Shown here: one piece after another, positions 1-64,000 of the stretch | Numbering within the stretch: position 1 is the first letter of the stretch | Layout of the letters: every line of letters starts with the position of its first letter | Virus record (IMG/VR): IMGVR_UViG_3300017963_000233 | DNA length: 64,000 nucleotides | Strand: one strand, 5' to 3' | Source of the DNA: a virus | The notes under the pieces: generated by a model | The model's database searches: none | Told to the model about the DNA's origin: nothing | The model's input: only the letters and a program-made list of their open reading frames with translations | Translations under genes and position numbers: made by a program

Positions 1-262
1 ACTTCCTTTCTTCAGGTGACGAATGTACTTGTTTTGATATATACCCCTTTTCTACGAGTTCATTGATTCTATTTATTACCGCTCTTTTTGATATTCCGAG
101 ATAGTCTGCAATGTAATTATGACTTGGGAAGCAAGTTCCATTTTTCTTTGATAATGACCCCAATAAACAGTAAATGTGTCTTGCAAAGTGTGATAAATCT
201 GAACATGTTTTGTTTATTTTTTTTGGAATTATTAATGCTCTAAATGTATCTTTTGGTTTCAT
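1..262 (-). CDS. winged-helix (HTH_36-like) replication-initiator-type protein, runs off window start
   Basis: Not in ORF track; hand translation MKPKDTFRALIIPKKINKTCSDLSHFARHIYCLLGSLSKKNGTCFPSHNYIADYLGISKRAVINRINELVEKGYI..., with the typical 'CFPS..YIA..LG.S.R.V...I.EL...GYI' pattern. Confidence 0.7.
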   Translation of the reverse strand, partial: MKPKDTFRALIIPKKINKTCSDLSHFARHIYCLLGSLSKKNGTCFPSHNYIADYLGISKRAVINRINELVEKGYISKQVHSSPEERK

Positions 263-274
263 ATCCCGCACCTC

Positions 275-577
275 TTATCTTGGTTCAAAATCAATCAATG
301 GTTTGTCCAAAAACCTGTAATGATGCATTCCCTCCAATCTTTCCATATATTTATTTTTTAACAAACTCCTTATTGCATTTGTAACCAATTTTTCAGGTAT
401 GTTCAGTTCTTCCAAAATATAATCCATATCAATCTGGATTGTATCATCATCGTTTGAATAACGACCTAAATAGCTGTAAATGAAACGGGTGGGTAAATCC
501 AAGTCTGAACAAGTATGGTGGATGTCGTCGGGTATCCAAGTAAAACGAAACAATCCACATACCCTCATTGCTTCCAT
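275..577 (-). CDS. winged-helix protein, paralogue of the 1-262 gene
   Basis: GAGGAG RBS; shares IP..I..TCSDL....R.IY..LG with 1-262; ends in 'NAIRSLLKNKYM' HTH-like helix. Confidence 0.6.
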   Translation of the reverse strand: MEAMRVCGLFRFTWIPDDIHHTCSDLDLPTRFIYSYLGRYSNDDDTIQIDMDYILEELNIPEKLVTNAIRSLLKNKYMERLEGMHHYRFLDKPLIDFEPR

Positions 578-631
578 GTCTCACTCTCCTCTCAAGTAAA
601 AATTGAACCAAATTCTAACATAGATGTCAAT

Positions 632-796
632 CTAAAATTTCAAGCTCAACATGAGTTCTTTTTCTTCATCATCGATACAACTGTCTTTTTCAGATTCTTG
701 TTCTTTTTTCTCATTCGACATCTCCTTTAAAATTTCTGAAGTTCTTTCGATTAAGAATTCTGTGATTTTCTCCTTTTCAGATTTTTGTTTTTTCAC
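632..796 (-). CDS. small charged hypothetical protein
   Basis: GTG-started 54-aa E/K-rich frame filling the gap between flanking minus-strand genes. Confidence 0.35.
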   Translation of the reverse strand: MKKQKSEKEKITEFLIERTSEILKEMSNEKKEQESEKDSCIDDEEKELMLSLKF

Positions 797-803
797 TCAA
801 GCA

Positions 804-1052
804 TTACCTTTCGTTTTTGGTATGTCCTTTTTGCTCCAACTTATCCGCGCATTCTCTTACCGCTTGATTGATTAAACATTCAAGAATATTATCCACCCTT
901 TCCGCATTCGATATGTAAGATTCATAACGGGATCCTCCAAATTCAAAAACGGTAAGAAAGAATCCCATTCTTTTGTTGTACAACTCTCCCAAAGCCCGAT
1001 CAATGTTTCTGGCCAAAATTTCAAGTTTTGGCCTCAATTCCGTAGTCATCAA
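804..1052 (-). CDS. hypothetical protein
   Basis: 82-aa ORF, ATGA overlap with primase stop. Confidence 0.6.
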   Translation of the reverse strand: MMTTELRPKLEILARNIDRALGELYNKRMGFFLTVFEFGGSRYESYISNAERVDNILECLINQAVRECADKLEQKGHTKNER

Positions 1053-1981
1053 TATTTCCTTCCAAAAATTTCTCGTCTAAAATTTCTGACGGTTGTTTCG
1101 TCAAGGTCTCCTGGGTCCCCCTCATCGATCTCGATGAATCTGACATCAGGAACGATAGTCGATAGAGAATAAGCGAGTTCACTCCAAATGAGCTTCTCTT
1201 TGTTCCCAAAATCTGGCCATACAAACACTTGTTTGCATTGTTTCAATAATATCAATCTTTTAGAATTCCATACAAGTGATCCCATTGCTACGAAATGATC
1301 CCCCATCCGCCACACATCCGTAGGTCCCTCAACGATAACTGCAATATCTCGTATGGTTTGGATATTGTAAAGGATGTGATCGACATTGATGATCGCCGTA
1401 TCCTTTGGACAAGTCCGATACCGCTCTCTATCACTGTCGGTTATATCCCTTGCCGTATATGTGACGATCTGATTGCCATAGAAGTATGGAATGAGAATTC
1501 TATTCGCAAATCCTCTGCTTGATATCGGACCTACGGCTTTGATCCCATATTTTTGTTGAATAAGGACTGGATCGAAATCCCGATTTATGAGATAGTCTTT
1601 GTGGTGATCTGTTAATTCATCGGATGTGCCAAGAGGCAAATGGAATTCATGTTTCTCTTTTGGTGTATCGTGACGCCGTTCAAGCTGACCCCGTTTTGAG
1701 AACGTATTGATAACGGATACAGCATCGTCATAGGAAAGGTGCTGGAGCTTCATGACCAGCTTTATTATGGAACCTCCCATCCCGCATCTCCAGCACTTTA
1801 TCGATCTGGTCCATAAATTAATTCCGCAATGCTGGGAGGGATCTGGCGAAGCACAGAAAGGGCAAGATATACCTATCCAGTCCTTTGACTTTGATATATT
1901 CTTGCCCTCATGTACGTATGGGTATTGAATCGATTGGAGCCATTTTAAGACTTGAAAATGGGACAAGTTTATATCACTCAT
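1049..1981 (-). CDS. DNA primase (N-terminal Zn finger + TOPRIM)
   Basis: CPFC...HC...CWRC zinc motif; TOPRIM VIVEGPTD, WPD, DPGD; start placed at ATG 1981. Confidence 0.85.
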   Translation of the reverse strand: MSDINLSHFQVLKWLQSIQYPYVHEGKNISKSKDWIGISCPFCASPDPSQHCGINLWTRSIKCWRCGMGGSIIKLVMKLQHLSYDDAVSVINTFSKRGQLERRHDTPKEKHEFHLPLGTSDELTDHHKDYLINRDFDPVLIQQKYGIKAVGPISSRGFANRILIPYFYGNQIVTYTARDITDSDRERYRTCPKDTAIINVDHILYNIQTIRDIAVIVEGPTDVWRMGDHFVAMGSLVWNSKRLILLKQCKQVFVWPDFGNKEKLIWSELAYSLSTIVPDVRFIEIDEGDPGDLDETTVRNFRREIFGRKY

Positions 1982-3587
1982 AAACGAATTCCCATCTCCT
2001 TTCAAGATACTCGCACATCCTCAATCCAAAATGTTCGATCAGGTATCTATTGCTTGGATTGAAAAAGTCGATGATTTTAAAGTGCGATTTCCCCTCCGCC
2101 ATCCTGTGACCTCTCCCTATTTCTTGCAATACCTTTTGTGCTTCTTTCCCGCCTGCTGCAAGCACGACTGTATCAAGGTTGGGAATATCAACCCCCTCCC
2201 TCCACGTGCTTGTTGCAATCACACCGTTTATTTTCCTTTCGATAAGCCACTGCTTGTACTGATTCTGCTTTTTGGCGTTCTGCTGAAGATTCCTTGCAGC
2301 GGTTTTCCATTTATAGATTTCATCTTTTATTTGGGATAACCTGTCGAATTTTTGACTATCCCTTGCATTTTTCAATTCATGTTTCAATGCGGTTTCCAAT
2401 GTGTTGAGCTTGTTCTGGATCTCCCGTCCAACACTTGAATGCACTTTTTTGACAGTAAGATCAGGAGCCGTCTCAACGATGATATCATACAAGTTGAGCA
2501 TGTGGTCTACTGTGTTGACGAATATCAAAACAGTTTTCCCCTCATCCATCTCGTCTATTGCTGCATCTGCTACTGCCGCATTGTGCTCCTCTCCGTTCAC
2601 TACAGCTTGTTGATTTGTCTGCTGCCAGTTCAGATTTTTCAGTCTTTGATTGCGCTCCTCTTTTATTATCCTTACCTTGGCTGTTGCAATCAGATCGAGT
2701 TCCTCAGCCTTTTGCGGGGAAATCTCCGACATTACAGGACCGATGTAAGATTCAACCGACAGTACCTGCTCTTTTTTATCTTCATCTGGGTAAGTGCCAG
2801 TGAATCCAAATCTCCAAGGCGTCTGAATGTGGGAAAGGATTTCAGCGTATTGCCCTTTAAAAGAGCTAACGTGATGCACTTCATCTACAATCACCATATC
2901 GAATTCTTTTTGATGCAATTCACCCTTTTTGATCATATTGGAAATCGATTGTTTTGTGGCGATTGTTATTCTGCCTTTTTTGCTTGGCTTTGAAAGACCG
3001 TGTATCTTGACGACATTTTCAAACTCCTCATTGAACCGATCAAATGTTTGATCGACAATCGCCTTCTTATCGACCATGATCAGGACTCTATGTTTGGGAA
3101 AGCAAGAAACCATACCCATCATCACGACTGTTTTGCCATAAGCCGTAGGCGCCACACAGCACCCTCTTTTCGCTTCGATCAAATCATGGATGATCTTTAT
3201 TTGATCATCCCTCAACGTAAGCCCCTTGACTTTTGGCTCCGCAACGATCTCTTTATCCAGATGCTGAAAAGGTATATTCTCATTTAGGATGTTAAGTTTG
3301 ATATCACCTTCCCCGCACGATCTTTTGATTCTTGGCAGCAATCCTGTATAGAATCGCCACACATCCCCTTTCTTATGGGAAAAGGCCGATGCTGTAGTTA
3401 CCATTCTTTGTTTTCCAAACGGCCCTTGTTTGTACCACACATAAGGGAATTCCAATTCATGTTGGAACCATATCGCATCTTCAGCTTTTACCGCACACTC
3501 TACAGCATTGAGTACGGCAATGGTGGTTTCAGGTTCCACCATATCGATGATGTCATCATCTGGGTCTTTGTTTCGATTCAAGAACAT
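1974..3587 (-). CDS. superfamily 2 helicase (UvsW/DEAH-like)
   Basis: Walker A APTAYGKT, DEVH, GFTGT, TWREGVDIP, QEIGRGHR; RBS GGGAGG before ATG 3587. Confidence 0.9.
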   Translation of the reverse strand: MFLNRNKDPDDDIIDMVEPETTIAVLNAVECAVKAEDAIWFQHELEFPYVWYKQGPFGKQRMVTTASAFSHKKGDVWRFYTGLLPRIKRSCGEGDIKLNILNENIPFQHLDKEIVAEPKVKGLTLRDDQIKIIHDLIEAKRGCCVAPTAYGKTVVMMGMVSCFPKHRVLIMVDKKAIVDQTFDRFNEEFENVVKIHGLSKPSKKGRITIATKQSISNMIKKGELHQKEFDMVIVDEVHHVSSFKGQYAEILSHIQTPWRFGFTGTYPDEDKKEQVLSVESYIGPVMSEISPQKAEELDLIATAKVRIIKEERNQRLKNLNWQQTNQQAVVNGEEHNAAVADAAIDEMDEGKTVLIFVNTVDHMLNLYDIIVETAPDLTVKKVHSSVGREIQNKLNTLETALKHELKNARDSQKFDRLSQIKDEIYKWKTAARNLQQNAKKQNQYKQWLIERKINGVIATSTWREGVDIPNLDTVVLAAGGKEAQKVLQEIGRGHRMAEGKSHFKIIDFFNPSNRYLIEHFGLRMCEYLERRWEFVYE

Positions 3588-3922
3588 AACACCTCCCTTA
3601 TCGTTTCGAATGCGCTCCTTATTGTTGAATGCTTCCAACGTATGGGATCAACTTCCCGCAGGAATTCCGACAATTTTCCGAGGGTCAGCTTTTTGCTGTT
3701 CTTCATCTGGAGTCTTTTCGATAATTTCTCAGGTGGATTCATTATCAACTCCACCACATCAATCGCGTCTTTTGACAAAGACCTGATGCTTTGCACCAAA
3801 AGGACCCAGTTTTCTTCCGATTCGACATAAGGCAAAAAGTGTTGATCCTGATCATCGATGTGGACATACGTTGAAGGATCCATTAACATTGCTGCTCTTT
3901 CAAGTAAATCCATATCATTCAT
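3578..3922 (-). CDS. hypothetical protein, possibly sigma-factor-like C-terminal HTH
   Basis: 114 aa, coupled to neighbours; 'SLSKDAIDVVELI...RW....IRSAFETIREVL' recalls C-termini of phage sigma-like proteins (weak, from memory). Confidence 0.5.
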   Translation of the reverse strand: MNDMDLLERAAMLMDPSTYVHIDDQDQHFLPYVESEENWVLLVQSIRSLSKDAIDVVELIMNPPEKLSKRLQMKNSKKLTLGKLSEFLREVDPIRWKHSTIRSAFETIREVLCS

Positions 3923-4287
3923 GGTTGTACCTCTACTCGTTTCACGTATCCGTGCTCCATGGATAAATTTCTACCTCTTGTCAATTCCCGTACTTCCTTG
4001 GACTGATGGCAAGTGAAAGATCTGCATTTTTGAGGTACGAATTTTGGACTTTTTTTCAACAGCCCTTGCCGTGCGAGGCAAAGAAGAACGGGCACCCTTT
4101 CTTGGAAATGATGGCAATAGAAATATTTCGCTACGACAATTTCCAAGCAAGCTGGATGGTTGCTTGCGACTCGATCATTCGCCTTTGGGCAAAATCTCAA
4201 AGTGACTGGTTTGTTTTTTGAATCCATTTGAGATGTTATCAACTTTGGATTCGCCTCTTGCCATCTTTTGCAATAGAGACATTTCAT
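3919..4287 (-). CDS. Cys-rich hypothetical protein
   Basis: CxxC at N-terminus plus further Cys/His; ATGA overlap upstream. Confidence 0.65.
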   Translation of the reverse strand: MKCLYCKRWQEANPKLITSQMDSKNKPVTLRFCPKANDRVASNHPACLEIVVAKYFYCHHFQERVPVLLCLARQGLLKKSPKFVPQKCRSFTCHQSKEVRELTRGRNLSMEHGYVKRVEVQP

Positions 4288-4448
4288 ACTTCCACAACCC
4301 CCTTCTCCTCATCATCTTGTTTCATAATTGATTGCACTCTGAAATGCTCATTGACATAATTCGATACGGATCTACCGTTATCCGCAGATTGTCTTTTGAG
4401 GTAAATTATGATTTCCTCATCGAGACTCAGAGACAGGATTTGTTTCAC
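4284..4448 (-). CDS. ribbon-helix-helix (CopG/Arc-like) DNA-binding protein
   Basis: Not in ORF track; GTG start after AAAGGAGGTG; MKQILSLSLDEEIIIYLKRQSADNGRSVSNYVNEHF..., alternating beta-strand then 'GRSVSNYV' RHH turn. Confidence 0.7.
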   Translation of the reverse strand: MKQILSLSLDEEIIIYLKRQSADNGRSVSNYVNEHFRVQSIMKQDDEEKGVVEV

Positions 4449-4471
4449 GGCAATCACCTCCTTTCACTTCA

Positions 4472-4500
4472 CTATTAATATTTCATAAGATTTTTGTCAA
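4472..4500 (-). promoter_or_regulatory. possible sigma70-type promoter for the RHH/replication operon
   Basis: TTGACA at 4500-4495 followed by AT-rich TATTAATAG; -10 spacing not canonical. Confidence 0.4.
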
Positions 4501-4741
4501 GCAAAATATCATTCCTTATTGTTTTTAAAATATCGATAATATAAGTTCTTGCAATGCGGCTATCCGCACCGTCAATGACTTCCAATTTTTCATCGATGTA
4601 GGATATGGTATTTGATATGCGCCTTAACGCATCCACATTCCTTTGATGGAAACTTTCTTCGCTCTTATCTTGCAACAAGGCTTTGATTGTACCAAGGTGA
4701 TAATTTGTCACCTTCAATTGATCCACTATCTCTTTCATCAT
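4475..4741 (-). CDS. hypothetical protein
   Basis: GGAGAGGAG RBS before ATG 4741; helical. Confidence 0.6.
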   Translation of the reverse strand: MMKEIVDQLKVTNYHLGTIKALLQDKSEESFHQRNVDALRRISNTISYIDEKLEVIDGADSRIARTYIIDILKTIRNDILLDKNLMKY

Positions 4742-4742
4742 T

Positions 4743-4928
4743 TCACTCCTCTCCATAAAAGAATTCAAGAGCTATTTCCCATACGGGATGGGTTTCATCG
4801 TCAATCCATTCCTCACTTGCAAAATGCCACGCAGTAAGTTCCGCAAGCTCTGTTGCGGTTTCTGGTGGATCTTCGCTTTCCATGATCATGATCATTCGCT
4901 TTTTGATTTCTGGATTGGTAATTTTCAT
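4743..4928 (-). CDS. small acidic hypothetical protein
   Basis: 61 aa, abuts neighbours, GAGGG RBS. Confidence 0.6.
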   Translation of the reverse strand: MKITNPEIKKRMIMIMESEDPPETATELAELTAWHFASEEWIDDETHPVWEIALEFFYGEE

Positions 4929-5306
4929 TCATTCTCCCTCAATTATGCTTTTGCTTATGTTTGCATTCCTGCCCATCAGCCTACGGCACTCAGGGCACCT
5001 CAACCAAAGATCCCAGAAGTTGTACCGCAGATCTACATTTATCCAGAAGTATTGCGGATACAATTTTTCCAACTGTTTCAACGTGTTTTGAGGATCTTCG
5101 ATTGGGGATTTGTGAATATTAAAATTTCTCGCCAGAATATCATGCCTCTCCACAATCGACCACATCTGTATTTGTGGAAAGGTTCGATACCTGCCATCTA
5201 CCTTTACTCCAGACAACAAAGAAGGCAAGTGTTTATGGATTTCATAATGCTCTCCCATTTTATGTCCGAGACACATTATGTCCATCGGCAGCATCCACAT
5301 TCTCAT
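4929..5306 (-). CDS. pyrimidine-dimer DNA glycosylase (DenV/endonuclease V)-like protein
   Basis: N-terminus MRMWM....MC..H..GEH.EIH, later 'RHD.LA' and C-terminal L..RCPECR match the phage DenV-like family as I recall it. Confidence 0.6.
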   Translation of the reverse strand: MRMWMLPMDIMCLGHKMGEHYEIHKHLPSLLSGVKVDGRYRTFPQIQMWSIVERHDILARNFNIHKSPIEDPQNTLKQLEKLYPQYFWINVDLRYNFWDLWLRCPECRRLMGRNANISKSIIEGE

Positions 5307-5545
5307 TGCTTTTCCTCTACTCCTTTCTCCTTATACCACTTCTCGAATGCAGTGGTATAGAGATTGCATTTTTGCCCATTCCTCATGAAATAATCCCCAT
5401 CCTCATCTTGGAAGGAATGGATTATTCCATGATATTCATGTGCCGCTTTCACTTTCCGATCCGCAACACCGCAAACTCCTTCCATAGCTTGAGGGTCTGA
5501 AAATGGTAAAGTTATTAGAATATATATTAGTAATATATATTCCAT
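5303..5545 (-). CDS. hypothetical protein with hydrophobic N-terminus
   Basis: 80 aa, overlaps next start; MEYILLIYILITLPF. Confidence 0.55.
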   Translation of the reverse strand: MEYILLIYILITLPFSDPQAMEGVCGVADRKVKAAHEYHGIIHSFQDEDGDYFMRNGQKCNLYTTAFEKWYKEKGVEEKQ

Positions 5546-5547
5546 TA

Positions 5548-5898
5548 TTATTTTCTCACCTCCTTTCCGTTGCTGTCAGAGACTCGAACTCCCATACATC
5601 GCAGCCAATTTTTTGCCCATAGGAAGGCCCATTTATTATCGGCTCCAATGCTCAATTGATCTTTAGGATTCCACCAATAGTCCCGGACCTCTGCAATACC
5701 CCTTGGGGTATCTATTGTCCATATCGCATGAACTTTACCCGCACCATCGACCCCATCCTCAGAAAAATCCTGAACATGAGGATCACCAAACTTACGGCCC
5801 ATTGCCTCAAGTGTCAGAAATGCTGTCCCGAATCGTCCACTTTTGGCTGGCGTGTACTCGCTTGCCAGACATACATTGTTGATGAATGGTCTATACAT
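5548..5898 (-). CDS. hypothetical protein
   Basis: AAAGGAGGTG RBS before ATG 5898. Confidence 0.65.
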   Translation of the reverse strand: MYRPFINNVCLASEYTPAKSGRFGTAFLTLEAMGRKFGDPHVQDFSEDGVDGAGKVHAIWTIDTPRGIAEVRDYWWNPKDQLSIGADNKWAFLWAKNWLRCMGVRVSDSNGKEVRK

Positions 5899-5961
5899 TT
5901 TCTCACCTCCTTTCTGATAGATTTCTAAGTGCCATAAAAGTTTATGGCACTTCAAAATATA

Positions 5962-6228
5962 TCAGATCAATTGTGTCGGGCCATTTATTTTAAGAGCCCA
6001 CATCGGAACCCAATCCTCATACAAATCCCCAAACTCATCCTCATAAGACACAGCGAATTTTGTGTTCTCATCAGGCCATCCTTCTGTAATCAATCTGTCG
6101 ATCACATGAGGAGCATAGATTGTCCCTGTATAACCATCTTCAGTCAATACGGGAATCACATATAGCCCCATCATACGATCTCCATCGGAAGCTACTTTAA
6201 CAGCTTCCAGAAGCTCTATAGCGTCCAT
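5962..6228 (-). CDS. acidic hypothetical protein
   Basis: AAAGGAG RBS, 88 aa. Confidence 0.65.
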   Translation of the reverse strand: MDAIELLEAVKVASDGDRMMGLYVIPVLTEDGYTGTIYAPHVIDRLITEGWPDENTKFAVSYEDEFGDLYEDWVPMWALKINGPTQLI

Positions 6229-6248
6229 ATATGTCTCCTTTCAAAATT

Positions 6249-6467
6249 CTATCCCTCATACACTTCGAGGGATTCCCATGAAGGGGTTTCGTACCGATTT
6301 TCCTTTGATAGATGGTAGAACGTGTTCATGTAATGTCTATGCATCATCTCCCATCTATAGCACTCGTAGCAGAGTATCGCATTACCACCAGCGCCCGTCG
6401 GCAGCCTTCTAACCTCACCTTCTTTGCGACGGCATCTTGCGCCGTCGCAGTTTGGATTTATAACCAT
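6249..6467 (-). CDS. hypothetical protein (CxxxxC...CxxC)
   Basis: AGGTGA RBS, 72 aa. Confidence 0.6.
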   Translation of the reverse strand: MVINPNCDGARCRRKEGEVRRLPTGAGGNAILCYECYRWEMMHRHYMNTFYHLSKENRYETPSWESLEVYEG

Positions 6468-6480
6468 TTATTATCACCTC

Positions 6481-6690
6481 CTATCCAATATCCATAAATA
6501 CTTTGCGAGTGGGTTTATAATTGTCATAAAGCACTTTGCACAACAAAGTACCATCATCCAATACAAACTCAATCACCATGTCCGTTGATGGTACTTTGTT
6601 CACTTTGTTCACTTTGCCTTTCCACCCTTTTCGCCTCAACCACTGACTGAAATCACAATCCGATATTTTGACTTCATACAGGGTTTTCAT
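6481..6690 (-). CDS. hypothetical protein
   Basis: GAGGAG RBS, 69 aa. Confidence 0.6.
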   Translation of the reverse strand: MKTLYEVKISDCDFSQWLRRKGWKGKVNKVNKVPSTDMVIEFVLDDGTLLCKVLYDNYKPTRKVFMDIG

Positions 6691-6696
6691 TTCTCC

Positions 6697-6888
6697 TCAC
6701 CTCCCTTTGATTCTGTGATAACTGGTTACTGCATCGGACAAAAAAGCAAACGGCTGGAAAGAATGTGTTTTCAGCCATTCGACATAATCTGCCCAAAAGT
6801 CATAAGTTCCATACTCATCGATCTGTTCTACCATTTGTTTTCTCTGACCATTCAGTAATGATTCATGAATGGATTTGATATTTTTCAT
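6697..6888 (-). CDS. hypothetical protein
   Basis: AAGGAGG RBS, 63 aa, overlap with upstream stop. Confidence 0.6.
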   Translation of the reverse strand: MKNIKSIHESLLNGQRKQMVEQIDEYGTYDFWADYVEWLKTHSFQPFAFLSDAVTSYHRIKGR

Positions 6889-7166
6889 ATCTCCTCCTTT
6901 ATTATATTCTCAAAAGGCAATTGCCCGCATGGTTCCCATTCTCCAAGCGAATCCAATAACTTCTTTTTGCACTCCCAGCATGTTGACGGCTCTGCTTTAT
7001 TTTTGCCACAAATTCTGCACATTTTCACCTCCTTTCGCTTGTACTCCTCACCATTTAAGCATCTATAATTGCAATTTTTCTCACAATAACGTGCCCGTTC
7101 TTTTTGTGGATTATTTGCATCCACGAAATATGTATGAATAATGCAATCCTGTTTGACCTCTTTCAT
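6885..7166 (-). CDS. Cys-rich hypothetical protein
   Basis: AAAGGAGGTG RBS before ATG 7166; several CxxC-type pairs. Confidence 0.55.
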   Translation of the reverse strand: MKEVKQDCIIHTYFVDANNPQKERARYCEKNCNYRCLNGEEYKRKEVKMCRICGKNKAEPSTCWECKKKLLDSLGEWEPCGQLPFENIIKEEI

Positions 7167-7231
7167 ATTCCACCTCCTTTCAATCAGAATTTCTCGACAC
7201 CACAAGAAATTTCTCATGGTGTCTGAAAATG

Positions 7232-7942
7232 CTAATTGATATGTCTCATCGGCTGGCCGTTATGGTCTATAGGTCTGCTGATGGGAATCTTTTGCCCGTC
7301 ATTCATTCCGACATTGAAAGCGTGCCTGTCAACCTTCTGCGGTCCCTTTCTTTGTTTTCGATTCGGAAATGCCTCATTCATCGCCTTTTCAGCAAGATCT
7401 TTTTTGAAAATGACAAGGTCCTTTGTTTCCACATTTGACTTCAGTATTTCCTCCTTTCTCTTGTACATGTCCCTCAACCTTGTATTAATCGTAGTCATAA
7501 CGCCGCTTGCGTAAAAATACGATTGTTTCTTATTCATTTTCTCAGACCTTTGCTTGTTCATGATCCTCATTCTCAGATACCTGAAGAAATGAGCGATCAT
7601 CTCCAGGTCCTGCTCCGTTCCAAAAACTACAAATTGACGTTTTAGAGAATACTCCGCGTAGGACCTTACAGTTGAACATTCAAAGACACCGCATAAGGTA
7701 ACAAGCACCATCCCCTCCCACGTATAGTTGCCCTCAACATACTCATCGAACAAGGCCTTATTGACGATATCCATGATAGTGCCGTCTTTCTTTTTCTTTG
7801 CAATGACATCCATCATGGACATATCGTGAAGTGCGAGCAGTTCAGCGGCTTTTTGTTTTGCAAGTTCAGCCTCATGTGGGTTTGGAGATTCTCCCAACGC
7901 CATCAGTTTTTGGACCTTTGCAATGATTTCCTCTTTTGACAT
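7232..7942 (-). CDS. DUF2786-domain protein
   Basis: EEIIAKVQKLMALGESPNPHEAELAKQKAAELL is the characteristic DUF2786 N-terminal motif. Confidence 0.8.
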   Translation of the reverse strand: MSKEEIIAKVQKLMALGESPNPHEAELAKQKAAELLALHDMSMMDVIAKKKKDGTIMDIVNKALFDEYVEGNYTWEGMVLVTLCGVFECSTVRSYAEYSLKRQFVVFGTEQDLEMIAHFFRYLRMRIMNKQRSEKMNKKQSYFYASGVMTTINTRLRDMYKRKEEILKSNVETKDLVIFKKDLAEKAMNEAFPNRKQRKGPQKVDRHAFNVGMNDGQKIPISRPIDHNGQPMRHIN

Positions 7943-8030
7943 GATTTTCTCCTTTCACAAATAGTTTTGAGGATAACCCTCCCACATGGCACAAGAATTT
8001 CTCATGCCATGGTGGAGAATTACACTCATG

Positions 8031-8246
8031 TCACCTCATCACGGGAAACGACACGTCCCTCACATAATCATTTCCCTCATTTGTTATGATCTGCACAAAA
8101 TGATCCACATCCTGTGCAGGACATAAAAATCTCCCACTCCCACACCTCACAAGCAAAAGCTCCAATCTATTTTCCTTTATAATGTGCGGAAGATCATCCT
8201 TTGCGATAAAACCAAAATTCTTTCTCCTCAATTCTTTAATCGTCAT
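8031..8246 (-). CDS. hypothetical protein
   Basis: AAAGGAGGG RBS before ATG 8246. Confidence 0.6.
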   Translation of the reverse strand: MTIKELRRKNFGFIAKDDLPHIIKENRLELLLVRCGSGRFLCPAQDVDHFVQIITNEGNDYVRDVSFPVMR

Positions 8247-8257
8247 TATCCCTCCTT

Positions 8258-8725
8258 TCAGATAGACTCCACATCGTTTTGATATTCGCAAAAAAGATTT
8301 GTCATATACCGTTTAAACATTGAACACATGATACGGTGACAATACCTAACCATTGGTGAACAACCAGAAACGTCGAGTCTGGCCCAATGCGCGAATAGTT
8401 GAGCCACAAGTCGGTCGTCGGCTTTCACGTAAAATGAACTGCATTTAAGTGGCCACGCGGAAAAATCAAGATCCGCCCATCGGAGATTCGCCCCTCGGAG
8501 ATCCGCCCCTCGGAGATTCGCCCCTCGGAGATCCGCCTCTCGGAGATTCGCCCATCGGAGATCCGCCTCTTGGAGATCCGCCCATCGGAGATTCGCCCAT
8601 CGGAGATTCGCCCCTCGGAGATTCGCCTCTGCATCGATTGCAATTTCCACAGCGACTTTTAACGATTCCGCCTCGGCCTCGAAAATTATGTTTCTGGTAT
8701 AACGATTTTTAATCTCAAATTTCAC
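8258..8725 (-). CDS. pentapeptide-repeat protein
   Basis: GAGGAGG RBS before GTG 8725; 11 A(N/D)Lxx repeats; N-terminus KFEIKNRYT. Confidence 0.9.
8469..8630. repeat. 15-bp tandem repeat encoding the pentapeptides
   Basis: about 11 units of AGAT(T/C)CGCC(C/T)(A/C)TCGG. Confidence 0.9.
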
Positions 8726-8735
8726 ATTGACCTCC

Positions 8736-9044
8736 TCATTGCATTGTGCCGTTGAAGCTCTTGAGGAAGCTGATTGTGTTGTCTGGTAAAGGTTCAATAT
8801 ATTCGATGATTATGCTTTTCCCGCTATCATCGACTACCCTTTTCCTGAACAACGCACTCCCTTCCTCACTGTCGATGGTGATTGTCAAGTCCCACTCATC
8901 ATTTTCACTGACAATGACTTTGTTAATGTTGTACCTGTTCCCATCAATCTCCTCTTTGATGAGTTCAGATATGGAATTTGGATCAACTACTTCCATATCC
9001 GTCTCGATTTCCACATTAATCGAATACACAATTTTTCTCCTCAT
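8736..9044 (-). CDS. acidic hypothetical protein
   Basis: AAAGGAGAG RBS before ATG 9044. Confidence 0.65.
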
Positions 9045-9127
9045 ACACTCTCCTTTCACTTTTGGATTTGATTGCTTAAGCGATCAAGGATTGAGGTGAG
9101 AAATTTCTCACCTCGCACCTTCATAGC

Positions 9128-10066
9128 TTACGCCGCCCTTCTGAAATGTCCCTGAATAATAGAAGGGACTCTTTCAGAAAGCTCCGTTCTGACCATCTCC
9201 GATTCAACCTGATGTGTCAAGAACTGTGTGATGGCGCTGTTGAGGTCCCAGTACGTCGGAGTCTTGATGGATTTCAGATTTTCTTGCCCTCTCCCCATAA
9301 GGGGCAATTGAACGATCTCCGCTGCCCTTTTCTCGGAAAACCCGATTTCATCCATGATCTCTTGCACTCCAGTATCAGCCAATTTCTTGTGTGCCCACTT
9401 GTCCCACAATCCGATTTGTTCACTGAATTTGCCCATATAGTCTGTGATCTCTTGAACAACAGCCTCAGTGTTGAGGTTCTTCCTGTGCTTTTTGGACAAC
9501 TTCTGCATGGTCTTGAATGCGTACAGCCCGTTTGAACAGACCATTTGATGGGCACCAAACTTCACCTGAAATTCACTTGACAAGTCATAGCTATTCCTCA
9601 ATTCGACAGCAGGATTGATGCTTTCTTTGTGCGGTCCCACTTCGAATTTCACATCAGGAAACTTGACAGAGATCTTCAGCCTGGCACCTTCTTTGTAGAT
9701 GACAGGCTTTACTGTAGGCGTTCCATATTCAGGCAGTTCTGTCAATATGTTCTCCATCTGGGTCAATGCTTCCTCATGGGGCACGATCTTGTACTGTTTG
9801 GAAGCAAAGGAATAGAATGCGGTGTGCGGTACTGTCTCAAACGATTGAGTTTCCTTATTGAACTCGTCTACCACTGTATCACCCAACACCGCAACCCTGT
9901 CCTCGATGTGGACAGTGCTTGCCCCATCGACGTAGGCTGCGGGCCTGCTGTAGACATTGGGCCATCTGACATCGGGGAATCTTTCCCTGACCTTCTGCAC
10001 TTTTTCCTGTGCAAGTCGATGTCCCTCAATTCTCTCCTCAGCCATTTTTCTGATTTTCTCGTTCAT
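9128..10066 (-). CDS. DUF932-like protein
   Basis: SKQYKIVPHEE, LRNSYDLSS...FGAHQMVCSNGL, HR motif, YWDLNSAITQ all fit DUF932. Confidence 0.75.
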   Translation of the reverse strand: MNEKIRKMAEERIEGHRLAQEKVQKVRERFPDVRWPNVYSRPAAYVDGASTVHIEDRVAVLGDTVVDEFNKETQSFETVPHTAFYSFASKQYKIVPHEEALTQMENILTELPEYGTPTVKPVIYKEGARLKISVKFPDVKFEVGPHKESINPAVELRNSYDLSSEFQVKFGAHQMVCSNGLYAFKTMQKLSKKHRKNLNTEAVVQEITDYMGKFSEQIGLWDKWAHKKLADTGVQEIMDEIGFSEKRAAEIVQLPLMGRGQENLKSIKTPTYWDLNSAITQFLTHQVESEMVRTELSERVPSIIQGHFRRAA

Positions 10067-10152
10067 TTTTCTCTCCTTTCACAAAAGGTTATTTGATTGA
10101 GGCAATGCCTCGCATTGCGTATGATCGAAACCATACGCAATACGCGAAATTG

Positions 10153-10533
10153 TCAATCAGGAGATACAAAGAAAGGCTTGTCAGTTCCCTTCCAATAATG
10201 ACCTTTCTTTGTTCCCTTCTCATGCAATTCCCGCGGAGAAACGAACTTTTCATAATACCTATCGGAACCTCTGTTGACAGAATACAACTTGCCGTCTACC
10301 TCATTGCAGAATTCCAAATGGTTTTTATACAAATCATCGGTAAGCGCATCCTGCACCCCATGCAAATACGATCTTACCCAAGACGGCGTTCCTTTTGGCA
10401 TTCTTTCCAGAATTTTTAGTAATTTTTCATTCCTTTCCTCAGAAGTCATTTTGAAGATTTTACAGGAACTGTGGAGATCGTACAATCTTCCTTTGCCCTC
10501 AATTTTAATTTGGACCGCTCTTTTGATTCTCAT
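10153..10533 (-). CDS. hypothetical protein
   Basis: GAAAGGAG RBS before ATG 10533. Confidence 0.65.
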   Translation of the reverse strand: MRIKRAVQIKIEGKGRLYDLHSSCKIFKMTSEERNEKLLKILERMPKGTPSWVRSYLHGVQDALTDDLYKNHLEFCNEVDGKLYSVNRGSDRYYEKFVSPRELHEKGTKKGHYWKGTDKPFFVSPD

Positions 10534-10621
10534 TTTTTTCTCCTTTCGCAAAGGGTTATTTGATTGAGGCAATGCCCCACACTATGCATGACTTTCGCCA
10601 TGCATAGTATGTGAAATTAAT

Positions 10622-11059
10622 TCAATCACAATCTGGAGCTACAAACGAACCATCCGACACTCGGTAGACAGGGTAAGGGGCTTTCCCACTATCGAACCAA
10701 TCGTGGTCGAAACAATATGCTTTGGCACCAACTCCTTCCTCCGTCCAGTTTACCAAATACCCCGCTCCTGGAGCACAAGGTGAACAATACTGACACCAAG
10801 TGTAATATGGGGACTTTGTGATAAAAATATCACCATAATCGTCGGAACATTCCGCTTGTAGATCTTCATAATCTATATACCAAGATATGGGGTCAATGTA
10901 ATCTTCATCTTCATGGTCGAATTCTCCATAATTTGGTTGTGCTTCTTCGTACCATGCACTTCCGACTACATTATAGTTAATTACTCCATAATGAAACCCT
11001 TTGCCGTCCACATTGCTTTTGCCATGGGAATAATCAATTCCCGCATAGTCTGTTTTCAT
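10622..11059 (-). CDS. acidic, Tyr-rich protein with CxxCxPC motif
   Basis: GAAAGGAGAGG RBS; WCQYCSPCAPG. Confidence 0.7.
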   Translation of the reverse strand: MKTDYAGIDYSHGKSNVDGKGFHYGVINYNVVGSAWYEEAQPNYGEFDHEDEDYIDPISWYIDYEDLQAECSDDYGDIFITKSPYYTWCQYCSPCAPGAGYLVNWTEEGVGAKAYCFDHDWFDSGKAPYPVYRVSDGSFVAPDCD

Positions 11060-11071
11060 TTTCCTCTCCTT

Positions 11072-11311
11072 TCACATTGCATGTACCTCTTCCATTTTCT
11101 TTTCGAAGCACCTTTCACAATACCCGTGGCTCGGTTTATCTATCAAAGAGTGCCTCTTGTCGTACACAACTCCACATTCGCAACATACCACATCGATGCT
11201 ATAGAAATCCACAGCATCACACACAGGGCAATGCCATTTCTTTCCGTAATACATCGACGTACCACATTTTTTGCAAATATTTCTACCATTTTCGATATCA
11301 TCTATTACCAT
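11072..11311 (-). CDS. multi-Zn-ribbon small protein
   Basis: four CxxC pairs in 79 aa. Confidence 0.6.
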   Translation of the reverse strand: MVIDDIENGRNICKKCGTSMYYGKKWHCPVCDAVDFYSIDVVCCECGVVYDKRHSLIDKPSHGYCERCFEKKMEEVHAM

Positions 11312-11397
11312 ACTATTTTCCTTTCCATTTTATTTTAACACCCAAATGCGGGCATGAGGAAAATTTCTCACCTCATGCCCTTTTTCGATGTTAAAAT

Positions 11398-12117
11398 TTA
11401 ATTTTGTGTGGATGCCCACAGCTCCTCACTCTTTTTCCTTGAGCCAGGAGCCTTCTCATCTGAGAACTTGACAATTCTGGTCTCCTTGTCGATCACAACA
11501 TAGTAATCGAAAGGACAATACTTACGACTTATACCATCACTGATATAAGTCGTAGCGGTACTTTTCGCACCTTCAGGAAAAGCTGTCATGTACATATCGA
11601 CAAGCTGTTCCTTCGTGTACCTGCCCTCTTGGATCGCATTAGCGATCCATTGCTTCATACCGCTTTTCTTGCCACCACCAGATTTCTTTTTGCTCTGCCT
11701 CTTTTTTTCTGCTTCCTTTTGTGCCGCAAGCGCATTGCACAAAAGGAACCTTTCCTCATACATCTCCTTGCAATCCTTGTTGCAGATTGGAGAGTTGAGG
11801 TCAGGATTTGCAAACACACCGCAAAACAGTTCATTTTCCTCATCCCTGTATGCAGCGCACATCTCGTCCGTGATCTCTACCTCTGACTCTGAATTTTCTG
11901 CACTTTCCGATGGTTCAGGATCGGAAATTTCCGATGGTTCAGGATCCTGAGTGAACAAATGTGCAAATGCATCCTTTTTGAGGATCGGAGCATTATCGGA
12001 TTTGAGCTTGAGCCTCAACTCCGCAATCTCCTTTTTGGTCATTTTCTCCAACTCATCCGTCTTGATCGACGGATTCTCCTTGACCACTCGATTAATGATT
12101 TCTTGCTTTGTACTCAT
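11398..12117 (-). CDS. multidomain protein: acidic linker, Cys cluster, C-terminal winged-helix-like domain
   Basis: GAAAGGAG RBS before ATG 12117; DPEPSE duplicated (24-bp repeat); basic stretch then RYTKEQLVD...KSTATTYISD. Confidence 0.7.
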   Translation of the reverse strand: MSTKQEIINRVVKENPSIKTDELEKMTKKEIAELRLKLKSDNAPILKKDAFAHLFTQDPEPSEISDPEPSESAENSESEVEITDEMCAAYRDEENELFCGVFANPDLNSPICNKDCKEMYEERFLLCNALAAQKEAEKKRQSKKKSGGGKKSGMKQWIANAIQEGRYTKEQLVDMYMTAFPEGAKSTATTYISDGISRKYCPFDYYVVIDKETRIVKFSDEKAPGSRKKSEELWASTQN

Positions 12118-12206
12118 GATTTCTCTCCTTTCACAAAAGGTTATTGATTTGGAGCATAACCGCTCCACACATAGCATGAAAATTTCTCATGCTATGGTTG
12201 CAACAG

Positions 12207-12479
12207 TTACCATCCATAGTTTTTGTACGGAAAGGCCTCTTTCATCAAACTATTCCTGTCTTTTCGAGACAGTTTGTAAAATTCTTCCGCATCTGCTTTT
12301 GAAAGTCCACCGTGAAATTTAATTCTATCCGCATCTGTTACCATTTGGATGACTTCCTCTCTGGACATTGTTGCAGACTCATCGAGTTCACCATCCTCAT
12401 CGATGAGGCAATCAGCCCCGATTGCGGCCCATGTTCGATAAGCCGCCCGAATGACTCTTTCTTTAAATTCCTTATCCAT
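12207..12479 (-). CDS. hypothetical protein
   Basis: GAAAGGAG RBS before ATG 12479. Confidence 0.65.
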   Translation of the reverse strand: MDKEFKERVIRAAYRTWAAIGADCLIDEDGELDESATMSREEVIQMVTDADRIKFHGGLSKADAEEFYKLSRKDRNSLMKEAFPYKNYGW

Positions 12480-12495
12480 TTTCTCTCCTTTCACT

Positions 12496-12807
12496 TTAAT
12501 TTTTGATCGGATCTGTTTGGCTTACATGAAACACCGTAGCCATCCACGGCAAAGAGCGAGTGCGCTCAGGATCCTTTTTATCTTTTACAGTCCTGATCGT
12601 CCGCACCTTAACCCCATGTTCGCCGCGTCGCACTTGCCTTCCCTTCGCCTTCCAGGCATTGTAAGTAAAGACATTTTCACGTGGCGAAATTTCCGACTCT
12701 GGAATTCCCTTTCGAATGAATCCCTCATAGATCAGGGGATAATTCGAAAGTGTCTGTTGACTTTCCGCCCTTCTCAGAGCTTCCCTTTGGATTTCCTGTT
12801 GTGTCAT
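12496..12807 (-). CDS. ArdC N-terminal (DUF1738)-like ssDNA-binding domain protein
   Basis: FTYNAWKAKGRQVRRGEHG and TVFHVSQT match the ArdC-N signature; no metalloprotease domain. Confidence 0.75.
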   Translation of the reverse strand: MTQQEIQREALRRAESQQTLSNYPLIYEGFIRKGIPESEISPRENVFTYNAWKAKGRQVRRGEHGVKVRTIRTVKDKKDPERTRSLPWMATVFHVSQTDPIKN

Positions 12808-12890
12808 TTTTCATCTCCTTTCACTTTTTGTTACTGACAGCTAATGCCATCAACACATGGCACAAGAATTTCTCATGCCATGCATTGATA

Positions 12891-13016
12891 TCATTTTTTG
12901 CGAGGTGAACAATACAATACCTTTCCTACCATACGGAAGTTATAAGTCTTTCGCATGAGCATGGAAAGGTGATTGCATCTATACCAGATTTTCCCACCAA
13001 GATTCAGCTTTTCCAT
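12891..13016 (-). CDS. small basic hypothetical protein
   Basis: AAGGGAG RBS before ATG 13016. Confidence 0.5.
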   Translation of the reverse strand: MEKLNLGGKIWYRCNHLSMLMRKTYNFRMVGKVLYCSPRKK

Positions 13017-13169
13017 GACAATTTCTCCCTTCTTAAGAATTTCTGACCAGTGATGCTTCTCAAAAATCGAAAATTTCACAGCTAATTTTAACAGAGAGCG
13101 CATGGACTTTAGATATCCTATCCTACCCATTAACATTATGCGTCCATGCGCTTAAAATCGCTATTCCAT

Positions 13170-13553
13170 TCAGATTATCGCTTGCTTGTTAAAGCAAGTA
13201 TCCACAACCTTTCCGCAACTCGAACAAACAATCAATGTTTCTCCAGGAAATCCTGGAATATCTTCCAATCTGGGACCGCAACACCTTCGATATTTCCTTT
13301 CATATAGGTCCACAAAATCATTCGGATCTATACCAGTCATGTTTTTGAACATGAGATAAGGGAGAACCCCAAACCTTTTGCCATACAATCTTGGAATTTC
13401 TCGTCCGTTGATCGACAGCCAGCAGTCAAGACCACTATGGAAAACGATCATTTTGTCATTGATCTCCACAACGTATTCCTCATAACTGTATGGATCATGA
13501 CGGGGACCCTCGACTCCAGACTCAAGATCGATTGTCCTTTTTGTGATTTTCAT
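13170..13553 (-). CDS. hypothetical protein with C-terminal Cys motifs
   Basis: ATGA overlap with upstream gene; CC...CSSC. Confidence 0.6.
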   Translation of the reverse strand: MKITKRTIDLESGVEGPRHDPYSYEEYVVEINDKMIVFHSGLDCWLSINGREIPRLYGKRFGVLPYLMFKNMTGIDPNDFVDLYERKYRRCCGPRLEDIPGFPGETLIVCSSCGKVVDTCFNKQAII

Positions 13554-13819
13554 TGCACACCATCCGCTTTTTTGTGCATGGGGATTATTTTGATCCTCTG
13601 CACCTGTCCGCATTCCTGACAGACATCCTTGCACTGATTTTTCCCATGCCAATTTAGCCACAGAGCTTGACTCGTGCATTTCAGGCACTTGTGAGTCATG
13701 GTGTCCTTATCGAAATAGACACCTTGCGTTTTTTCAACATAATTCGTGCTTTCCCTTTCCGAGTCAAGCACTACTCTCCATTCATCTTTGCCATGTCTGG
13801 CAATATTCATGAGTCTCAT
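13550..13819 (-). CDS. hypothetical Zn-ribbon protein
   Basis: GAAAGGAG RBS; CLKC...CQEC. Confidence 0.6.
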   Translation of the reverse strand: MRLMNIARHGKDEWRVVLDSERESTNYVEKTQGVYFDKDTMTHKCLKCTSQALWLNWHGKNQCKDVCQECGQVQRIKIIPMHKKADGVQ

Positions 13820-13893
13820 TTTTCTCTCCTTTCACTTTGGATTTGATAACTCCACACATAGCATGAGAAATTCTCATGCTATGGTTGTAGCCA

Positions 13894-14100
13894 TCAAAGA
13901 ATATTTCCAAAAACGAAAGTACGATGGAATGCCTTGACTTTGCCAGTGGTAAACAAAGTCATAGCATCTTTAGGGGTTAACTTGAATCCGGTTGCTTTAA
14001 GGACTTTCAACCGGATATCAAATAAATCTCTTGCCGGAATCAATTGGCGATTGTGAAAAATTACATCGCCTTTTCGGGTGAAAATTCTATTTCGATGCAT
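13894..14100 (-). CDS. small basic hypothetical protein
   Basis: GAAAGGAG RBS, 68 aa. Confidence 0.6.
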   Translation of the reverse strand: MHRNRIFTRKGDVIFHNRQLIPARDLFDIRLKVLKATGFKLTPKDAMTLFTTGKVKAFHRTFVFGNIL

Positions 14101-14180
14101 GGTAATCTCCTTTCACATTTGGATTACAGAGCTAACTGCTCCACACATAGCATGAGATTCTCATGCTATGGTTGCAACAG

Positions 14181-14543
14181 TTATATCCTGATCGATACTA
14201 TCTTGCCTTTCGATTCTCTTTCCAGAATAAGAACCCTTGCATGATGATTTACAAACTGGTCGTTGTATGTTCTGTACCTGTACAAAACTACAGATTTCAC
14301 AGGGCAAGGCGTTTCAATGTATGGATGGTAATCTCTGTATCTTACCCATCTGCCGTTTGGACTTTTGATTAACTCAATTTCCTGATCGGTTTTCAATTTC
14401 ATTTTACTTTCGTCCACAGTCAAAGAGCGGAATCTTTTTGACTGTTGACCATTCATTAAATTTGCCACATATGGATTTCTCATGAATTGGTAAAGATCCT
14501 TTTTCCTTATTTCTTTTATATCCATTACTTTTTGTTCCATCAT
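14181..14543 (-). CDS. hypothetical protein
   Basis: GAAAGGAGAGG RBS within the duplicated leader; start ATG 14543. Confidence 0.6.
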   Translation of the reverse strand: MMEQKVMDIKEIRKKDLYQFMRNPYVANLMNGQQSKRFRSLTVDESKMKLKTDQEIELIKSPNGRWVRYRDYHPYIETPCPVKSVVLYRYRTYNDQFVNHHARVLILERESKGKIVSIRI

Positions 14544-14690
14544 TCCTCTCCTTTCACGTTTAATTTCTTCCATCCTACACTTCATGATCAAAAATTTCTG
14601 ACCATCAAGTGAAAGATGGAAAGAGTTGAACAAGCACACGGAGAAAGTGAGCGAAACCCATATGCAATCCAACTCTTTCCACTTCCTGCA

Positions 14691-14861
14691 TTATCTCTCA
14701 CAATTGAGATAATGCTCCTCTTCCGCACAGGTTGCCTCAACTGGACAACCAGTACATCTTTCCTCTAGGTTGTTTTTGATCTCCTCCATACATTCCCAAC
14801 AAGTAGGAGGGACCAACTCATGAATAGTCCCAGCTCCACACCGATGGCATCTTACTTTCAT
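14691..14861 (-). CDS. small Cys-rich protein
   Basis: Not in ORF track; AAAAGGAG RBS; MKVRCHRCG...CWEC...CTGC...C...C, 56 aa. Confidence 0.6.
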   Translation of the reverse strand: MKVRCHRCGAGTIHELVPPTCWECMEEIKNNLEERCTGCPVEATCAEEEHYLNCER

Positions 14862-14880
14862 CTCAATCTCCTTTTACTTT

Positions 14881-15177
14881 TTAGTGTTGGGCGACGAGGA
14901 CGCGCCCGCCGCGCCCATCGTCGTACCAAACCTTGTTGAATTTATGAACTACCTGATGAAACACAATCAGATAGCTCCACACCGCCATTGGACCAGTCAA
15001 CACGACTTCGGTCCTTTCATCGGCTGGAGTCGCATCAATGATCGATGCGACATTCCTGCCGACGATATTAGCAGCGTCGGCAGGAGAGGTGGTCAATGTC
15101 AATCGACCACCTACTTCTGTTACTTCGCATCCCTCGTAAAGGGATGCATTGCTCAATGCCATGTTAATCTCCATCAT
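14881..15177 (-). CDS. csx3: Csx3/Crn3-like cyclic-oligoadenylate ring nuclease (candidate anti-type III CRISPR)
   Basis: VVLTGPMAVWSYLIVFHQVVHKFNKVWYDDGRGGRVLVAQH aligns with the Csx3 core VVISGRGPIWLHCFLAHKYAH...VYDPRLGAVVVQSH (recalled A. fulgidus sequence). Confidence 0.7.
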   Translation of the reverse strand: MMEINMALSNASLYEGCEVTEVGGRLTLTTSPADAANIVGRNVASIIDATPADERTEVVLTGPMAVWSYLIVFHQVVHKFNKVWYDDGRGGRVLVAQH

Positions 15178-15395
15178 TCCTCTCCTTTCACGTTTAATTT
15201 CTTCCATCCTACACTTCATGATCAAAAATTTCTCACCATCGAAAATTTCTCAAGGAATTTCTGACGAAAATTTCTGACCATCAAGTGAAAGATGGAAAGA
15301 GTTGAATTATCACATGGGAAAGCGAGTATAAACCCATGTGTTGTCATTCAACTCTTTCCACATCTTTACTTCCACTGCATAAATCCTCTATCGTC

Positions 15396-15539
15396 AATAA
15401 AAATCATTGACGATAGTTGATTCATTGCTTCTTCCATAGAGGTGAAACACCCAATAAATATACTGTCTTGTGTATACCAGGGTGTAACAACTCCCGTTGG
15501 CCTTCCACTGCTGCTATAACACTCTGCAAACCATTCCAT
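15396..15539 (-). CDS. small hypothetical protein
   Basis: GAAAGGAG RBS before ATG 15539; 47 aa; 3' end overlaps hairpin 15388-15416. Confidence 0.4.
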
Positions 15540-15632
15540 TTTAGTCTCCTTTCACTTTTTGTGTTTGATGATAAAATACCATCAACACATAGCATGAGAA
15601 TATCCCATGCTATGTATTTATGCTATTCTATT

Positions 15633-15860
15633 TCATTCCACTTCATTCCACTCAAGTCTCACTACCTGCCATCCATCTCGAAGATGAACAGCGTTCCATT
15701 CTTCACTCATTTCATTATACATTCTGCTAAGTTCAAATGGAGAATCCTCTAGATCAATTGCACTGTTTGGTTGATCCAGTGCAACGAATGATTCCCATTC
15801 CTCGTCCCACCAGACACCAAGACATTCAACTACTCTACCGTCCTTCTCTACTGTCACCAT
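15633..15860 (-). CDS. highly acidic Trp-rich small protein
   Basis: GAAAGGAG RBS; 19 D/E, 5 K/R, 6 W in 75 aa. Confidence 0.65.
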   Translation of the reverse strand: MVTVEKDGRVVECLGVWWDEEWESFVALDQPNSAIDLEDSPFELSRMYNEMSEEWNAVHLRDGWQVVRLEWNEVE

Positions 15861-15960
15861 AATTCTCTCCTTTCACATATTCGGCATATCACATATCACA
15901 TATCATGCATCATGCATCATGCATCATATTGATATGCCTATTGTTTCGCAATTTGCGTTC

Positions 15961-16059
15961 TGAATCATATTCACTAAATGAATCGTATTCACTAAATGAA
16001 TCATATTCACTAAATGAATCATATTCAGTGAATCATATTCAGAAAATGAATTGCATTCA
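15961..16059. repeat. tandem array of 13-bp palindrome TGAAT-N3-ATTCA, mostly 18-bp period
   Basis: copies start at 15961, 15979, 15997, 16015, 16029, 16047. Confidence 0.9.
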
Positions 16060-16116
16060 TTGCATACAAAAAAGCGCATTACAATTGTAATGCGCTTTTC
16101 AATCTGAAATGAATTT

Positions 16117-16197
16117 TTATACAAATAGTGCGCTGAGCTGATACGAAACAATTATTGTGATCATAATTACCGAATAGTAAAACATTGCTTTTTTCAT
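16117..16197 (-). CDS. 26-aa hydrophobic peptide
   Basis: AAAGGAG RBS then MKKAMFYYSVIMITIIVSYQLSALFV*; not in ORF track. Confidence 0.5.
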   Translation of the reverse strand: MKKAMFYYSVIMITIIVSYQLSALFV

Positions 16198-16277
16198 TTT
16201 AATAATCTCCTTTTTTTATTTTATATATCGCACTATTTCACCAAAAATTTAATGAAATAGTGCTTTTTTCACAATTA

Positions 16278-16864
16278 TTCCAATAACAGTATGCTTCGCC
16301 AATTAATTGTTAGGAACTAAGACATATTGAATTGATTAATTCTTTCTTGTCTCAGTTCTTGCGCTAATTGTACTTTCGATTTTGGAATGACATCTTCAAA
16401 ATGCAAAATGTCATTTGTTTTGTGTACTTTTCGTCCAAAAACATTTTTATAATATCGATCATTTTGACTATCGGCAAGATATGTGCTGATAGTCGAAACA
16501 GCGTATTGACTATCAAATATAAATAGCGATTGGTCGATTAGACTTTTGCGTGTATAACGTGCTTCAGCTATCTTTTGTTCTAAAAAGATGAGTAAAGCAC
16601 TTCGTTTTTTGCGCTTTGATCTGTTATGCCTAGTTCGCATGTTTTCTTTTTCAGAAACATGCTTTTTAGACACAACGTACCTACGATTTTCGTTCTTTAA
16701 ACGTGCATTATCAAGTGCGATGTTTTTATAATGTTGAATAATTTCACTTTTGGTCATTGACTCAAAGTCTATGACAATCTGATTTAACTCTTGAATATCT
16801 TTAATTCTATTATTCATTTGTATGCTCACTTTCATTTTATAAGCGAAGCATACTGTTATTGGAA
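16278..16864. repeat. perfect 22-bp inverted repeats flanking one gene
   Basis: TTCCAATAACAGTATGCTTCGC at 16278-16299 and its reverse complement at 16843-16864. Confidence 0.95.
16317..16835 (-). CDS. basic protein with winged-helix-like domain, paralogous to 11398-12117 C-terminus
   Basis: RYTRKSLIDQ...AVSTISTYLAD vs RYTKEQLVDM...AKSTATTYISD; start uncertain (16835 or 16817). Confidence 0.6.
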   Translation of the reverse strand: MKVSIQMNNRIKDIQELNQIVIDFESMTKSEIIQHYKNIALDNARLKNENRRYVVSKKHVSEKENMRTRHNRSKRKKRSALLIFLEQKIAEARYTRKSLIDQSLFIFDSQYAVSTISTYLADSQNDRYYKNVFGRKVHKTNDILHFEDVIPKSKVQLAQELRQERINQFNMS

Positions 16865-17705
16865 CAATGATGATGCAATAGGCATTCAATTGAATGCCTA
16901 TTGCATCTTTTTTTGTGAAAAGAGTGAAAAGAGTGAACGTTATAATCTGATATCAACTCTTATGTCATACTCGAAGTGTATTTATTGAATCGATTGAAGT
17001 CGTTTTTCGTTCGTGCTTCAGTATAATGCATTATACTTTGAACAAAATGCGCATTGCATCGGATCTAAAGATCGACTTAGCATGTCATATCGCATGATCA
17101 AACTATGTCAATGATCATTTTCATTCCTATTTGAATGAGCTATGCATCACTCATTCTTTAGGAATGATCGGACGATATCGCTTTTAAGTCATCGACGCCA
17201 AAAAATAAGTATCGACTTTTCAACTTGTTTTTGACATAAGCACAATTGGCTATATAGCCAATTTAATGATATCGATTATTATGCTACTCGACGCAATCAA
17301 TGTTTAGATCACTGCTAAAGTACTGATTAAATCAGTTTTCTACTTGAAACTAGCTTCGATGCCCAAAGTCGTTGACATCTTAAAATTGACCTAGACACCG
17401 ATTGTGTCTCATAACAACGTTTTATATGCGATACATTGATTAATAAGAGTCAAGACATACTCAGTCTATTAGGACTTTCACCTAATAGACATGTCTCATG
17501 AAGTATCGGTATTAAGACTTCTATCTTGACTATCTGAATAGACATAGTGCCTATATACGTAGCAATGATAATGCCAATATTAATAAGTTTTATTATATCA
17601 GCCCTAAAAAGACAATATATCCAATTATATCAACATGTTATATTCCAAAAAAATATTTTTTAAAAATAAAACACCAAAAGTAGCCTATTAAATCTTAATA
17701 AAGAA

Positions 17706-17818
17706 TGACAAAAAATGTCATAATGATATCAATAGCTTACACAATTACTAAAATAAACTATTGATATCATTGAATAATTCATTGACAAAAAATGTCACTA
17801 TACTGACAAAAATTGTCA
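17706..17818. promoter_or_regulatory. three TGACA-N5-TGTCA palindromic sites
   Basis: 17706-17720, 17783-17797, 17804-17818. Confidence 0.6.
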
Positions 17819-18052
17819 CTATCAATAGAATAGAGAATAAGAGAATAATCCCAAGACAAAGATTGTGTATAGCATTTACTGAAGTCGCATCACATAGGAT
17901 TATAGGTGTAGAATCAATGCAATGAATAGCAATCATCAGTGATCATTCAATTGTAGGCTCATGTGTAGCAATGTAATAAATGAATGTGCTGTAGTTCTTA
18001 TGTGTCTTGATGAGTCATGCATTATGCAATGGTACACTATTGCATTATGCAA

Positions 18053-18225
18053 TGATTCATATTCATAAACTAAATGGCATTCATTAAATCAATCAAATAA
18101 AATGAATCATATTCAGTATTTAAATGGCGTTCATTTATCTGTGCAGACTATAAAGTTGACATAAGATATATTATCAGACACTCGATGAGATAGGTGAATC
18201 GCATTCAAAAAATGAATCGCATTCA
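18053..18225. repeat. second cluster of TGAAT-N3-ATTCA sites
   Basis: 18103, 18195, 18213 (18-bp spacing) and a variant at 18053. Confidence 0.8.
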
Positions 18226-18283
18226 TTTAATGACCCCTCTTCAAATCTTGAATCGGATTTTCGATGCAGCGCGTATGGGACCC

Positions 18284-18489
18284 CATCACAAAATATTTTC
18301 TGCATTTTGCCTCGGAATTTATTCCATTCCATATTAGCCTTTAGCCTTTAGCTCATCACAAAATATTTTTCATATTTTACCGTGAAATGTTTTTCCATCA
18401 ATTCCATATTAGCCTTTGGCCTTTAGCCTTTAGCCTTTAGCTCATCACAAAATATTTTCTGCATTTTGCCTCGGAATTTATTCCATTCC
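18284..18489. repeat. compound tandem repeat with GCCTTTA heptamer runs
   Basis: 47-bp unit identical at 18284-18330 and 18443-18489, degenerate copy at 18354; separated by (GCCTTTA)n. Confidence 0.9.
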
Positions 18490-18716
18490 GCATGTGGTAA
18501 TAGAATTACATTGGTGTTTTAGGTTTTTATAGGGTCTGACTGACTCTAAATTACATTGCGGAAAGAGGTAATCAGAGAAAATCAATGGTTATTGATGAAA
18601 TTACATTGCTTTTATTTTAAATTTTCATTGGATTGGTTGTAATCATGTTTTATTGTCTTTATTTGATGTTTTAGTTTCAGTGTATGGAATGGGAGAATGT
18701 ATTGATTTTTTAGTTT

Positions 18717-19091
18717 TTATTCTATTTCCTCCAACAGTTCTATCGGATACCAACCGCCCTCTACCGTATCTACTATTCTTTTGGTATGGTATTTGTTGTG
18801 TACCGTGTTGAACATTCTTTGATCTCTTGCGGTGTATTTCAGTATCATTATTTCTTTTGGAATTGTCGTTTCATCTTTCAATTCGATCAAGCCGTCGTCT
18901 GTTCTTCTTTTGACGACTTTCATTTTCTTGGTTTCTTTCATATAATCGTATCCTCCTATCACTTTTATTTCTTCAATCATGCACTCTGCTATATTGCACA
19001 TTTTAAGGCACTCGATGCATGGTAGATTGTCTGTGCAATCTGGATTGTCGTCGCAGTAGGAGCATAGTAAAAGGACTTTTCGTTTTTTCAT
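18717..19091 (-). CDS. hypothetical protein, Cys-rich N-half
   Basis: AAGGA RBS; CSYC...C...CIEC..C. Confidence 0.55.
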   Translation of the reverse strand: MKKRKVLLLCSYCDDNPDCTDNLPCIECLKMCNIAECMIEEIKVIGGYDYMKETKKMKVVKRRTDDGLIELKDETTIPKEIMILKYTARDQRMFNTVHNKYHTKRIVDTVEGGWYPIELLEEIE

Positions 19092-19127
19092 TTTTTCATT
19101 TTTTCATTCCTTATCTATTGTAGAGGT

Positions 19128-19475
19128 TCATTCTTTGATCGAAGGATTTTCATAGATATTGCCGATGACTTCAACATCGTTGAAAAAGTCGCTCAGATGT
19201 TCTGTTATCAATGGTCTTTCAGAATGCATGTCCCAGTGTCCTAAATTCCACCTGACTTCCATTAATGCCCATTCAGATGTTCCTATTTGAAATTTGACTA
19301 CATCCCCCTCGTATATTTCTTGCCCTTTGGAGTCTTTCATCCCTGTGTATTGCATGATAGGATTTTTTGAAAATGTGATTTTTGGAGGCCCTAACCAATG
19401 TCCGTCTTTGACAATACCGATTCCATAATACATTCCGTATTTTCCAAGGAATTGTCTAAATTTTATCTCTCTCAT
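19128..19475 (-). CDS. YopX-family protein
   Basis: MREIKFR...MQYTGMKD..G.EIYEGD...EVIGNIYENP. Confidence 0.9.
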   Translation of the reverse strand: MREIKFRQFLGKYGMYYGIGIVKDGHWLGPPKITFSKNPIMQYTGMKDSKGQEIYEGDVVKFQIGTSEWALMEVRWNLGHWDMHSERPLITEHLSDFFNDVEVIGNIYENPSIKE

Positions 19476-19516
19476 TCTTTTACCCCCTTTCGTTGCTATA
19501 TATAATAGGTATAGAT

Positions 19517-19714
19517 TCACAAGTCGAATCTTTTGTTGTTTTCTGTTTTCATGTATAGCGGAATTTCATCGATCAAGGCTTTTATGATCGAATGTGTTGA
19601 CAAGAGCGGTTCATCTGTTTCTGTTTTGAAGTATTTGGTGTTTTTTGCGAGGGAATATTCTATTGAGATGATGAGTTGTCTTAATAAATGTGCTGTTTCT
19701 TCTTTTTCTGCCAT
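19517..19714 (-). CDS. hypothetical protein
   Basis: AAAGGA RBS, 65 aa. Confidence 0.5.
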   Translation of the reverse strand: MAEKEETAHLLRQLIISIEYSLAKNTKYFKTETDEPLLSTHSIIKALIDEIPLYMKTENNKRFDL

Positions 19715-19864
19715 TGTTTTGTCCTTTTTTTGTTGATAAATGACTGATTTTGTTGCGTTTTTTATGTTTTTACGTGCAATATTGCTGTTTTTATCTTATC
19801 ATATTGTATGTAATCCTTGAATTTTTTGTTGACAGGGTGTGGTTTTGTATTATATCCTTAAATT

Positions 19865-20605
19865 ATGGAGGTGATGCGAATGGCTGTTCCAGTTAGAAAA
19901 AACAACGGTAATGTGAAGATGGCGGATCTGATTGTGGAGTCGAAGCCAAAGGAGAAAAAGAAGAGGAAGGTAAAACCGAAGCAGAGAAAGGGGATTGGAA
20001 GGCCCCATCAGCATTTGGAGGAGGGGAACAGGAAAAGCGATAAGCGGTCTGTGTACGGATTGCGGGGGACGTATGCGGAGCGGTTTGGGCAGATGCAGAT
20101 CACAAAAGGCACCAAGAACGGGATGAAGCTCGTTTCTTGGGATGCTATACCAGAATGCAGAGAATCGTGTCCTATTGCGGAGAAGTGCCCCTACACTGGC
20201 AAAAAGAAATGTACAGTGATGAAATCGTATGTTGGAAGTGCAGCGAGTATCATACAGAACAACTACGATCTGGATGAGGCGGATATGTTGAGGGTGGGGC
20301 TTCATCTGTTGCCGTTGTACAGGAATCTTTGTCGTCTTCAGATTGAGGAATTCGCGTTGGAGGGGATCACGAGAGTCAATAAGGCTGGGAGTACGGTGTT
20401 GCATCCTATCTACGATTCGATCAAAGCGCATGTTTCAGCGATAGAGAGTTTGTGGAAGGCGCTGGGGCTGCTTAATAACGCGAAGAAAAAGAGAAAGACG
20501 GATATTGAAAAGTATCACCATGACAGGTACGTACCGACGGAGGTGCCTACGGTGGGTGATATCGTCAACGGGAACCCAGACTACTACGACACTTTGAGTG
20601 AGTGA
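19865..20605 (+). CDS. terS: terminase small subunit (probable)
   Basis: directly upstream of TerL; LHPIYDSI....IESLWKALGL resembles P27-type TerS C-terminus. Confidence 0.6.
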   Translation: MEVMRMAVPVRKNNGNVKMADLIVESKPKEKKKRKVKPKQRKGIGRPHQHLEEGNRKSDKRSVYGLRGTYAERFGQMQITKGTKNGMKLVSWDAIPECRESCPIAEKCPYTGKKKCTVMKSYVGSAASIIQNNYDLDEADMLRVGLHLLPLYRNLCRLQIEEFALEGITRVNKAGSTVLHPIYDSIKAHVSAIESLWKALGLLNNAKKKRKTDIEKYHHDRYVPTEVPTVGDIVNGNPDYYDTLSE

Positions 20606-22499
20606 TGCGATGGTACCTTTACGTGCCTCGGCCCGCTTGAAAGCCGATAGAGTCAAGTCGATGCAAGATTACAGGAATGGGGCGGAGGGCTTCATTCTTT
20701 GGTGTGAAGATAAAGTCAGAATTCCCATCTACCCACCAGGCTCCGACATACCTGAATATCATTCGATGGGCAAATTGCCCGATTCCCCGCATCCAGACAC
20801 CGGAAGAAGCTACAAGACGATTTGGGATGGACAAAAGAAGATGATCCGCAAAGCGTTGGTGATGAATCAGGGGAAATTCGTTTATCGTTTGATTATTTTG
20901 TGCTGGATGCGGGGGGAAGGGAAGTCTTTGCTGGCGTGTTTGATTCAATTGTGGAAATTCTTTTGCTGGCCAAGGCAACAGATCATGCTTGGGGCGAACA
21001 GCAAGGACCAAGTGAAGTTCGTGCATTATGATATTATGCGGGATATCGTGATAAACTCGCCGCAGCTCTTGAGTGTTGTAGGGAAAAGGAATATTCAAGA
21101 GAAAGAGATTCGTTTGAAGGATTCAAGCGGCAATATCAGGTCGATTATCAGATCGATATCGAGTTTTTCAGGTATCGTGTCGAATATCACTGGTTTCACT
21201 TTTTCAGAGATATTCGAAATGAAAAATCCCAAGTTCTTTGTTCAGCTTTATGGATCTATAAGGAACATACCGAATGCAATCGGTGTGATCGACAGTACTG
21301 TTAGCAGCAAACAGCACATCCTCTACCAACAATATCAGAATTGGTTGACTGGAAAGAGCGGGGGGTTGTTTTTCGATTATCGTTATTCGAAGTCGGGGGA
21401 TCATAGAGATTACTGGAACCCGATGATGACGCAATCCCAACTCGAAGACTACCGCGCATCCTTCCCCTTTGGTGAATTCGAAAGATACTTCCTGAATTTG
21501 TGGGAAGCTGGGCACATGCAGATATTCTCTGATGAGATGGTAGAGGAAATGGGGTATATGGGGATTGACGGTGAACTGCTGAACCACACAGATGTGATCG
21601 AGAACGTGAACAAGAAAAATGAATTGATCAAAAGACTTTCGATTGCGACGAAGAAGGAATGGGATGATGGAGTAAGAGAAACGGAAGATTTGATAACAGG
21701 TATCGATCACAGAATAATCCCAGTCACAAATTACTACAGCTTGCATGACAACTTCGGATTTCATAGACCTGTATCGATGGAGTCACTTGCCAATATTGGT
21801 CGTGTTTTGGATACGGATTGGCTTATATTGGCTGGTGCTGATATGGGAGATCCGATGGCGTTAAGGGGCAATGCAAGATCGATATTCACTTGTGTGGCGA
21901 AGGGGTTGCCGGGGTCCAAGTCCAATCCTCATGTCGTGTCTATGGAGACAGCGGTTTTGAAATTCGTTTATATCGTGTTGCATATTTTCAATATTGAAAA
22001 CCATGCCGTGAACACGTTGAAGGAACAGGCGGATATGTGCAATGATGAATATGATGGAATCGATGTGTTTTGCGGTGAGCGTTACGGATTGTGGGATATG
22101 CAGGAATGGTGCAAAGATAGAGATATCGAGTTCATTCCTATATTCCCGAATTATGCGAGGCAGAAAGAGGCGTTCAAAGAATTCTACGATTCTTTGAAAG
22201 AGGGAAGATTCAAGTGTCCAGATGTCAAAATTCCAGGCTCCAAGAAAGAGGATATATTGAGGGAGGAGCTTGAGAAATTCGATCATGAAACGAGAATAGG
22301 ACCGACGGGACAGGAGAGTGGGTGGTTTGGAAGTCCTGAAAAACTTGAAAAATATGGTGCCCAAGATGACTCGGTGTTCAGTATAGGATGGACTTTGTAT
22401 GGGGGCAAAGACAAGGGACCATCTGATTTCAGAGTAAGAAAATCCGCCATGAGCTTTGGCGTTTTCATTGAAAACAAGGCTTTAATGGGTCAATATTGA
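20598..22499 (+). CDS. terL: terminase large subunit
   Basis: Walker A RGEGKS, GANSKDQ, coupling motif IDSTVS, nuclease GADMG and QDDSVFS. Confidence 0.85.
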   Translation: MSDAMVPLRASARLKADRVKSMQDYRNGAEGFILWCEDKVRIPIYPPGSDIPEYHSMGKLPDSPHPDTGRSYKTIWDGQKKMIRKALVMNQGKFVYRLIILCWMRGEGKSLLACLIQLWKFFCWPRQQIMLGANSKDQVKFVHYDIMRDIVINSPQLLSVVGKRNIQEKEIRLKDSSGNIRSIIRSISSFSGIVSNITGFTFSEIFEMKNPKFFVQLYGSIRNIPNAIGVIDSTVSSKQHILYQQYQNWLTGKSGGLFFDYRYSKSGDHRDYWNPMMTQSQLEDYRASFPFGEFERYFLNLWEAGHMQIFSDEMVEEMGYMGIDGELLNHTDVIENVNKKNELIKRLSIATKKEWDDGVRETEDLITGIDHRIIPVTNYYSLHDNFGFHRPVSMESLANIGRVLDTDWLILAGADMGDPMALRGNARSIFTCVAKGLPGSKSNPHVVSMETAVLKFVYIVLHIFNIENHAVNTLKEQADMCNDEYDGIDVFCGERYGLWDMQEWCKDRDIEFIPIFPNYARQKEAFKEFYDSLKEGRFKCPDVKIPGSKKEDILREELEKFDHETRIGPTGQESGWFGSPEKLEKYGAQDDSVFSIGWTLYGGKDKGPSDFRVRKSAMSFGVFIENKALMGQY

Positions 22500-22611
22500 T
22501 TTTTTTATTGACAAATGGAATTTGATATATTATCGGTTATGCAGACCAGTATAAGGTGTACGGACGGAGGGTTCGTCATGGCACTAAAAAAATCAAGAAA
22601 GGAGGGACATT

Positions 22612-22887
22612 ATGGCACTAAATCCGGACATTATCGAAGCTGTTGCTAATTCCAATTTCAAAACGAATGCGGAAATGGCGACACAGAACAGCGTGAATCA
22701 TCAGCACAGACTCCAGATCCTTGCTGAAAAAGCTCTGTCGAAGTCTCTGGAATCGATGGATACGACTTCTGTTCCTGAGGGTCTGGGCCTTGCCGCTGCT
22801 CAACGGAGCGACTTGGCGAAGGTAATTGATGATCTGGCCGCGGCGATTGCGACAATGAAGGCTTTTGTTCCGACTCCAGGCGGCTAA
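22612..22887 (+). CDS. RebB-like (R-body family) small protein
   Basis: LNPDIIEAVANSNFKTNAE and QNSVNHQHRLQILAEKA match two RebB blocks as I recall them (VNSQITDAVTQxNVKVLGE; QNAVxxQQQxNILAQA). Confidence 0.55.
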   Translation: MALNPDIIEAVANSNFKTNAEMATQNSVNHQHRLQILAEKALSKSLESMDTTSVPEGLGLAAAQRSDLAKVIDDLAAAIATMKAFVPTPGG

Positions 22888-22908
22888 TGAACTGATCTTT
22901 TAAACAGC

Positions 22909-23001
22909 ATCCTCGAGGTGGAGGATCTCTTGCGATTACCAGTTCAACCCTCCGCCAAATCGCAACAGTGAATCCACCTTGGGGATATAGAGAGCGGAGG
23001 G
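22909..23001 (+). promoter_or_regulatory. structured intergenic RNA with potential RBS-sequestering pseudoknot
   Basis: 14-bp stem 22909-22/22973-86, 8-bp stem 22930-37/22958-65, loop CCCTCCGC complementary to GCGGAGGG over the SD of 23006. Confidence 0.5.
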
Positions 23002-23005
23002 GACG

Positions 23006-23323
23006 ATGGCAACGACACAACCCAAAGTGGATTTCAATGTAAATCCAGGGACTATATTTCAGAAGGCTTTGGATGATTATAAAAAGACACTTGAAAATGC
23101 AACGATGCAATATCAAAAGATTTTGGCAGACTCGCAAGCACATATGGAAAAGATGCTTGAGGAGGCTTCTGCACTTACCAAAATTCCAGAACCTGAACCT
23201 GAACAACCTCAATTGCCTCCTGAAATCGTCATTACAGGAGATGATGTGAAAACTTTTATTCAAGCTCTTGATTCACTGCTGAACGGCATCATGCACCTTA
23301 AAGATTCTTTTGGAATAAAATAA
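23006..23323 (+). CDS. helical hypothetical protein with Pro/Glu hinge
   Basis: GGAGG RBS; 105 aa. Confidence 0.7.
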   Translation: MATTQPKVDFNVNPGTIFQKALDDYKKTLENATMQYQKILADSQAHMEKMLEEASALTKIPEPEPEQPQLPPEIVITGDDVKTFIQALDSLLNGIMHLKDSFGIK

Positions 23324-23324
23324 A

Positions 23325-24995
23325 ATGGTACCTTTGAGGCCCACAGCGAGAAAAAATTTTAGACCAAGGTTGGTATCTCAGAATTCGATGTCTCTTGATG
23401 ATGTCAATGATTACATCATGGAGATTCCAGATGAGGTGCTATCGCGTTTGCAGTTTTCAGTTCCTTGGCAATATGATACGGATGAGGATGATTATAAGGA
23501 TCCAGATGACTTCAAACTTTATTACAAAACAGAAAAGGAAGATGCAAAGGCTACACGGGATGTTCTGCAATTAGAGTGCTGGGACAAATTCAGTAAAAAT
23601 CCCCAGATAAACACTTCCGTCAGAGGTACAGTAGGTCGCATGACAGGGATGGATTTTGGTTCTTCATGCGAAATATGGGAAATACAGAAGGTAATTGACG
23701 AAATTGAACTTGATCCAAGAAATAGGCTTTACAACTTCTGGCCCAAATGGGTTGGTCGATATCTGGTGGAAGGTGAGCTTTTTATTGTTCTCACCCTTCA
23801 TCCTGATGGATTCGTTGAGGCTGATTTCACGGACCCTTCTGTATTATATTCTGGGGGCGATAACAATACAGGTATTATTTTCCATCCTGACAAACCATCT
23901 ATGCCTCTTTTTTATGTGATATCCGATCAATCGTATTCGATCAAGGAGTTGATTCCTTCAGTCTATCTTGCCAGGTATCCAGAACTCCTCGGTGCCGTAT
24001 CGGATACATCGGAGTTCAAGCAAAGGAAGAAATACGCTAAAAAGAGCAAAAAGAGCATATACAAAAAGTTCAACGGTTTTTACAGGTTCATGGTCTCTTG
24101 GGATCGCGGTTTTATGGTGAGGCGTACGATTGGACATCTTAGAACTGTCATCCAATGGTGCAATCATTATGAGAAACTTAAAAAATACGAGATAGATTAT
24201 AAAAAATCTGCGGGTGCTTATATATGGGCATTTAAAATCGAGAACCCAAGAGACTTTAAACTCTGGCTTTCCTTGTCGGATGAAGATAAACGCAAAACTG
24301 CACCAATGGCAAAGAAGACACCTGGATCCTCACTTGTCCTACCACCTGGTATGTCTGTTGAGGCTGTTGCTCCAAAACTTCCTCAAATCAGAGAGGAAGA
24401 CACCGATATTCTGCATATGGTCGGAAGCGGTTTGAATGAGCCTGAAGACATCATGACTGGGGTATCGAGGGGTACGTTTGCATCTGTGAAAGAATCCCGC
24501 GGTCCAATGTCTGACAGAATATCGGATGAGATTGCGTATTTCAGTAGATTCCTCAGATATGATTTCTGGGGAAACATTTTCTTTTTGCGTTCTTCCATCA
24601 ACAAAATGGACAAAGAATTTTCAGTGAAGAAAGCTGTTGGATGGAAGAATCAAGAACCTGTATTCAAGAAAGTAAAACTTCCACCTGAACGCCTTATCGA
24701 CTTTTCATTCCCGACTTCTGAAGTCATTGACTATGAATCGAGAGCTAAAGGCATGCTTGGAGTCAAACACGGTCCTATGTCTGAGACTGTCGGTATTCCA
24801 ATGTCTGTTATTGCAAAGAAACTCGGTATCGGTAGTTACGGACAGATGAGATTGCGGAAAGCGGAAGAAGACGACCAGTACCCTGAACTCATCTACACGC
24901 TTGATGCGGAGTCTTTGCAGGAACAGGCTGAATCAGAGCCAAAGAAAGAAGAAACCAAAAAGCCAACTGAAGGAAACAACAATGGCAATGAATGA
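23325..24995 (+). CDS. portal protein
   Basis: 556 aa between TerL and protease; 'YLVEGELFI', 'TPGSSLVLPPGMSVE', 'TFAS' motifs. Confidence 0.75.
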   Translation: MVPLRPTARKNFRPRLVSQNSMSLDDVNDYIMEIPDEVLSRLQFSVPWQYDTDEDDYKDPDDFKLYYKTEKEDAKATRDVLQLECWDKFSKNPQINTSVRGTVGRMTGMDFGSSCEIWEIQKVIDEIELDPRNRLYNFWPKWVGRYLVEGELFIVLTLHPDGFVEADFTDPSVLYSGGDNNTGIIFHPDKPSMPLFYVISDQSYSIKELIPSVYLARYPELLGAVSDTSEFKQRKKYAKKSKKSIYKKFNGFYRFMVSWDRGFMVRRTIGHLRTVIQWCNHYEKLKKYEIDYKKSAGAYIWAFKIENPRDFKLWLSLSDEDKRKTAPMAKKTPGSSLVLPPGMSVEAVAPKLPQIREEDTDILHMVGSGLNEPEDIMTGVSRGTFASVKESRGPMSDRISDEIAYFSRFLRYDFWGNIFFLRSSINKMDKEFSVKKAVGWKNQEPVFKKVKLPPERLIDFSFPTSEVIDYESRAKGMLGVKHGPMSETVGIPMSVIAKKLGIGSYGQMRLRKAEEDDQYPELIYTLDAESLQEQAESEPKKEETKKPTEGNNNGNE

Positions 24996-25254
24996 TAAAG
25001 ATGAGAATTTTGAAAGTAATAGCAGCACAATATATTATAATACGGAACCCAAAGAGCCTGCTGTTGAAGTACCAAACGGTACCGCGCAACAAGATTGGAC
25101 AGAGGAATTGAGTATTGTCGTGATTGGTGTTGTCGCTATAGTTGCTATGATCATGTTGAAAAATGAATCGATTCCTATTGTGACTGGACTTGGTGGTGGT
25201 CTTGTGGGGTATTTGACGCGGGGCTTCAAGCAAAGATTGTCCAAGGAGTTTTAG
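24982..25254 (+). CDS. small membrane protein (two hydrophobic segments)
   Basis: LSIVVIGVVAIVAMIML and IPIVTGLGGGLVGYL. Confidence 0.6.
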   Translation: MAMNDKDENFESNSSTIYYNTEPKEPAVEVPNGTAQQDWTEELSIVVIGVVAIVAMIMLKNESIPIVTGLGGGLVGYLTRGFKQRLSKEF

Positions 25255-25256
25255 CC

Positions 25257-26624
25257 ATGCCATGGACTACAAAGGATGTTGATAAGCATAAAAAAGGATT
25301 GACCCCGGCACAGAAAAAGAAATGGGTCAGTATCGCAAACTCTATTCTTGCATCTTGCAAAAAGGAGGGCGGATCTGATTGCGAAGGCAAAGCGATCAGA
25401 GTGGCGAATAGTAAATTTTCAGAAAACGGAGTTGCTATGAAGATACCAAAGGGAGCGTTTCGACTTATTGAGACTGGTCAAGATTGTCATGCGTTTGCAG
25501 AAGATGGCGACGATCAGAAGTCACCAGTTCTTAGAATCAAAGTGTATTCGGGAAAACCGATCAAGAGTCACTGGTATTGGGATGATCTTGTGATTGATAC
25601 GTCAGGTATGTCATTTCCAAAAAAGACATATCCTGTTCTTGAAGATCACATGACATCGAGGAAAATAGCTTATTCCAAGAAGCCAATAGTCGGAGAAGAT
25701 TACAGTTTGAGTCTTGATCCTGAAACGACAAAGTTCGTATCAACTCCAGAGAGCGAGGAGTTTCAAAGATTATCTTCAGAGGGCTTCCCCTATCAAGCAA
25801 GTGTGTATGCGATTCCATCAGTAATTGAGAGAGTGGAGGATGGGGAGTCTGTTGAGGTGAATGGATACAAGTTTAAAGGCCCTGGTACAGTGTGGAGAAA
25901 ATCCGAGTACAGAGAAGGGTCTGTATGTGTTTTTGGTTATGATTCAAATACACAATCTTCCGCATTCGCTGATAAGGAAGAGGAAGAAATATTTGTTGAG
26001 GAAATCAACAAGAGGGACCCGGCCCTCTTGAACGGAACCGATGATGTGGCGGTGGAAAAAACAGAAGAGGAGGTGAGTGAAGAAATGACATTGGAAGAAC
26101 TGAGAGAGAAACACCCTGAACTTGTGAAGTCTATCGAGGATGCTGCTATTTCGACCTTTAAAGCTGAAATCAACAAGCAGAAAGAGTCTGATGAAGCGAA
26201 GATGTCAGCTTTGAAGACAGAGAACGAGCAATTAAGTGAAAAGATCGTATCTCTTGAAAAGAAAGACGCCATCCGTACCGAGAAAGAACTGAAGATGCAA
26301 GCTGAGGCAATATGGGATAAGAAACTTTCCCAGAGTGATGTCTCCGAGCGCCTTTACGACAAGATCAAGGGAATGGTGCGGTACTCGAAATTCGTTGAAG
26401 ATGATGTGCTTGATGTGGAGAAATTCACTGAGGCAGTCGATGCGGAAATTGAGGACTGGGTAGGCAGGGGAGCCACTGGGACTGTACTTGGTGGCGGTTT
26501 TCAATCAAAGAATGATCTTGATTCAAAAACCGAGAAGGAGCAGCAGACGTTGAAAGAAAATGACGATGTTGCAAATAAACTTCTCAAACTGGCAGGTCAG
26601 AAGGTTGAGGAGGACGCTGCCTGA
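25257..26624 (+). CDS. prohead protease / scaffold fusion
   Basis: ChaB-like N-terminus; LEDH...IA, YQASV, EGSVCVFGYDSNT protease motifs; coiled-coil acidic C-terminal scaffold. Confidence 0.8.
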   Translation: MPWTTKDVDKHKKGLTPAQKKKWVSIANSILASCKKEGGSDCEGKAIRVANSKFSENGVAMKIPKGAFRLIETGQDCHAFAEDGDDQKSPVLRIKVYSGKPIKSHWYWDDLVIDTSGMSFPKKTYPVLEDHMTSRKIAYSKKPIVGEDYSLSLDPETTKFVSTPESEEFQRLSSEGFPYQASVYAIPSVIERVEDGESVEVNGYKFKGPGTVWRKSEYREGSVCVFGYDSNTQSSAFADKEEEEIFVEEINKRDPALLNGTDDVAVEKTEEEVSEEMTLEELREKHPELVKSIEDAAISTFKAEINKQKESDEAKMSALKTENEQLSEKIVSLEKKDAIRTEKELKMQAEAIWDKKLSQSDVSERLYDKIKGMVRYSKFVEDDVLDVEKFTEAVDAEIEDWVGRGATGTVLGGGFQSKNDLDSKTEKEQQTLKENDDVANKLLKLAGQKVEEDAA

Positions 26625-26652
26625 AATCCACTAAGATTGGAGGTGAGTATTA

Positions 26653-27336
26653 ATGCCAAGTGATATTCCTCATGTTTTGTACGGAGCGCAGATTGATTAC
26701 AAGCGTTTATATTATTCAGATGAACTTGCGGCGCTGAAGGTTCCCATCACCCTTCAAGCGGGCTACGGGAAGTTGGAAGCGGGTATGGCGATTGCGATCA
26801 ATAAATCTGCTGCTGGGAATTACGGTAAACATCTTCCCTACAACCCCACTTCGTTTACTGGGGCGGAGGATCATCCAGGCCGTGCGTATCTTGTTACCGA
26901 CTCCGGGACAACGGCGACAGAATTATACGTCAATATGGATGATTCTTATAAATTTGCAGTTGGTGACGATGTTATCATCAATGATAATACGACATCTGCT
27001 GAAAACCTTGGTGCGATCACGGCGATTGACCGCACGACTGAAACTCATCGTGCCAAGATCACCGTGACAACTGCAACAGGTGGGACTTCGTTTACCACAG
27101 CGCGATATGCGTATATCTGCGTAGAGGCTGGAACGAGCGGCAACAACTACTCAGATGGGGTCGGTATCCTTGAAAAGACTGTGGATACTGGAACCGGGTC
27201 GGATGCAAAGGGAGCAGTTTCAACACTGATTCTTGGTAATTGTGTCCTTTACACCGGGATGCTAACGAATGTCGATGCGGCATTCAGGACTGATGTAAGT
27301 GCCTCCACGTACGGCAATTACACATATATTCGATGA
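26653..27336 (+). CDS. head decoration protein
   Basis: between scaffold and MCP; ITLQAGYGKLEAG and 'GILEKTVDT' resemble lambda gpD-like decoration proteins; Thr-rich insert. Confidence 0.65.
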   Translation: MPSDIPHVLYGAQIDYKRLYYSDELAALKVPITLQAGYGKLEAGMAIAINKSAAGNYGKHLPYNPTSFTGAEDHPGRAYLVTDSGTTATELYVNMDDSYKFAVGDDVIINDNTTSAENLGAITAIDRTTETHRAKITVTTATGGTSFTTARYAYICVEAGTSGNNYSDGVGILEKTVDTGTGSDAKGAVSTLILGNCVLYTGMLTNVDAAFRTDVSASTYGNYTYIR

Positions 27337-27355
27337 GGAAGGAGGTGAGTGATTA

Positions 27356-28603
27356 ATGCCAAGAGGTATAGCAGATATTCCTGAATTAAGGCTTGAGGTT
27401 CTTCAGAAATTCGTCACAAAGTTTACGGTTGATCCTGACCTTCTTCTGATGAATCTCTTTTCATCTTCCAATTCACCCTCGGACTTGATCAAGTGGGAAT
27501 CTCATGAAGGATCAAGGGGAATGACTCCCTTTGTGCCGCCTGGAGCACCCGCACCAAGAACTGCACCGTTGGGTATCGCGGAACATTCAGCACGTGCCGC
27601 GTATTGGAAGGAAAAAATTTACTATGACGAGGAATTCCTCAATAACCTTCGAAAAGAAGGAACGGAATCCGAGTATATGGATTCAGCAATGCGTCTCGCA
27701 AGAGATATGGCAATGTTGAGAAACCGTTCCAATCGAAGAAAAGAGTGGATGTTCGCTCAAATGCTGTTCAGCGGATCCTTTGACTACGATGTAAGGGATG
27801 GGTATAAAGCAACTGTTGACTACAGCATTCGTTCAGATCACAATGTATCACTTGCAGCCGCTTCACAATGGGATGACGGAACTTCCCGTGACATCCTTGG
27901 AGATATCATCGACGGTAAGAAGAAAATCGCTGATGATTGCGGTGGCAGGGTAGATTATGCAGTGATGAACAGCACCGTGTTGAAATACGTTGCGCGTGAT
28001 CCTGATATCCAGGCTCTCCTGCAAAAGACCACATTTGGTCGAGGTGATCTGTTCAGCGGCAATCGTGACAGTATTGTTGGTGTCAATCCGAGAGTGATCG
28101 GACAATTGCTTGACATTGATAATTTTGTCGTCTACGATGAAAAATATGAAGTCAGAGCATATCTCACATCAGCAGTTACGGCGGATTCCACAACTTCAAT
28201 TTCTGTTGAAGATGCCGCTGATTTCGTTGCGGGTGGTACTTTGAAGTTTGTTGATACTTCAGAGGACACTTGGGAAGAGGAAACAATTTCGAGTGTTGAT
28301 GTACAAGGTGGCACTGTCACTGTGTCCACCGCCCCGTCAACGAGTTACAAAGCGGGTGAAGATTATGTCTCGATGATCAGGGACTTTGCTCCGAATGATA
28401 AGTTCCTCATGATGGCTTCAAGAGTTGAGGGGCAGCAGATCGCGGAGTACAAGCAAGCTCCATTTGGCAAGGGCAGACACTACGGACAATATACGGATTC
28501 CGATTGGAACTGGGATCCTGAAGGTGTCTTTATTCGCGTACAAGATAAGGGACTCCCGGTGTTATACCAGAGGGATGGTATGTACATTCTGGATGTCGCT
28601 TAA
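27356..28603 (+). CDS. major capsid protein (HK97 fold, gpE-like) with inserted beta domain
   Basis: GMTPFVPPGAPAP, NRRKEWMFAQML, WDPEG..IRVQDKGLPV. Confidence 0.85.
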   Translation: MPRGIADIPELRLEVLQKFVTKFTVDPDLLLMNLFSSSNSPSDLIKWESHEGSRGMTPFVPPGAPAPRTAPLGIAEHSARAAYWKEKIYYDEEFLNNLRKEGTESEYMDSAMRLARDMAMLRNRSNRRKEWMFAQMLFSGSFDYDVRDGYKATVDYSIRSDHNVSLAAASQWDDGTSRDILGDIIDGKKKIADDCGGRVDYAVMNSTVLKYVARDPDIQALLQKTTFGRGDLFSGNRDSIVGVNPRVIGQLLDIDNFVVYDEKYEVRAYLTSAVTADSTTSISVEDAADFVAGGTLKFVDTSEDTWEEETISSVDVQGGTVTVSTAPSTSYKAGEDYVSMIRDFAPNDKFLMMASRVEGQQIAEYKQAPFGKGRHYGQYTDSDWNWDPEGVFIRVQDKGLPVLYQRDGMYILDVA

Positions 28604-28621
28604 AGGAAAGGAGGTGACCTA

Positions 28622-29116
28622 ATGTCCGGAAGAAGCAAAACTCCTTTCCCATATCCGCAAATGGAGATTCTGGGTGATTCCAGAATTCAACCCCCGTTGC
28701 AGTATGCATATAGTGGGGAAATAACAGGCCTGACGGGGCATAATCCTTTAGGCGCGGTTCGAAAGGCAGGTCGAGTTATCGATGTCTCTTTGAGTGTCGG
28801 GGCGTCTGGTAAAGATGACACCAATCCTTTGCAGATCAGCGGGGATGTGTACATCAATGGAACAACTTGTCTTTCAACTAAACCTTCCATCGCTCATGTA
28901 AGCGGGGAAGCCTCGCAGCAGAAAACCACGAAGGTTACTGGCGATACAGGAATTGCTCAAGCTGTAATCAATGCTTCTGCAAACACAGTGGCCCCAGGTG
29001 ATGTGATCACTTGTTCTTTCTCTGTTGAAAGAACATCAACACCTACCACTGAAATTTCGAATCCTGTTATTGTTGTGGAGTTTGAGCCAGTGAGTGGTAC
29101 TCCACACGCTCATTAA
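28622..29116 (+). CDS. probable minor capsid/spike beta-sandwich protein
   Basis: beta-rich, directly after MCP, strong RBS. Confidence 0.55.
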   Translation: MSGRSKTPFPYPQMEILGDSRIQPPLQYAYSGEITGLTGHNPLGAVRKAGRVIDVSLSVGASGKDDTNPLQISGDVYINGTTCLSTKPSIAHVSGEASQQKTTKVTGDTGIAQAVINASANTVAPGDVITCSFSVERTSTPTTEISNPVIVVEFEPVSGTPHAH

Positions 29117-29127
29117 AAATAATTGAA

Positions 29128-29154
29128 TAAGGGGCGGTAGTACCACGCCCCTTA
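29128..29154 (+). terminator. GC-rich intergenic hairpin without U-tract
   Basis: TAAGGGGCG...CGCCCCTTA. Confidence 0.35.
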
Positions 29155-29181
29155 GTCAAAGCTGAAAGGAAGACAACAATC

Positions 29182-29511
29182 ATGGACGCAAGAAAAATTC
29201 GTTTTTTGGTTGAATTAAAGGCGGGGAGCCAAACATGGAGAAAAGACTCTACAATGGAGGCTCCCTTCCCCGCTGTAATAATGACAGAGTTGAGGGCAAA
29301 TGCATCTGGGAAAGTATGGCCTGCCACAATTGAAGTAATTGAAAGGGAAGTTTCACAGCAAAAAGCAAAAAAGGAGGAACGCAAAGAGGATATATCTGTT
29401 GATTTGAAAGTTGAAAAAGAGGCAGAGGGGACCAGTAGTAGCGAGGATACATCTACTGCTGAAAACAAAACAGAGAAACCAAAGAAGAAACCACCTATAA
29501 GAAAGCAATAA
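29182..29511 (+). CDS. hypothetical protein, charged C-terminus
   Basis: 109 aa in head operon. Confidence 0.6.
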   Translation: MDARKIRFLVELKAGSQTWRKDSTMEAPFPAVIMTELRANASGKVWPATIEVIEREVSQQKAKKEERKEDISVDLKVEKEAEGTSSSEDTSTAENKTEKPKKKPPIRKQ

Positions 29512-29533
29512 AGGCATTCACGGGTGATACACT

Positions 29534-30001
29534 ATGACCAGAGATGAAACCATTGCTCAGATAAAGGAAGAGGTAAAGAATTTAACGAGCTACCTCACAG
29601 ATCCAACTGATTATGAGAATGCTGTTGATGAAGCAGCGAGAGAGACAGGTTGGAGTTATCCTATATCTGGCAATACAAGGACGAAGTGGCAACTTTTTAG
29701 ATCAAAGCGCCATTTGTTCTTTTATCTGTGGTCTGAATCAGCACACAAATTCAAGTACAAACAAATCAACCTTCAACATAGATTCGATCATTACGAAAGA
29801 TTGATCAAGTATATGGATGAAGTTTGGGAAAAAGCATTGATGGAAGACGCGGATTTGAATGCGGAACTTTCAGGTGCTGATCAGTTCGAATTGTTTGGTA
29901 CTAAGATTGATGCTGGTTTCGCGTATGAATCACAGACTGGTAGAGATATCACCTACGATGAGGACCAGATTGTTATACACCATCCCAATGAGAGTTCCTA
30001 A
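29534..30001 (+). CDS. head-tail adaptor (probable)
   Basis: position and size; helical N-terminus MTRDETIAQIKEEV. Confidence 0.5.
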   Translation: MTRDETIAQIKEEVKNLTSYLTDPTDYENAVDEAARETGWSYPISGNTRTKWQLFRSKRHLFFYLWSESAHKFKYKQINLQHRFDHYERLIKYMDEVWEKALMEDADLNAELSGADQFELFGTKIDAGFAYESQTGRDITYDEDQIVIHHPNESS

Positions 30002-30645
30002 TGACATCTGGGCTTGGTCGAGATATTAGAGAGGTATTCGAGGAAGTTGGTGTCCATTATAGCATCAGCAGATCAGGAGAGGTAACGACTTCCGGAGAAT
30101 ATCTTGACTGGGAACCCAATTCACAAGTAACAAAGCCCTTCATTAGAGAATACTTCCTTGAGTGTTATTTCGTTTACAATACAAATGTACAAAATGGCGA
30201 TGTAGTACAGTTCTTGCCTTCTGGCGAGTTGGAAGGTGGGGACAAGTATCTGGTAATGAACAAAACACCAAGCATTTTCGAAAATGAGATAATCGATTAT
30301 GCAGGTGTCTTGTACAAAGTGAATGTCTCAGGAGAATTGCACCGTCCATCTGGAGAGGCAGCGTGGCCTACTCAAACTTACCACAAAGAAGTTACTTTCC
30401 AGAAGATCGCTGATGAAGTGCCTGCCCTTCAAACGGAACCTTTGTTTGGAGGTGAGCTTGAATTCGAAGAGGAGCTTGCTTTGCTTGGAATTGAAAAGCA
30501 AGATCTTTATGTTCCTTCAGAATACAACGTACAAGCTCTTGATAGGTACTATACGGCTTCTGGTGAGTATTACATGGTAGAGTCTGTCAAACAGCGAAGA
30601 TTTATTGGTGTCGATGTTGTCATTTTGAGTGAAGATACAAGATAG
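30001..30645 (+). CDS. head-closure/neck protein (probable)
   Basis: beta-rich, coupled to adaptor. Confidence 0.5.
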   Translation: MTSGLGRDIREVFEEVGVHYSISRSGEVTTSGEYLDWEPNSQVTKPFIREYFLECYFVYNTNVQNGDVVQFLPSGELEGGDKYLVMNKTPSIFENEIIDYAGVLYKVNVSGELHRPSGEAAWPTQTYHKEVTFQKIADEVPALQTEPLFGGELEFEEELALLGIEKQDLYVPSEYNVQALDRYYTASGEYYMVESVKQRRFIGVDVVILSEDTR

Positions 30646-30673
30646 AACAATCTAAAATTAGAAGGAGCAATCA

Positions 30674-32830
30674 ATGGAAAAACCCAAGGTTTTACTTGTG
30701 GGTGAACATCCACTTGGTACGACAGGTAATTGCGGCATGATGGCGACGATATTGACCGATATCGATCAAAGCAAATTCGATGTTTCATGTGCCGTTGTAG
30801 GTTTTCCAAATAACACGAGTTCAATATTATTCAAACACTTCAACGTACCTATCATACCCATATCGAGAGAGAACGATTTCTGGGGAGGCGGTCCAATTAC
30901 GGACATCGTTAATCGAGGGAAATTGGACATTCTTTGTTTTGTTGGAATTGATTTGTGGCGATATGCAACGATGTTCGACCACATTAGAATGCAAAGAGAT
31001 GCGAGAGGTTTCAAATGGGGTGCTATATTTCCGTATGACTTTATAAGCGTAAGAGATGATTTTGTCGAAATGGCGAATGTTTTGGATTTTCCATGCGTTT
31101 ACAGTCAGTATGGATTTGATATGCTGCATAGCCATGTGCCCAATTTGAGGTACTTTAGACCAAGATTGCATTTTGAGGAAATATGGAAGCCAAAGACGAA
31201 AGAAGAAATTGAAAAGATCAGGCGTTATCTTTTTTATGGTACTGATATATCAATCGAGTCTTTCATGATTGGTTTTGTTGGAATCAATCAGTATAGGAAA
31301 GATCCCCAAAAGACGATAAAGGCATTCAGTTATTTTTCGAGGAAACATGAAAATAGTATATTCTATATGCATACTGAGAAGACATATGGAGTATATAACA
31401 TAGCGCAATTCGCCATAGATTGCGGATTGGAAACGGGTAAACTATTAACGAAGCCCGACAATGTTAAATATCCAGTCCATCAAATGCCAGATGTGTTCAA
31501 CTGCTTCGATCTATACAGTAATTGTTCGATACAGGAGGGGTTGAGTTGGACTGTTATTGAATCGATGCTTTGTGGTACTCCTGCTGTCATATCGGATTCT
31601 ACGGCACATAAGGAACTGATCGTAGACAAGAATCTGATGGTGAAATGTCAGACCCCATGTTATTTGCCTATACAAACACCCCAAGGTCAGAACTGGATCG
31701 ATGCGTTTTGCTGTCAGCCTGAAGATATTTCAAGATCTTTTGAATGGTATTACAATCTTTCAGAAAAAGACAAGGAAGAAATCAAGCAATTGTCTTTGAA
31801 AAAAGGCAACGAATGGATTGAAGGATGTCATGATCCTAATGCGCTTTTCAGAGAGATTATCGTAAAGAAGAAAACAGTTGTGAGGAAGGAGGTCAAAGAG
31901 GCAGTTCTATTTGCACAACATAGCGCCGCAGGGGATGTGTTCATGACGACTCGATGTTTTAAGGGATTAAAGGAAAGACATCCAGATATTCCATTCCATT
32001 ACATGACACAGGAGAAATATCATGGCATCATCAGGAACAACCCATTCATTGATAAAATTATCGCTTGGGACCCACAGATTATTAATCAAAAATTATACAA
32101 ATACATCTACAATCCACACGGTGATACTATTTTACCTGGTCACTGGGGGCGAAATTGCAATTCGATATTATCAGATTTTTACTGGAAAATCCTACGTGTT
32201 GAACCGTCTGATTTTTACATTGAACAGATTCCTCCATCGATTGAAAACCTGATAAAAGCTGAAACGAAGCTGTACAATTCGTTGAATGAATGGATAGAGG
32301 CATTTGAAGCATATCCAGTTGCCGTTGTGCATACGACAGGTGGTGATCCTCATTTTCGAACCTACAAATACATGCATGAAGTTTCCGAGCATTTGAGAAA
32401 TATGGGGTTTCATGTGATTCAGCTTGGAGGGAAAAATGATTACACTGCAAAAGCTGACACAGACTTTCGCGGTATTCTTTCGTATGGCGAATCTGCTTGG
32501 ATTATGAGCAGAGCGAGAATAGCAATAACAGTTGATTCCTTCATGAGCCATTTGGCTGGTGCACTAGGGATTGATCAAGTTTGTTTATTTGGAAGTGGTA
32601 ATTATGTTGTCGTGCGTCCTTGGCAAAAGGAAGGATCTCGATTGATCTGCATGGTGCCTGATTATGTCTACGATTGTAAAGGACTTGGACCTTGTTCCGC
32701 AAGTGTGAAAGATTGTGCTGTTCCATGTACAGGAAGACACGATCCAAAGGATATTAATAAAGCAGTAGATCAACTTTTATTGAGTGGTGCAAAAGATGAG
32801 GTAACAATCATGAGGGAGGAAATTGCATGA
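30674..32830 (+). CDS. GT4 + GT9 double glycosyltransferase fusion
   Basis: N: FVGINQYRKD, EGLSWTVIESMLCGTP (GT4); C: HSAAGDVFMTT, VIQLGG, TVDSFMSHLAGALG (GT9). Confidence 0.9.
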   Translation: MEKPKVLLVGEHPLGTTGNCGMMATILTDIDQSKFDVSCAVVGFPNNTSSILFKHFNVPIIPISRENDFWGGGPITDIVNRGKLDILCFVGIDLWRYATMFDHIRMQRDARGFKWGAIFPYDFISVRDDFVEMANVLDFPCVYSQYGFDMLHSHVPNLRYFRPRLHFEEIWKPKTKEEIEKIRRYLFYGTDISIESFMIGFVGINQYRKDPQKTIKAFSYFSRKHENSIFYMHTEKTYGVYNIAQFAIDCGLETGKLLTKPDNVKYPVHQMPDVFNCFDLYSNCSIQEGLSWTVIESMLCGTPAVISDSTAHKELIVDKNLMVKCQTPCYLPIQTPQGQNWIDAFCCQPEDISRSFEWYYNLSEKDKEEIKQLSLKKGNEWIEGCHDPNALFREIIVKKKTVVRKEVKEAVLFAQHSAAGDVFMTTRCFKGLKERHPDIPFHYMTQEKYHGIIRNNPFIDKIIAWDPQIINQKLYKYIYNPHGDTILPGHWGRNCNSILSDFYWKILRVEPSDFYIEQIPPSIENLIKAETKLYNSLNEWIEAFEAYPVAVVHTTGGDPHFRTYKYMHEVSEHLRNMGFHVIQLGGKNDYTAKADTDFRGILSYGESAWIMSRARIAITVDSFMSHLAGALGIDQVCLFGSGNYVVVRPWQKEGSRLICMVPDYVYDCKGLGPCSASVKDCAVPCTGRHDPKDINKAVDQLLLSGAKDEVTIMREEIA

Positions 32831-33531
32831 AGCCTTTAGTTGTCGCAAGTAACATGTACAATGAGATCGATCAATTGGAGGGATGGTGGAATCATGCTTC
32901 ATTGATAGCGGATTCCGGCATCTTGATAGTTGATAGTGGCTCTACTGATGGTACAATCCAATTTTTCGAAGATAAAAAGAAACTGGGTTATAAAGTTGTT
33001 GTCATCCATGATGAAATAATCCAAAGGGATGGATATGGACCTGCAAGGAATCATTTGAGGCATGAATCTTCAGTTCATTTCAAAGATGCTCATTGGATGA
33101 TATATCTTGATGCAGATGAAAGAATATTCCCGGAAGACTTCCACAGACTCAGATGGATAAAGGATTATCTTGATTTTGAATATGATGTTGTTGCTTTACC
33201 GAGAATTGATTGGATGGATGATGATATGCAGAAAATGGCGAAGGATTGGAGGGTGAATCCTGATTGGCAAGCAAGAATGACAAGATTAGGAAGTCCTCTA
33301 CGCTATGTGCGTCGTCTGCATGAGCAGATCACAGATTTTAGGAAAGTTTATAATAGTCTGTCATCTCCAAAAATAAATCATTTTCACAGAACAGCGGGGC
33401 AGAAGAAAAGGGATTTGGTAGGGAAATTATGTGCTAAATTGCACCATGAGGATGATGAGTGGGGCCATACATATCCAAAGCACCACAAAGAAGATCATTA
33501 TCTTGAATTGTATCAGAAAGAGGGACTATGA
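32827..33531 (+). CDS. GT2 family glycosyltransferase
   Basis: YNEIDQL, IVDSGSTDGT, YLDADER. Confidence 0.9.
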   Translation: MKPLVVASNMYNEIDQLEGWWNHASLIADSGILIVDSGSTDGTIQFFEDKKKLGYKVVVIHDEIIQRDGYGPARNHLRHESSVHFKDAHWMIYLDADERIFPEDFHRLRWIKDYLDFEYDVVALPRIDWMDDDMQKMAKDWRVNPDWQARMTRLGSPLRYVRRLHEQITDFRKVYNSLSSPKINHFHRTAGQKKRDLVGKLCAKLHHEDDEWGHTYPKHHKEDHYLELYQKEGL

Positions 33532-34223
33532 ATAAAGGTATCGTCATATTTACACCGCATCATTCAGGTTCTTCATTTTTAATGCATACGTTGAGGATGT
33601 GCGGTATGTATTACGGGGAGCATACATTTGGATGGAATGAAAAACTTTATCATCATCTTGAACGAAATGATATTATGGAAAGAATTTCAAATATAAAATA
33701 TAAGGATGGTGATAGAGGTGATGATTATGATTATATAAGAAAGGTATTGGAATCTTATAAACACAAATCCCATTTTTATGGTATGAAAATGACCAATTTC
33801 AGTACTTGGAGTTGGGCGATACTTAAACCTATTTTTGAGGAAATATGGGGTGACGAATTAATTTGTTGTACAATTATCAGAGATCCTTTCAGAAATTATG
33901 ATGACAATAAAACAATGGAAAATAGATACAAATCGATGAAGTTCCAACGGTACCTTTTGAAAAGTTATAGATTCAAGTGTTTATTATTTCCTGATTACTG
34001 GGATGATGGACGAATAATTCAATTTGTGAATAAACTTGGTATGGAATGGAATGATGAAATATATCTAAAAGAGAAACCTGAAATGAATCCCACTCTTTCA
34101 GTTTTTACCAAAGGGTATGCACCAGACAAACCGAGTAGATCACTTATTGATGAGGGATTGGAAAGTAAATATCCAAAAACCTTGGATTTGTATAATGAAA
34201 TGTTGGGATATTTGCAAGAATGA
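33528..34223 (+). CDS. sulfotransferase-like protein
   Basis: PAPS-loop-like TPHHSGSSFL and IIRDP. Confidence 0.6.
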   Translation: MNKGIVIFTPHHSGSSFLMHTLRMCGMYYGEHTFGWNEKLYHHLERNDIMERISNIKYKDGDRGDDYDYIRKVLESYKHKSHFYGMKMTNFSTWSWAILKPIFEEIWGDELICCTIIRDPFRNYDDNKTMENRYKSMKFQRYLLKSYRFKCLLFPDYWDDGRIIQFVNKLGMEWNDEIYLKEKPEMNPTLSVFTKGYAPDKPSRSLIDEGLESKYPKTLDLYNEMLGYLQE

Positions 34224-35038
34224 AGACTTATTTTCAAGAAAGAAAATCGAAGTGGAATCCACCTGAATGCAAACAGACTCCAGGTGAATCGAGGTACCCT
34301 TTTGATTATTGTCTGATCATGCTTGATGGTATGTTGCCATTTTTGCGACTTCATTTTTTGAGTCTTGAACAGCGTTTGAAATTAACAGATTTCAACTCTA
34401 TCCATGTGATTTGCAAGAATACGAAAAGTGATGTCAAGGAATTTTGCAGTAAATACGAATATATTAATATCCATGAACTTGATATGTACACACCAAAAAA
34501 TATTGATAATCCTTGGCAATGGGATATGGCATACAATTATGAATATATAGTAGAGTGTTGCGGTGATTCAGATTTTGTTATTATGATTCATCCCGATGTT
34601 GATTATTACAATGCCGATGTTTACTGGGATGGTATTTACAATTCAATAAGAGATAATGTAGGTGTTGTTTACGAAGGAGCAATGAGTGTTGTAAGGAGAG
34701 AAGCATATATATCAAGTCATTTAGGATTTTGGCCTCTTATGAATGCTAGATATATGAGGCCTGAAGATGATAGTAATGGAGTTTACATTGTTGGTAATCT
34801 TTCACCTCAAAAGATATTCTCCAAAGGTAAATTGTTTAACATCTTGGGCATAGAAATGTTCGAATTGTTTTGCATCGATATTCAGCAATATGGATGGCAT
34901 AGTATTGTGATTCCTGAAATTTCTTATTTCGCAAGAAACCATATATCGGATAGCAGCAATCATGATCCAGAAAACGTAGAAATGAGAAAACGAAAATTGG
35001 ATCATGTCAATTCGAGGATACGAAAATTAGGAGGATAG
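34220..35038 (+). CDS. GT-A fold glycosyltransferase-like protein
   Basis: FVIMIHPDVD DxD-like motif; context. Confidence 0.5.
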   Translation: MKTYFQERKSKWNPPECKQTPGESRYPFDYCLIMLDGMLPFLRLHFLSLEQRLKLTDFNSIHVICKNTKSDVKEFCSKYEYINIHELDMYTPKNIDNPWQWDMAYNYEYIVECCGDSDFVIMIHPDVDYYNADVYWDGIYNSIRDNVGVVYEGAMSVVRREAYISSHLGFWPLMNARYMRPEDDSNGVYIVGNLSPQKIFSKGKLFNILGIEMFELFCIDIQQYGWHSIVIPEISYFARNHISDSSNHDPENVEMRKRKLDHVNSRIRKLGG

Positions 35039-35039
35039 T

Positions 35040-35708
35040 ATGGGGAAGGAAGCATTCACAATTGTTGACAAATTTGAACAATGTCTTTGCGATTACACCG
35101 GTGCTCCTTACGCTATCGCTTTAGACAATTGCAGTAATGCAATATTCCTTGCACTGGTATATTCCGATATCAAAGACACAGTGATCACCATACCATCACA
35201 TACATATCCTTCCGTTCCTTGCGAGATCATACATGCGGGTGGTATTGTTGAATTCCAAGAATCGTCAAAGTTTTTAGAAGGCCCCTACAGGCTGAAGCCA
35301 ACAAGTGTAATCGATAGTTCTTTGCGGTTCACATATGGAATGTATGAAAACGGCCGTATAATGTGTCTTTCGTTCACTGGTCCATATAAGCATTTGAAGC
35401 TGGGAAAAGGTGGGGCGATTCTTACCGATGATGCTTGGGCTTGCAATTGGTTCAAAAGAGCGAGATTTAGTGGAAGACGGGAAATGTCATACCACGATGA
35501 TTATTTGGATATGCTTGGATGGAATTTTTATATGCTTCCTGAAATTGCAGCAAGAGGATGTCATTTGATACGACAATTCTATGACACGAAAGATATGCCG
35601 ATTCACAATAAAGATCTTCGCATTGAATATCCAGATTTATCTCAATTTCCTGTTTACAAAAATCACCATAGTATATGGAACTACAATTTGGAGGGAGAAT
35701 CATTATGA
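35040..35708 (+). CDS. DegT/DnrJ/EryC1/StrS aminotransferase (short form)
   Basis: FEQCLCDYTGAPYAIALDNCSNAIFLAL; SFTGPYKHL..GKGGAIL (PLP lysine). Confidence 0.8.
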   Translation: MGKEAFTIVDKFEQCLCDYTGAPYAIALDNCSNAIFLALVYSDIKDTVITIPSHTYPSVPCEIIHAGGIVEFQESSKFLEGPYRLKPTSVIDSSLRFTYGMYENGRIMCLSFTGPYKHLKLGKGGAILTDDAWACNWFKRARFSGRREMSYHDDYLDMLGWNFYMLPEIAARGCHLIRQFYDTKDMPIHNKDLRIEYPDLSQFPVYKNHHSIWNYNLEGESL

Positions 35709-45139: not shown

Positions 45140-48100
45140 TGCCAGCAGGAAAAGAACTACTACTTGGTACCGTATTTAAAGGTAGAGTAGATCCCGCCTT
45201 CAAAAAAGCAATCAATGATCTAAAGACGGCTCTGGCTCAGTATAACAATGTAATGAATCAAGTCGGTTCCAATGCGAGCAAAGCCACGAGTCGAGTCAGA
45301 GCCTTTGGCAATGCCGTAAAACAAAGCAAGAACAAGGTAAAAGATGTCAACAAAGAAGCACTTGAACCATTCAACAAACAAATAAGCAGAGCAAGAAACG
45401 GGTATCAAAGATTCCTCGCCGCTATGAAAGTCACAGCAGCTTATGGTGTTGCTGCTACTGCTATTTATAAAGTTACACAGGCTTTCAGGGCAGGTATTAA
45501 AGAGATTGTTGACTACGATCAAGCATTAAAAAACATCCAAGCAATTACAGGTGCTACGACTCAAGAAATCCAGGCAATGGATGACACGATTAGAGATGTA
45601 GCGCGGAGTACAAAGTTTTCAACGACTGAAATTGCAGAAGGTGTTACATTGCTTGGTCAGGCAGGTTTCTCCGCTGAAGAATCGATGCAAGCGATTCATG
45701 CATCTTCATTGCTTGCGACTGGTACACTTTCCGATTTAAAAACCACAGTCGATTTAGTCACAACTACTATCAGAGCTTATAACCTTGATGCATCTGAGGC
45801 CGCAAGGGTCTCCGATGTTATGGCCAATGCAATCAATAGATCGAAATTGACAATCGACAAGTTGAGGGTTTCTTTCAACTTTGTCGGTGCTACTGCGGCG
45901 CAGGCAGGTCTTTCGATTGAACAAACAGCAGCGACAATGATGGTGCTTGCCAACAACGGTTTGAGAGCATCTACAATAGGTACAGGATTCAGGCAAGTGC
46001 TGTCGAGATTGATTGCTCCGACACGTAAAATTAGAGAGTTGATGGAAGAACATAATGTAGAGTTGGAGAAAATAAATCCATTAACTCAAGGATGGGAAAG
46101 TGCGTTAAAAAACTTGACCCAGACTTTGTATGACAGTGAAAGAGGCGCAATCGATGTACAGAAGGCATTTGAACTGTTTGGGTTGAGAGGAGCGCAGGCT
46201 GTTTCTATCATTGCCAAGAGTTTTGTGTCTGGAGATTTTCAGAGAGCGTTGGGATACGCATACGAAATCGGTACTGCTGCGGAGATGGCTGGAATCCAAG
46301 CGGAAGGCCTTGCTTTGAAATTCAAGAGATTGCAAGACCGTTCAAAATTGGTTGCTGTTGCGATTGGTGATGCGGGTTTGACTGGGGCAATGAAAGGCAT
46401 GCTTGATATTTTACTTTCATTGGCTGAAACATTCGAGAGTTTTGTGAGATCTGAATTAGGGCAAGCAGCGACCAATTTTGTTTTGTTGACTTCAGCGATT
46501 GTCGGCACTTCTCTTGCCTTGAAGGGATTGATTGGTGTTTTGAAGATAGCGGGTATCGGTGCGTTCCTGACAAATCCTTTGCTTGCTGGTGTTGCTGCTG
46601 TTTCAGCATTCACCGCCGCTATGTGGCAGATGAGTGAAGGACAAAAGAATGCGGCTAACGAAGCATCGGAACTTGCAATACAGGCGAAAGGTGTTGCGCT
46701 ATCTGTCAATGTGTACAGGGAGGGTCTGGAGCAGCTTCATGATTCGATGGCGGAAGAGGCGCCAAGGCAATATGAAGCATTGTTAAAAAGATTGATTCAA
46801 GAGCATCCTGAACTTGCTGAAAAAGTTGACCTTACCACTATATCACATGAGGAATTGATTGCTGTTTTGAGGAAATTCGAATTCGAACAATTCAGCCAGT
46901 CATTGAATAAGGTCACCGAGAGTATGGGATATTATTCAGATCAGGTTGAAAAAGCAAGTATAGAAGTAGATAAACTCCAGGAAGGGGCGTTTTTCAAGAT
47001 AAAAGAAGGAGCGGCGGAAGTAACTGAAGCCACCGATGATCTTGCTTTTGCTCAAGCGAAATTGAATGCGAGTTTGAGACAGTTGGAAGAGGGCGGCAGG
47101 ACGTATGTTGATGTACTCGTATCGATGGTACGGGAAAAACATAGATCGAAAGAAGCCGCTGAATCAATGCTTGAGTCTTTTATAAAATTGAATGTACAGT
47201 CTGGAGAAGTTGCGGATTCATTGAGAAATAGATTTCAACAATCGATTACGGCGATGAATCAAACGACAATTGAGATGAATCGAAGGATCTCCGAGCTTCT
47301 TCAAGATATTCCGATTCAATACCAGAGAATGTATTCGGATCTTGATGCGTTAAGACAAGCTGATCTTGTGAATACGATTCGATCCGTGAACAGACAAATT
47401 GCGGCTTTTGAAAAAGCCGCAGATCAATTAGGAATTGCAGGGGAAAAGAGAAGGGTCGCTATTGAAGCAATCAGACAAAGAGAATTGATCGATTTTCTTG
47501 CACAGAAAGAGGAGGAAATAAAGGGAGAGGAAACAACTGCACAGAGAAGGATCGAGATTATACAAGATTTCAGGGATAGACTGAATAAGGAACTTGATAA
47601 TCAGATAAAAGAATATCAAGCACAACAGGCGAAGCTGATTGCACAGGAAAACGCCACAGGTGAACGGCGTACAGAGATTGAGGAAGAAACAGATGAAAGA
47701 ATTCAAAAAGCGCGGGCAGAGCATACGGAAAGATTGAAGGCGCTTGATATTTTGCAAAATGATTTGATGAAAGAGGTAGCGGAGGAAAGACTTGAGATCG
47801 AAATTGAAGCGAATGAGCAGCAGCTTGAGGAAAGAAAGCGAAGAAATGATAAGTTGAATGCGATGGATGAGTTGGCGGTTGCTCAAGGCAAGAAGACTCA
47901 ACTCCAGGCATTGAAAGACAAACTTGATCGAGAGATTGAATTCCTCAAAGAGGTTCTTGCTCTAAGATCGAAAATGGTTGTAGAGTCTGCAAAGTTGTAT
48001 GGCGAAGATTCTGAGAATTACAAGGAAGCAATTGAAAAGAAGAAAGAAGCTGAACATGCACTTGAAATGGCGACAATTGAAAGACAAAAAGCAATTGTCG

Positions 48101-48726
48101 AAGCGGAGCAGAAAGAACAAGAGGCGTTGAAGAAAACGCAAGAGAGTGCGGCAAAGACAGTAGAGAAGACAAAGGAAGTGAAGAGGTGGTATGTCAGGGT
48201 AAAAAATGATATCAACTCAAGTCCGATAACTGTATCTGCTGATGTGAATCCCGCAAAAGCGGCGTTGAATCATCTTCTTGAATTTTACAACACGAAAGTT
48301 GCTGATGCGATTGTCAAGTACACCAAACAGTTGATGGATCCTTTTGCAATAAAAGACTTCACGCTCAAAAGTCAAATCGAGAGTTTGACGGATAAGATTC
48401 AGGAAACGAAAGACGTATTTGAAGAGGATCCATTTCTTAGAGATATACAAAGCACTTTGGGAAATGTATTCGACAACGAAACAACTCCAAGCACTTCAGA
48501 GCTTATTGGTGATACGGGTGCGCCTGCTGGTGGTGGAGGGGGCAGTACGGCATCGGGTTCAATGTCATTGAGTGTACCCAAAACGCAACCTGTTGAAACC
48601 GTCAATCTCAATATCAATACAAGGGATCGAAGCTACGAGTTTGAGACAGTAAACCGCCCCGGTACCAGGGATCAAATATTCGAACTTGGGCGGGAACTTG
48701 ACAGAATGGATTTAAGCTATGGCTAA
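45136..48726 (+). CDS. tape measure protein (TP901-type core)
   Basis: TKFSTTEIAEG..LLGQAGFS, GLRASTIGTG; long helical 1196 aa. Confidence 0.95.
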   Translation: MMPAGKELLLGTVFKGRVDPAFKKAINDLKTALAQYNNVMNQVGSNASKATSRVRAFGNAVKQSKNKVKDVNKEALEPFNKQISRARNGYQRFLAAMKVTAAYGVAATAIYKVTQAFRAGIKEIVDYDQALKNIQAITGATTQEIQAMDDTIRDVARSTKFSTTEIAEGVTLLGQAGFSAEESMQAIHASSLLATGTLSDLKTTVDLVTTTIRAYNLDASEAARVSDVMANAINRSKLTIDKLRVSFNFVGATAAQAGLSIEQTAATMMVLANNGLRASTIGTGFRQVLSRLIAPTRKIRELMEEHNVELEKINPLTQGWESALKNLTQTLYDSERGAIDVQKAFELFGLRGAQAVSIIAKSFVSGDFQRALGYAYEIGTAAEMAGIQAEGLALKFKRLQDRSKLVAVAIGDAGLTGAMKGMLDILLSLAETFESFVRSELGQAATNFVLLTSAIVGTSLALKGLIGVLKIAGIGAFLTNPLLAGVAAVSAFTAAMWQMSEGQKNAANEASELAIQAKGVALSVNVYREGLEQLHDSMAEEAPRQYEALLKRLIQEHPELAEKVDLTTISHEELIAVLRKFEFEQFSQSLNKVTESMGYYSDQVEKASIEVDKLQEGAFFKIKEGAAEVTEATDDLAFAQAKLNASLRQLEEGGRTYVDVLVSMVREKHRSKEAAESMLESFIKLNVQSGEVADSLRNRFQQSITAMNQTTIEMNRRISELLQDIPIQYQRMYSDLDALRQADLVNTIRSVNRQIAAFEKAADQLGIAGEKRRVAIEAIRQRELIDFLAQKEEEIKGEETTAQRRIEIIQDFRDRLNKELDNQIKEYQAQQAKLIAQENATGERRTEIEEETDERIQKARAEHTERLKALDILQNDLMKEVAEERLEIEIEANEQQLEERKRRNDKLNAMDELAVAQGKKTQLQALKDKLDREIEFLKEVLALRSKMVVESAKLYGEDSENYKEAIEKKKEAEHALEMATIERQKAIVEAEQKEQEALKKTQESAAKTVEKTKEVKRWYVRVKNDINSSPITVSADVNPAKAALNHLLEFYNTKVADAIVKYTKQLMDPFAIKDFTLKSQIESLTDKIQETKDVFEEDPFLRDIQSTLGNVFDNETTPSTSELIGDTGAPAGGGGGSTASGSMSLSVPKTQPVETVNLNINTRDRSYEFETVNRPGTRDQIFELGRELDRMDLSYG

Positions 48727-49162
48727 ATTTTCTTTTTACTCGACTGAGATAGATCCAACCACGGATCCTGAGAATGCGAATCCACAACCTGCAACAATTG
48801 TCGTATTGAACAGAGATCCTTTAGTTGGTGAGTACGATCAACAGGCTGGATCGAATACGAGAGGAAGTTTCATTCCGACATTGGGCGGCGGTGTGTTGCA
48901 GGAATTCACTTCTCAGGAAGAAGATCAGAGAATAAAAATATCAGATCGAGATGCCTTGACGCAAGCCAATATCGACACGTTGAAGACGATGGAAAGTAGC
49001 GGGGAATGGTATTTCACTGATGGTTATGATGTGTGGAAAACCAAGTTCATGAAACCAAGGGGGTTCTCTTACAGGCGAAATGTTTTAATTGCAAACAGCG
49101 GTAAAACAATTTACAGTTATGATATAGATTTGATCACGACTTGGAAATCTGGTGAATCCTGA
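48719..49162 (+). CDS. distal tail protein (probable)
   Basis: immediately after TMP, beta-rich. Confidence 0.55.
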   Translation: MAKFSFYSTEIDPTTDPENANPQPATIVVLNRDPLVGEYDQQAGSNTRGSFIPTLGGGVLQEFTSQEEDQRIKISDRDALTQANIDTLKTMESSGEWYFTDGYDVWKTKFMKPRGFSYRRNVLIANSGKTIYSYDIDLITTWKSGES

Positions 49163-52080
49163 TGGGATATGATTTTAAGATAGAATATGAGGGGAAAGGA
49201 GATATTACTAGCAAGATATCTCAATTCACCATCACGGATGCTATGGGACAATATGCAAGAGAAATGACCATAGCAATTGCCGACTTCGACTTCTGGAATT
49301 CTTTCGATTTTTCAGAAATCCCTACAGATCCGACAGTAACGATTTATACGAAAATAGGGGATTCATGGGTAAGTCAAGGAGAATTTTTTGTTGAACGTCC
49401 AACCCTTTCAATAACCCGCAATGAAAGCAGAATACAATCTTTGTGGGGAAGATCGAAGAACGCGAAGCTGGGACCACCTTTTGCAGGTAGAATCAGCAAG
49501 TTGTGGACTTCAGATACTACTTTCTATGATATCATCGATGAAATGGCAGATCTTGTAGGTCTTTCATTCAGCGATTCCAATTCCGATGTATCGAATTATA
49601 AGATATATGGATATACGTATTCAGTAGAAAACGCCTATCCAATCGATGTCATATCAGAGTTGGCAGCATTTGCAGGAGGTATGGTATCGACTGATAAAGA
49701 TGATGCAATAAGGATTGTGACATACAATTTTTCACCTACTGGTCCATTATGGAGTATCACTGATTCAAATATCGAGAATATCAATGAGTCACTTGAATTC
49801 CCTGAATTTGGTAACAGAATAAGAATAACACCAGGTGGTTCGATTGGAGGGTTCTCAATAAATATGTATGTTGAGAATCCATGCTTGCCCGCCGATGGTA
49901 CAACAAAATCAAGAATACTCGTTCAGATATTCGATTCCGATGGAATTCCTATTCAAGATGAGACAGTGAGTTGGTCACATGATGGAACTTATGCCTCACT
50001 CGATTATGAGGAAACGAATACCGAGGAAGTACTATTCCAAGATGCAAAGATAAAATCGGATAATTATTATGACTTCGAACTCGAACTGATTCCAAGTGAG
50101 ATCGTCTCTGTTTACGCCTACACAGATACCGCCAAACTGACTGATCTATCAACGGGGTATTCGATAGATGGAAGAACAGTTACATTGGCAACCGCTCTTG
50201 AATATTGTGATCAAACACTTCTTGTTACATATAAGGCGCAGGGGATTGCGATAAATTATTTGCAGGCAGGCAGTACGGCAGAAGATGTTACGGTTACGGC
50301 AGAGTTGAAAGGGCAAAAAGCATCTTCAATCATCTATATCGATAATCCTTGTGAATGCCCTGTCACCTTGACGATGGAATCATTGCCATCATCGATAAGA
50401 GTCGGTGAGAATTCGAAGATACTTGCCTATGCTGAAGCAAGCGGTCCAGTCACCAGCGGTAGAACAATATTCATGTCGCAGGGGACGCAGGATCAGAAAA
50501 AAGGTGACTTGTTATGGGATTATTCGAAATTAACAACTGTTTCAATAAGCAATGAAAAGACTGTTGCAAGAAATGAGCTTGGCGATAATGTGTGCCTTGT
50601 ATCGAAATACATTTCTTCAGTGACAAGTGTTAAGACCTATACGCAGAGATCGACTGGGCCCGTTACTCCGATTGGCGATAATTTGTATTCATCACACAAC
50701 GGCAAAGTTATTACACTGAATACCGATGTTGCAGATGGTACAGGGCTTGTGGTTTCGTATGTTGCATACGGATGCGCGTTGAATGTGTTTCAGGGTACAT
50801 CGCCAGGCAATGCAAAGATAAAAGGTTGGTTGATTGTAAACACTGAAGATCCTGTTGAGGCATATACGACTGTTACAATCTCAGACCCTGAAAATATCAC
50901 TATCCCGCCTGATTATGTCGATGAAAATGGCAATCCCACGGATCCTGACGATAAGCCTGGTCTCCCGTCAAATACTCCTGATGAATGGGCGCCTGAAGAT
51001 CAAGATGATCCAGAGTACAAATACCCCTCAGTTCAGTATCCTGAAGATCCAGCAGATCCAAATGAGGGATCAGGATGCGGATCGTCTGGTGAACCATGTC
51101 CAGATGGCCAAGTCTGTTGTCATTCAGTAGCAGATGGGCAATCTCCGATATATGTCGCCTGCAATGACCCATGTGATTGCTTGGGTGGTTTATGGCCCGC
51201 CTGTGAGGATGACGATGCTGAATGCAAGACAACCGATGTATCAGATCCAACGAATGAAGATGAACTCGGTGATCGATTCTCAAGTCAGAGCGAATACTGT
51301 ACTTGTTTGGCTATGTGCGTTTGGGAATTTAATCAGAAAGGCACAACACAAGGATATGATGGTGGAAGCGGCAGAACGATCAAAACGATAATAGAAGACG
51401 ATTACGGGTATGCGGAGGGAACCGAGGAATACAATTCCAAGTATGAGGAATTGAAAGATGCAGCGATTTCAGATTGTGTTACTGATTGTGAAGGAGAATG
51501 TCCAGGCTCCATAAGCTATACAACGACACATATGGAGAAAGATGATGCACAAAGTTTAGGTGTTGACGGATCAACTCCTGTAGCTACTTACACTTGGTCG
51601 GTATCTGGTGGCGGGAGTTTGGATACGGAAGAAGGGACATCGGTTGTATATACCGCTCCGAGCAGTGCATCCAGTTGTTCTCCTGTCACAATAACATTGA
51701 TGTGTGATGGTGATGTGATTGATACGCTTGAAATCACTATAAATGCGTATTCTGGGAGTGAAGATGCATTTTTATACAAGACATATAGCTCATGTACTCC
51801 GGTTACTTGCGGTGGTGGAGCGCCAGGAAGCAATATTATTGTAACTGTTAATACATATACATGTAGTGGTGATAAAATAATAAATAAGTCTTGTGGGCCC
51901 ACACTCGATACTGTTTGCGGTTCAAATCTTGAGCAATGCGGAGAAGATGCATTGACATCATCAAATTGTTTGAGTCCTAATTGGACTTCAGTTGGAGGGG
52001 GCTATTCGATGGATACCTATCATGATCTTAGAACGCAAGCAATGATTGATGCGGGTTGTTGTCCAGAGGAACTTCTGTAA
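49162..52080 (+). CDS. tail tip/hub protein with Ig-like domains and Cys-rich C-terminus
   Basis: GpD/Tal-like N-terminus; CLPADGTTKSRILVQI Big_1-like; 26 Cys in last ~335 aa. Confidence 0.7.
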   Translation: MGYDFKIEYEGKGDITSKISQFTITDAMGQYAREMTIAIADFDFWNSFDFSEIPTDPTVTIYTKIGDSWVSQGEFFVERPTLSITRNESRIQSLWGRSKNAKLGPPFAGRISKLWTSDTTFYDIIDEMADLVGLSFSDSNSDVSNYKIYGYTYSVENAYPIDVISELAAFAGGMVSTDKDDAIRIVTYNFSPTGPLWSITDSNIENINESLEFPEFGNRIRITPGGSIGGFSINMYVENPCLPADGTTKSRILVQIFDSDGIPIQDETVSWSHDGTYASLDYEETNTEEVLFQDAKIKSDNYYDFELELIPSEIVSVYAYTDTAKLTDLSTGYSIDGRTVTLATALEYCDQTLLVTYKAQGIAINYLQAGSTAEDVTVTAELKGQKASSIIYIDNPCECPVTLTMESLPSSIRVGENSKILAYAEASGPVTSGRTIFMSQGTQDQKKGDLLWDYSKLTTVSISNEKTVARNELGDNVCLVSKYISSVTSVKTYTQRSTGPVTPIGDNLYSSHNGKVITLNTDVADGTGLVVSYVAYGCALNVFQGTSPGNAKIKGWLIVNTEDPVEAYTTVTISDPENITIPPDYVDENGNPTDPDDKPGLPSNTPDEWAPEDQDDPEYKYPSVQYPEDPADPNEGSGCGSSGEPCPDGQVCCHSVADGQSPIYVACNDPCDCLGGLWPACEDDDAECKTTDVSDPTNEDELGDRFSSQSEYCTCLAMCVWEFNQKGTTQGYDGGSGRTIKTIIEDDYGYAEGTEEYNSKYEELKDAAISDCVTDCEGECPGSISYTTTHMEKDDAQSLGVDGSTPVATYTWSVSGGGSLDTEEGTSVVYTAPSSASSCSPVTITLMCDGDVIDTLEITINAYSGSEDAFLYKTYSSCTPVTCGGGAPGSNIIVTVNTYTCSGDKIINKSCGPTLDTVCGSNLEQCGEDALTSSNCLSPNWTSVGGGYSMDTYHDLRTQAMIDAGCCPEELL

Positions 52081-52091
52081 GGAGATATGCA

Positions 52092-52610
52092 ATGAAGAAA
52101 CTTGATAATAGACAATTCCAAGACAGGATAAAAGCGATTCAAAGGGCGAGGAAAATTTTCATCGAATCTGGTCTGACAAATAATATCTCCGTAGCATTCG
52201 AAATATATCAGAGGCTTCTTGCTGAGGAGCACAGGGATATTTTTTTGAGAACATTCGGTCTTGGCAGACGACCTCATAATTGGGTTGATTTTAATTACAT
52301 AAGGCCCACTTGTCCAGATTGTGCGAAGAACGGCAGAAAAGGAATTCCATTATACCTCAGAGTTATCAATTTACCAAAAGGCCCGAGGAATATGCATGGA
52401 TACAGAACAGCATGGATTTGCACCCATCCTGATTGCATATATGAATCATTTTCGACAAACACTGTAGACCAATGGCTAAAGATACTGCCAACAAAAAATA
52501 AAAAGCAAGAGGTTCGAAAGAGAAAGGTTGAACCTGAAGATAAAAGTATGGTCATTCCTGAAGGTGGAATTGCAGATGAAAGAGTAGTTGATATTGAAGG
52601 AGGTGAGTGA
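52092..52610 (+). CDS. Zn-ribbon-containing hypothetical protein
   Basis: CPDC...WICTHPDC. Confidence 0.6.
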   Translation: MKKLDNRQFQDRIKAIQRARKIFIESGLTNNISVAFEIYQRLLAEEHRDIFLRTFGLGRRPHNWVDFNYIRPTCPDCAKNGRKGIPLYLRVINLPKGPRNMHGYRTAWICTHPDCIYESFSTNTVDQWLKILPTKNKKQEVRKRKVEPEDKSMVIPEGGIADERVVDIEGGE

Positions 52611-53269
52611 AATTGTCATTACCAAATACTTATTGGTTGTTCAACAATACTGCAAATGATGGGGCAAATAACGGGAATGCTTCAGGTGGTGCTGGAGCAG
52701 CGAGTTCGAACTGGGTTGTTATTGATAGAACGAATGACAAGTTGATGTTTCTCGATGATCAGCAATCGGATGGTGACTCCAACAGCGGAACGATATATCC
52801 AGTCATTATACCTGCCTCCTCGGACAAAGAAGCTGAAAAGACGTTTATCAATGATGATTCGGAAAGTGTATTGGATCAAGTGAAGTTGGCTGGTACGACG
52901 GACGGAGGGCAGAACGGGGGCAATACTCAATATGTATTTGCTATTTATTTTGATGGTGCCACTGCTACAGTACCTTATCTTGAGGCGTGGGATAGTAGCT
53001 CTCATGCAACGACAACTGACGACTTTTTAGGCGGCGGCACACCAGCAAACAGCACATTGAAAGCAGTTGCAACGACGAATGCAGCGCCTGGATCCGCAAC
53101 ATGGTCTGGTACAGCATTGGCAGGGACAGGTAATAGGATATCACTTGATTCTGGTGCACTGAGTGGAGCTAAGAATCTTTATTTCAATATCAAACAGATA
53201 ATTGCATCAACACTGTCGGCACAAACAGACAGCAGTATCGTTTTGACTTTGAGATTTACTTACAGCTAA
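52607..53269 (+). CDS. virion structural protein (beta-rich)
   Basis: G/S/T/A-rich, GGAGG RBS. Confidence 0.6.
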   Translation: MKLSLPNTYWLFNNTANDGANNGNASGGAGAASSNWVVIDRTNDKLMFLDDQQSDGDSNSGTIYPVIIPASSDKEAEKTFINDDSESVLDQVKLAGTTDGGQNGGNTQYVFAIYFDGATATVPYLEAWDSSSHATTTDDFLGGGTPANSTLKAVATTNAAPGSATWSGTALAGTGNRISLDSGALSGAKNLYFNIKQIIASTLSAQTDSSIVLTLRFTYS

Positions 53270-53279
53270 AGGATACACA

Positions 53280-53795
53280 ATGATACCTTCAATCGATCAC
53301 GATGTCAAAAAGATGTTGGACAATGTTTTGCATTCAAGCAAAGATCTGCTTGGTGTTTATTCAAAAACGCATACAATGGCATTCAGGCTGAAAGTAAGGT
53401 TCGATACTAAATTGGCACCTCATGAATTGATGACGAAAGATACGAGATTCCATAATCCGCAATGGGGTGACGATGCTACTTTCCCCCATCCCATAGAATA
53501 TATTGAATATTATTTACCGATTCCCTACAAACTGTTGATGTATGGTATGGAGAAATATAATTTTTTCATTGAAGCGGTAGGTCGAAATATGGGGGAAAGA
53601 TTGAAAATCAATTCTTTTTGGTTTTGCGGCGTTATTCCACAAACCAATAAAGTCGAAATATGGGTTATCAATTCGAACGGTATTATAGAACACATGCAGA
53701 AACCTTTTGGTAAAGAATACAATGGCACAGCATCGAGAGGTTGGAGAAAAGGGACGCCAAGGAACAATCATTTATCACAGTTACTAAAGATATAG
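53280..53795 (+). CDS. hypothetical protein
   Basis: 171 aa. Confidence 0.6.
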   Translation: MIPSIDHDVKKMLDNVLHSSKDLLGVYSKTHTMAFRLKVRFDTKLAPHELMTKDTRFHNPQWGDDATFPHPIEYIEYYLPIPYKLLMYGMEKYNFFIEAVGRNMGERLKINSFWFCGVIPQTNKVEIWVINSNGIIEHMQKPFGKEYNGTASRGWRKGTPRNNHLSQLLKI

Positions 53796-53801
53796 GAGGA
53801 T

Positions 53802-54233
53802 GTGATGGCGGTAACTGCAACACTATCGAATCATTTCAAGGCGGAAAAAGCCAAGGGCAATATCGACTTCAACAATGACACCTTTAAAGGTGCGCTCATG
53901 GCTTCCTCTTTCTCCTTCGATAAAGACACCCATGCGACATGGCCTGTTGCGAGCGGTGAGGAAATATCAGCGACAGGAAATTACTCACAGCAGACAGTGA
54001 CGGTATCTGGTGAGGTGCAAGAGGATGATACCAATGATCGTGCAAGAGTCGATTTTGAGGATGTGACATTTACGGCGTCTGGTGATGCATTCGACACATG
54101 CGGATCTTTTGTTTTGTATGACGATACATCAGCAGATGATACGATTGTTGGATGCATTGATTTTGGCACCACGTATGATGTTGCAAACGGCAATTCTTTG
54201 GAAGTCAGAGATATTGCGCTTAACTCAGAGTAA
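53802..54233 (+). CDS. tail-associated protein
   Basis: IDFNNDTFKGALM...LYDDT..D.IVGCIDFG, a pattern typical of phage tail-tip accessory proteins. Confidence 0.6.
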   Translation: MMAVTATLSNHFKAEKAKGNIDFNNDTFKGALMASSFSFDKDTHATWPVASGEEISATGNYSQQTVTVSGEVQEDDTNDRARVDFEDVTFTASGDAFDTCGSFVLYDDTSADDTIVGCIDFGTTYDVANGNSLEVRDIALNSE

Positions 54234-54245
54234 AATGGAATTATT

Positions 54246-55397
54246 ATGAGTGGTAATGATTCATATACAGTTCTGTTGGTCCACTCTGATACCACAGACG
54301 GTAGTACTACTTTCACAGATTCAGCGATTGGTGGTAATGCACCCCACACTCTTACCGCACAAGCTGATGCCCAACATAGTACTGATCAAAAGAAATTCGG
54401 TGCTTCTTCTATATATCTTGACGGTAATGATTATATAATTTCAGCAGATGATTCGGACTGGGATATAGGGTCGAATGATTTTACAATTGATGCATGGATA
54501 AGACTTGACTCAATCCCATCTGTCGGAAGAATTCTTGCAAGAGGTGATGTATCCTCCTCTGGCAATTGGTGTCTTGGGATAGGAACTGTATGGGGTGGCG
54601 GCACCAAATTAAACTTTGCTGACAATGAATCTGGAATATCTGATCATTTAAGTAACGCACTATCTGTAAACACCGACACATGGTATCATGTTGCAATAGT
54701 AAGAGCGTCAGGGACTATCACTTTTTATCTTGACGGCGTTGCATCTGGGACAGCCTCATGCTCTCATACTTTGAATTCAAGCAGCAGGATTTTGATAGGC
54801 GGCAGGGATGGAGCAACGGAGTTCTTCCCAGGTTACATTGACGAACTCAGATTTTCTAATGGGATTGCAAGATGGACTGAAAACTTTGCGGTTCCCACGT
54901 CTGCTTATTCTATTGAAGATACAACTGTAACAGCAGCAGTATTTACTTTAACAGATTCATTGGATGGTTCCCCCGCTCTGTCTATACCAGCCGCTGTTTT
55001 CAGTGAAACATTATCTTTGGATACACCGACTATTTTTTTGGGAGTTCCAATAACAGCAGCTCCATTTACATTGACAGACACATTGGTTGTTCCAACAATG
55101 GCGGCAGGTATAGAATTTGATTTTACACTTGATCTAAGAGCAGTTGTTCAAGTGTTGCAGGATTTAGGTCTTGATTTAAGAGTATCGAAAACAAGATTAC
55201 TTGATTTGATATTGGATTTGAGGATAACGGATGGGGATCATCTTGAGGATCTGCTTACCGATCTTAGAATTACAGACGGTATCACATTACAAGATTTGGC
55301 TTTGGATCTTAGATTGATCAAATTGGCTCCAAGTTTTTCAACTTATATATCCCACAGATTATCTTCGATAAAGAAGGATTCAGGGTTATCGTTATGA
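54246..55397 (+). CDS. LamG/concanavalin A-like tail protein
   Basis: KKFGASSIY, DFTIDAWIR, WYHVAIVR, GYIDELRFS; C-terminal DLxLDLR repeats. Confidence 0.85.
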   Translation: MSGNDSYTVLLVHSDTTDGSTTFTDSAIGGNAPHTLTAQADAQHSTDQKKFGASSIYLDGNDYIISADDSDWDIGSNDFTIDAWIRLDSIPSVGRILARGDVSSSGNWCLGIGTVWGGGTKLNFADNESGISDHLSNALSVNTDTWYHVAIVRASGTITFYLDGVASGTASCSHTLNSSSRILIGGRDGATEFFPGYIDELRFSNGIARWTENFAVPTSAYSIEDTTVTAAVFTLTDSLDGSPALSIPAAVFSETLSLDTPTIFLGVPITAAPFTLTDTLVVPTMAAGIEFDFTLDLRAVVQVLQDLGLDLRVSKTRLLDLILDLRITDGDHLEDLLTDLRITDGITLQDLALDLRLIKLAPSFSTYISHRLSSIKKDSGLSL

Positions 55398-55984
55398 CGA
55401 TGGATGTAACGAACTGGAATTTGGATGAAAACAGAGATTGGCATGTGAGGTTGGAGGACTCTGGCACAGACATAACAGTTGAACTCTACACGACACAATC
55501 CGATGCACAACACCAGAGCAACAGAAGATCATATGGGTCTGCATCGTATGGATCGAATTCGGAATGCATTTTGACAGCAGATGCAGGGTACAGTGTTGAT
55601 TTGTATCAAGCAGATTACACGTGGCATTTGAGGGTGGCGGGTGAGAACGGTGATTCAACGAAAGTATACAAAATAAATGCCTTTACTGATTTGCCGTCTA
55701 TCGTTCATTCCATATTCAGAAATACGACACTCATATCAGTGAAAGCGACGTATGAAATCAATCTCCACACAAAGTACAAGACAGTGAGAAAGGTCCCACT
55801 TGGCATTCACATACCCGATATTTCAGTTGGCAAGATCATGACTTTCGACAGCACAAGGAGAGGGGTGGCGGAAGAAAATCAAATATCGAATATGACGATA
55901 AATGGTGTTGTCAATAACAGCGGCGATGCAAGATTGACAACCAATCTTGAATTGATCAAATTCAGTAATTTGAGCAAAGGTTGA
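55394..55984 (+). CDS. tail-associated hypothetical protein
   Basis: 196 aa, coupled. Confidence 0.55.
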   Translation: MTMDVTNWNLDENRDWHVRLEDSGTDITVELYTTQSDAQHQSNRRSYGSASYGSNSECILTADAGYSVDLYQADYTWHLRVAGENGDSTKVYKINAFTDLPSIVHSIFRNTTLISVKATYEINLHTKYKTVRKVPLGIHIPDISVGKIMTFDSTRRGVAEENQISNMTINGVVNNSGDARLTTNLELIKFSNLSKG

Positions 55985-55988
55985 TTAA

Positions 55989-56252
55989 ATGGCAAGACTT
56001 CTCGACTTGATCAAAAAGCAGCGCGATATAAGTACGGAATTAAAATATGGAATCGTGAGGCAAGTGGATGCAAAAGATTACAAAGTGAAAGTAGAATTGG
56101 ATAATGGATTGAAAACATGGGTCAGATATAACGGAGTCCTATCAGCACCAGAAGTCGATGATCAAGTGTTGATTGGAGGTAGAACAATCAAATTCGTCAT
56201 CCAAGATATTGAAGGTGTCATACCAAAGACGCATGTGATATCCAATGTATAA
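55989..56252 (+). CDS. small OB-fold-like protein
   Basis: GIVRQVD...VKVELDNG...PEVDDQVLI resembles spike/baseplate N-terminal OB motif. Confidence 0.5.
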   Translation: MARLLDLIKKQRDISTELKYGIVRQVDAKDYKVKVELDNGLKTWVRYNGVLSAPEVDDQVLIGGRTIKFVIQDIEGVIPKTHVISNV

Positions 56253-56262
56253 TTTTTCTAAA

Positions 56263-56292
56263 TTGACAACCACGAAATGTCCATGTTATTAT
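56263..56292 (+). promoter_or_regulatory. sigma70-type promoter
   Basis: TTGACA-N18-TATTAT with TGn extended -10. Confidence 0.55.
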
Positions 56293-56351
56293 ATATTCAT
56301 CAATCATTACCTTAGTCGCAAAGTCGGCACATTTAGATGGGAGATTGCATC

Positions 56352-56693
56352 ATGGGAGAAATGAACAGACTTCTAAGGTTGCTTGTCCAAGCGGACAAAG
56401 AAGGAAAAGTAACATCTATCACCGCAAGTCCAGTAGGCCCTCACACCAAATTCAGTTCACAGCTAACGTCAGGTCAAACGCGGAAGTCGATTGCTGTCTA
56501 TAATAATTCGGACAGTGCATCTGGGGATGCGTACTGGGGATATGAAGCGAATATATCTCCTTCTGGCGACAGTATGGTTATTCCAAAAGATAATATGATT
56601 TCAATTCCAGTTGCTGATACGAGTGCAATTGAGCTTTATTTCTGTTCAGCATCTGGCGAACATGCTCAGTTGAGGGTTGAGGAACTTGCATAA
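56352..56693 (+). CDS. small beta-rich structural protein
   Basis: RKSIAVYNNS...YWG jelly-roll-like. Confidence 0.6.
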   Translation: MGEMNRLLRLLVQADKEGKVTSITASPVGPHTKFSSQLTSGQTRKSIAVYNNSDSASGDAYWGYEANISPSGDSMVIPKDNMISIPVADTSAIELYFCSASGEHAQLRVEELA

Positions 56694-56699
56694 TAGGAG

Positions 56700-56939
56700 G
56701 TGAATCAGATGTACGGATATCCAAGATTAATCGCTCAGAAATATGGGGAAAGTACACAAACGGGAACTATCGCCATGACTCCTCAAACCTCTGAACCCTC
56801 CAACCCGCAAAATGGTGAAATGTATTTGGCAGATAGAGTAAACTGGGATCCTTTGAGTTTGGGTTCTGGTGGTGCCTATTATGTCATATATCTTGGTTCA
56901 TCGAGTGGCTGGGGTGCTATTACCGATCAACTTGATTAA
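56700..56939 (+). CDS. small structural protein
   Basis: PSNPQNGEMYLAD...WDP, fibre-linker-like motif. Confidence 0.55.
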   Translation: MNQMYGYPRLIAQKYGESTQTGTIAMTPQTSEPSNPQNGEMYLADRVNWDPLSLGSGGAYYVIYLGSSSGWGAITDQLD

Positions 56940-56955
56940 AGGGGAGGTGATGAGG

Positions 56956-57450
56956 ATGAAAAGGTATATATCATTTTTTGTTCTGCTTCTTGGATTGTTA
57001 TTTCTTTTAGGTGCTACGTTTACGTGGTACAATGTGATGTCGTATGACACAAGTACGAGCATCACGACATTTACGGGTTCTGTTTCTTCAAAGAGTCCAG
57101 TCTATGAACACACATCGGATACGGTTCTTTCATCTGCACAGTGTACTGGAGGCATACATACGAATCAGGGGGCGACGGGCAGGATTAAATTGACTTTGGA
57201 TACTTGTTCGCAAGGTTGTATGGCTTTGTTTGTTCAAGAAGAAGCCCAAACGATTGAGACGGCGCCCCCATCTGGTGAAACAATTTATTTGGACGGCGCC
57301 GCTCTTGATTCTGCTGATCACGTAATAGATTCCGACGGCTCTACTATCGGATCTTCCCTGGTATGCCTTCGAAGAAAAAATGACTCTGGAACTGCCACAT
57401 GGTTCTGCGAGTCGGATGGAAACTGGAGTGACGGCGATGCTGCGGATTAA
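56956..57450 (+). CDS. signal-peptide-bearing beta-rich protein
   Basis: GGAGG RBS; MKRYISFFVLLLGLLFLLGA. Confidence 0.65.
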   Translation: MKRYISFFVLLLGLLFLLGATFTWYNVMSYDTSTSITTFTGSVSSKSPVYEHTSDTVLSSAQCTGGIHTNQGATGRIKLTLDTCSQGCMALFVQEEAQTIETAPPSGETIYLDGAALDSADHVIDSDGSTIGSSLVCLRRKNDSGTATWFCESDGNWSDGDAAD

Positions 57451-58147
57451 AAATATTCTAATACTAATCGGTATTTTGCTTCTGCTATTTTCGACTAATG
57501 TAGAAGCGAAATATTATTATGCAATACTTTATGCTAACGGAGCTGCTGATCTGGATGCTTTAACAGTAGCGCAAAAGGAAAGCATTGTAGATCGCTATGT
57601 GCCGCAGGGTGTAAAAGATACCCAGGCATGGCAGAACGCTTCCGATGCTCAGAAGTGGACATGGACGAAAGAAAATGTGATTCCTGCAAACTTCAAACGG
57701 AAGATAGCAAAGTATGGAGCACTTCCTATATTATGGCACGAAACCGCCGGATTCGAAATTTTCATCAACTGGTGGAAATTAGCACAAGAAGGAACGAAGT
57801 TCGTTTTTCTCGTATATCTCGATTACGATAAGAAAATAGCTCCAATCAAAAACTGGATGGATACGCAGGAAGGACTTGAATACTGGTTCGGAGAAACCGC
57901 CTTCGACGCTTTCAGGTCTTTGTGGAATGACAGAGCAGAGCAACCGGCTACAGCTATCGTAAAAAAAGTACTTCGCTATCCGGTTGAAACAGACGACGAC
58001 GGAGCACCAGTAGCCCCCGGAGAAGGCACCGGCGGAGAAACGATGATAACGATCCAGGAAGCAATGGATTTAGGCTACGATATAGAGCAATCGGTAATTC
58101 TTGCTAATGCTAATAGAGTAATCCCGATAAAGGTGTTTGGAAAATGA
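57437..58147 (+). CDS. signal-peptide-bearing hypothetical protein
   Basis: MLRIKNILILIGILLLLFSTNVEA/KY. Confidence 0.65.
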   Translation: MLRIKNILILIGILLLLFSTNVEAKYYYAILYANGAADLDALTVAQKESIVDRYVPQGVKDTQAWQNASDAQKWTWTKENVIPANFKRKIAKYGALPILWHETAGFEIFINWWKLAQEGTKFVFLVYLDYDKKIAPIKNWMDTQEGLEYWFGETAFDAFRSLWNDRAEQPATAIVKKVLRYPVETDDDGAPVAPGEGTGGETMITIQEAMDLGYDIEQSVILANANRVIPIKVFGK

Positions 58148-61101
58148 AAAGACCATGCACAATATTATTTGTCTTACTTTTTGTCGCTACTGCTAATGCC
58201 GGCAAGATCGTTGACATCACTTTCGATGACGGTACGCTGACAGACAAAAAAGGCGGATTGACAAGCGGAGAGCTGAAGCGCACGTCCGATGCTTACTATG
58301 AGACTGGTGGTTATTTAACTCGGGCTTATGGGAGTCGGCAGAATATACATCCCATAAGTGATCCTGATGAAACCGGAGACTATAATACTGCGGTGGAAGT
58401 TACTGTTGAATCACATACATGGAGTGGCGTTCCATCTTTAAGTTATGCTACTGTTATTCCCTCGACTGCTGTAGCATCTGCCGCGTATAAAACCTTCGCT
58501 ATAGTATCTGGAACGACTTATGTAATTAGTTGCTATATCGAAACTGAAGGAACTGCTCCGGTCCGAGGCACTCATTTTGAATTTGTGGTTGATAATGTAG
58601 ATATTGACACTAGAAATGTCACCAATACAGTAGTCCAGCATATAGGCGGAAATGTTTATAGGGCTTCTGCTGCATGGGTTTCTCAAACCACAGGGAATAG
58701 AACCCACGGAATATTGCGATCATTAGGTTTTACATATATTAAAATGTATGTTTCGGGTTGGCAGGTTGAAGCTCTCCCCTCCGGCAATACGATTGGAGAT
58801 GATCTGTTTGATCAGGAGACATTAGGCAGCGAACTTGATTCCGGCAATTTAACTCCAGGCACACTCTATCAAATCACAGCACAAGACGGAGAAGACTTCA
58901 CAGCAGATGGGGCAGAGGACAACGAGGTCGGTACTTATTTTATTGCAACAGGAACAAGTGTAACACTCGATGCTAATGATAAAGTAAAAGCAGTCACCGC
59001 TCCAGCAAAAGGGGTGCCCTACGATGCAGATGTAAACGGTTCCGCTTGGCCAGCTTTGGCAGGAAGCGAAGTAAATACTGAAGAAGACGCCTCTTCTCCT
59101 GCTGGAACGACTGAAGCGGATGATATAAGTTTGTGGAACAATACAGATTTTAATACCGCAGAGTCGGAAGCAGATCCTTATATCGGAACCTATTCTGCTC
59201 ATTTCGTAGCAAACGGAGACGGCCAGTCAGCTGTTACAGATCAAATCTCCGTATCTGACAATACGTTTTATCGCGTATCGTTTTGGTATAAACTGGCTGC
59301 GAGTGATGCGGGAACTGCCGCTGAATATAAAATAGGCGAAAATGGGGACGATGATCTCTATGTCGGATTGACTTTACTGGATCAAACGGATTGGACGGAA
59401 GTATCGCATTATATTTATACGGATGGAACGGATGTAATTATTACTATCTTGGAAGACACGGATGCAGGAGACAACGACGTTGATATAAATATCGACTATG
59501 TTTCTATTCGACCTGTTCAGGTTAGTTGGACTGCTGGGACACAGCAATTAGAATTAGATGAGACAAATGAAGCTATAAAAATAACAAGAACTCCAACTGG
59601 AAGTGGACTATTACAATTAAATTTAAACGATGCGAATGATTTGAGTGAAGATATAGTAGAAGGGAATTGGTATAAATTAACTTATACATGGACAACTGAT
59701 GATACAAATGCACAACTTTCATGGGATTATGGTCCCTCAGTATATTATGGCCCAAATATAAGTGTTGTAGATACTTTTCAAACTGATACGATATATGCAA
59801 AAGCAGGAGCAGGTAATGGTCTTCAAGCTGGCAATGTATCTATTAATAATTATTTTTCCATTCGCAATCTAACTCTAAAACAAATCCCAGACTTCGCTCA
59901 ACTCTACCCCTCCACCTACACCCCCACAACAGGCAGCGCGGCGGATTGCCCCGTGACTCCACGAGTGGAAGACGGCAGCTTGCTCGTCGAGGGCGAGGCG
60001 GTCAATCTGCTGGATTATAGTGAGGATTTTGCAAATAGTTGGACTGACGGATGGGGGGGAACAGTAACACAAAATGCTGTTGGCCCTGATGGAGAGGCCA
60101 ATTCTGCAACTACAATTACTGATCCTGGCGGTACTGGTGTCTCTAGTGTATATATAAATTATACTCCATCGAATCAAGCATATCATGTATTTTCAGCGTA
60201 TATAAAAAAAGGAACTAGCGATCATTGTGGTCTGTGGGTTCGAGATACGATTGCTAACTCAAACAGAATAGTAATAGATTATAACTGGACAAATGGTGTG
60301 CCAGTTCCAACAGATGATACTGGAACGTCAATCGAGGAGAAAGAAATTGGAAATGGCTGGTGGAGAGTTTCTGCGAAAACTAGTATTGCGATTCTAAAGC
60401 AAAAACATACTATATCGGTTTGTCCTACAAAAGTCGGTACTGCTGGTGCTGGCAAAACAACACTATTTTTCGGCGCACAACTCGAAGAATCCCCCTACCC
60501 CACAAGCTATATCAAAACCGACGGCTGCCCTGCGATCAGGACTACGGAGGCGGGAGACAATACGAATGATACCGGCTATCGGTGGACTCGTCAGGATGTC
60601 GTAGACAATACTTTTGGGGCATCTGCTAAAGGAACAACAATTGTTTACTTTACGCCGCTTTGGGATGCAGGAGATGTTACAGACAATGCTGCAATTATAT
60701 CGCTTGATGATGCGGTAACTTCTCTGCTTTATTATGATGACGACAACGATGATTTTGAAACAGTAGATGATACGAATGCAGCAGAAACAAATTCTGAAAC
60801 GATAGTAAGAGATACTGAATATGTAGTTGCAATACGATATGACGGAGAAACAAATGGTGAGTATTTAGTTTCTGAAAAGCATAGTGATACATGGACGCAT
60901 AGTGCTGACGTTGGAAGCGGTCCTACCTATAATGCTTATGCTTTAAATGCGGATAATAATCTATGGCTTGCATATGGAAATGAAGGTCCATTTAAAATAA
61001 ACCGCATCATCATGTACGATGAGTATTTCACGGAAAGCAGATTGGAAAACGAGCCGTGGGTTGGCGGTGTATCGCCACTATGGTATTTGTTTTTACGGTG
61101 A
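58144..61101 (+). CDS. large fibre/adhesin-like protein with carbohydrate-binding-type and LamG-like modules; signal peptide
   Basis: MKRPCTILFVLLFVATANA/G; repeated 'NLL.YSEDF', 'GNGWWRVS', 'GAQLE..P.PTSYI' motifs. Confidence 0.75.
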   Translation: MKRPCTILFVLLFVATANAGKIVDITFDDGTLTDKKGGLTSGELKRTSDAYYETGGYLTRAYGSRQNIHPISDPDETGDYNTAVEVTVESHTWSGVPSLSYATVIPSTAVASAAYKTFAIVSGTTYVISCYIETEGTAPVRGTHFEFVVDNVDIDTRNVTNTVVQHIGGNVYRASAAWVSQTTGNRTHGILRSLGFTYIKMYVSGWQVEALPSGNTIGDDLFDQETLGSELDSGNLTPGTLYQITAQDGEDFTADGAEDNEVGTYFIATGTSVTLDANDKVKAVTAPAKGVPYDADVNGSAWPALAGSEVNTEEDASSPAGTTEADDISLWNNTDFNTAESEADPYIGTYSAHFVANGDGQSAVTDQISVSDNTFYRVSFWYKLAASDAGTAAEYKIGENGDDDLYVGLTLLDQTDWTEVSHYIYTDGTDVIITILEDTDAGDNDVDINIDYVSIRPVQVSWTAGTQQLELDETNEAIKITRTPTGSGLLQLNLNDANDLSEDIVEGNWYKLTYTWTTDDTNAQLSWDYGPSVYYGPNISVVDTFQTDTIYAKAGAGNGLQAGNVSINNYFSIRNLTLKQIPDFAQLYPSTYTPTTGSAADCPVTPRVEDGSLLVEGEAVNLLDYSEDFANSWTDGWGGTVTQNAVGPDGEANSATTITDPGGTGVSSVYINYTPSNQAYHVFSAYIKKGTSDHCGLWVRDTIANSNRIVIDYNWTNGVPVPTDDTGTSIEEKEIGNGWWRVSAKTSIAILKQKHTISVCPTKVGTAGAGKTTLFFGAQLEESPYPTSYIKTDGCPAIRTTEAGDNTNDTGYRWTRQDVVDNTFGASAKGTTIVYFTPLWDAGDVTDNAAIISLDDAVTSLLYYDDDNDDFETVDDTNAAETNSETIVRDTEYVVAIRYDGETNGEYLVSEKHSDTWTHSADVGSGPTYNAYALNADNNLWLAYGNEGPFKINRIIMYDEYFTESRLENEPWVGGVSPLWYLFLR

Positions 61102-61122
61102 TTCAAATCAGGAGATAAAGAA

Positions 61123-61449
61123 ATGAGGCTTTTAGTTGCACTTATTATTATTTCAATCAGTTCGATTTGCTATGCAGACCCCTCTCTTGTAAGCGACCCC
61201 AGCACTGATCCAGCAGTTACACATTGGCAAGTCGAAATCGACGGCGTGTTAAGTGATGTATTCACAGGGGCTGTAGTTGACTACGATCTGGTAGACATTA
61301 ATCCAGGTGATCACATTGCCAAAGCACGATTTGGATCAGAGTGGACATCAGATGATGGTACGTATATGGAATGGAGTGAGTGGTCCGTCCCTTTCGCTTT
61401 GCATCGGCCCGTGAAACCCGCCGCACCTACAAATCATGCAATGGAATAA
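61123..61449 (+). CDS. signal-peptide-bearing Fn3/Ig-like small protein
   Basis: MRLLVALIIISISSICYA/D; WSEWS, Pro-rich tail. Confidence 0.65.
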   Translation: MRLLVALIIISISSICYADPSLVSDPSTDPAVTHWQVEIDGVLSDVFTGAVVDYDLVDINPGDHIAKARFGSEWTSDDGTYMEWSEWSVPFALHRPVKPAAPTNHAME

Positions 61450-61533
61450 TCGTGCTGATACGGGTCGATGCGTATGAGGGGTATGAAATAAAATAAGCCA
61501 AAGATTATGATTTAATCAAGTTCAAAAAATGAA

Positions 61534-61710
61534 ATGATCGAACTCCTTAAAATATATGAAGTACCAAGCATTATCGCATTGATGACAGTGATCATACTCC
61601 TGTTCAAAGTCATTTTCAAATATATGGAAATAGCAGAGAAAAATGCTACTGCAATACAGGAGTTGACAACATGGCTTAAAACACGTTTTGATAGAGGCGG
61701 TCATGAATAG
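61534..61710 (+). CDS. single-TM holin-like peptide
   Basis: Not in ORF track; MIELLKIYEVPSIIALMTVIILLFKVIFKY then coiled coil (BhlA-like layout). Confidence 0.45.
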   Translation: MIELLKIYEVPSIIALMTVIILLFKVIFKYMEIAEKNATAIQELTTWLKTRFDRGGHE

Positions 61711-61894
61711 TATTATTCAAAAATTATTTAAACTCCCTATCATTTTGAAAAAACAAGATCAGAAGACCAAAGAAATAGAGGAAAATATAAAGAATTTGAA
61801 GACACTGGACGGGGAAGGTAAATGGTTGTTGAGAATTCATGATAGAGGATTAGCAGATTGTTATGATAAATGTGATGAGAAAGGAGATGGGTAA
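61703..61894 (+). CDS. small basic hypothetical protein
   Basis: overlaps both neighbours. Confidence 0.5.
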   Translation: MNSIIQKLFKLPIILKKQDQKTKEIEENIKNLKTLDGEGKWLLRIHDRGLADCYDKCDEKGDG

Positions 61895-62277
61895 TGTTTT
61901 GGATGCGTGATCTGACTTGTTGGATCTATCTCATCATAGCGGTAGTTTCATTTTGGAGTGTGTTGTTGTGTGTTGAATCGCTGCTTAAAAAGGAATCAAT
62001 GTCACCATTTTTTTATTACATTGGAATTTTGCTTATTGGCGCGGTGATTTCCAATGTTATAATGTTTTGGGCAAGGGTTGAGAGCGGTGTTATATGGAAA
62101 GAAGGTTTGGAGCTTCCAGAACCTGCTGAAATACTCAGAGATCATTTAAAGGGTACGATGTGGGCATTTCGATTATTGCCGACTCTTTTGATCAATACGA
62201 TAATTGCAGTGGATTTTACAATGCGGAGATTTTTTGGAAAAAGATTGCTGGGTCGATTTTACAAGAACAATAAATAA
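61894..62277 (+). CDS. membrane protein (3 TM), possible holin
   Basis: three hydrophobic segments, basic C-terminus. Confidence 0.55.
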   Translation: MFWMRDLTCWIYLIIAVVSFWSVLLCVESLLKKESMSPFFYYIGILLIGAVISNVIMFWARVESGVIWKEGLELPEPAEILRDHLKGTMWAFRLLPTLLINTIIAVDFTMRRFFGKRLLGRFYKNNK

Positions 62278-62877
62278 TCAATTCCGTTCTACCTTACCCT
62301 TATAAACGCTGAACACACGATCAGCGTTTTTATTTATTCCAGGCTGATGACTGACCATGATGATCTGCAATTCAAGCTCCTCACACAGCATTTTCAACAT
62401 GTCCGAGGCGCTTGGTTGTAGATCATGAGACAGGTTGCGGAAAGGTTCATCATAGAAATATGAATCTCTTGTATCCAAAAGACTTCCGTATGCAATTCTC
62501 GAAGCGAAATCTGCAACATCCGCCGCACCCCATCCTCCCCCTTTCAGCGGATGATATTCATTGCCCCTTTTGCTGAATAGCATATCACATTCCATCACGT
62601 TTCTCCGCTCAATGAATCTGACGATGAACTCTGGGGGATCGTCTTCTATCACTGCAAGAATCGCGGTGCTTACGATATTTGATATTTTTGCTTCAAGATT
62701 TCTCTGCACTTCATTTGCGATTTCTCTCAAGAATGCTCTTGCCATTTCCGCATTCTCTATGCGGGCGATCACAGATTCAATCTGCTCTCGCTTCTGTTGG
62801 ATCTGTTCAGCATAGTGTTGTCGTTTATTGGTAAGATAGGATGCTTTTTTCTTTATATCTTCGAATTCTTGTATCAC
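62278..62877 (-). CDS. SbcC/Rad50 C-terminal half (signature, Walker B, H-loop)
   Basis: LKGGGWG signature-like, FYDEPFRNL, MVSH; no Walker A. Confidence 0.8.
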   Translation of the reverse strand: MIQEFEDIKKKASYLTNKRQHYAEQIQQKREQIESVIARIENAEMARAFLREIANEVQRNLEAKISNIVSTAILAVIEDDPPEFIVRFIERRNVMECDMLFSKRGNEYHPLKGGGWGAADVADFASRIAYGSLLDTRDSYFYDEPFRNLSHDLQPSASDMLKMLCEELELQIIMVSHQPGINKNADRVFSVYKGKVERN

Positions 62878-63131
62878 CAGTCGTAATCCTCTTTCAGTTT
62901 TTTGAATGCTGCATTCAATTGTTTTTGTTCTTCCTCCAACTCTTTTTCCATTTTCTTGACCATCGACTTCGACTTATCCAATGAAGAAAGACCGAATTTC
63001 TCTTTGAGTGTTTCTTTCGTCATTGCAATTCTACCTGAAATTTCTGCCTCTTCCCTTTTGGCTTCATTGATAGAATTTTCCAATGTTTTCAATTGATTCA
63101 TTATCTCATCTGTTGACAGCCCATCGCTCAT
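62874..63131 (-). CDS. coiled-coil protein
   Basis: 85 aa heptad-rich, coupled to both neighbours. Confidence 0.65.
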   Translation of the reverse strand: MSDGLSTDEIMNQLKTLENSINEAKREEAEISGRIAMTKETLKEKFGLSSLDKSKSMVKKMEKELEEEQKQLNAAFKKLKEDYDW

Positions 63132-64000
63132 CGTCCATTACCTCCTCAATTATCGATGTAACCGATTTTGGTATATCGCTTTTTTTGCTTGCTATTCTCG
63201 ATGACAGTCTTTTTGCAAAGTTGATCGTTTCATCTCTACCTTTGCTCCTCGTCTCCTTTATCTTGTCGATGAATGATACGAGATGTTCATTTTTTTGTTT
63301 TTCTTCTTCTGCTTTCTCCACATCCATCACTGCGGAGAAAGCCTTTACTGGAACTGCCAATTTGTTCAGAGAAGCCATGAAGTATCCCTCACCCAAGTAG
63401 ATGCAAGGCTTGTGGTGTTTCTGATCGATTCTTGTTCTCAATAAAGATCCGCAATTTATGAGGTGTCTGTTCTGATACACGTTGATGAAATGTTCATGAT
63501 TATCACCGGCCACTATAAGATCATACCTGTATTTCTTTTGAATTTCGTCGGCAGAGAAATCGAATGCAAATGGTGTATTCGATTTTACAATCAGTTTATG
63601 GCATAGCAGTATGTTCGATGTCTTTGGGTCTGGTTTTTGTATATCGTCCGTGTATCCTGCACCATAAATCATGATGTCTTTGGTGCCTGGATAAGGTGTC
63701 GGTTCAGTAACGACGGTTACAGGCCATGAGGCGTCTGCTATGCCAAGTGGTGTATTTTCCCATACTCTGCTATGATGCCTTAGATCATGCTGTCCAGGCA
63801 CAGTGAAGATAGGACAAGGAGATTGACTGAACAATTGCAGAGTTTCCCTTATCGTTCTGTCGCTTACGTCCGCATCATCGAACATGTCACCAGGTTGCAG
63901 AATCGCATCACAGTCGAACTTTTTTGCCATTTCGAATATGAATCCGATCTTGGACTTTACAGTTTCAAAGTAATCCTCATCCGTCCTGTTCTTTGGCCTT
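63106..64000 (-). CDS. SbcD/Mre11-like metallophosphoesterase nuclease, 5' partial
   Basis: GDMFD, PGQHD, GDNH, NCGS; frame stays open upstream of the ATG at 63930 to the window end (RPKNRTDEDY...). Confidence 0.85.
   Translation of the reverse strand, partial: RPKNRTDEDYFETVKSKIGFIFEMAKKFDCDAILQPGDMFDDADVSDRTIRETLQLFSQSPCPIFTVPGQHDLRHHSRVWENTPLGIADASWPVTVVTEPTPYPGTKDIMIYGAGYTDDIQKPDPKTSNILLCHKLIVKSNTPFAFDFSADEIQKKYRYDLIVAGDNHEHFINVYQNRHLINCGSLLRTRIDQKHHKPCIYLGEGYFMASLNKLAVPVKAFSAVMDVEKAEEEKQKNEHLVSFIDKIKETRSKGRDETINFAKRLSSRIASKKSDIPKSVTSIIEEVMDDERWAVNR

Follow-up and report, generated by a model that had tools for sequence, protein, structure and literature searches.

Do the stem-loops that separate the early genes of this phage act in the mRNA or in the DNA, and what would they contribute to the genes on either side? 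The locus lies in a 64,000-nucleotide stretch of viral DNA, the window, from an uncultured tailed phage in which structured spacers separate most genes of the accessory early operon. An initial annotation had counted at least 11 hairpins here. This number proved conservative, as minus-strand gene calls together with folding of each intergenic spacer showed structure in 14 spacers within 7167-15632 (g1/2, g2/3, g4/5, g5/6, g6/7, g8/9, g9/10, g11/12, g12/13, g14/15, g15/16, g16/17, g19/20 and g20/21), and an additional one lies beyond this interval. They are given below from the operon head onwards, with hp1 and hp2 for the first and second hairpin, RBS for the ribosome-binding site, z for the folding score and bits for matches to the covariance model R1.

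15861..16060, minus strand: operon head with five 18-bp tandem repeats, each holding the palindrome TGAATATGATTCA (about 15959-16044), then a sigma70-like promoter at 15951-15923 and a leader with (GATGCAT)x3 and (GATATGT)x3.
15571..15631, minus strand: extended g1/g2 hairpin, core hp1 about 15588-15614 with apex UGGGAUAUU, followed by a 7-bp hp2 and the RBS, reaching 15540; z -7.5; 71.9 bits.
15178..15365, minus strand: complex g2/g3 spacer, a nested long hairpin at 15297-15356 (8-bp inner stem, 14-nt loop), a tandem array of four (G/C)AGAAAUU at 15227-15276, RBS.
14544..14690, minus strand: complex g4/g5 spacer, a near-duplicate of the g2/g3 spacer, its first hairpin nested (14621-14677) and its second long (14558-14631, with one CAGAAAUU), RBS; z -5.2.
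14101..14180, minus strand: g5/g6 unit, hp1 14146-14170 (11 bp, apex GAGAAUC), hp2 14129-14141, RBS GUGAAAGGAGA; 58.1 bits.
13820..13893, minus strand: g6/g7 unit, hp1 13857-13883 (12 bp), hp2 13838-13854, RBS; 61.1 bits.
13017..13169, minus strand: complex g8/g9 spacer, an 11-bp stem at 13097-13152 around a 34-nt loop, copies of GUGAAAUU, CAGAAAUU and GAGAAAUU at 13020-13078, then a weak RBS.
12808..12890, minus strand: g9/g10 unit, hp1 12849-12889 of 19 bp, four of them G-U (core 12856-12882), hp2, RBS; z -6.3; 61.4 bits.
12118..12206, minus strand: g11/g12 unit, hp1 12170-12196, hp2 12150-12167, RBS, and a mini-hairpin at 12127-12140 pairing CCUUU with AAAGG of the Shine-Dalgarno (SD) sequence; 68.5 bits.
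11312..11397, minus strand: g12/g13 unit, hp1 11350-11380 (10 bp, 11-nt loop UGAGAAAUUUU) within an outer helix, weaker RBS GGAAAGGAAA; z -6.8; orthologue in L008 at 393-484.
10534..10621, minus strand: g14/g15 unit, hp1 10578-10611 (GAAA tetraloop on a 15-bp stem that includes two G-U pairs), hp2 about 10567-10577, common pre-RBS tract, RBS.
10067..10152, minus strand: g15/g16 unit, hp1 10111-10144 (UUCG tetraloop on a 15-bp stem that includes two G-U pairs), hp2 about 10099-10110, then the pre-RBS tract shared with g14/g15 and the RBS.
9045..9127, minus strand: g16/g17 unit (3' element of the DUF932 gene), with hp1 9093-9114 enclosed by a 3x3 internal loop and an outer helix of 4 bp, hp2 9068-9087, RBS; five relatives have orthologues that show compensatory changes.
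7943..8030, minus strand: g19/g20 unit, hp1 7985-8011 (two G-U pairs) within an outer helix, hp2 7969-7981, RBS; z -5.7.
7167..7231, minus strand: g20/g21 unit, hp1 7196-7223 (two G-U pairs), unpaired GAGAAAUU at 7188-7195, RBS, no hp2.
5899..5961, minus strand: outlying unit, 11-bp hairpin 5927-5952, RBS, no hp2.

The usual order of these elements is stop codon, 10 nt, a 12-bp hp1, a small hp2, an A-rich linker, GUGAAAGGAGA and the start codon. The geometry is constant: hp1 begins 10 nt from the stop codon, the 32 nt from hp1 to GGAG are filled by hp2 and the A-rich linker, and GGAG lies 7 nt from the start codon. The median hp1 has a stem of 12 bp and a folding energy of -16 kcal/mol, and GUGAAAGGAGA constitutes an identical strong ribosome-binding site in most spacers. 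Dinucleotide shuffling gave z values from -3.3 to -7.5 across 12 spacers. The second small hairpin and the common pre-RBS tract (10074-10108 compared with 10541-10576) are present as first described, as are the UUCG and GAAA tetraloops.

The genes on either side of each of the 14 spacers are co-oriented, and a single promoter-like region precedes them all. A promoter scan found 15951-15923 as the only promoter-like site upstream of the hairpin-bearing genes; sigma70-like sites are not in excess and none recurs at the spacers, in agreement with the earlier remark that most of these leave little or no room for a promoter. No U-tract was found immediately 3' of the spacer stems, which are followed instead by a UGUGGAG-type sequence or by hp2. 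The terminator scan lists one spacer hairpin, hp1 of g1/g2, which is followed by hp2 and not by a U-run, and the canonical U-tract terminators of the phage are located near 16070-16098 and 16872-16907, outside the operon. An identity of the units as canonical terminators or promoters was rejected on the absence of a U-tract and of promoter enrichment.

Evidence on the level at which the structures are selected comes from comparison of their copies. Five related metagenomic phages display the same layout with other stem sequences. RNAalifold on a plain MAFFT alignment recovered 11 pairs, all 11 with double changes; in a model-fitted alignment, double (compensatory) changes occur at 17 of 17 modelled pairs, and paired cells reach 85.9% compared with 63.5% after shuffling and 32-48% with slid partners. 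The covariance-model search that had been proposed as a check recovers four units, scoring 42-72 bits, from L011, a relative held out of the model, with a background of one match of 25.4 bits in about 92 kb of distant loci and one of 22 bits in 240 kb of pattern-matched bacterial DNA. Window matches that span the whole of R1 at 33 bits or more fall exclusively on the sense strand of 7167-15624. Rfam gave zero matches to the units at gathering thresholds, and below threshold only generic hairpins of the miRNA-precursor type.

The mismatches point in the same direction. The five deviations noted earlier at 7196, 7985, 12170, 12856 and 15587 are G-T or T-G on the minus strand and therefore A-C on the plus strand. 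When G-T and A-C are scored on equal terms, spacer stems hold 52 G-T (G-U) and eight A-C mismatches on the sense strand, compared with 54:36 in chance hairpins within coding sequence (Fisher p = 3e-4 versus spacers), and the stem of one L003 paralogue is preserved through five G-U pairs. GNRA or UUCG loops are enriched among the tetraloops (4/11; p = 0.001). Spacer identity between L003 and L011 is 86.7%, compared with 61.5% for the four-fold degenerate sites in flanking genes (p = 9e-11), a conservation on par with first and second codon positions. Less favorable are the distant orthologue comparisons, in which 12 stem substitutions break pairs and 23 keep them. The sense-minus-antisense difference in whole-spacer folding energy, -4.9 kcal/mol against a coding-sequence baseline of -2.5, is marginal (p = 0.076). 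Covariation, G-U asymmetry, RNA-type tetraloops and purifying selection thus support, at the level of sequence comparison, a selection of the structures on the sense strand, in line with the original RNA-level reading. As G-T pairs are tolerated in single-stranded DNA too, a fold of the sense DNA strand would formally be compatible with these data.

Genome comparisons also show that each hairpin stays with its upstream gene. The 3' hairpin of the DUF932 gene keeps its place in the five relatives, most downstream genes are without detectable homology, and a permuted cassette in L011 retains its own 3' hairpin. Gene content between conserved anchor genes varies among relatives; the cassette orders of L011 and L003 are permuted, with breakpoints in the pre-RBS tract of about 20-35 nt; L008 differs by an indel that comprises cassette g15 and one spacer; and unrelated genes are flanked by near-identical spacers, with the identity running from stop codon to start codon. 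The suggested role as a recombination scaffold gains support to the extent that the units coincide with cassette-swap junctions in relatives.

The explanation we favor, to which we give an even chance, is that the spacers are RNA modules in which a hairpin serving 3' protection or processing of the upstream cistron is combined with a standard translation start for the next. A long early transcript from the promoter region near 15950 would carry all modules. Each would offer the upstream cistron a stable hairpin immediately beyond the terminating-ribosome footprint, usually with a small second hairpin, and the downstream cistron an unstructured A-rich linker followed by the invariant strong SD GUGAAAGGAGA. 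If the single-stranded linker were cut by an endonuclease or lost to stochastic decay, the upstream mRNA could end in a hairpin that caps it against 3' exonucleases; the downstream product would be protected and translated via ribosomes on the strong SD, in a STAB-SD-like effect. Self-contained hairpins would also prevent the SD from pairing with neighboring coding sequence, and the SD thus kept free would permit autonomous expression of every cassette. Stem-loops at the 3' end are known to shield mRNA from 3' exonucleases, an SD-bound 30S subunit blocks RNase J1, and a strong polypurine SD has been linked to mRNA stabilization in Gram-positive bacteria (PMC4113751, PMC5737220). The units share the traits of 3' protective stem-loops, being stable, located 3' of a cistron, free of a U-tract and outside the terminating-ribosome footprint. 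Since the pre-RBS tract is near-identical in all units, it also serves, as a side effect, as a homology patch for cassette exchange, and this part is visible in the comparisons of the relatives. A purely structural role would leave the conserved GAGAAAUU motif and the complex spacers unaccounted for, which counts against the favored reading.

Several alternatives attribute other functions to the same elements. If the hairpins were classical RNase III sites of the T7 or SP82/SPO1 type, the host enzyme would cut within each of them, and the mRNAs set free, mono- or oligocistronic, would end in hairpins. This would suit their intercistronic position in an early operon, the stems of 19-29 bp or the succession of lower stem, internal loop and upper stem in g1/2, g9/10, g16/17, g19/20, L008 962 and L003 7411, and the 3x3 internal loop that the DUF932 3' hairpin keeps while its stems covary. 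However, only about a third of the units have at least 19 bp or a lower stem with an internal loop; with a median stem of 12 bp, two helical turns are absent from most units, whereas mapped RNase III targets in Bacillus subtilis are extended duplexes, often long-range (PMC11780869). Neither hp2 nor the fixed distance to the SD would be explained. The initial T7/SPO1 analogy hence fits only some units, because most stems are of about 12 bp, below the classical duplex of about 20 bp, and we consider RNase III processing unlikely. The trailing of most genes by stable hairpins could also reflect transcriptional attenuation at factor-dependent or U-tract-less terminators or pause sites, with expression along the operon graded or timed by read-through, whether or not a phage antiterminator takes part, and with the complex spacers as possible regulated sites. 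This is very improbable, given that the hairpins lack the U-tract that the phage's own terminators carry, that hp2 directly follows hp1, that an antiterminator homologue was not identified, and that distal early genes would starve behind fourteen such sites in series. Double-stranded DNA operators for a phage repressor are extremely improbable: although many apices are perfect palindromes (e.g., GAGAAAUUUCUC) and the stoperators of mycobacteriophages are likewise intergenic and oriented, stem sequences diverge widely between copies and phages with pairing kept, mismatches are strand-asymmetric, RNA-type tetraloops are enriched, and no integrase or CI-like repressor was seen among the genes scanned.

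Sequence motifs in the units raise the question of a specific binding factor. The nine copies of a shared apex reported earlier hold approximately, with exact TGAGAAAT in six, TGAGAAT in two and TGGGATAT in one. A phage protein or 30S subunits might recognize the GAGAAAUU or SD-like apices and the GAGAAAUUUU arrays, either as a RegA-type translational repressor that times or shuts early expression or through mimicry of a translation initiation region; the predicted conserved winged-helix pair formed by g12 and the ORF at 16317-16835 is a candidate. GAGAAATT occurs 20 times in the window versus 6.4 expected, about three-fold, with 13 of the 20 copies in spacers of 7167-15632, but counts of GA-rich words are inflated by the purine-rich sense strand. 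Arrays of three or four copies recur in three phages 3' of a hairpin, the 14-nt loop of the array-preceding hairpin is identical in L003 and L005, and the same word serves L003 and L011 as the spacer from SD to start (GGAGAAAUU). SD-like 4-mers are found in seven of 36 apical segments. The g12 family is kept in all four relatives in which the position is covered, and its C-terminal domain is confidently predicted as a winged helix, yet g12 has no significant fold match (best E about 0.8). The UGAGAAAU apex is present in 10/12 simple units of this phage versus just 5/24 in relatives, and loops are otherwise unconserved; we consider a factor of this kind unlikely; as the apex is typical of the phage and not of the family, the data do not require the dedicated apex-binding phage protein that had been put forward. 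The units might also be mainly DNA-level recombination modules with incidental RNA structure, kept for shuffling SD-ORF-hairpin cassettes like T4 PeSLs or folded-strand integron attC. The differences in content between anchor genes, the L011/L003 permutation, the g15 indel and the near-identical spacers beside unrelated genes speak for this. Homology patches, however, need neither hairpin, covariation nor G-U bias, breakpoints fall in the linker/RBS tract and not in the hairpins, and spacers at orthologous positions are under strong purifying selection. No recombinase domain appeared among Pfam hits and domain scans, which leave about 12 kb of the genome outside, and no attC core boxes (R''/L''-L'/R'; RYYYAAC, GTTRRRY) were seen by eye in the units; we find this reading distinctly unlikely. 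A broader proposal, likewise unlikely, sees in the units a platform that serves accessory genes, likely of anti-defence function, without an integrase; each SD-ORF-hairpin cassette would bring its own stability and translation signals, and the GAGAAAUU/SD-like apices and tandem arrays would provide a common handle by which a phage factor (e.g., the g12 and 16317-16835 pair) or 30S subunits could switch the whole set on or off. If true, a cassette would be expressed correctly wherever homologous recombination at the common pre-RBS tract places it.

Intergenic inverted repeats beside a conserved RBS are already known from phage groups, as in T4 PeSLs and mycobacteriophage ESAS, and for these it is usually undecided whether they act as DNA or RNA. 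The paralogous and orthologous copies described here provide unusually clean comparative evidence pointing to selection on the mRNA. They suggest a general design rule for the autonomous expression of shuffled accessory or anti-defence cassettes in phages, and the covariance model represents a ready tool for locating the same architecture elsewhere.

In integrons, too, promoterless cassettes of one orientation each end 3' in a structured imperfect palindrome, the attC site, with structure kept more than sequence and with strand-specific features. The attC sites are defined by R''/L''-L'/R' core boxes and the IntI integrase, whereas neither R/L core boxes nor a tyrosine recombinase were found here, the SD belongs to the unit, and junctions lie in the RBS tract instead of the hairpin. 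With the RNase III sites of T7 and the early-mRNA processing sites of the Bacillus phages SP82 and SPO1, the units share hairpins between genes of an early polycistron whose first genes include anti-restriction functions, and processed products would, by analogy, end in protective hairpins. Those sites measure about 20 bp with a bubble, in contrast to stems of mostly about 12 bp here, and they differ from the present units, which have an obligatory second hairpin, a fixed distance to an invariant SD and at least 14 copies with strong covariation.

T4-type PeSLs (promoter-early stem-loops) resemble the units in layout: in both, a composite repeated intergenic stem-loop followed by SD and start codon separates small accessory ORFs of a hyperplastic early region and sits at indel and swap junctions. 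A PeSL has a sigma70-type promoter between stem-loop and SD (PMC2839356, PMC4122927). Membership in this class fails because no such promoter is present, the scan showing neither enrichment nor a recurrent site in the spacers, and the hairpins here, unlike PeSLs, show RNA-strand-specific covariation. The SAS/ESAS elements of cluster K mycobacteriophages, whose function was still experimentally unverified in 2025 (PMC3203893, PMC12699233), resemble the units in architecture only: a conserved asymmetric SD-containing motif before start codons and an imperfect inverted repeat at a variable spacer, restricted to non-structural genes, in one orientation and kept at orthologous genes. Their lineage is unrelated to this phage; the conserved tract here is GUGAAAGGAGA and not the 13-bp SAS consensus GGGATAGGAGCCC, and ESAS arms follow a 17-bp consensus per subcluster, whereas the stems described here vary freely and covary. 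Finally, REP/BIME elements and the 'positive retroregulators' of bacterial operons also lack U-tracts; they are stable stem-loops, located between cistrons or at the 3' end, and are able to shield the mRNA upstream of them from 3' exonucleases (PMC4113751, citing Wong and Chang 1986). These are host elements uncoupled from a standard translation start, while the elements of this phage constitute a phage-specific family that travels with gene cassettes.

The window forms part of a genome of about 85.7 kb that belongs to an uncultured siphovirus-like phage from sediment and seawater metagenomes and encodes a tape-measure protein, a terminase and an HK97-type capsid protein. In the window, all genes from about 15860 down to position 1 are on the minus strand. 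The first ~10 kb of this stretch encode small proteins, mostly without assigned function, among them ArdC-N-like, DUF932, pentapeptide-repeat and DUF2786/DUF7168 proteins; these early genes are followed by a helicase, a primase, a replication initiator, a 7-deazaguanine synthesis cluster and a PolA-UDG fusion.

Folding of every minus-strand intergenic spacer showed structure in 14 of them between 7167 and 15632 and in another at 5899-5961; the other gene junctions measure 0-26 nt and hold only a ribosome-binding site (RBS). The dinucleotide-shuffle z-scores of the 12 spacers tested range from -3.3 to -7.5. A simple unit consists of the stop codon, a main hairpin (hp1), a small second hairpin (hp2), an A-rich linker, the RBS with its Shine-Dalgarno sequence (SD) and the start codon, hp2 and the linker together occupying the interval between hp1 and GGAG. 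The spacers g2/3, g4/5 and g8/9, named after the genes that they separate, are larger composite elements instead.

Median dimensions across 32 simple units of this phage and related ones
Length of the spacer: 84 nt
From stop codon to hp1: 10 nt
Stem of hp1: 12 bp
Loop of hp1: 4 nt
Folding energy of hp1: -16 kcal/mol
From the end of hp1 to GGAG: 32 nt
From GGAG to the start codon: 7 nt

The initial annotation had described five G-U wobbles on the mRNA strand, two hairpins with UUCG and GAAA loops, a second small hairpin behind many of the main ones and a duplicated tract ahead of the RBS, all of which were confirmed. The common apex motif which it ascribed to nine hairpins also exists, but the exact UGAGAAAU is found in only six apices, alongside three variants. 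In three spacers (12127-12140, 10542-10554 and 10075-10088, minus strand) the AAAGG of the SD can form a 5-bp mini-hairpin with a CCUUU located 4-5 nt upstream, which may act as a gene-specific translation brake on g12, g15 and g16.

Related metagenomic contigs were retrieved with the DUF932 protein, the product of g16, as query.

Identity of the DUF932 protein in related contigs
L003/L004: 47%
L005: 49%
L006: 50%
L008: 69%
L011: 45%

L003, L005, L008 and L011 are punctuated in the same way, with stems of other sequence, and two or three units of reduced length are present on the short contig L006. L012 (36% identity) gives a single weak 25-bit match, without a clear hairpin, to R1, our covariance model of hp1 plus hp2, and relatives more distant than L012 give no R1 match. 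In L005 the gene call on record at 3997-4683 runs through an in-frame TAG at 4651-4653, where the real gene ends; the 93 nt that follow are a canonical hp1-hp2-RBS unit (R1 44.9 bits).

Taken together, the alignments, the R1 searches, the mismatch bias, the tetraloops, the identity of orthologous spacers and the changes in their stems make it quite probable that the fold is selected on the sense strand, most simply as mRNA; a fold of the sense DNA strand formally stands as an alternative. From a plain MAFFT alignment of 29 units, RNAalifold predicts an 11-bp hp1 with double changes in 11 of 11 pairs. In a second alignment, which was itself fitted to the structure, 85.9% of cells are paired, compared with 63.5% after column shuffling and 32-48% when the partners are slid, and double changes affect 17 of 17 pairs. 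A covariance model built from the copies and searched across relatives had been proposed at the outset, and R1 recovers not only its training units but also unseen ones, including four at 42-72 bits in L011, a contig fetched after the model was built. It found one match (25.4 bits, in L012) in ~92 kb of distant loci, one (22 bits) in 240 kb of pattern-preselected bacterial DNA and none in the replication and deazaguanine module. Full-model matches of at least 33 bits in the window are confined to the minus strand (7167-15624). This strand also carries three weaker ones, of 22.0 bits at the g4/g5 junction, 21.2 bits at g10/g11 and 19.5 bits at the g1 leader.

When the hairpin finder charges G-T and A-C the same penalty, spacer stems show 52 G-T versus 8 A-C mismatches, compared with 54:36 in chance hairpins of same-strand coding sequence (Fisher p = 3e-4); several wobbles are common by descent, so that the independent events are fewer than 52:8 implies, and a ratio reduced to 25:5 still gives a binomial p of 0.001. 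One L003 paralogue differs from its twin at five positions, every one of which yields a G-U pair, and 4 of 11 tetraloops are GNRA or UUCG (p = 0.001). The four orthologous spacers of L003 and L011 are 86.7% identical; their flanking genes are 61.5% identical at four-fold degenerate sites and 85% at first and second codon positions. Changes in orthologous stems comprise 9 compensated on both sides, 14 kept via G-U and 12 pair-breaking, the last mostly near apices in the most distant orthologue pairs. The sense-antisense difference in whole-spacer folding energy (-4.9 kcal/mol, versus a compositional baseline of -2.5 in coding windows; p = 0.076) is weak evidence.

The hairpins also follow the gene that precedes them. 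The one at the 3' end of the DUF932 gene (g16/g17 unit), in which a conserved 3x3 internal loop separates an outer 4-bp helix from an inner stem that covaries, is orthologous in the window, L008, L003, L011 and L005, and most of the genes downstream of it have no detectable homology among the relatives. Hairpins upstream of DUF932 change together with their upstream gene. In L011, the homologue of the L003 gene 7523-7957 is placed after, not before, the homologue of 8326-8841, and each of these permuted genes retains its own 3' hairpins. Breakpoints of the L003/L011 alignment fall within the pre-RBS tract of ~20-35 nt that is common to all units; the window carries g15 and one spacer as an indel relative to L008, the tract being common to both flanking spacers. 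Among near-identical spacer copies in the window, the similarity sets in immediately behind unrelated stop codons and extends to the start codon. Since hairpins stay with the upstream gene and breakpoints lie in the pre-RBS tract, the evolutionary unit is SD-ORF-hp1-hp2, and the conserved tract is, to judge from the alignments, the site of exchange.

Several other readings of the units were considered and rejected. Canonical terminators would require a U-rich stretch, but hp1 is followed by hp2 instead, whereas U-tracts do occur at the terminators that the phage has near 16070-16098 and 16872-16907. As to promoter cassettes, a promoter scan was no richer than shuffled sequence and none of its sites recurs at spacers, 15951-15923 being the only promoter-like site upstream of the hairpin-bearing genes. 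Stem sequences vary freely, which argues against sequence-specific duplex operators. A mimic of CRISPR repeats, that is an RNA anti-CRISPR, is at odds with stems that differ among copies and with a variable distance from hairpin to GAAAG. Hairpin promoters of the N4 type were dismissed as no phage RNA polymerase is encoded in the ~74 of 85.7 kb examined, and the elements are far too short for single-stranded DNA promoters of the Frpo type. Searches of Rfam at gathering and E-value thresholds gave no meaningful match to the units.

For the sense-strand RNA fold, we give about even chances to a mechanism that combines a 3' barrier, a cut in the linker and protection by the SD. A hairpin ~10 nt past the stop codon would stay folded during translation of the upstream cistron, and the position of hp1 would suit a barrier to 3' exonucleases. 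In its downstream half the unit has a linker without structure and, over 8 nt, a perfect SD of GAAAGGAG type; in Gram-positive bacteria, ribosome binding at such an SD stabilises mRNA against 5' decay (PMC4113751, PMC5737220). Cleavage within the linker would therefore leave two protected products, one by the hairpin upstream and the other by the strong SD downstream. RNase Y or RNase E would be candidate nucleases for this step, and both favour AU-rich single strands. A preference of RNase Y for G/A has been described (PMC11780869). Closed hairpins would furthermore shield each SD from neighbouring sequence, and RNase III may act on a minority of long units.

The motif GAGAAAUU is over-represented and makes up most apices in this phage and few in the relatives, where some loops show GGAGG or AGGAGA. 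In three phages a long hairpin is followed by an array in which the motif stands three or four times, unpaired, and in L003 and L011 it separates the SD from the start codon; the 14-nt loop UUUACUCCUAUUUU of the array-preceding hairpin is identical in L003 and L005 despite different stems.

Homologous composite elements
Window 15178-15365 and 14544-14690
L003 5294-5560
L005 3082-3264

These elements comprise a long hairpin with a 14-16-nt loop, up to four copies of GAGAAAUUUU and the RBS. A CUCCU complementary to an SD is contained in the loop that L003 and L005 have in common, and in the window the element is duplicated around the g3-g4 cassette. A factor that recognises GAGAAAUU, either a protein or the 30S subunit, is possible. 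A bare candidate is the paralogous pair of g12 (11398-12117, minus strand) and the ORF 16317-16835 (minus strand), with its predicted winged-helix domain: the two share 26% identity (E 2e-9), both are kept in L003 and L005, and g12 occurs in L008 too. Their common C-terminal domain of ~80 aa is a high-confidence winged helix in the AlphaFold model of g12. Neither protein matches a Pfam or PHROGs family, and Foldseek against the PDB returned only non-significant winged-helix matches of DNA-binding and RNA-binding types alike, which are uninformative on RNA binding by g12.

At the head of the operon, five 18-bp tandem repeats (15884-16060, minus strand), each holding the 13-bp palindrome TGAATATGATTCA, immediately precede the sole promoter-like site, and the g1 leader behind that site carries (GATGCAT)x3 and (GATATGT)x3. 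The arrangement suggests an operator or a set of iterons for a regulator, and L003 has related GAAT..ATTC palindromes ahead of the operon (4560-4948). In three phages (window 4473-4501, minus strand; L003 14097-14125; L006 2996-3030), a TTGACA -35 box, followed at a distance of 15-17 nt by an AT-rich -10-like hexamer, is present just upstream of a small RHH/DUF6364 gene that precedes the replication genes; it may be a second promoter, at which the hairpin-punctuated operon would end.

Other gene content was also noted. In L024, the continuation of this genome beyond position 1, the stretch 13820-20303 holds the 7-deazaguanine cluster, which encodes QueD/PTPS, a QueE-like radical SAM protein, QueC, QueF and GTP cyclohydrolase I, followed by DNA polymerase A fused to a UDG domain, which suggests guanine modification in the phage DNA. 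The early pentapeptide-repeat protein (8258-8725, minus strand; Pfam E 2e-20), whose gene contains a run of near-identical 30-nt DNA repeats at about 8480-8620, is a possible DNA mimic. A 98-aa ORF (14881-15177, minus strand), considered as Csx3/Crn3-like, has no Pfam (E <= 0.01) or PHROGs match.

Kin and host were sought in several collections. A near-identity search of INPHARED gave no match to the phage, IMG/VR searched by protein and two DNA patterns no close relative, and a protein search of GTDB genomes no match; among phages, tblastn with the major capsid protein found none and the helicase matches at only ~24% identity. The 32 single matches of a DNA-pattern search in GTDB genomes are attributed to chance and indicate no host, since R1 scores only one of them, weakly (22 bits). 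From position 2126 onward the MAG contig SDBT01012133 (L004) matches L003 at 99.85% identity, and its positions 1-2130 carry GC-rich genes of Wood-Ljungdahl type (CdhD/pterin-binding, DUF166, CooC-like). The point of change marks either a prophage junction or a terminal one, unless the contig is an assembly chimera, and would be the sole host clue.

Altogether, the units resemble the processing sites of T7 or SP82 and REP-type stabilisers in function, and T4-type PeSLs as well as SAS/ESAS in architecture and evolutionary behaviour. They differ from four known classes in the defining features: they have no promoter, unlike PeSLs, a motif other than that of SAS, no U-tract, unlike terminators, and neither the core boxes nor the integrase of attC. 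What they add to these systems is a clear RNA-strand signature together with the linkage of the hairpin to its upstream gene.

Follow-up and report, generated by a model that had tools for sequence, protein, structure and literature searches.

The locus lies in the genome (~86 kb) of an uncultured phage, of which the 64-kb stretch analysed here is called the window. It is a divergent control region between a leftward early operon and rightward late genes, 2.3 kb of the genome in length and almost cleared of one short word; we call it the island (Table 1). The early operon is anti-defence-like and includes ArdC-N-like, DUF932, pentapeptide-repeat and DUF2786 genes. The ribosome-binding site of its first gene (GGAG, 15866-15871) is located just beyond the island edge. 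Anti-defence-like genes occur beside the island and none within it, the gene content of the island being a winged-helix protein only. Beyond the opposite edge, at 18284-18490, are complex repeats of a kind found near packaging sites.

Table 1. Features of the island and related genes in the window (positions are those of the window).
Feature	Coordinates	Strand	Remarks
Paralogue of the winged-helix domain of the island protein	11398..12177	-	outside the island
Early operon (leftward, anti-defence-like), first gene	15633..15860	-
Island, VNGG/CCNB-poor and TNGG-normal	15884..18233		5 VNGG/CCNB, 72 expected
Left-edge array	15961..16065		six 13-nt palindromes TGAAT-N3-ATTCA, 18-nt spacing (once 14)
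Inverted repeat I1, left arm	16280..16299		perfect, 20 nt (CCAATAACAGTATGCTTCGC); brackets the island gene
Winged-helix protein gene	16320..16823	-	sole convincing gene in the island; 166-168 aa
Inverted repeat I1, right arm	16843..16862		directly 5' of the start codon of the island gene
Palindrome I8	16872..16907		perfect, 18+18 nt, then a T-run on the + strand; terminator-like hairpin
Stretch without ORF, Rfam match or tRNA	16908..17700
TGACA-N5-TGTCA palindromes	17706..17818		three (17706, 17783, 17804); sole copies in the window
Right-edge array	18047..18230		TGAAT-N3-ATTCA, three perfect copies (18103, 18195, 18213) and degenerate ones
Large terminase subunit	20598..22499	+	anchor for finding relatives

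All nine copies of TGAAT-N3-ATTCA in the window are located at the two edges of the island, ~2.05 kb apart (2,042-2,056 nt from array to array), and are probably binding sites of a dimeric protein. The same layout is seen in G001, one of the relatives recruited via the terminase (45-58% identity), where its own 19-nt ACGCATGCGCA repeats are 2,087 nt apart. The TGACA-N5-TGTCA palindromes are candidate operators of the winged-helix protein; they also occur in the islands of the relatives L012 (three copies) and L013 (one copy), both of which have this protein. The arms of inverted repeat I1 belong to a 41-nt imperfect inverted repeat. About 1.3 kb of the island is without ORFs. An Rfam search at a permissive threshold gave chance-level matches only and a tRNA search gave none. 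A scan for sigma-70 promoters found 20 sites compared with 19.5 in shuffled sequences and is uninformative; terminator-like hairpins numbered 5 compared with 1.6.

The island protein is basic and helical, with a C-terminal winged-helix domain. Its AlphaFold2 model (pLDDT >95) contains helices at residues 76-86, 92-102 and 109-120 and strands at 133-136 and 139-142, and as modelled it has the winged helix-turn-helix pattern of three helices followed by a beta-hairpin wing. Foldseek returned weak matches only (E >= 0.16), all to winged-helix proteins (BirA, Fur, ScpB, BlaI and PhoB), and a Pfam search with the protein gave no family match. As the preliminary description had remarked, the product almost lacks three amino acids, having one Gly, one Pro and no Trp. 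The paralogue outside the island keeps the Gly and Pro residues that are missing from the island copy; positions conserved as Gly or Pro in non-island paralogues (EG.YT, FPE) are Ala, Asn or Asp in the island domain. The domain also occurs in a protein whose gene lies between QueE and QueC, both in the genome of this phage and in the relative G002, and in further contigs picked regardless of context. The island protein is paralogous to this que-cluster protein and has been recoded. A profile search for the domain gave no match in G005, G006, G010, G011 and G012, DpdA-positive genomes among them, and is uninformative. The closest homologues of the island protein sit on contigs P0004 and P0007.

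The avoided word

The island contains 48 GG/CC compared with 110 expected (15884-18233; observed/expected ratio, O/E, 0.44; Poisson P = 2e-11 for at most 48), while the rest of the window has an O/E of 1.04 (range 1.03-1.04). The next-lowest non-overlapping 2.35-kb window has an O/E of 0.77. Both borders are abrupt: GG/CC are dense up to 15883 and dense again from 18234, where CCCC occurs. A sharply bounded GG/CC-poor segment had been proposed at 15880-18230, with GG/CC returning near 18233, and the computed values bear this out: that interval holds 49 GG+CC (21 GG and 28 CC on the + strand; symmetrised odds ratio 0.44). The hand count of 17 in 16321-17340 proved exact (O/E 0.31). The GC content, estimated there as about 33%, becomes 30.7% on computation, compared with 41% for the window. 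As also stated there, CG, GC, TCGA, TGCA and CATG are still common, the island odds ratios being 1.6 for GC, 1.1 for CG and 1.4 for CA/TG.

Of the 48 GG that are left, 43 are preceded by T-N (binomial P = 4e-15). TNGG is as frequent as expected (43 observed, 38 expected), whereas VNGG is almost absent (5 versus 72), comprising ANGG (5 versus 38), CNGG (0 versus 17) and GNGG (0 versus 17). The avoided word in this phage is therefore VNGG/CCNB, which is both stricter and narrower than plain GG/CC. The ban applies to both strands, and to coding and non-coding DNA alike; it is local, nearly absolute and independent of palindromy. Relative to composition-based expectation the word is depleted in the island but not genome-wide. 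CCGG would itself count as a VNGG site, and it is scarce in the remainder of the window too (40 observed, 97 expected).

Conservation in relatives and association with DpdA

In the relatives, stretches of 1-2.6 kb with no GG/CC at all are found at the same divergent early/late junction. The GG/CC-free runs upstream of the terminase measure 2,629 nt in L012, ~2.45 kb in G001, 2,303 nt in L088, 1,760 nt in L054, 1,392 nt in L117, 1,261 nt in L091, 1,186 nt in L056 and 1,049 nt in L173. Their GC content is 26-52%, the G001 and L088 islands reaching 45-52%, and the relatives themselves have a GC content of 31-58%. In G002 the island is the sole GG/CC-depleted region in 91 kb. Among dinucleotides, only GG/CC is missing over long distances upstream of the terminase gene in this family. 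The missing word differs by lineage: it is any GG/CC in most relatives, L012 and G001 lacking every GG, and VNGG in this phage. DNA and terminase searches among cultured phages found no relative, so the family has no isolate.

The ban is paid for by the encoded proteins. The island genes of L012, L013, G001, L024 and L022 all encode proteins without Gly, Pro and Trp, and the removal of these three amino acids is the cost of a rule that acts on DNA. The genes lie on the minus strand in this phage, L012 and G001 and on the plus strand in L024 and L022. Their ribosome-binding regions are GG-free, with GAAAGTGAGCA conserved ahead of the start codon both in this phage and in L012. The conservation in place, the absolute ban in several relatives, its action on both strands and the recoding of proteins support selection on DNA against a GG/CC-containing word, as had been suggested, and neither chance nor import.

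Three results go beyond the preliminary description: the presence of DpdA/que genes outside the window, their co-occurrence with the island, and the paralogy of the recoded island protein to a que-cluster protein. The genome of this phage encodes QueD, QueE, QueC, QueF, FolE and DpdA ~8 kb to the left of the window. The DpdA gene (L040:17559-18563, same phage genome) matches phrog_887 (E 5e-45), and its product shares 39% identity with the DpdA of G002; the Pfam TGT model PF01702 fails to detect the DpdAs of this family. PTPS, radical SAM, QueC, QueF and GTP cyclohydrolase I genes adjoin the DpdA gene. The same DpdA/que gene set is present in G002, while G001 has DpdA and lacks QueC.

The island is present in nine of ten DpdA-positive large genomes, with O/E values of 0.31 in this phage, 0.00 in G001, G002 and G006, 0.04 in G003, 0.08 in G007, 0.10 in G004, 0.16 in G008 and 0.49 in G009; the exception is G010 (0.75). 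The DpdA-negative relatives have values of 0.89 (G011), 0.74 (G012) and 0.58 (G005). Among these G011 is the sole complete genome (100%), and at the same place it has a 2.6-kb ORF-poor, AT-rich region with a GG/CC O/E of 1.24. The terminase tree does not resolve beyond a polytomy, and the three DpdA-negative, island-poor genomes may therefore represent a single loss. Classical DNA methyltransferases are absent from G001-G003 despite their strict islands, and a methyltransferase is therefore rejected as the reader of the word. Protection by marking would predict weaker avoidance of palindromes that contain GG/CC; the values are 0.90 vs 0.79 for 4-mers and 0.56 vs 0.74 for 6-mers in G002, and 0.55 vs 0.89 for 4-mers in the window. 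They run partly opposite to this prediction, in a test of low power because its positive controls, phages CAjan and Iggy, show almost no effect.

Possible readers of the word

The explanation that we tentatively prefer, at somewhat less than an even chance, is an unmarked control module in which the reader of the word is the guanine-directed DpdA marking of the phage itself. On this view the segment is a divergent early/late control module, with its arrays, operators, regulator gene and ORF-free stretch, that selection on double-stranded DNA keeps clear of a short guanine-containing word. Since the genome encodes DpdA and the full preQ1 pathway, virion DNA is predicted to bear, at some short motif, a 7-deazaguanine that is probably dPreQ1 or derived from it. 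The island tracks the 7-deazaguanine genes, and therefore this region is probably the one stretch of the genome beyond the reach of chemical marking. It would then be the sole part of the virion DNA to enter the cell as ordinary DNA, readable by major-groove binders such as the island winged-helix protein or the host transcription machinery, and also unseen by host defences that attack 7-deazaguanine DNA. Modification of this DNA, the role of (V)NGG as the target of DpdA and the need for an unmarked module are all inferred. The most specific form of this proposal, in which a reduced-alphabet module bars the phage's own DpdA, the missing word is the enzyme target (GG mostly, VNGG here) and the winged-helix protein acts there early in infection, is possible but rather doubtful. 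Several observations count against DpdA as the reader: CCGG is avoided outside the island, contrary to full protection by marking, G010 has DpdA without an island, and the DpdA-bearing phages CAjan, Iggy and RHph_Y17 have no such island either. Nor can DpdA be the reader everywhere, given the DpdA-free island of RHEph10, a cultured Rhizobium phage.

Of the readers named in the preliminary description, the phage's own modification motif thus gains circumstantial support from the DpdA/que genes, their co-occurrence with the island and the que-cluster paralogue, whereas restriction sites in general fit poorly because TCGA, TGCA, GCGC and CATG remain common, and avoidance of a CRISPR PAM is possible but accounts for neither the TNGG exemption nor the DpdA link. 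A broader version, which we consider unlikely though worth weighing, has a host-encoded GG/CC reader attack incoming DNA. This reader could be a nuclease or nickase that recognises 2-4 nt, or it could belong to CRISPR, as an effector or a spacer-acquisition complex whose PAM is NGG or CC. The island would be the first DNA exposed, at a genome end or by transcription-driven entry, and would have to survive naked until the early anti-defence operon is on; the rest would gain protection afterwards from the products of that operon and from DpdA marking. The position of the island directly upstream of that operon agrees with such a reader, as do the packaging-site-like repeats next to the island, the DpdA-free island of RHEph10, and precedents in which avoidance is restricted to the DNA that enters early (Autographiviridae with type I restriction-modification, PMC12455610; T5/BF23, PMC10644984). 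However, no known PAM reader spares a T two bases 5' of GG, and the ban follows the phage DpdA rather than any obvious shift of host. One word is shared by relatives at 31-58% GC, a range that implies very different hosts. Assemblies of this phage begin at two different places, giving no sign that the island is a physical end, and the ends of the G001 contig fall on an island-internal repeat.

A need of the DNA itself, with no enzyme involved, could arise if GG/CC disturbed looping between the arrays, unwinding of an origin or spreading of a DNA-coating protein. The recurrence of paired arrays at nearly the same distance in distant relatives and the AT-rich, ORF-poor nature of the region speak for it. 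We nevertheless hold it improbable, given that G011 has the same kind of region with normal GG/CC (O/E 1.24), that the TNGG exemption points to base-specific recognition, and that AT-richness is not the point, because the G001 and L088 islands have zero GG/CC at 45-52% GC. The GG-free ribosome-binding regions would suit a constraint on RNA, whose transcripts would escape a ribonuclease or avoid Shine-Dalgarno-like or Rho-loading sequences. This is very improbable: both strands exclude GG and CC to the same degree (21 and 28 left in this phage, none of either in L012), non-coding parts are under the ban as well, as are genes of either orientation, and TC is still common, so the YC sites of Rho are not avoided. 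Least credible is recently imported foreign DNA or a local mutational bias, even though the segment is 10 GC points below the remaining window and has a dinucleotide signature of its own. Foreign origin, earlier regarded as the simpler alternative, is rejected, as the island occupies the same genomic place in relatives with ~50% identical terminases, is under an absolute ban in many members and encodes a protein with paralogues elsewhere in the same genome. A mutational origin was also rejected for want of any excess of GG/CC decay products (CT/AG and TC/GA are not raised).

Relation to known systems

Known phage DpdAs recognise motifs of 2-3 nt, namely GA and GGC in CAjan (PMC7544227) and GA in Iggy (PMC10484667), and share with the present case a short (2-4-nt) guanine-containing word as the unit. 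Phages with QueF insert preQ1 (PMC10516641), and 7-deazaguanine DNA is attacked by host glycosylases (bioRxiv 10.1101/2025.10.29.685425). Unlike these systems, the que cluster of this phage has an extra winged-helix protein between QueE and QueC. As far as we could find, the literature on phage DpdA describes no motif-free genomic zone, and neither CAjan, Iggy nor the DpdA-bearing RHph_Y17 contains an island from which its own motif, or any one dinucleotide, is missing. The first-step-transfer DNA of T5/BF23, raised as an analogy in the preliminary description, and the early-injected region of Autographiviridae are similar in having a bounded word-free segment by early anti-defence genes. There the avoided words are a few restriction sites of 5-7 nt, whereas here some 70-250 expected occurrences of a 2-4-nt word have been erased and proteins are recoded. 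Genome-wide depletion of restriction sites or PAMs shares the under-representation of a short word through selection; here the depletion is confined to 2.3 of ~86 kb.

If the DpdA link is true, a genome alone could reveal, as the word missing from its island, which sequence an uncharacterised DNA-modifying enzyme targets, and motif-free islands would offer a general route to reading phage DNA-marking specificity from sequence alone, with the GG and VNGG lineages as testable enzyme-word pairs. It would also mean that a phage genome with heavy marking requires a zone purposely left unmarked, which would be a weak point, as DNA hidden from modified-base defences and readable by ordinary readers. 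If the reader is instead a host factor, a 2-4-nt word lethal in only 2 kb of a phage genome would imply an undescribed activity. The island is a rare example of a DNA-level rule that strips three amino acids from real, conserved proteins.

The island of RHEph10 (98,834-99,982) is 1.15 kb long and GG/CC-free, with the same word as here and a similar size. RHEph10 differs in belonging to another phage family and in its island genes: the island proteins gp147 and gp148 have no similarity to the winged-helix domain, and tblastn found no DpdA, QueC, QueD, QueE or FolE in this phage. Being cultured, RHEph10 can serve at the bench as a model of the trait in its DpdA-free form.

The island and the avoided word

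Positions 15880-18230 of the window contain 49 GG+CC dinucleotides, with a symmetrised odds ratio of 0.44 versus 1.03 for the whole window. The hand count of 17 in 16321-17340 given in the preliminary description was reproduced exactly, and the sharp edges claimed there hold: GG/CC is dense as far as 15883 and becomes dense again at 18234. The GC content is 30.7% in the island and 41% in the window. When the whole window was scanned, the lowest observed/expected ratio (O/E) among other 2.35-kb windows was 0.77. The residual GG on either strand have T two bases upstream in 43 of 48 cases, A in five, and C or G in none. TNGG is observed 43 times (38 expected) and VNGG, GG without this T, five times (72 expected); therefore the island is not leaky, and the pattern is a strict ban on the narrower word VNGG/CCNB.

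The island occupies the gap separating two transcription arms. It contains several hairpins and all nine copies of the TGAAT-N3-ATTCA palindrome found in the 64-kb window; in about 1.3 kb of it we found no ORF, Rfam match or tRNA.

Features of the island, its surroundings and the 7-deazaguanine gene cluster (L040, locus of the same genome outside the window)
Feature	Coordinates	Description
First gene of leftward early operon	start 15860	GGAG ribosome-binding site just outside island
TGAAT-N3-ATTCA, left edge		13-nt palindrome; six copies, 18-nt spacing
Island gene	16320-16823, minus strand	flanked on both sides by perfect 20-nt inverted repeat
TGAAT-N3-ATTCA, right edge		three perfect copies and further degenerate ones, about 2.05 kb from left array
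TGACA-N5-TGTCA		three palindromes, within the window in island only
Terminase	20598-22499	rightward late genes, right of island
Predicted dPreQ1 cluster, complete	L040:13820-18563	QueD, QueE, 211-aa winged-helix protein, QueC, QueF, FolE, 68-aa ORF, DpdA

Just right of the island, a 47-nt unit occurs three times (two identical) at 18284-18490, with TTAGCC/TTTAGCC repeats in between, possibly a site for packaging or regulation. The GG-free leader ATGAAAGTGAGCA, followed by 5-7 nt and ATG, lies upstream of an island gene both here (16826-16845) and in L012, the island locus of the related genome G002 (4835-4855). It is conserved between two phages with terminases only 50% identical and may be an unusual ribosome-binding region. 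Outside 15884-18233, CTAG (9 observed, 50 expected) and CCGG (40 and 97) are strongly avoided, and TCGA is over-represented (357 and 292). At 8447-8660, within the pentapeptide-repeat gene, there are an AC/GT-free run of 193 nt and a TA-free run of 213 nt, probably by-products of the repeat.

Islands and island proteins in related phages

DNA and terminase searches found no match to this phage among cultured phages. Searching IMG/VR and JGI metagenomes with the terminase yielded about 170 relative loci (42-61% identity), many with runs lacking any GG or CC upstream of the terminase: 2,629 nt in L012, about 2.45 kb in genome G001, and 2,303, 1,760, 1,392, 1,261, 1,186 and 1,049 nt in loci L088, L054, L117, L091, L056 and L173. 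The GC content of such runs is 26 to 52%, and no other dinucleotide has comparable empty runs in the terminase family. Since the islands recur at the same place, foreign origin, initially regarded as the simpler alternative, and mutational bias were rejected.

Across the 91 kb of the complete genome G002, no such region occurs apart from the island, which, as in the window, lies where the early/replication and structural arms diverge. G001 has the same layout, with two arrays of its own 19-nt palindromic unit 2,087 nt apart. The 30-nt direct terminal repeat behind the IMG/VR completeness call for G001 occurs at 1-30, 88888-88917 and 90975-91004; besides the terminal pair there is thus a further copy, inside the island, so the contig ends fall on an island-internal repeat. 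The G002 and G003 genomes are strongly CpG-depleted (odds ratio 0.40-0.42), and their islands (0.90-0.99) escape this second, genome-wide compositional rule.

Genes within the relatives' islands encode products without Gly, Pro and Trp. The island protein of the window, as first described, is poor in these residues (one Gly, one Pro); its homologues include the island proteins of G002 and G003 (L012, L013), and Gly, Pro and Trp are all absent from its nearest relatives in the databases. An AlphaFold2 model of the protein shows a winged helix in the C-terminal 75 residues, with pLDDT above 95 in that part. Foldseek matches are weak, every one a winged-helix domain, and no Pfam family matches it. 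Of the 472 representatives of the domain family, the best 153 include about 14 without Gly, Pro and Trp; the remainder have conserved Gly and Pro (EGKYT, FPE, KNPKY), replaced in island copies by Ala, Asn or Asp. The domain is also present in a paralogue encoded between QueE and QueC in the window's genome, in G002, and in other contigs taken from the family list regardless of context.

Predicted guanine modification and the cause of the ban

The genome of the window is an 85.7-kb ENA contig; its que genes, FolE and the DNA transglycosylase DpdA lie to the left of the window, about 3-8 kb from its first base. The early arm of G002 encodes QueC, FolE, QueD and a QueE-like radical SAM enzyme (Pfam sweep), and the genome a DpdA-type transglycosylase (PHROGs). 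The que genes and DpdA of the phage predict that a 7-deazaguanine takes the place of some guanines in its DNA; since QueF is present, preQ1 or one of its derivatives is the most likely base (PMC10516641). The genes beyond DpdA in L040 encode a sliding-clamp-like protein and a family A DNA polymerase fused to UDG; in G002 (L035:1-3798) a 1,265-aa DNA polymerase A carries a uracil-DNA-glycosylase domain at its N-terminus, with an intein-splicing domain inside the polymerase.

Each large genome was scored by its island GG/CC O/E (lowest 1-kb window). With DpdA, the score is 0.00 in G001, G002 and G006, 0.04 in G003, 0.08 in G007, 0.10 in G004, 0.16 in G008, 0.31 in the window, 0.49 in G009 and, as the exception, 0.75 in G010. 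Without DpdA it is 0.89 in G011 (100% complete), 0.74 in G012 (79%) and 0.58 in G005 (72%).

Our reading, tentative but quite possible, is that the phage itself marks guanines in its DNA at the missing word, which would leave the island as the sole unmarked part of the genome. Such an unmarked part might be needed because 7-deazaguanines alter the major groove by which proteins read operators and promoters, or for evasion of host glycosylases attacking 7-deazaguanine DNA, now known to exist (bioRxiv 10.1101/2025.10.29.685425). Published phage DpdAs have 2-3-nt target motifs (PMC7544227, PMC10484667), GA and GGC for CAjan (PMC7544227) and GA for Iggy (PMC10484667). A literature search found no paper that describes a modified phage genome with a zone lacking a motif or a dinucleotide; new here are the exact word VNGG, the family-wide island survey, the DpdA co-occurrence with its natural control, the que-cluster paralogue of the island protein and a DpdA-free counter-example.

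Evidence against DpdA as the reader includes the CCGG avoidance outside the island (40 versus 97) and a terminase tree on which the three DpdA-negative genomes may stand for one loss or several; in CAjan, Iggy and the DpdA-bearing Rhizobium phage RHph_Y17, moreover, we found no island free of the phage's own motif or of any dinucleotide. A palindrome-avoidance test was mixed, and its positive controls showed little power. Structural, RNA-level and foreign-origin readings have low probability; G011, the natural control without DpdA, keeps a 2.6-kb ORF-poor, AT-rich region at its divergence point with a GG/CC O/E of 1.24, which also speaks against a purely structural cause. A host-encoded GG/CC reader acting on first-exposed DNA is a serious rival, if an unlikely one: an anti-defence-like operon adjoins the island, but the exemption of TNGG and the co-occurrence of DpdA and island argue against it. 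Also in its favour, and against DpdA as the reader, the cultured Rhizobium phage RHEph10 (JX483881; genomic GC 60%) has a 1.15-kb GG/CC-free island at 98,834-99,982, and tblastn found neither DpdA nor que genes in this phage; the genes in its island show no relationship to the winged-helix domain. As annotated, gp148 of RHEph10 (226 aa, Cys- and Arg-rich) looks like a wrong-strand call.
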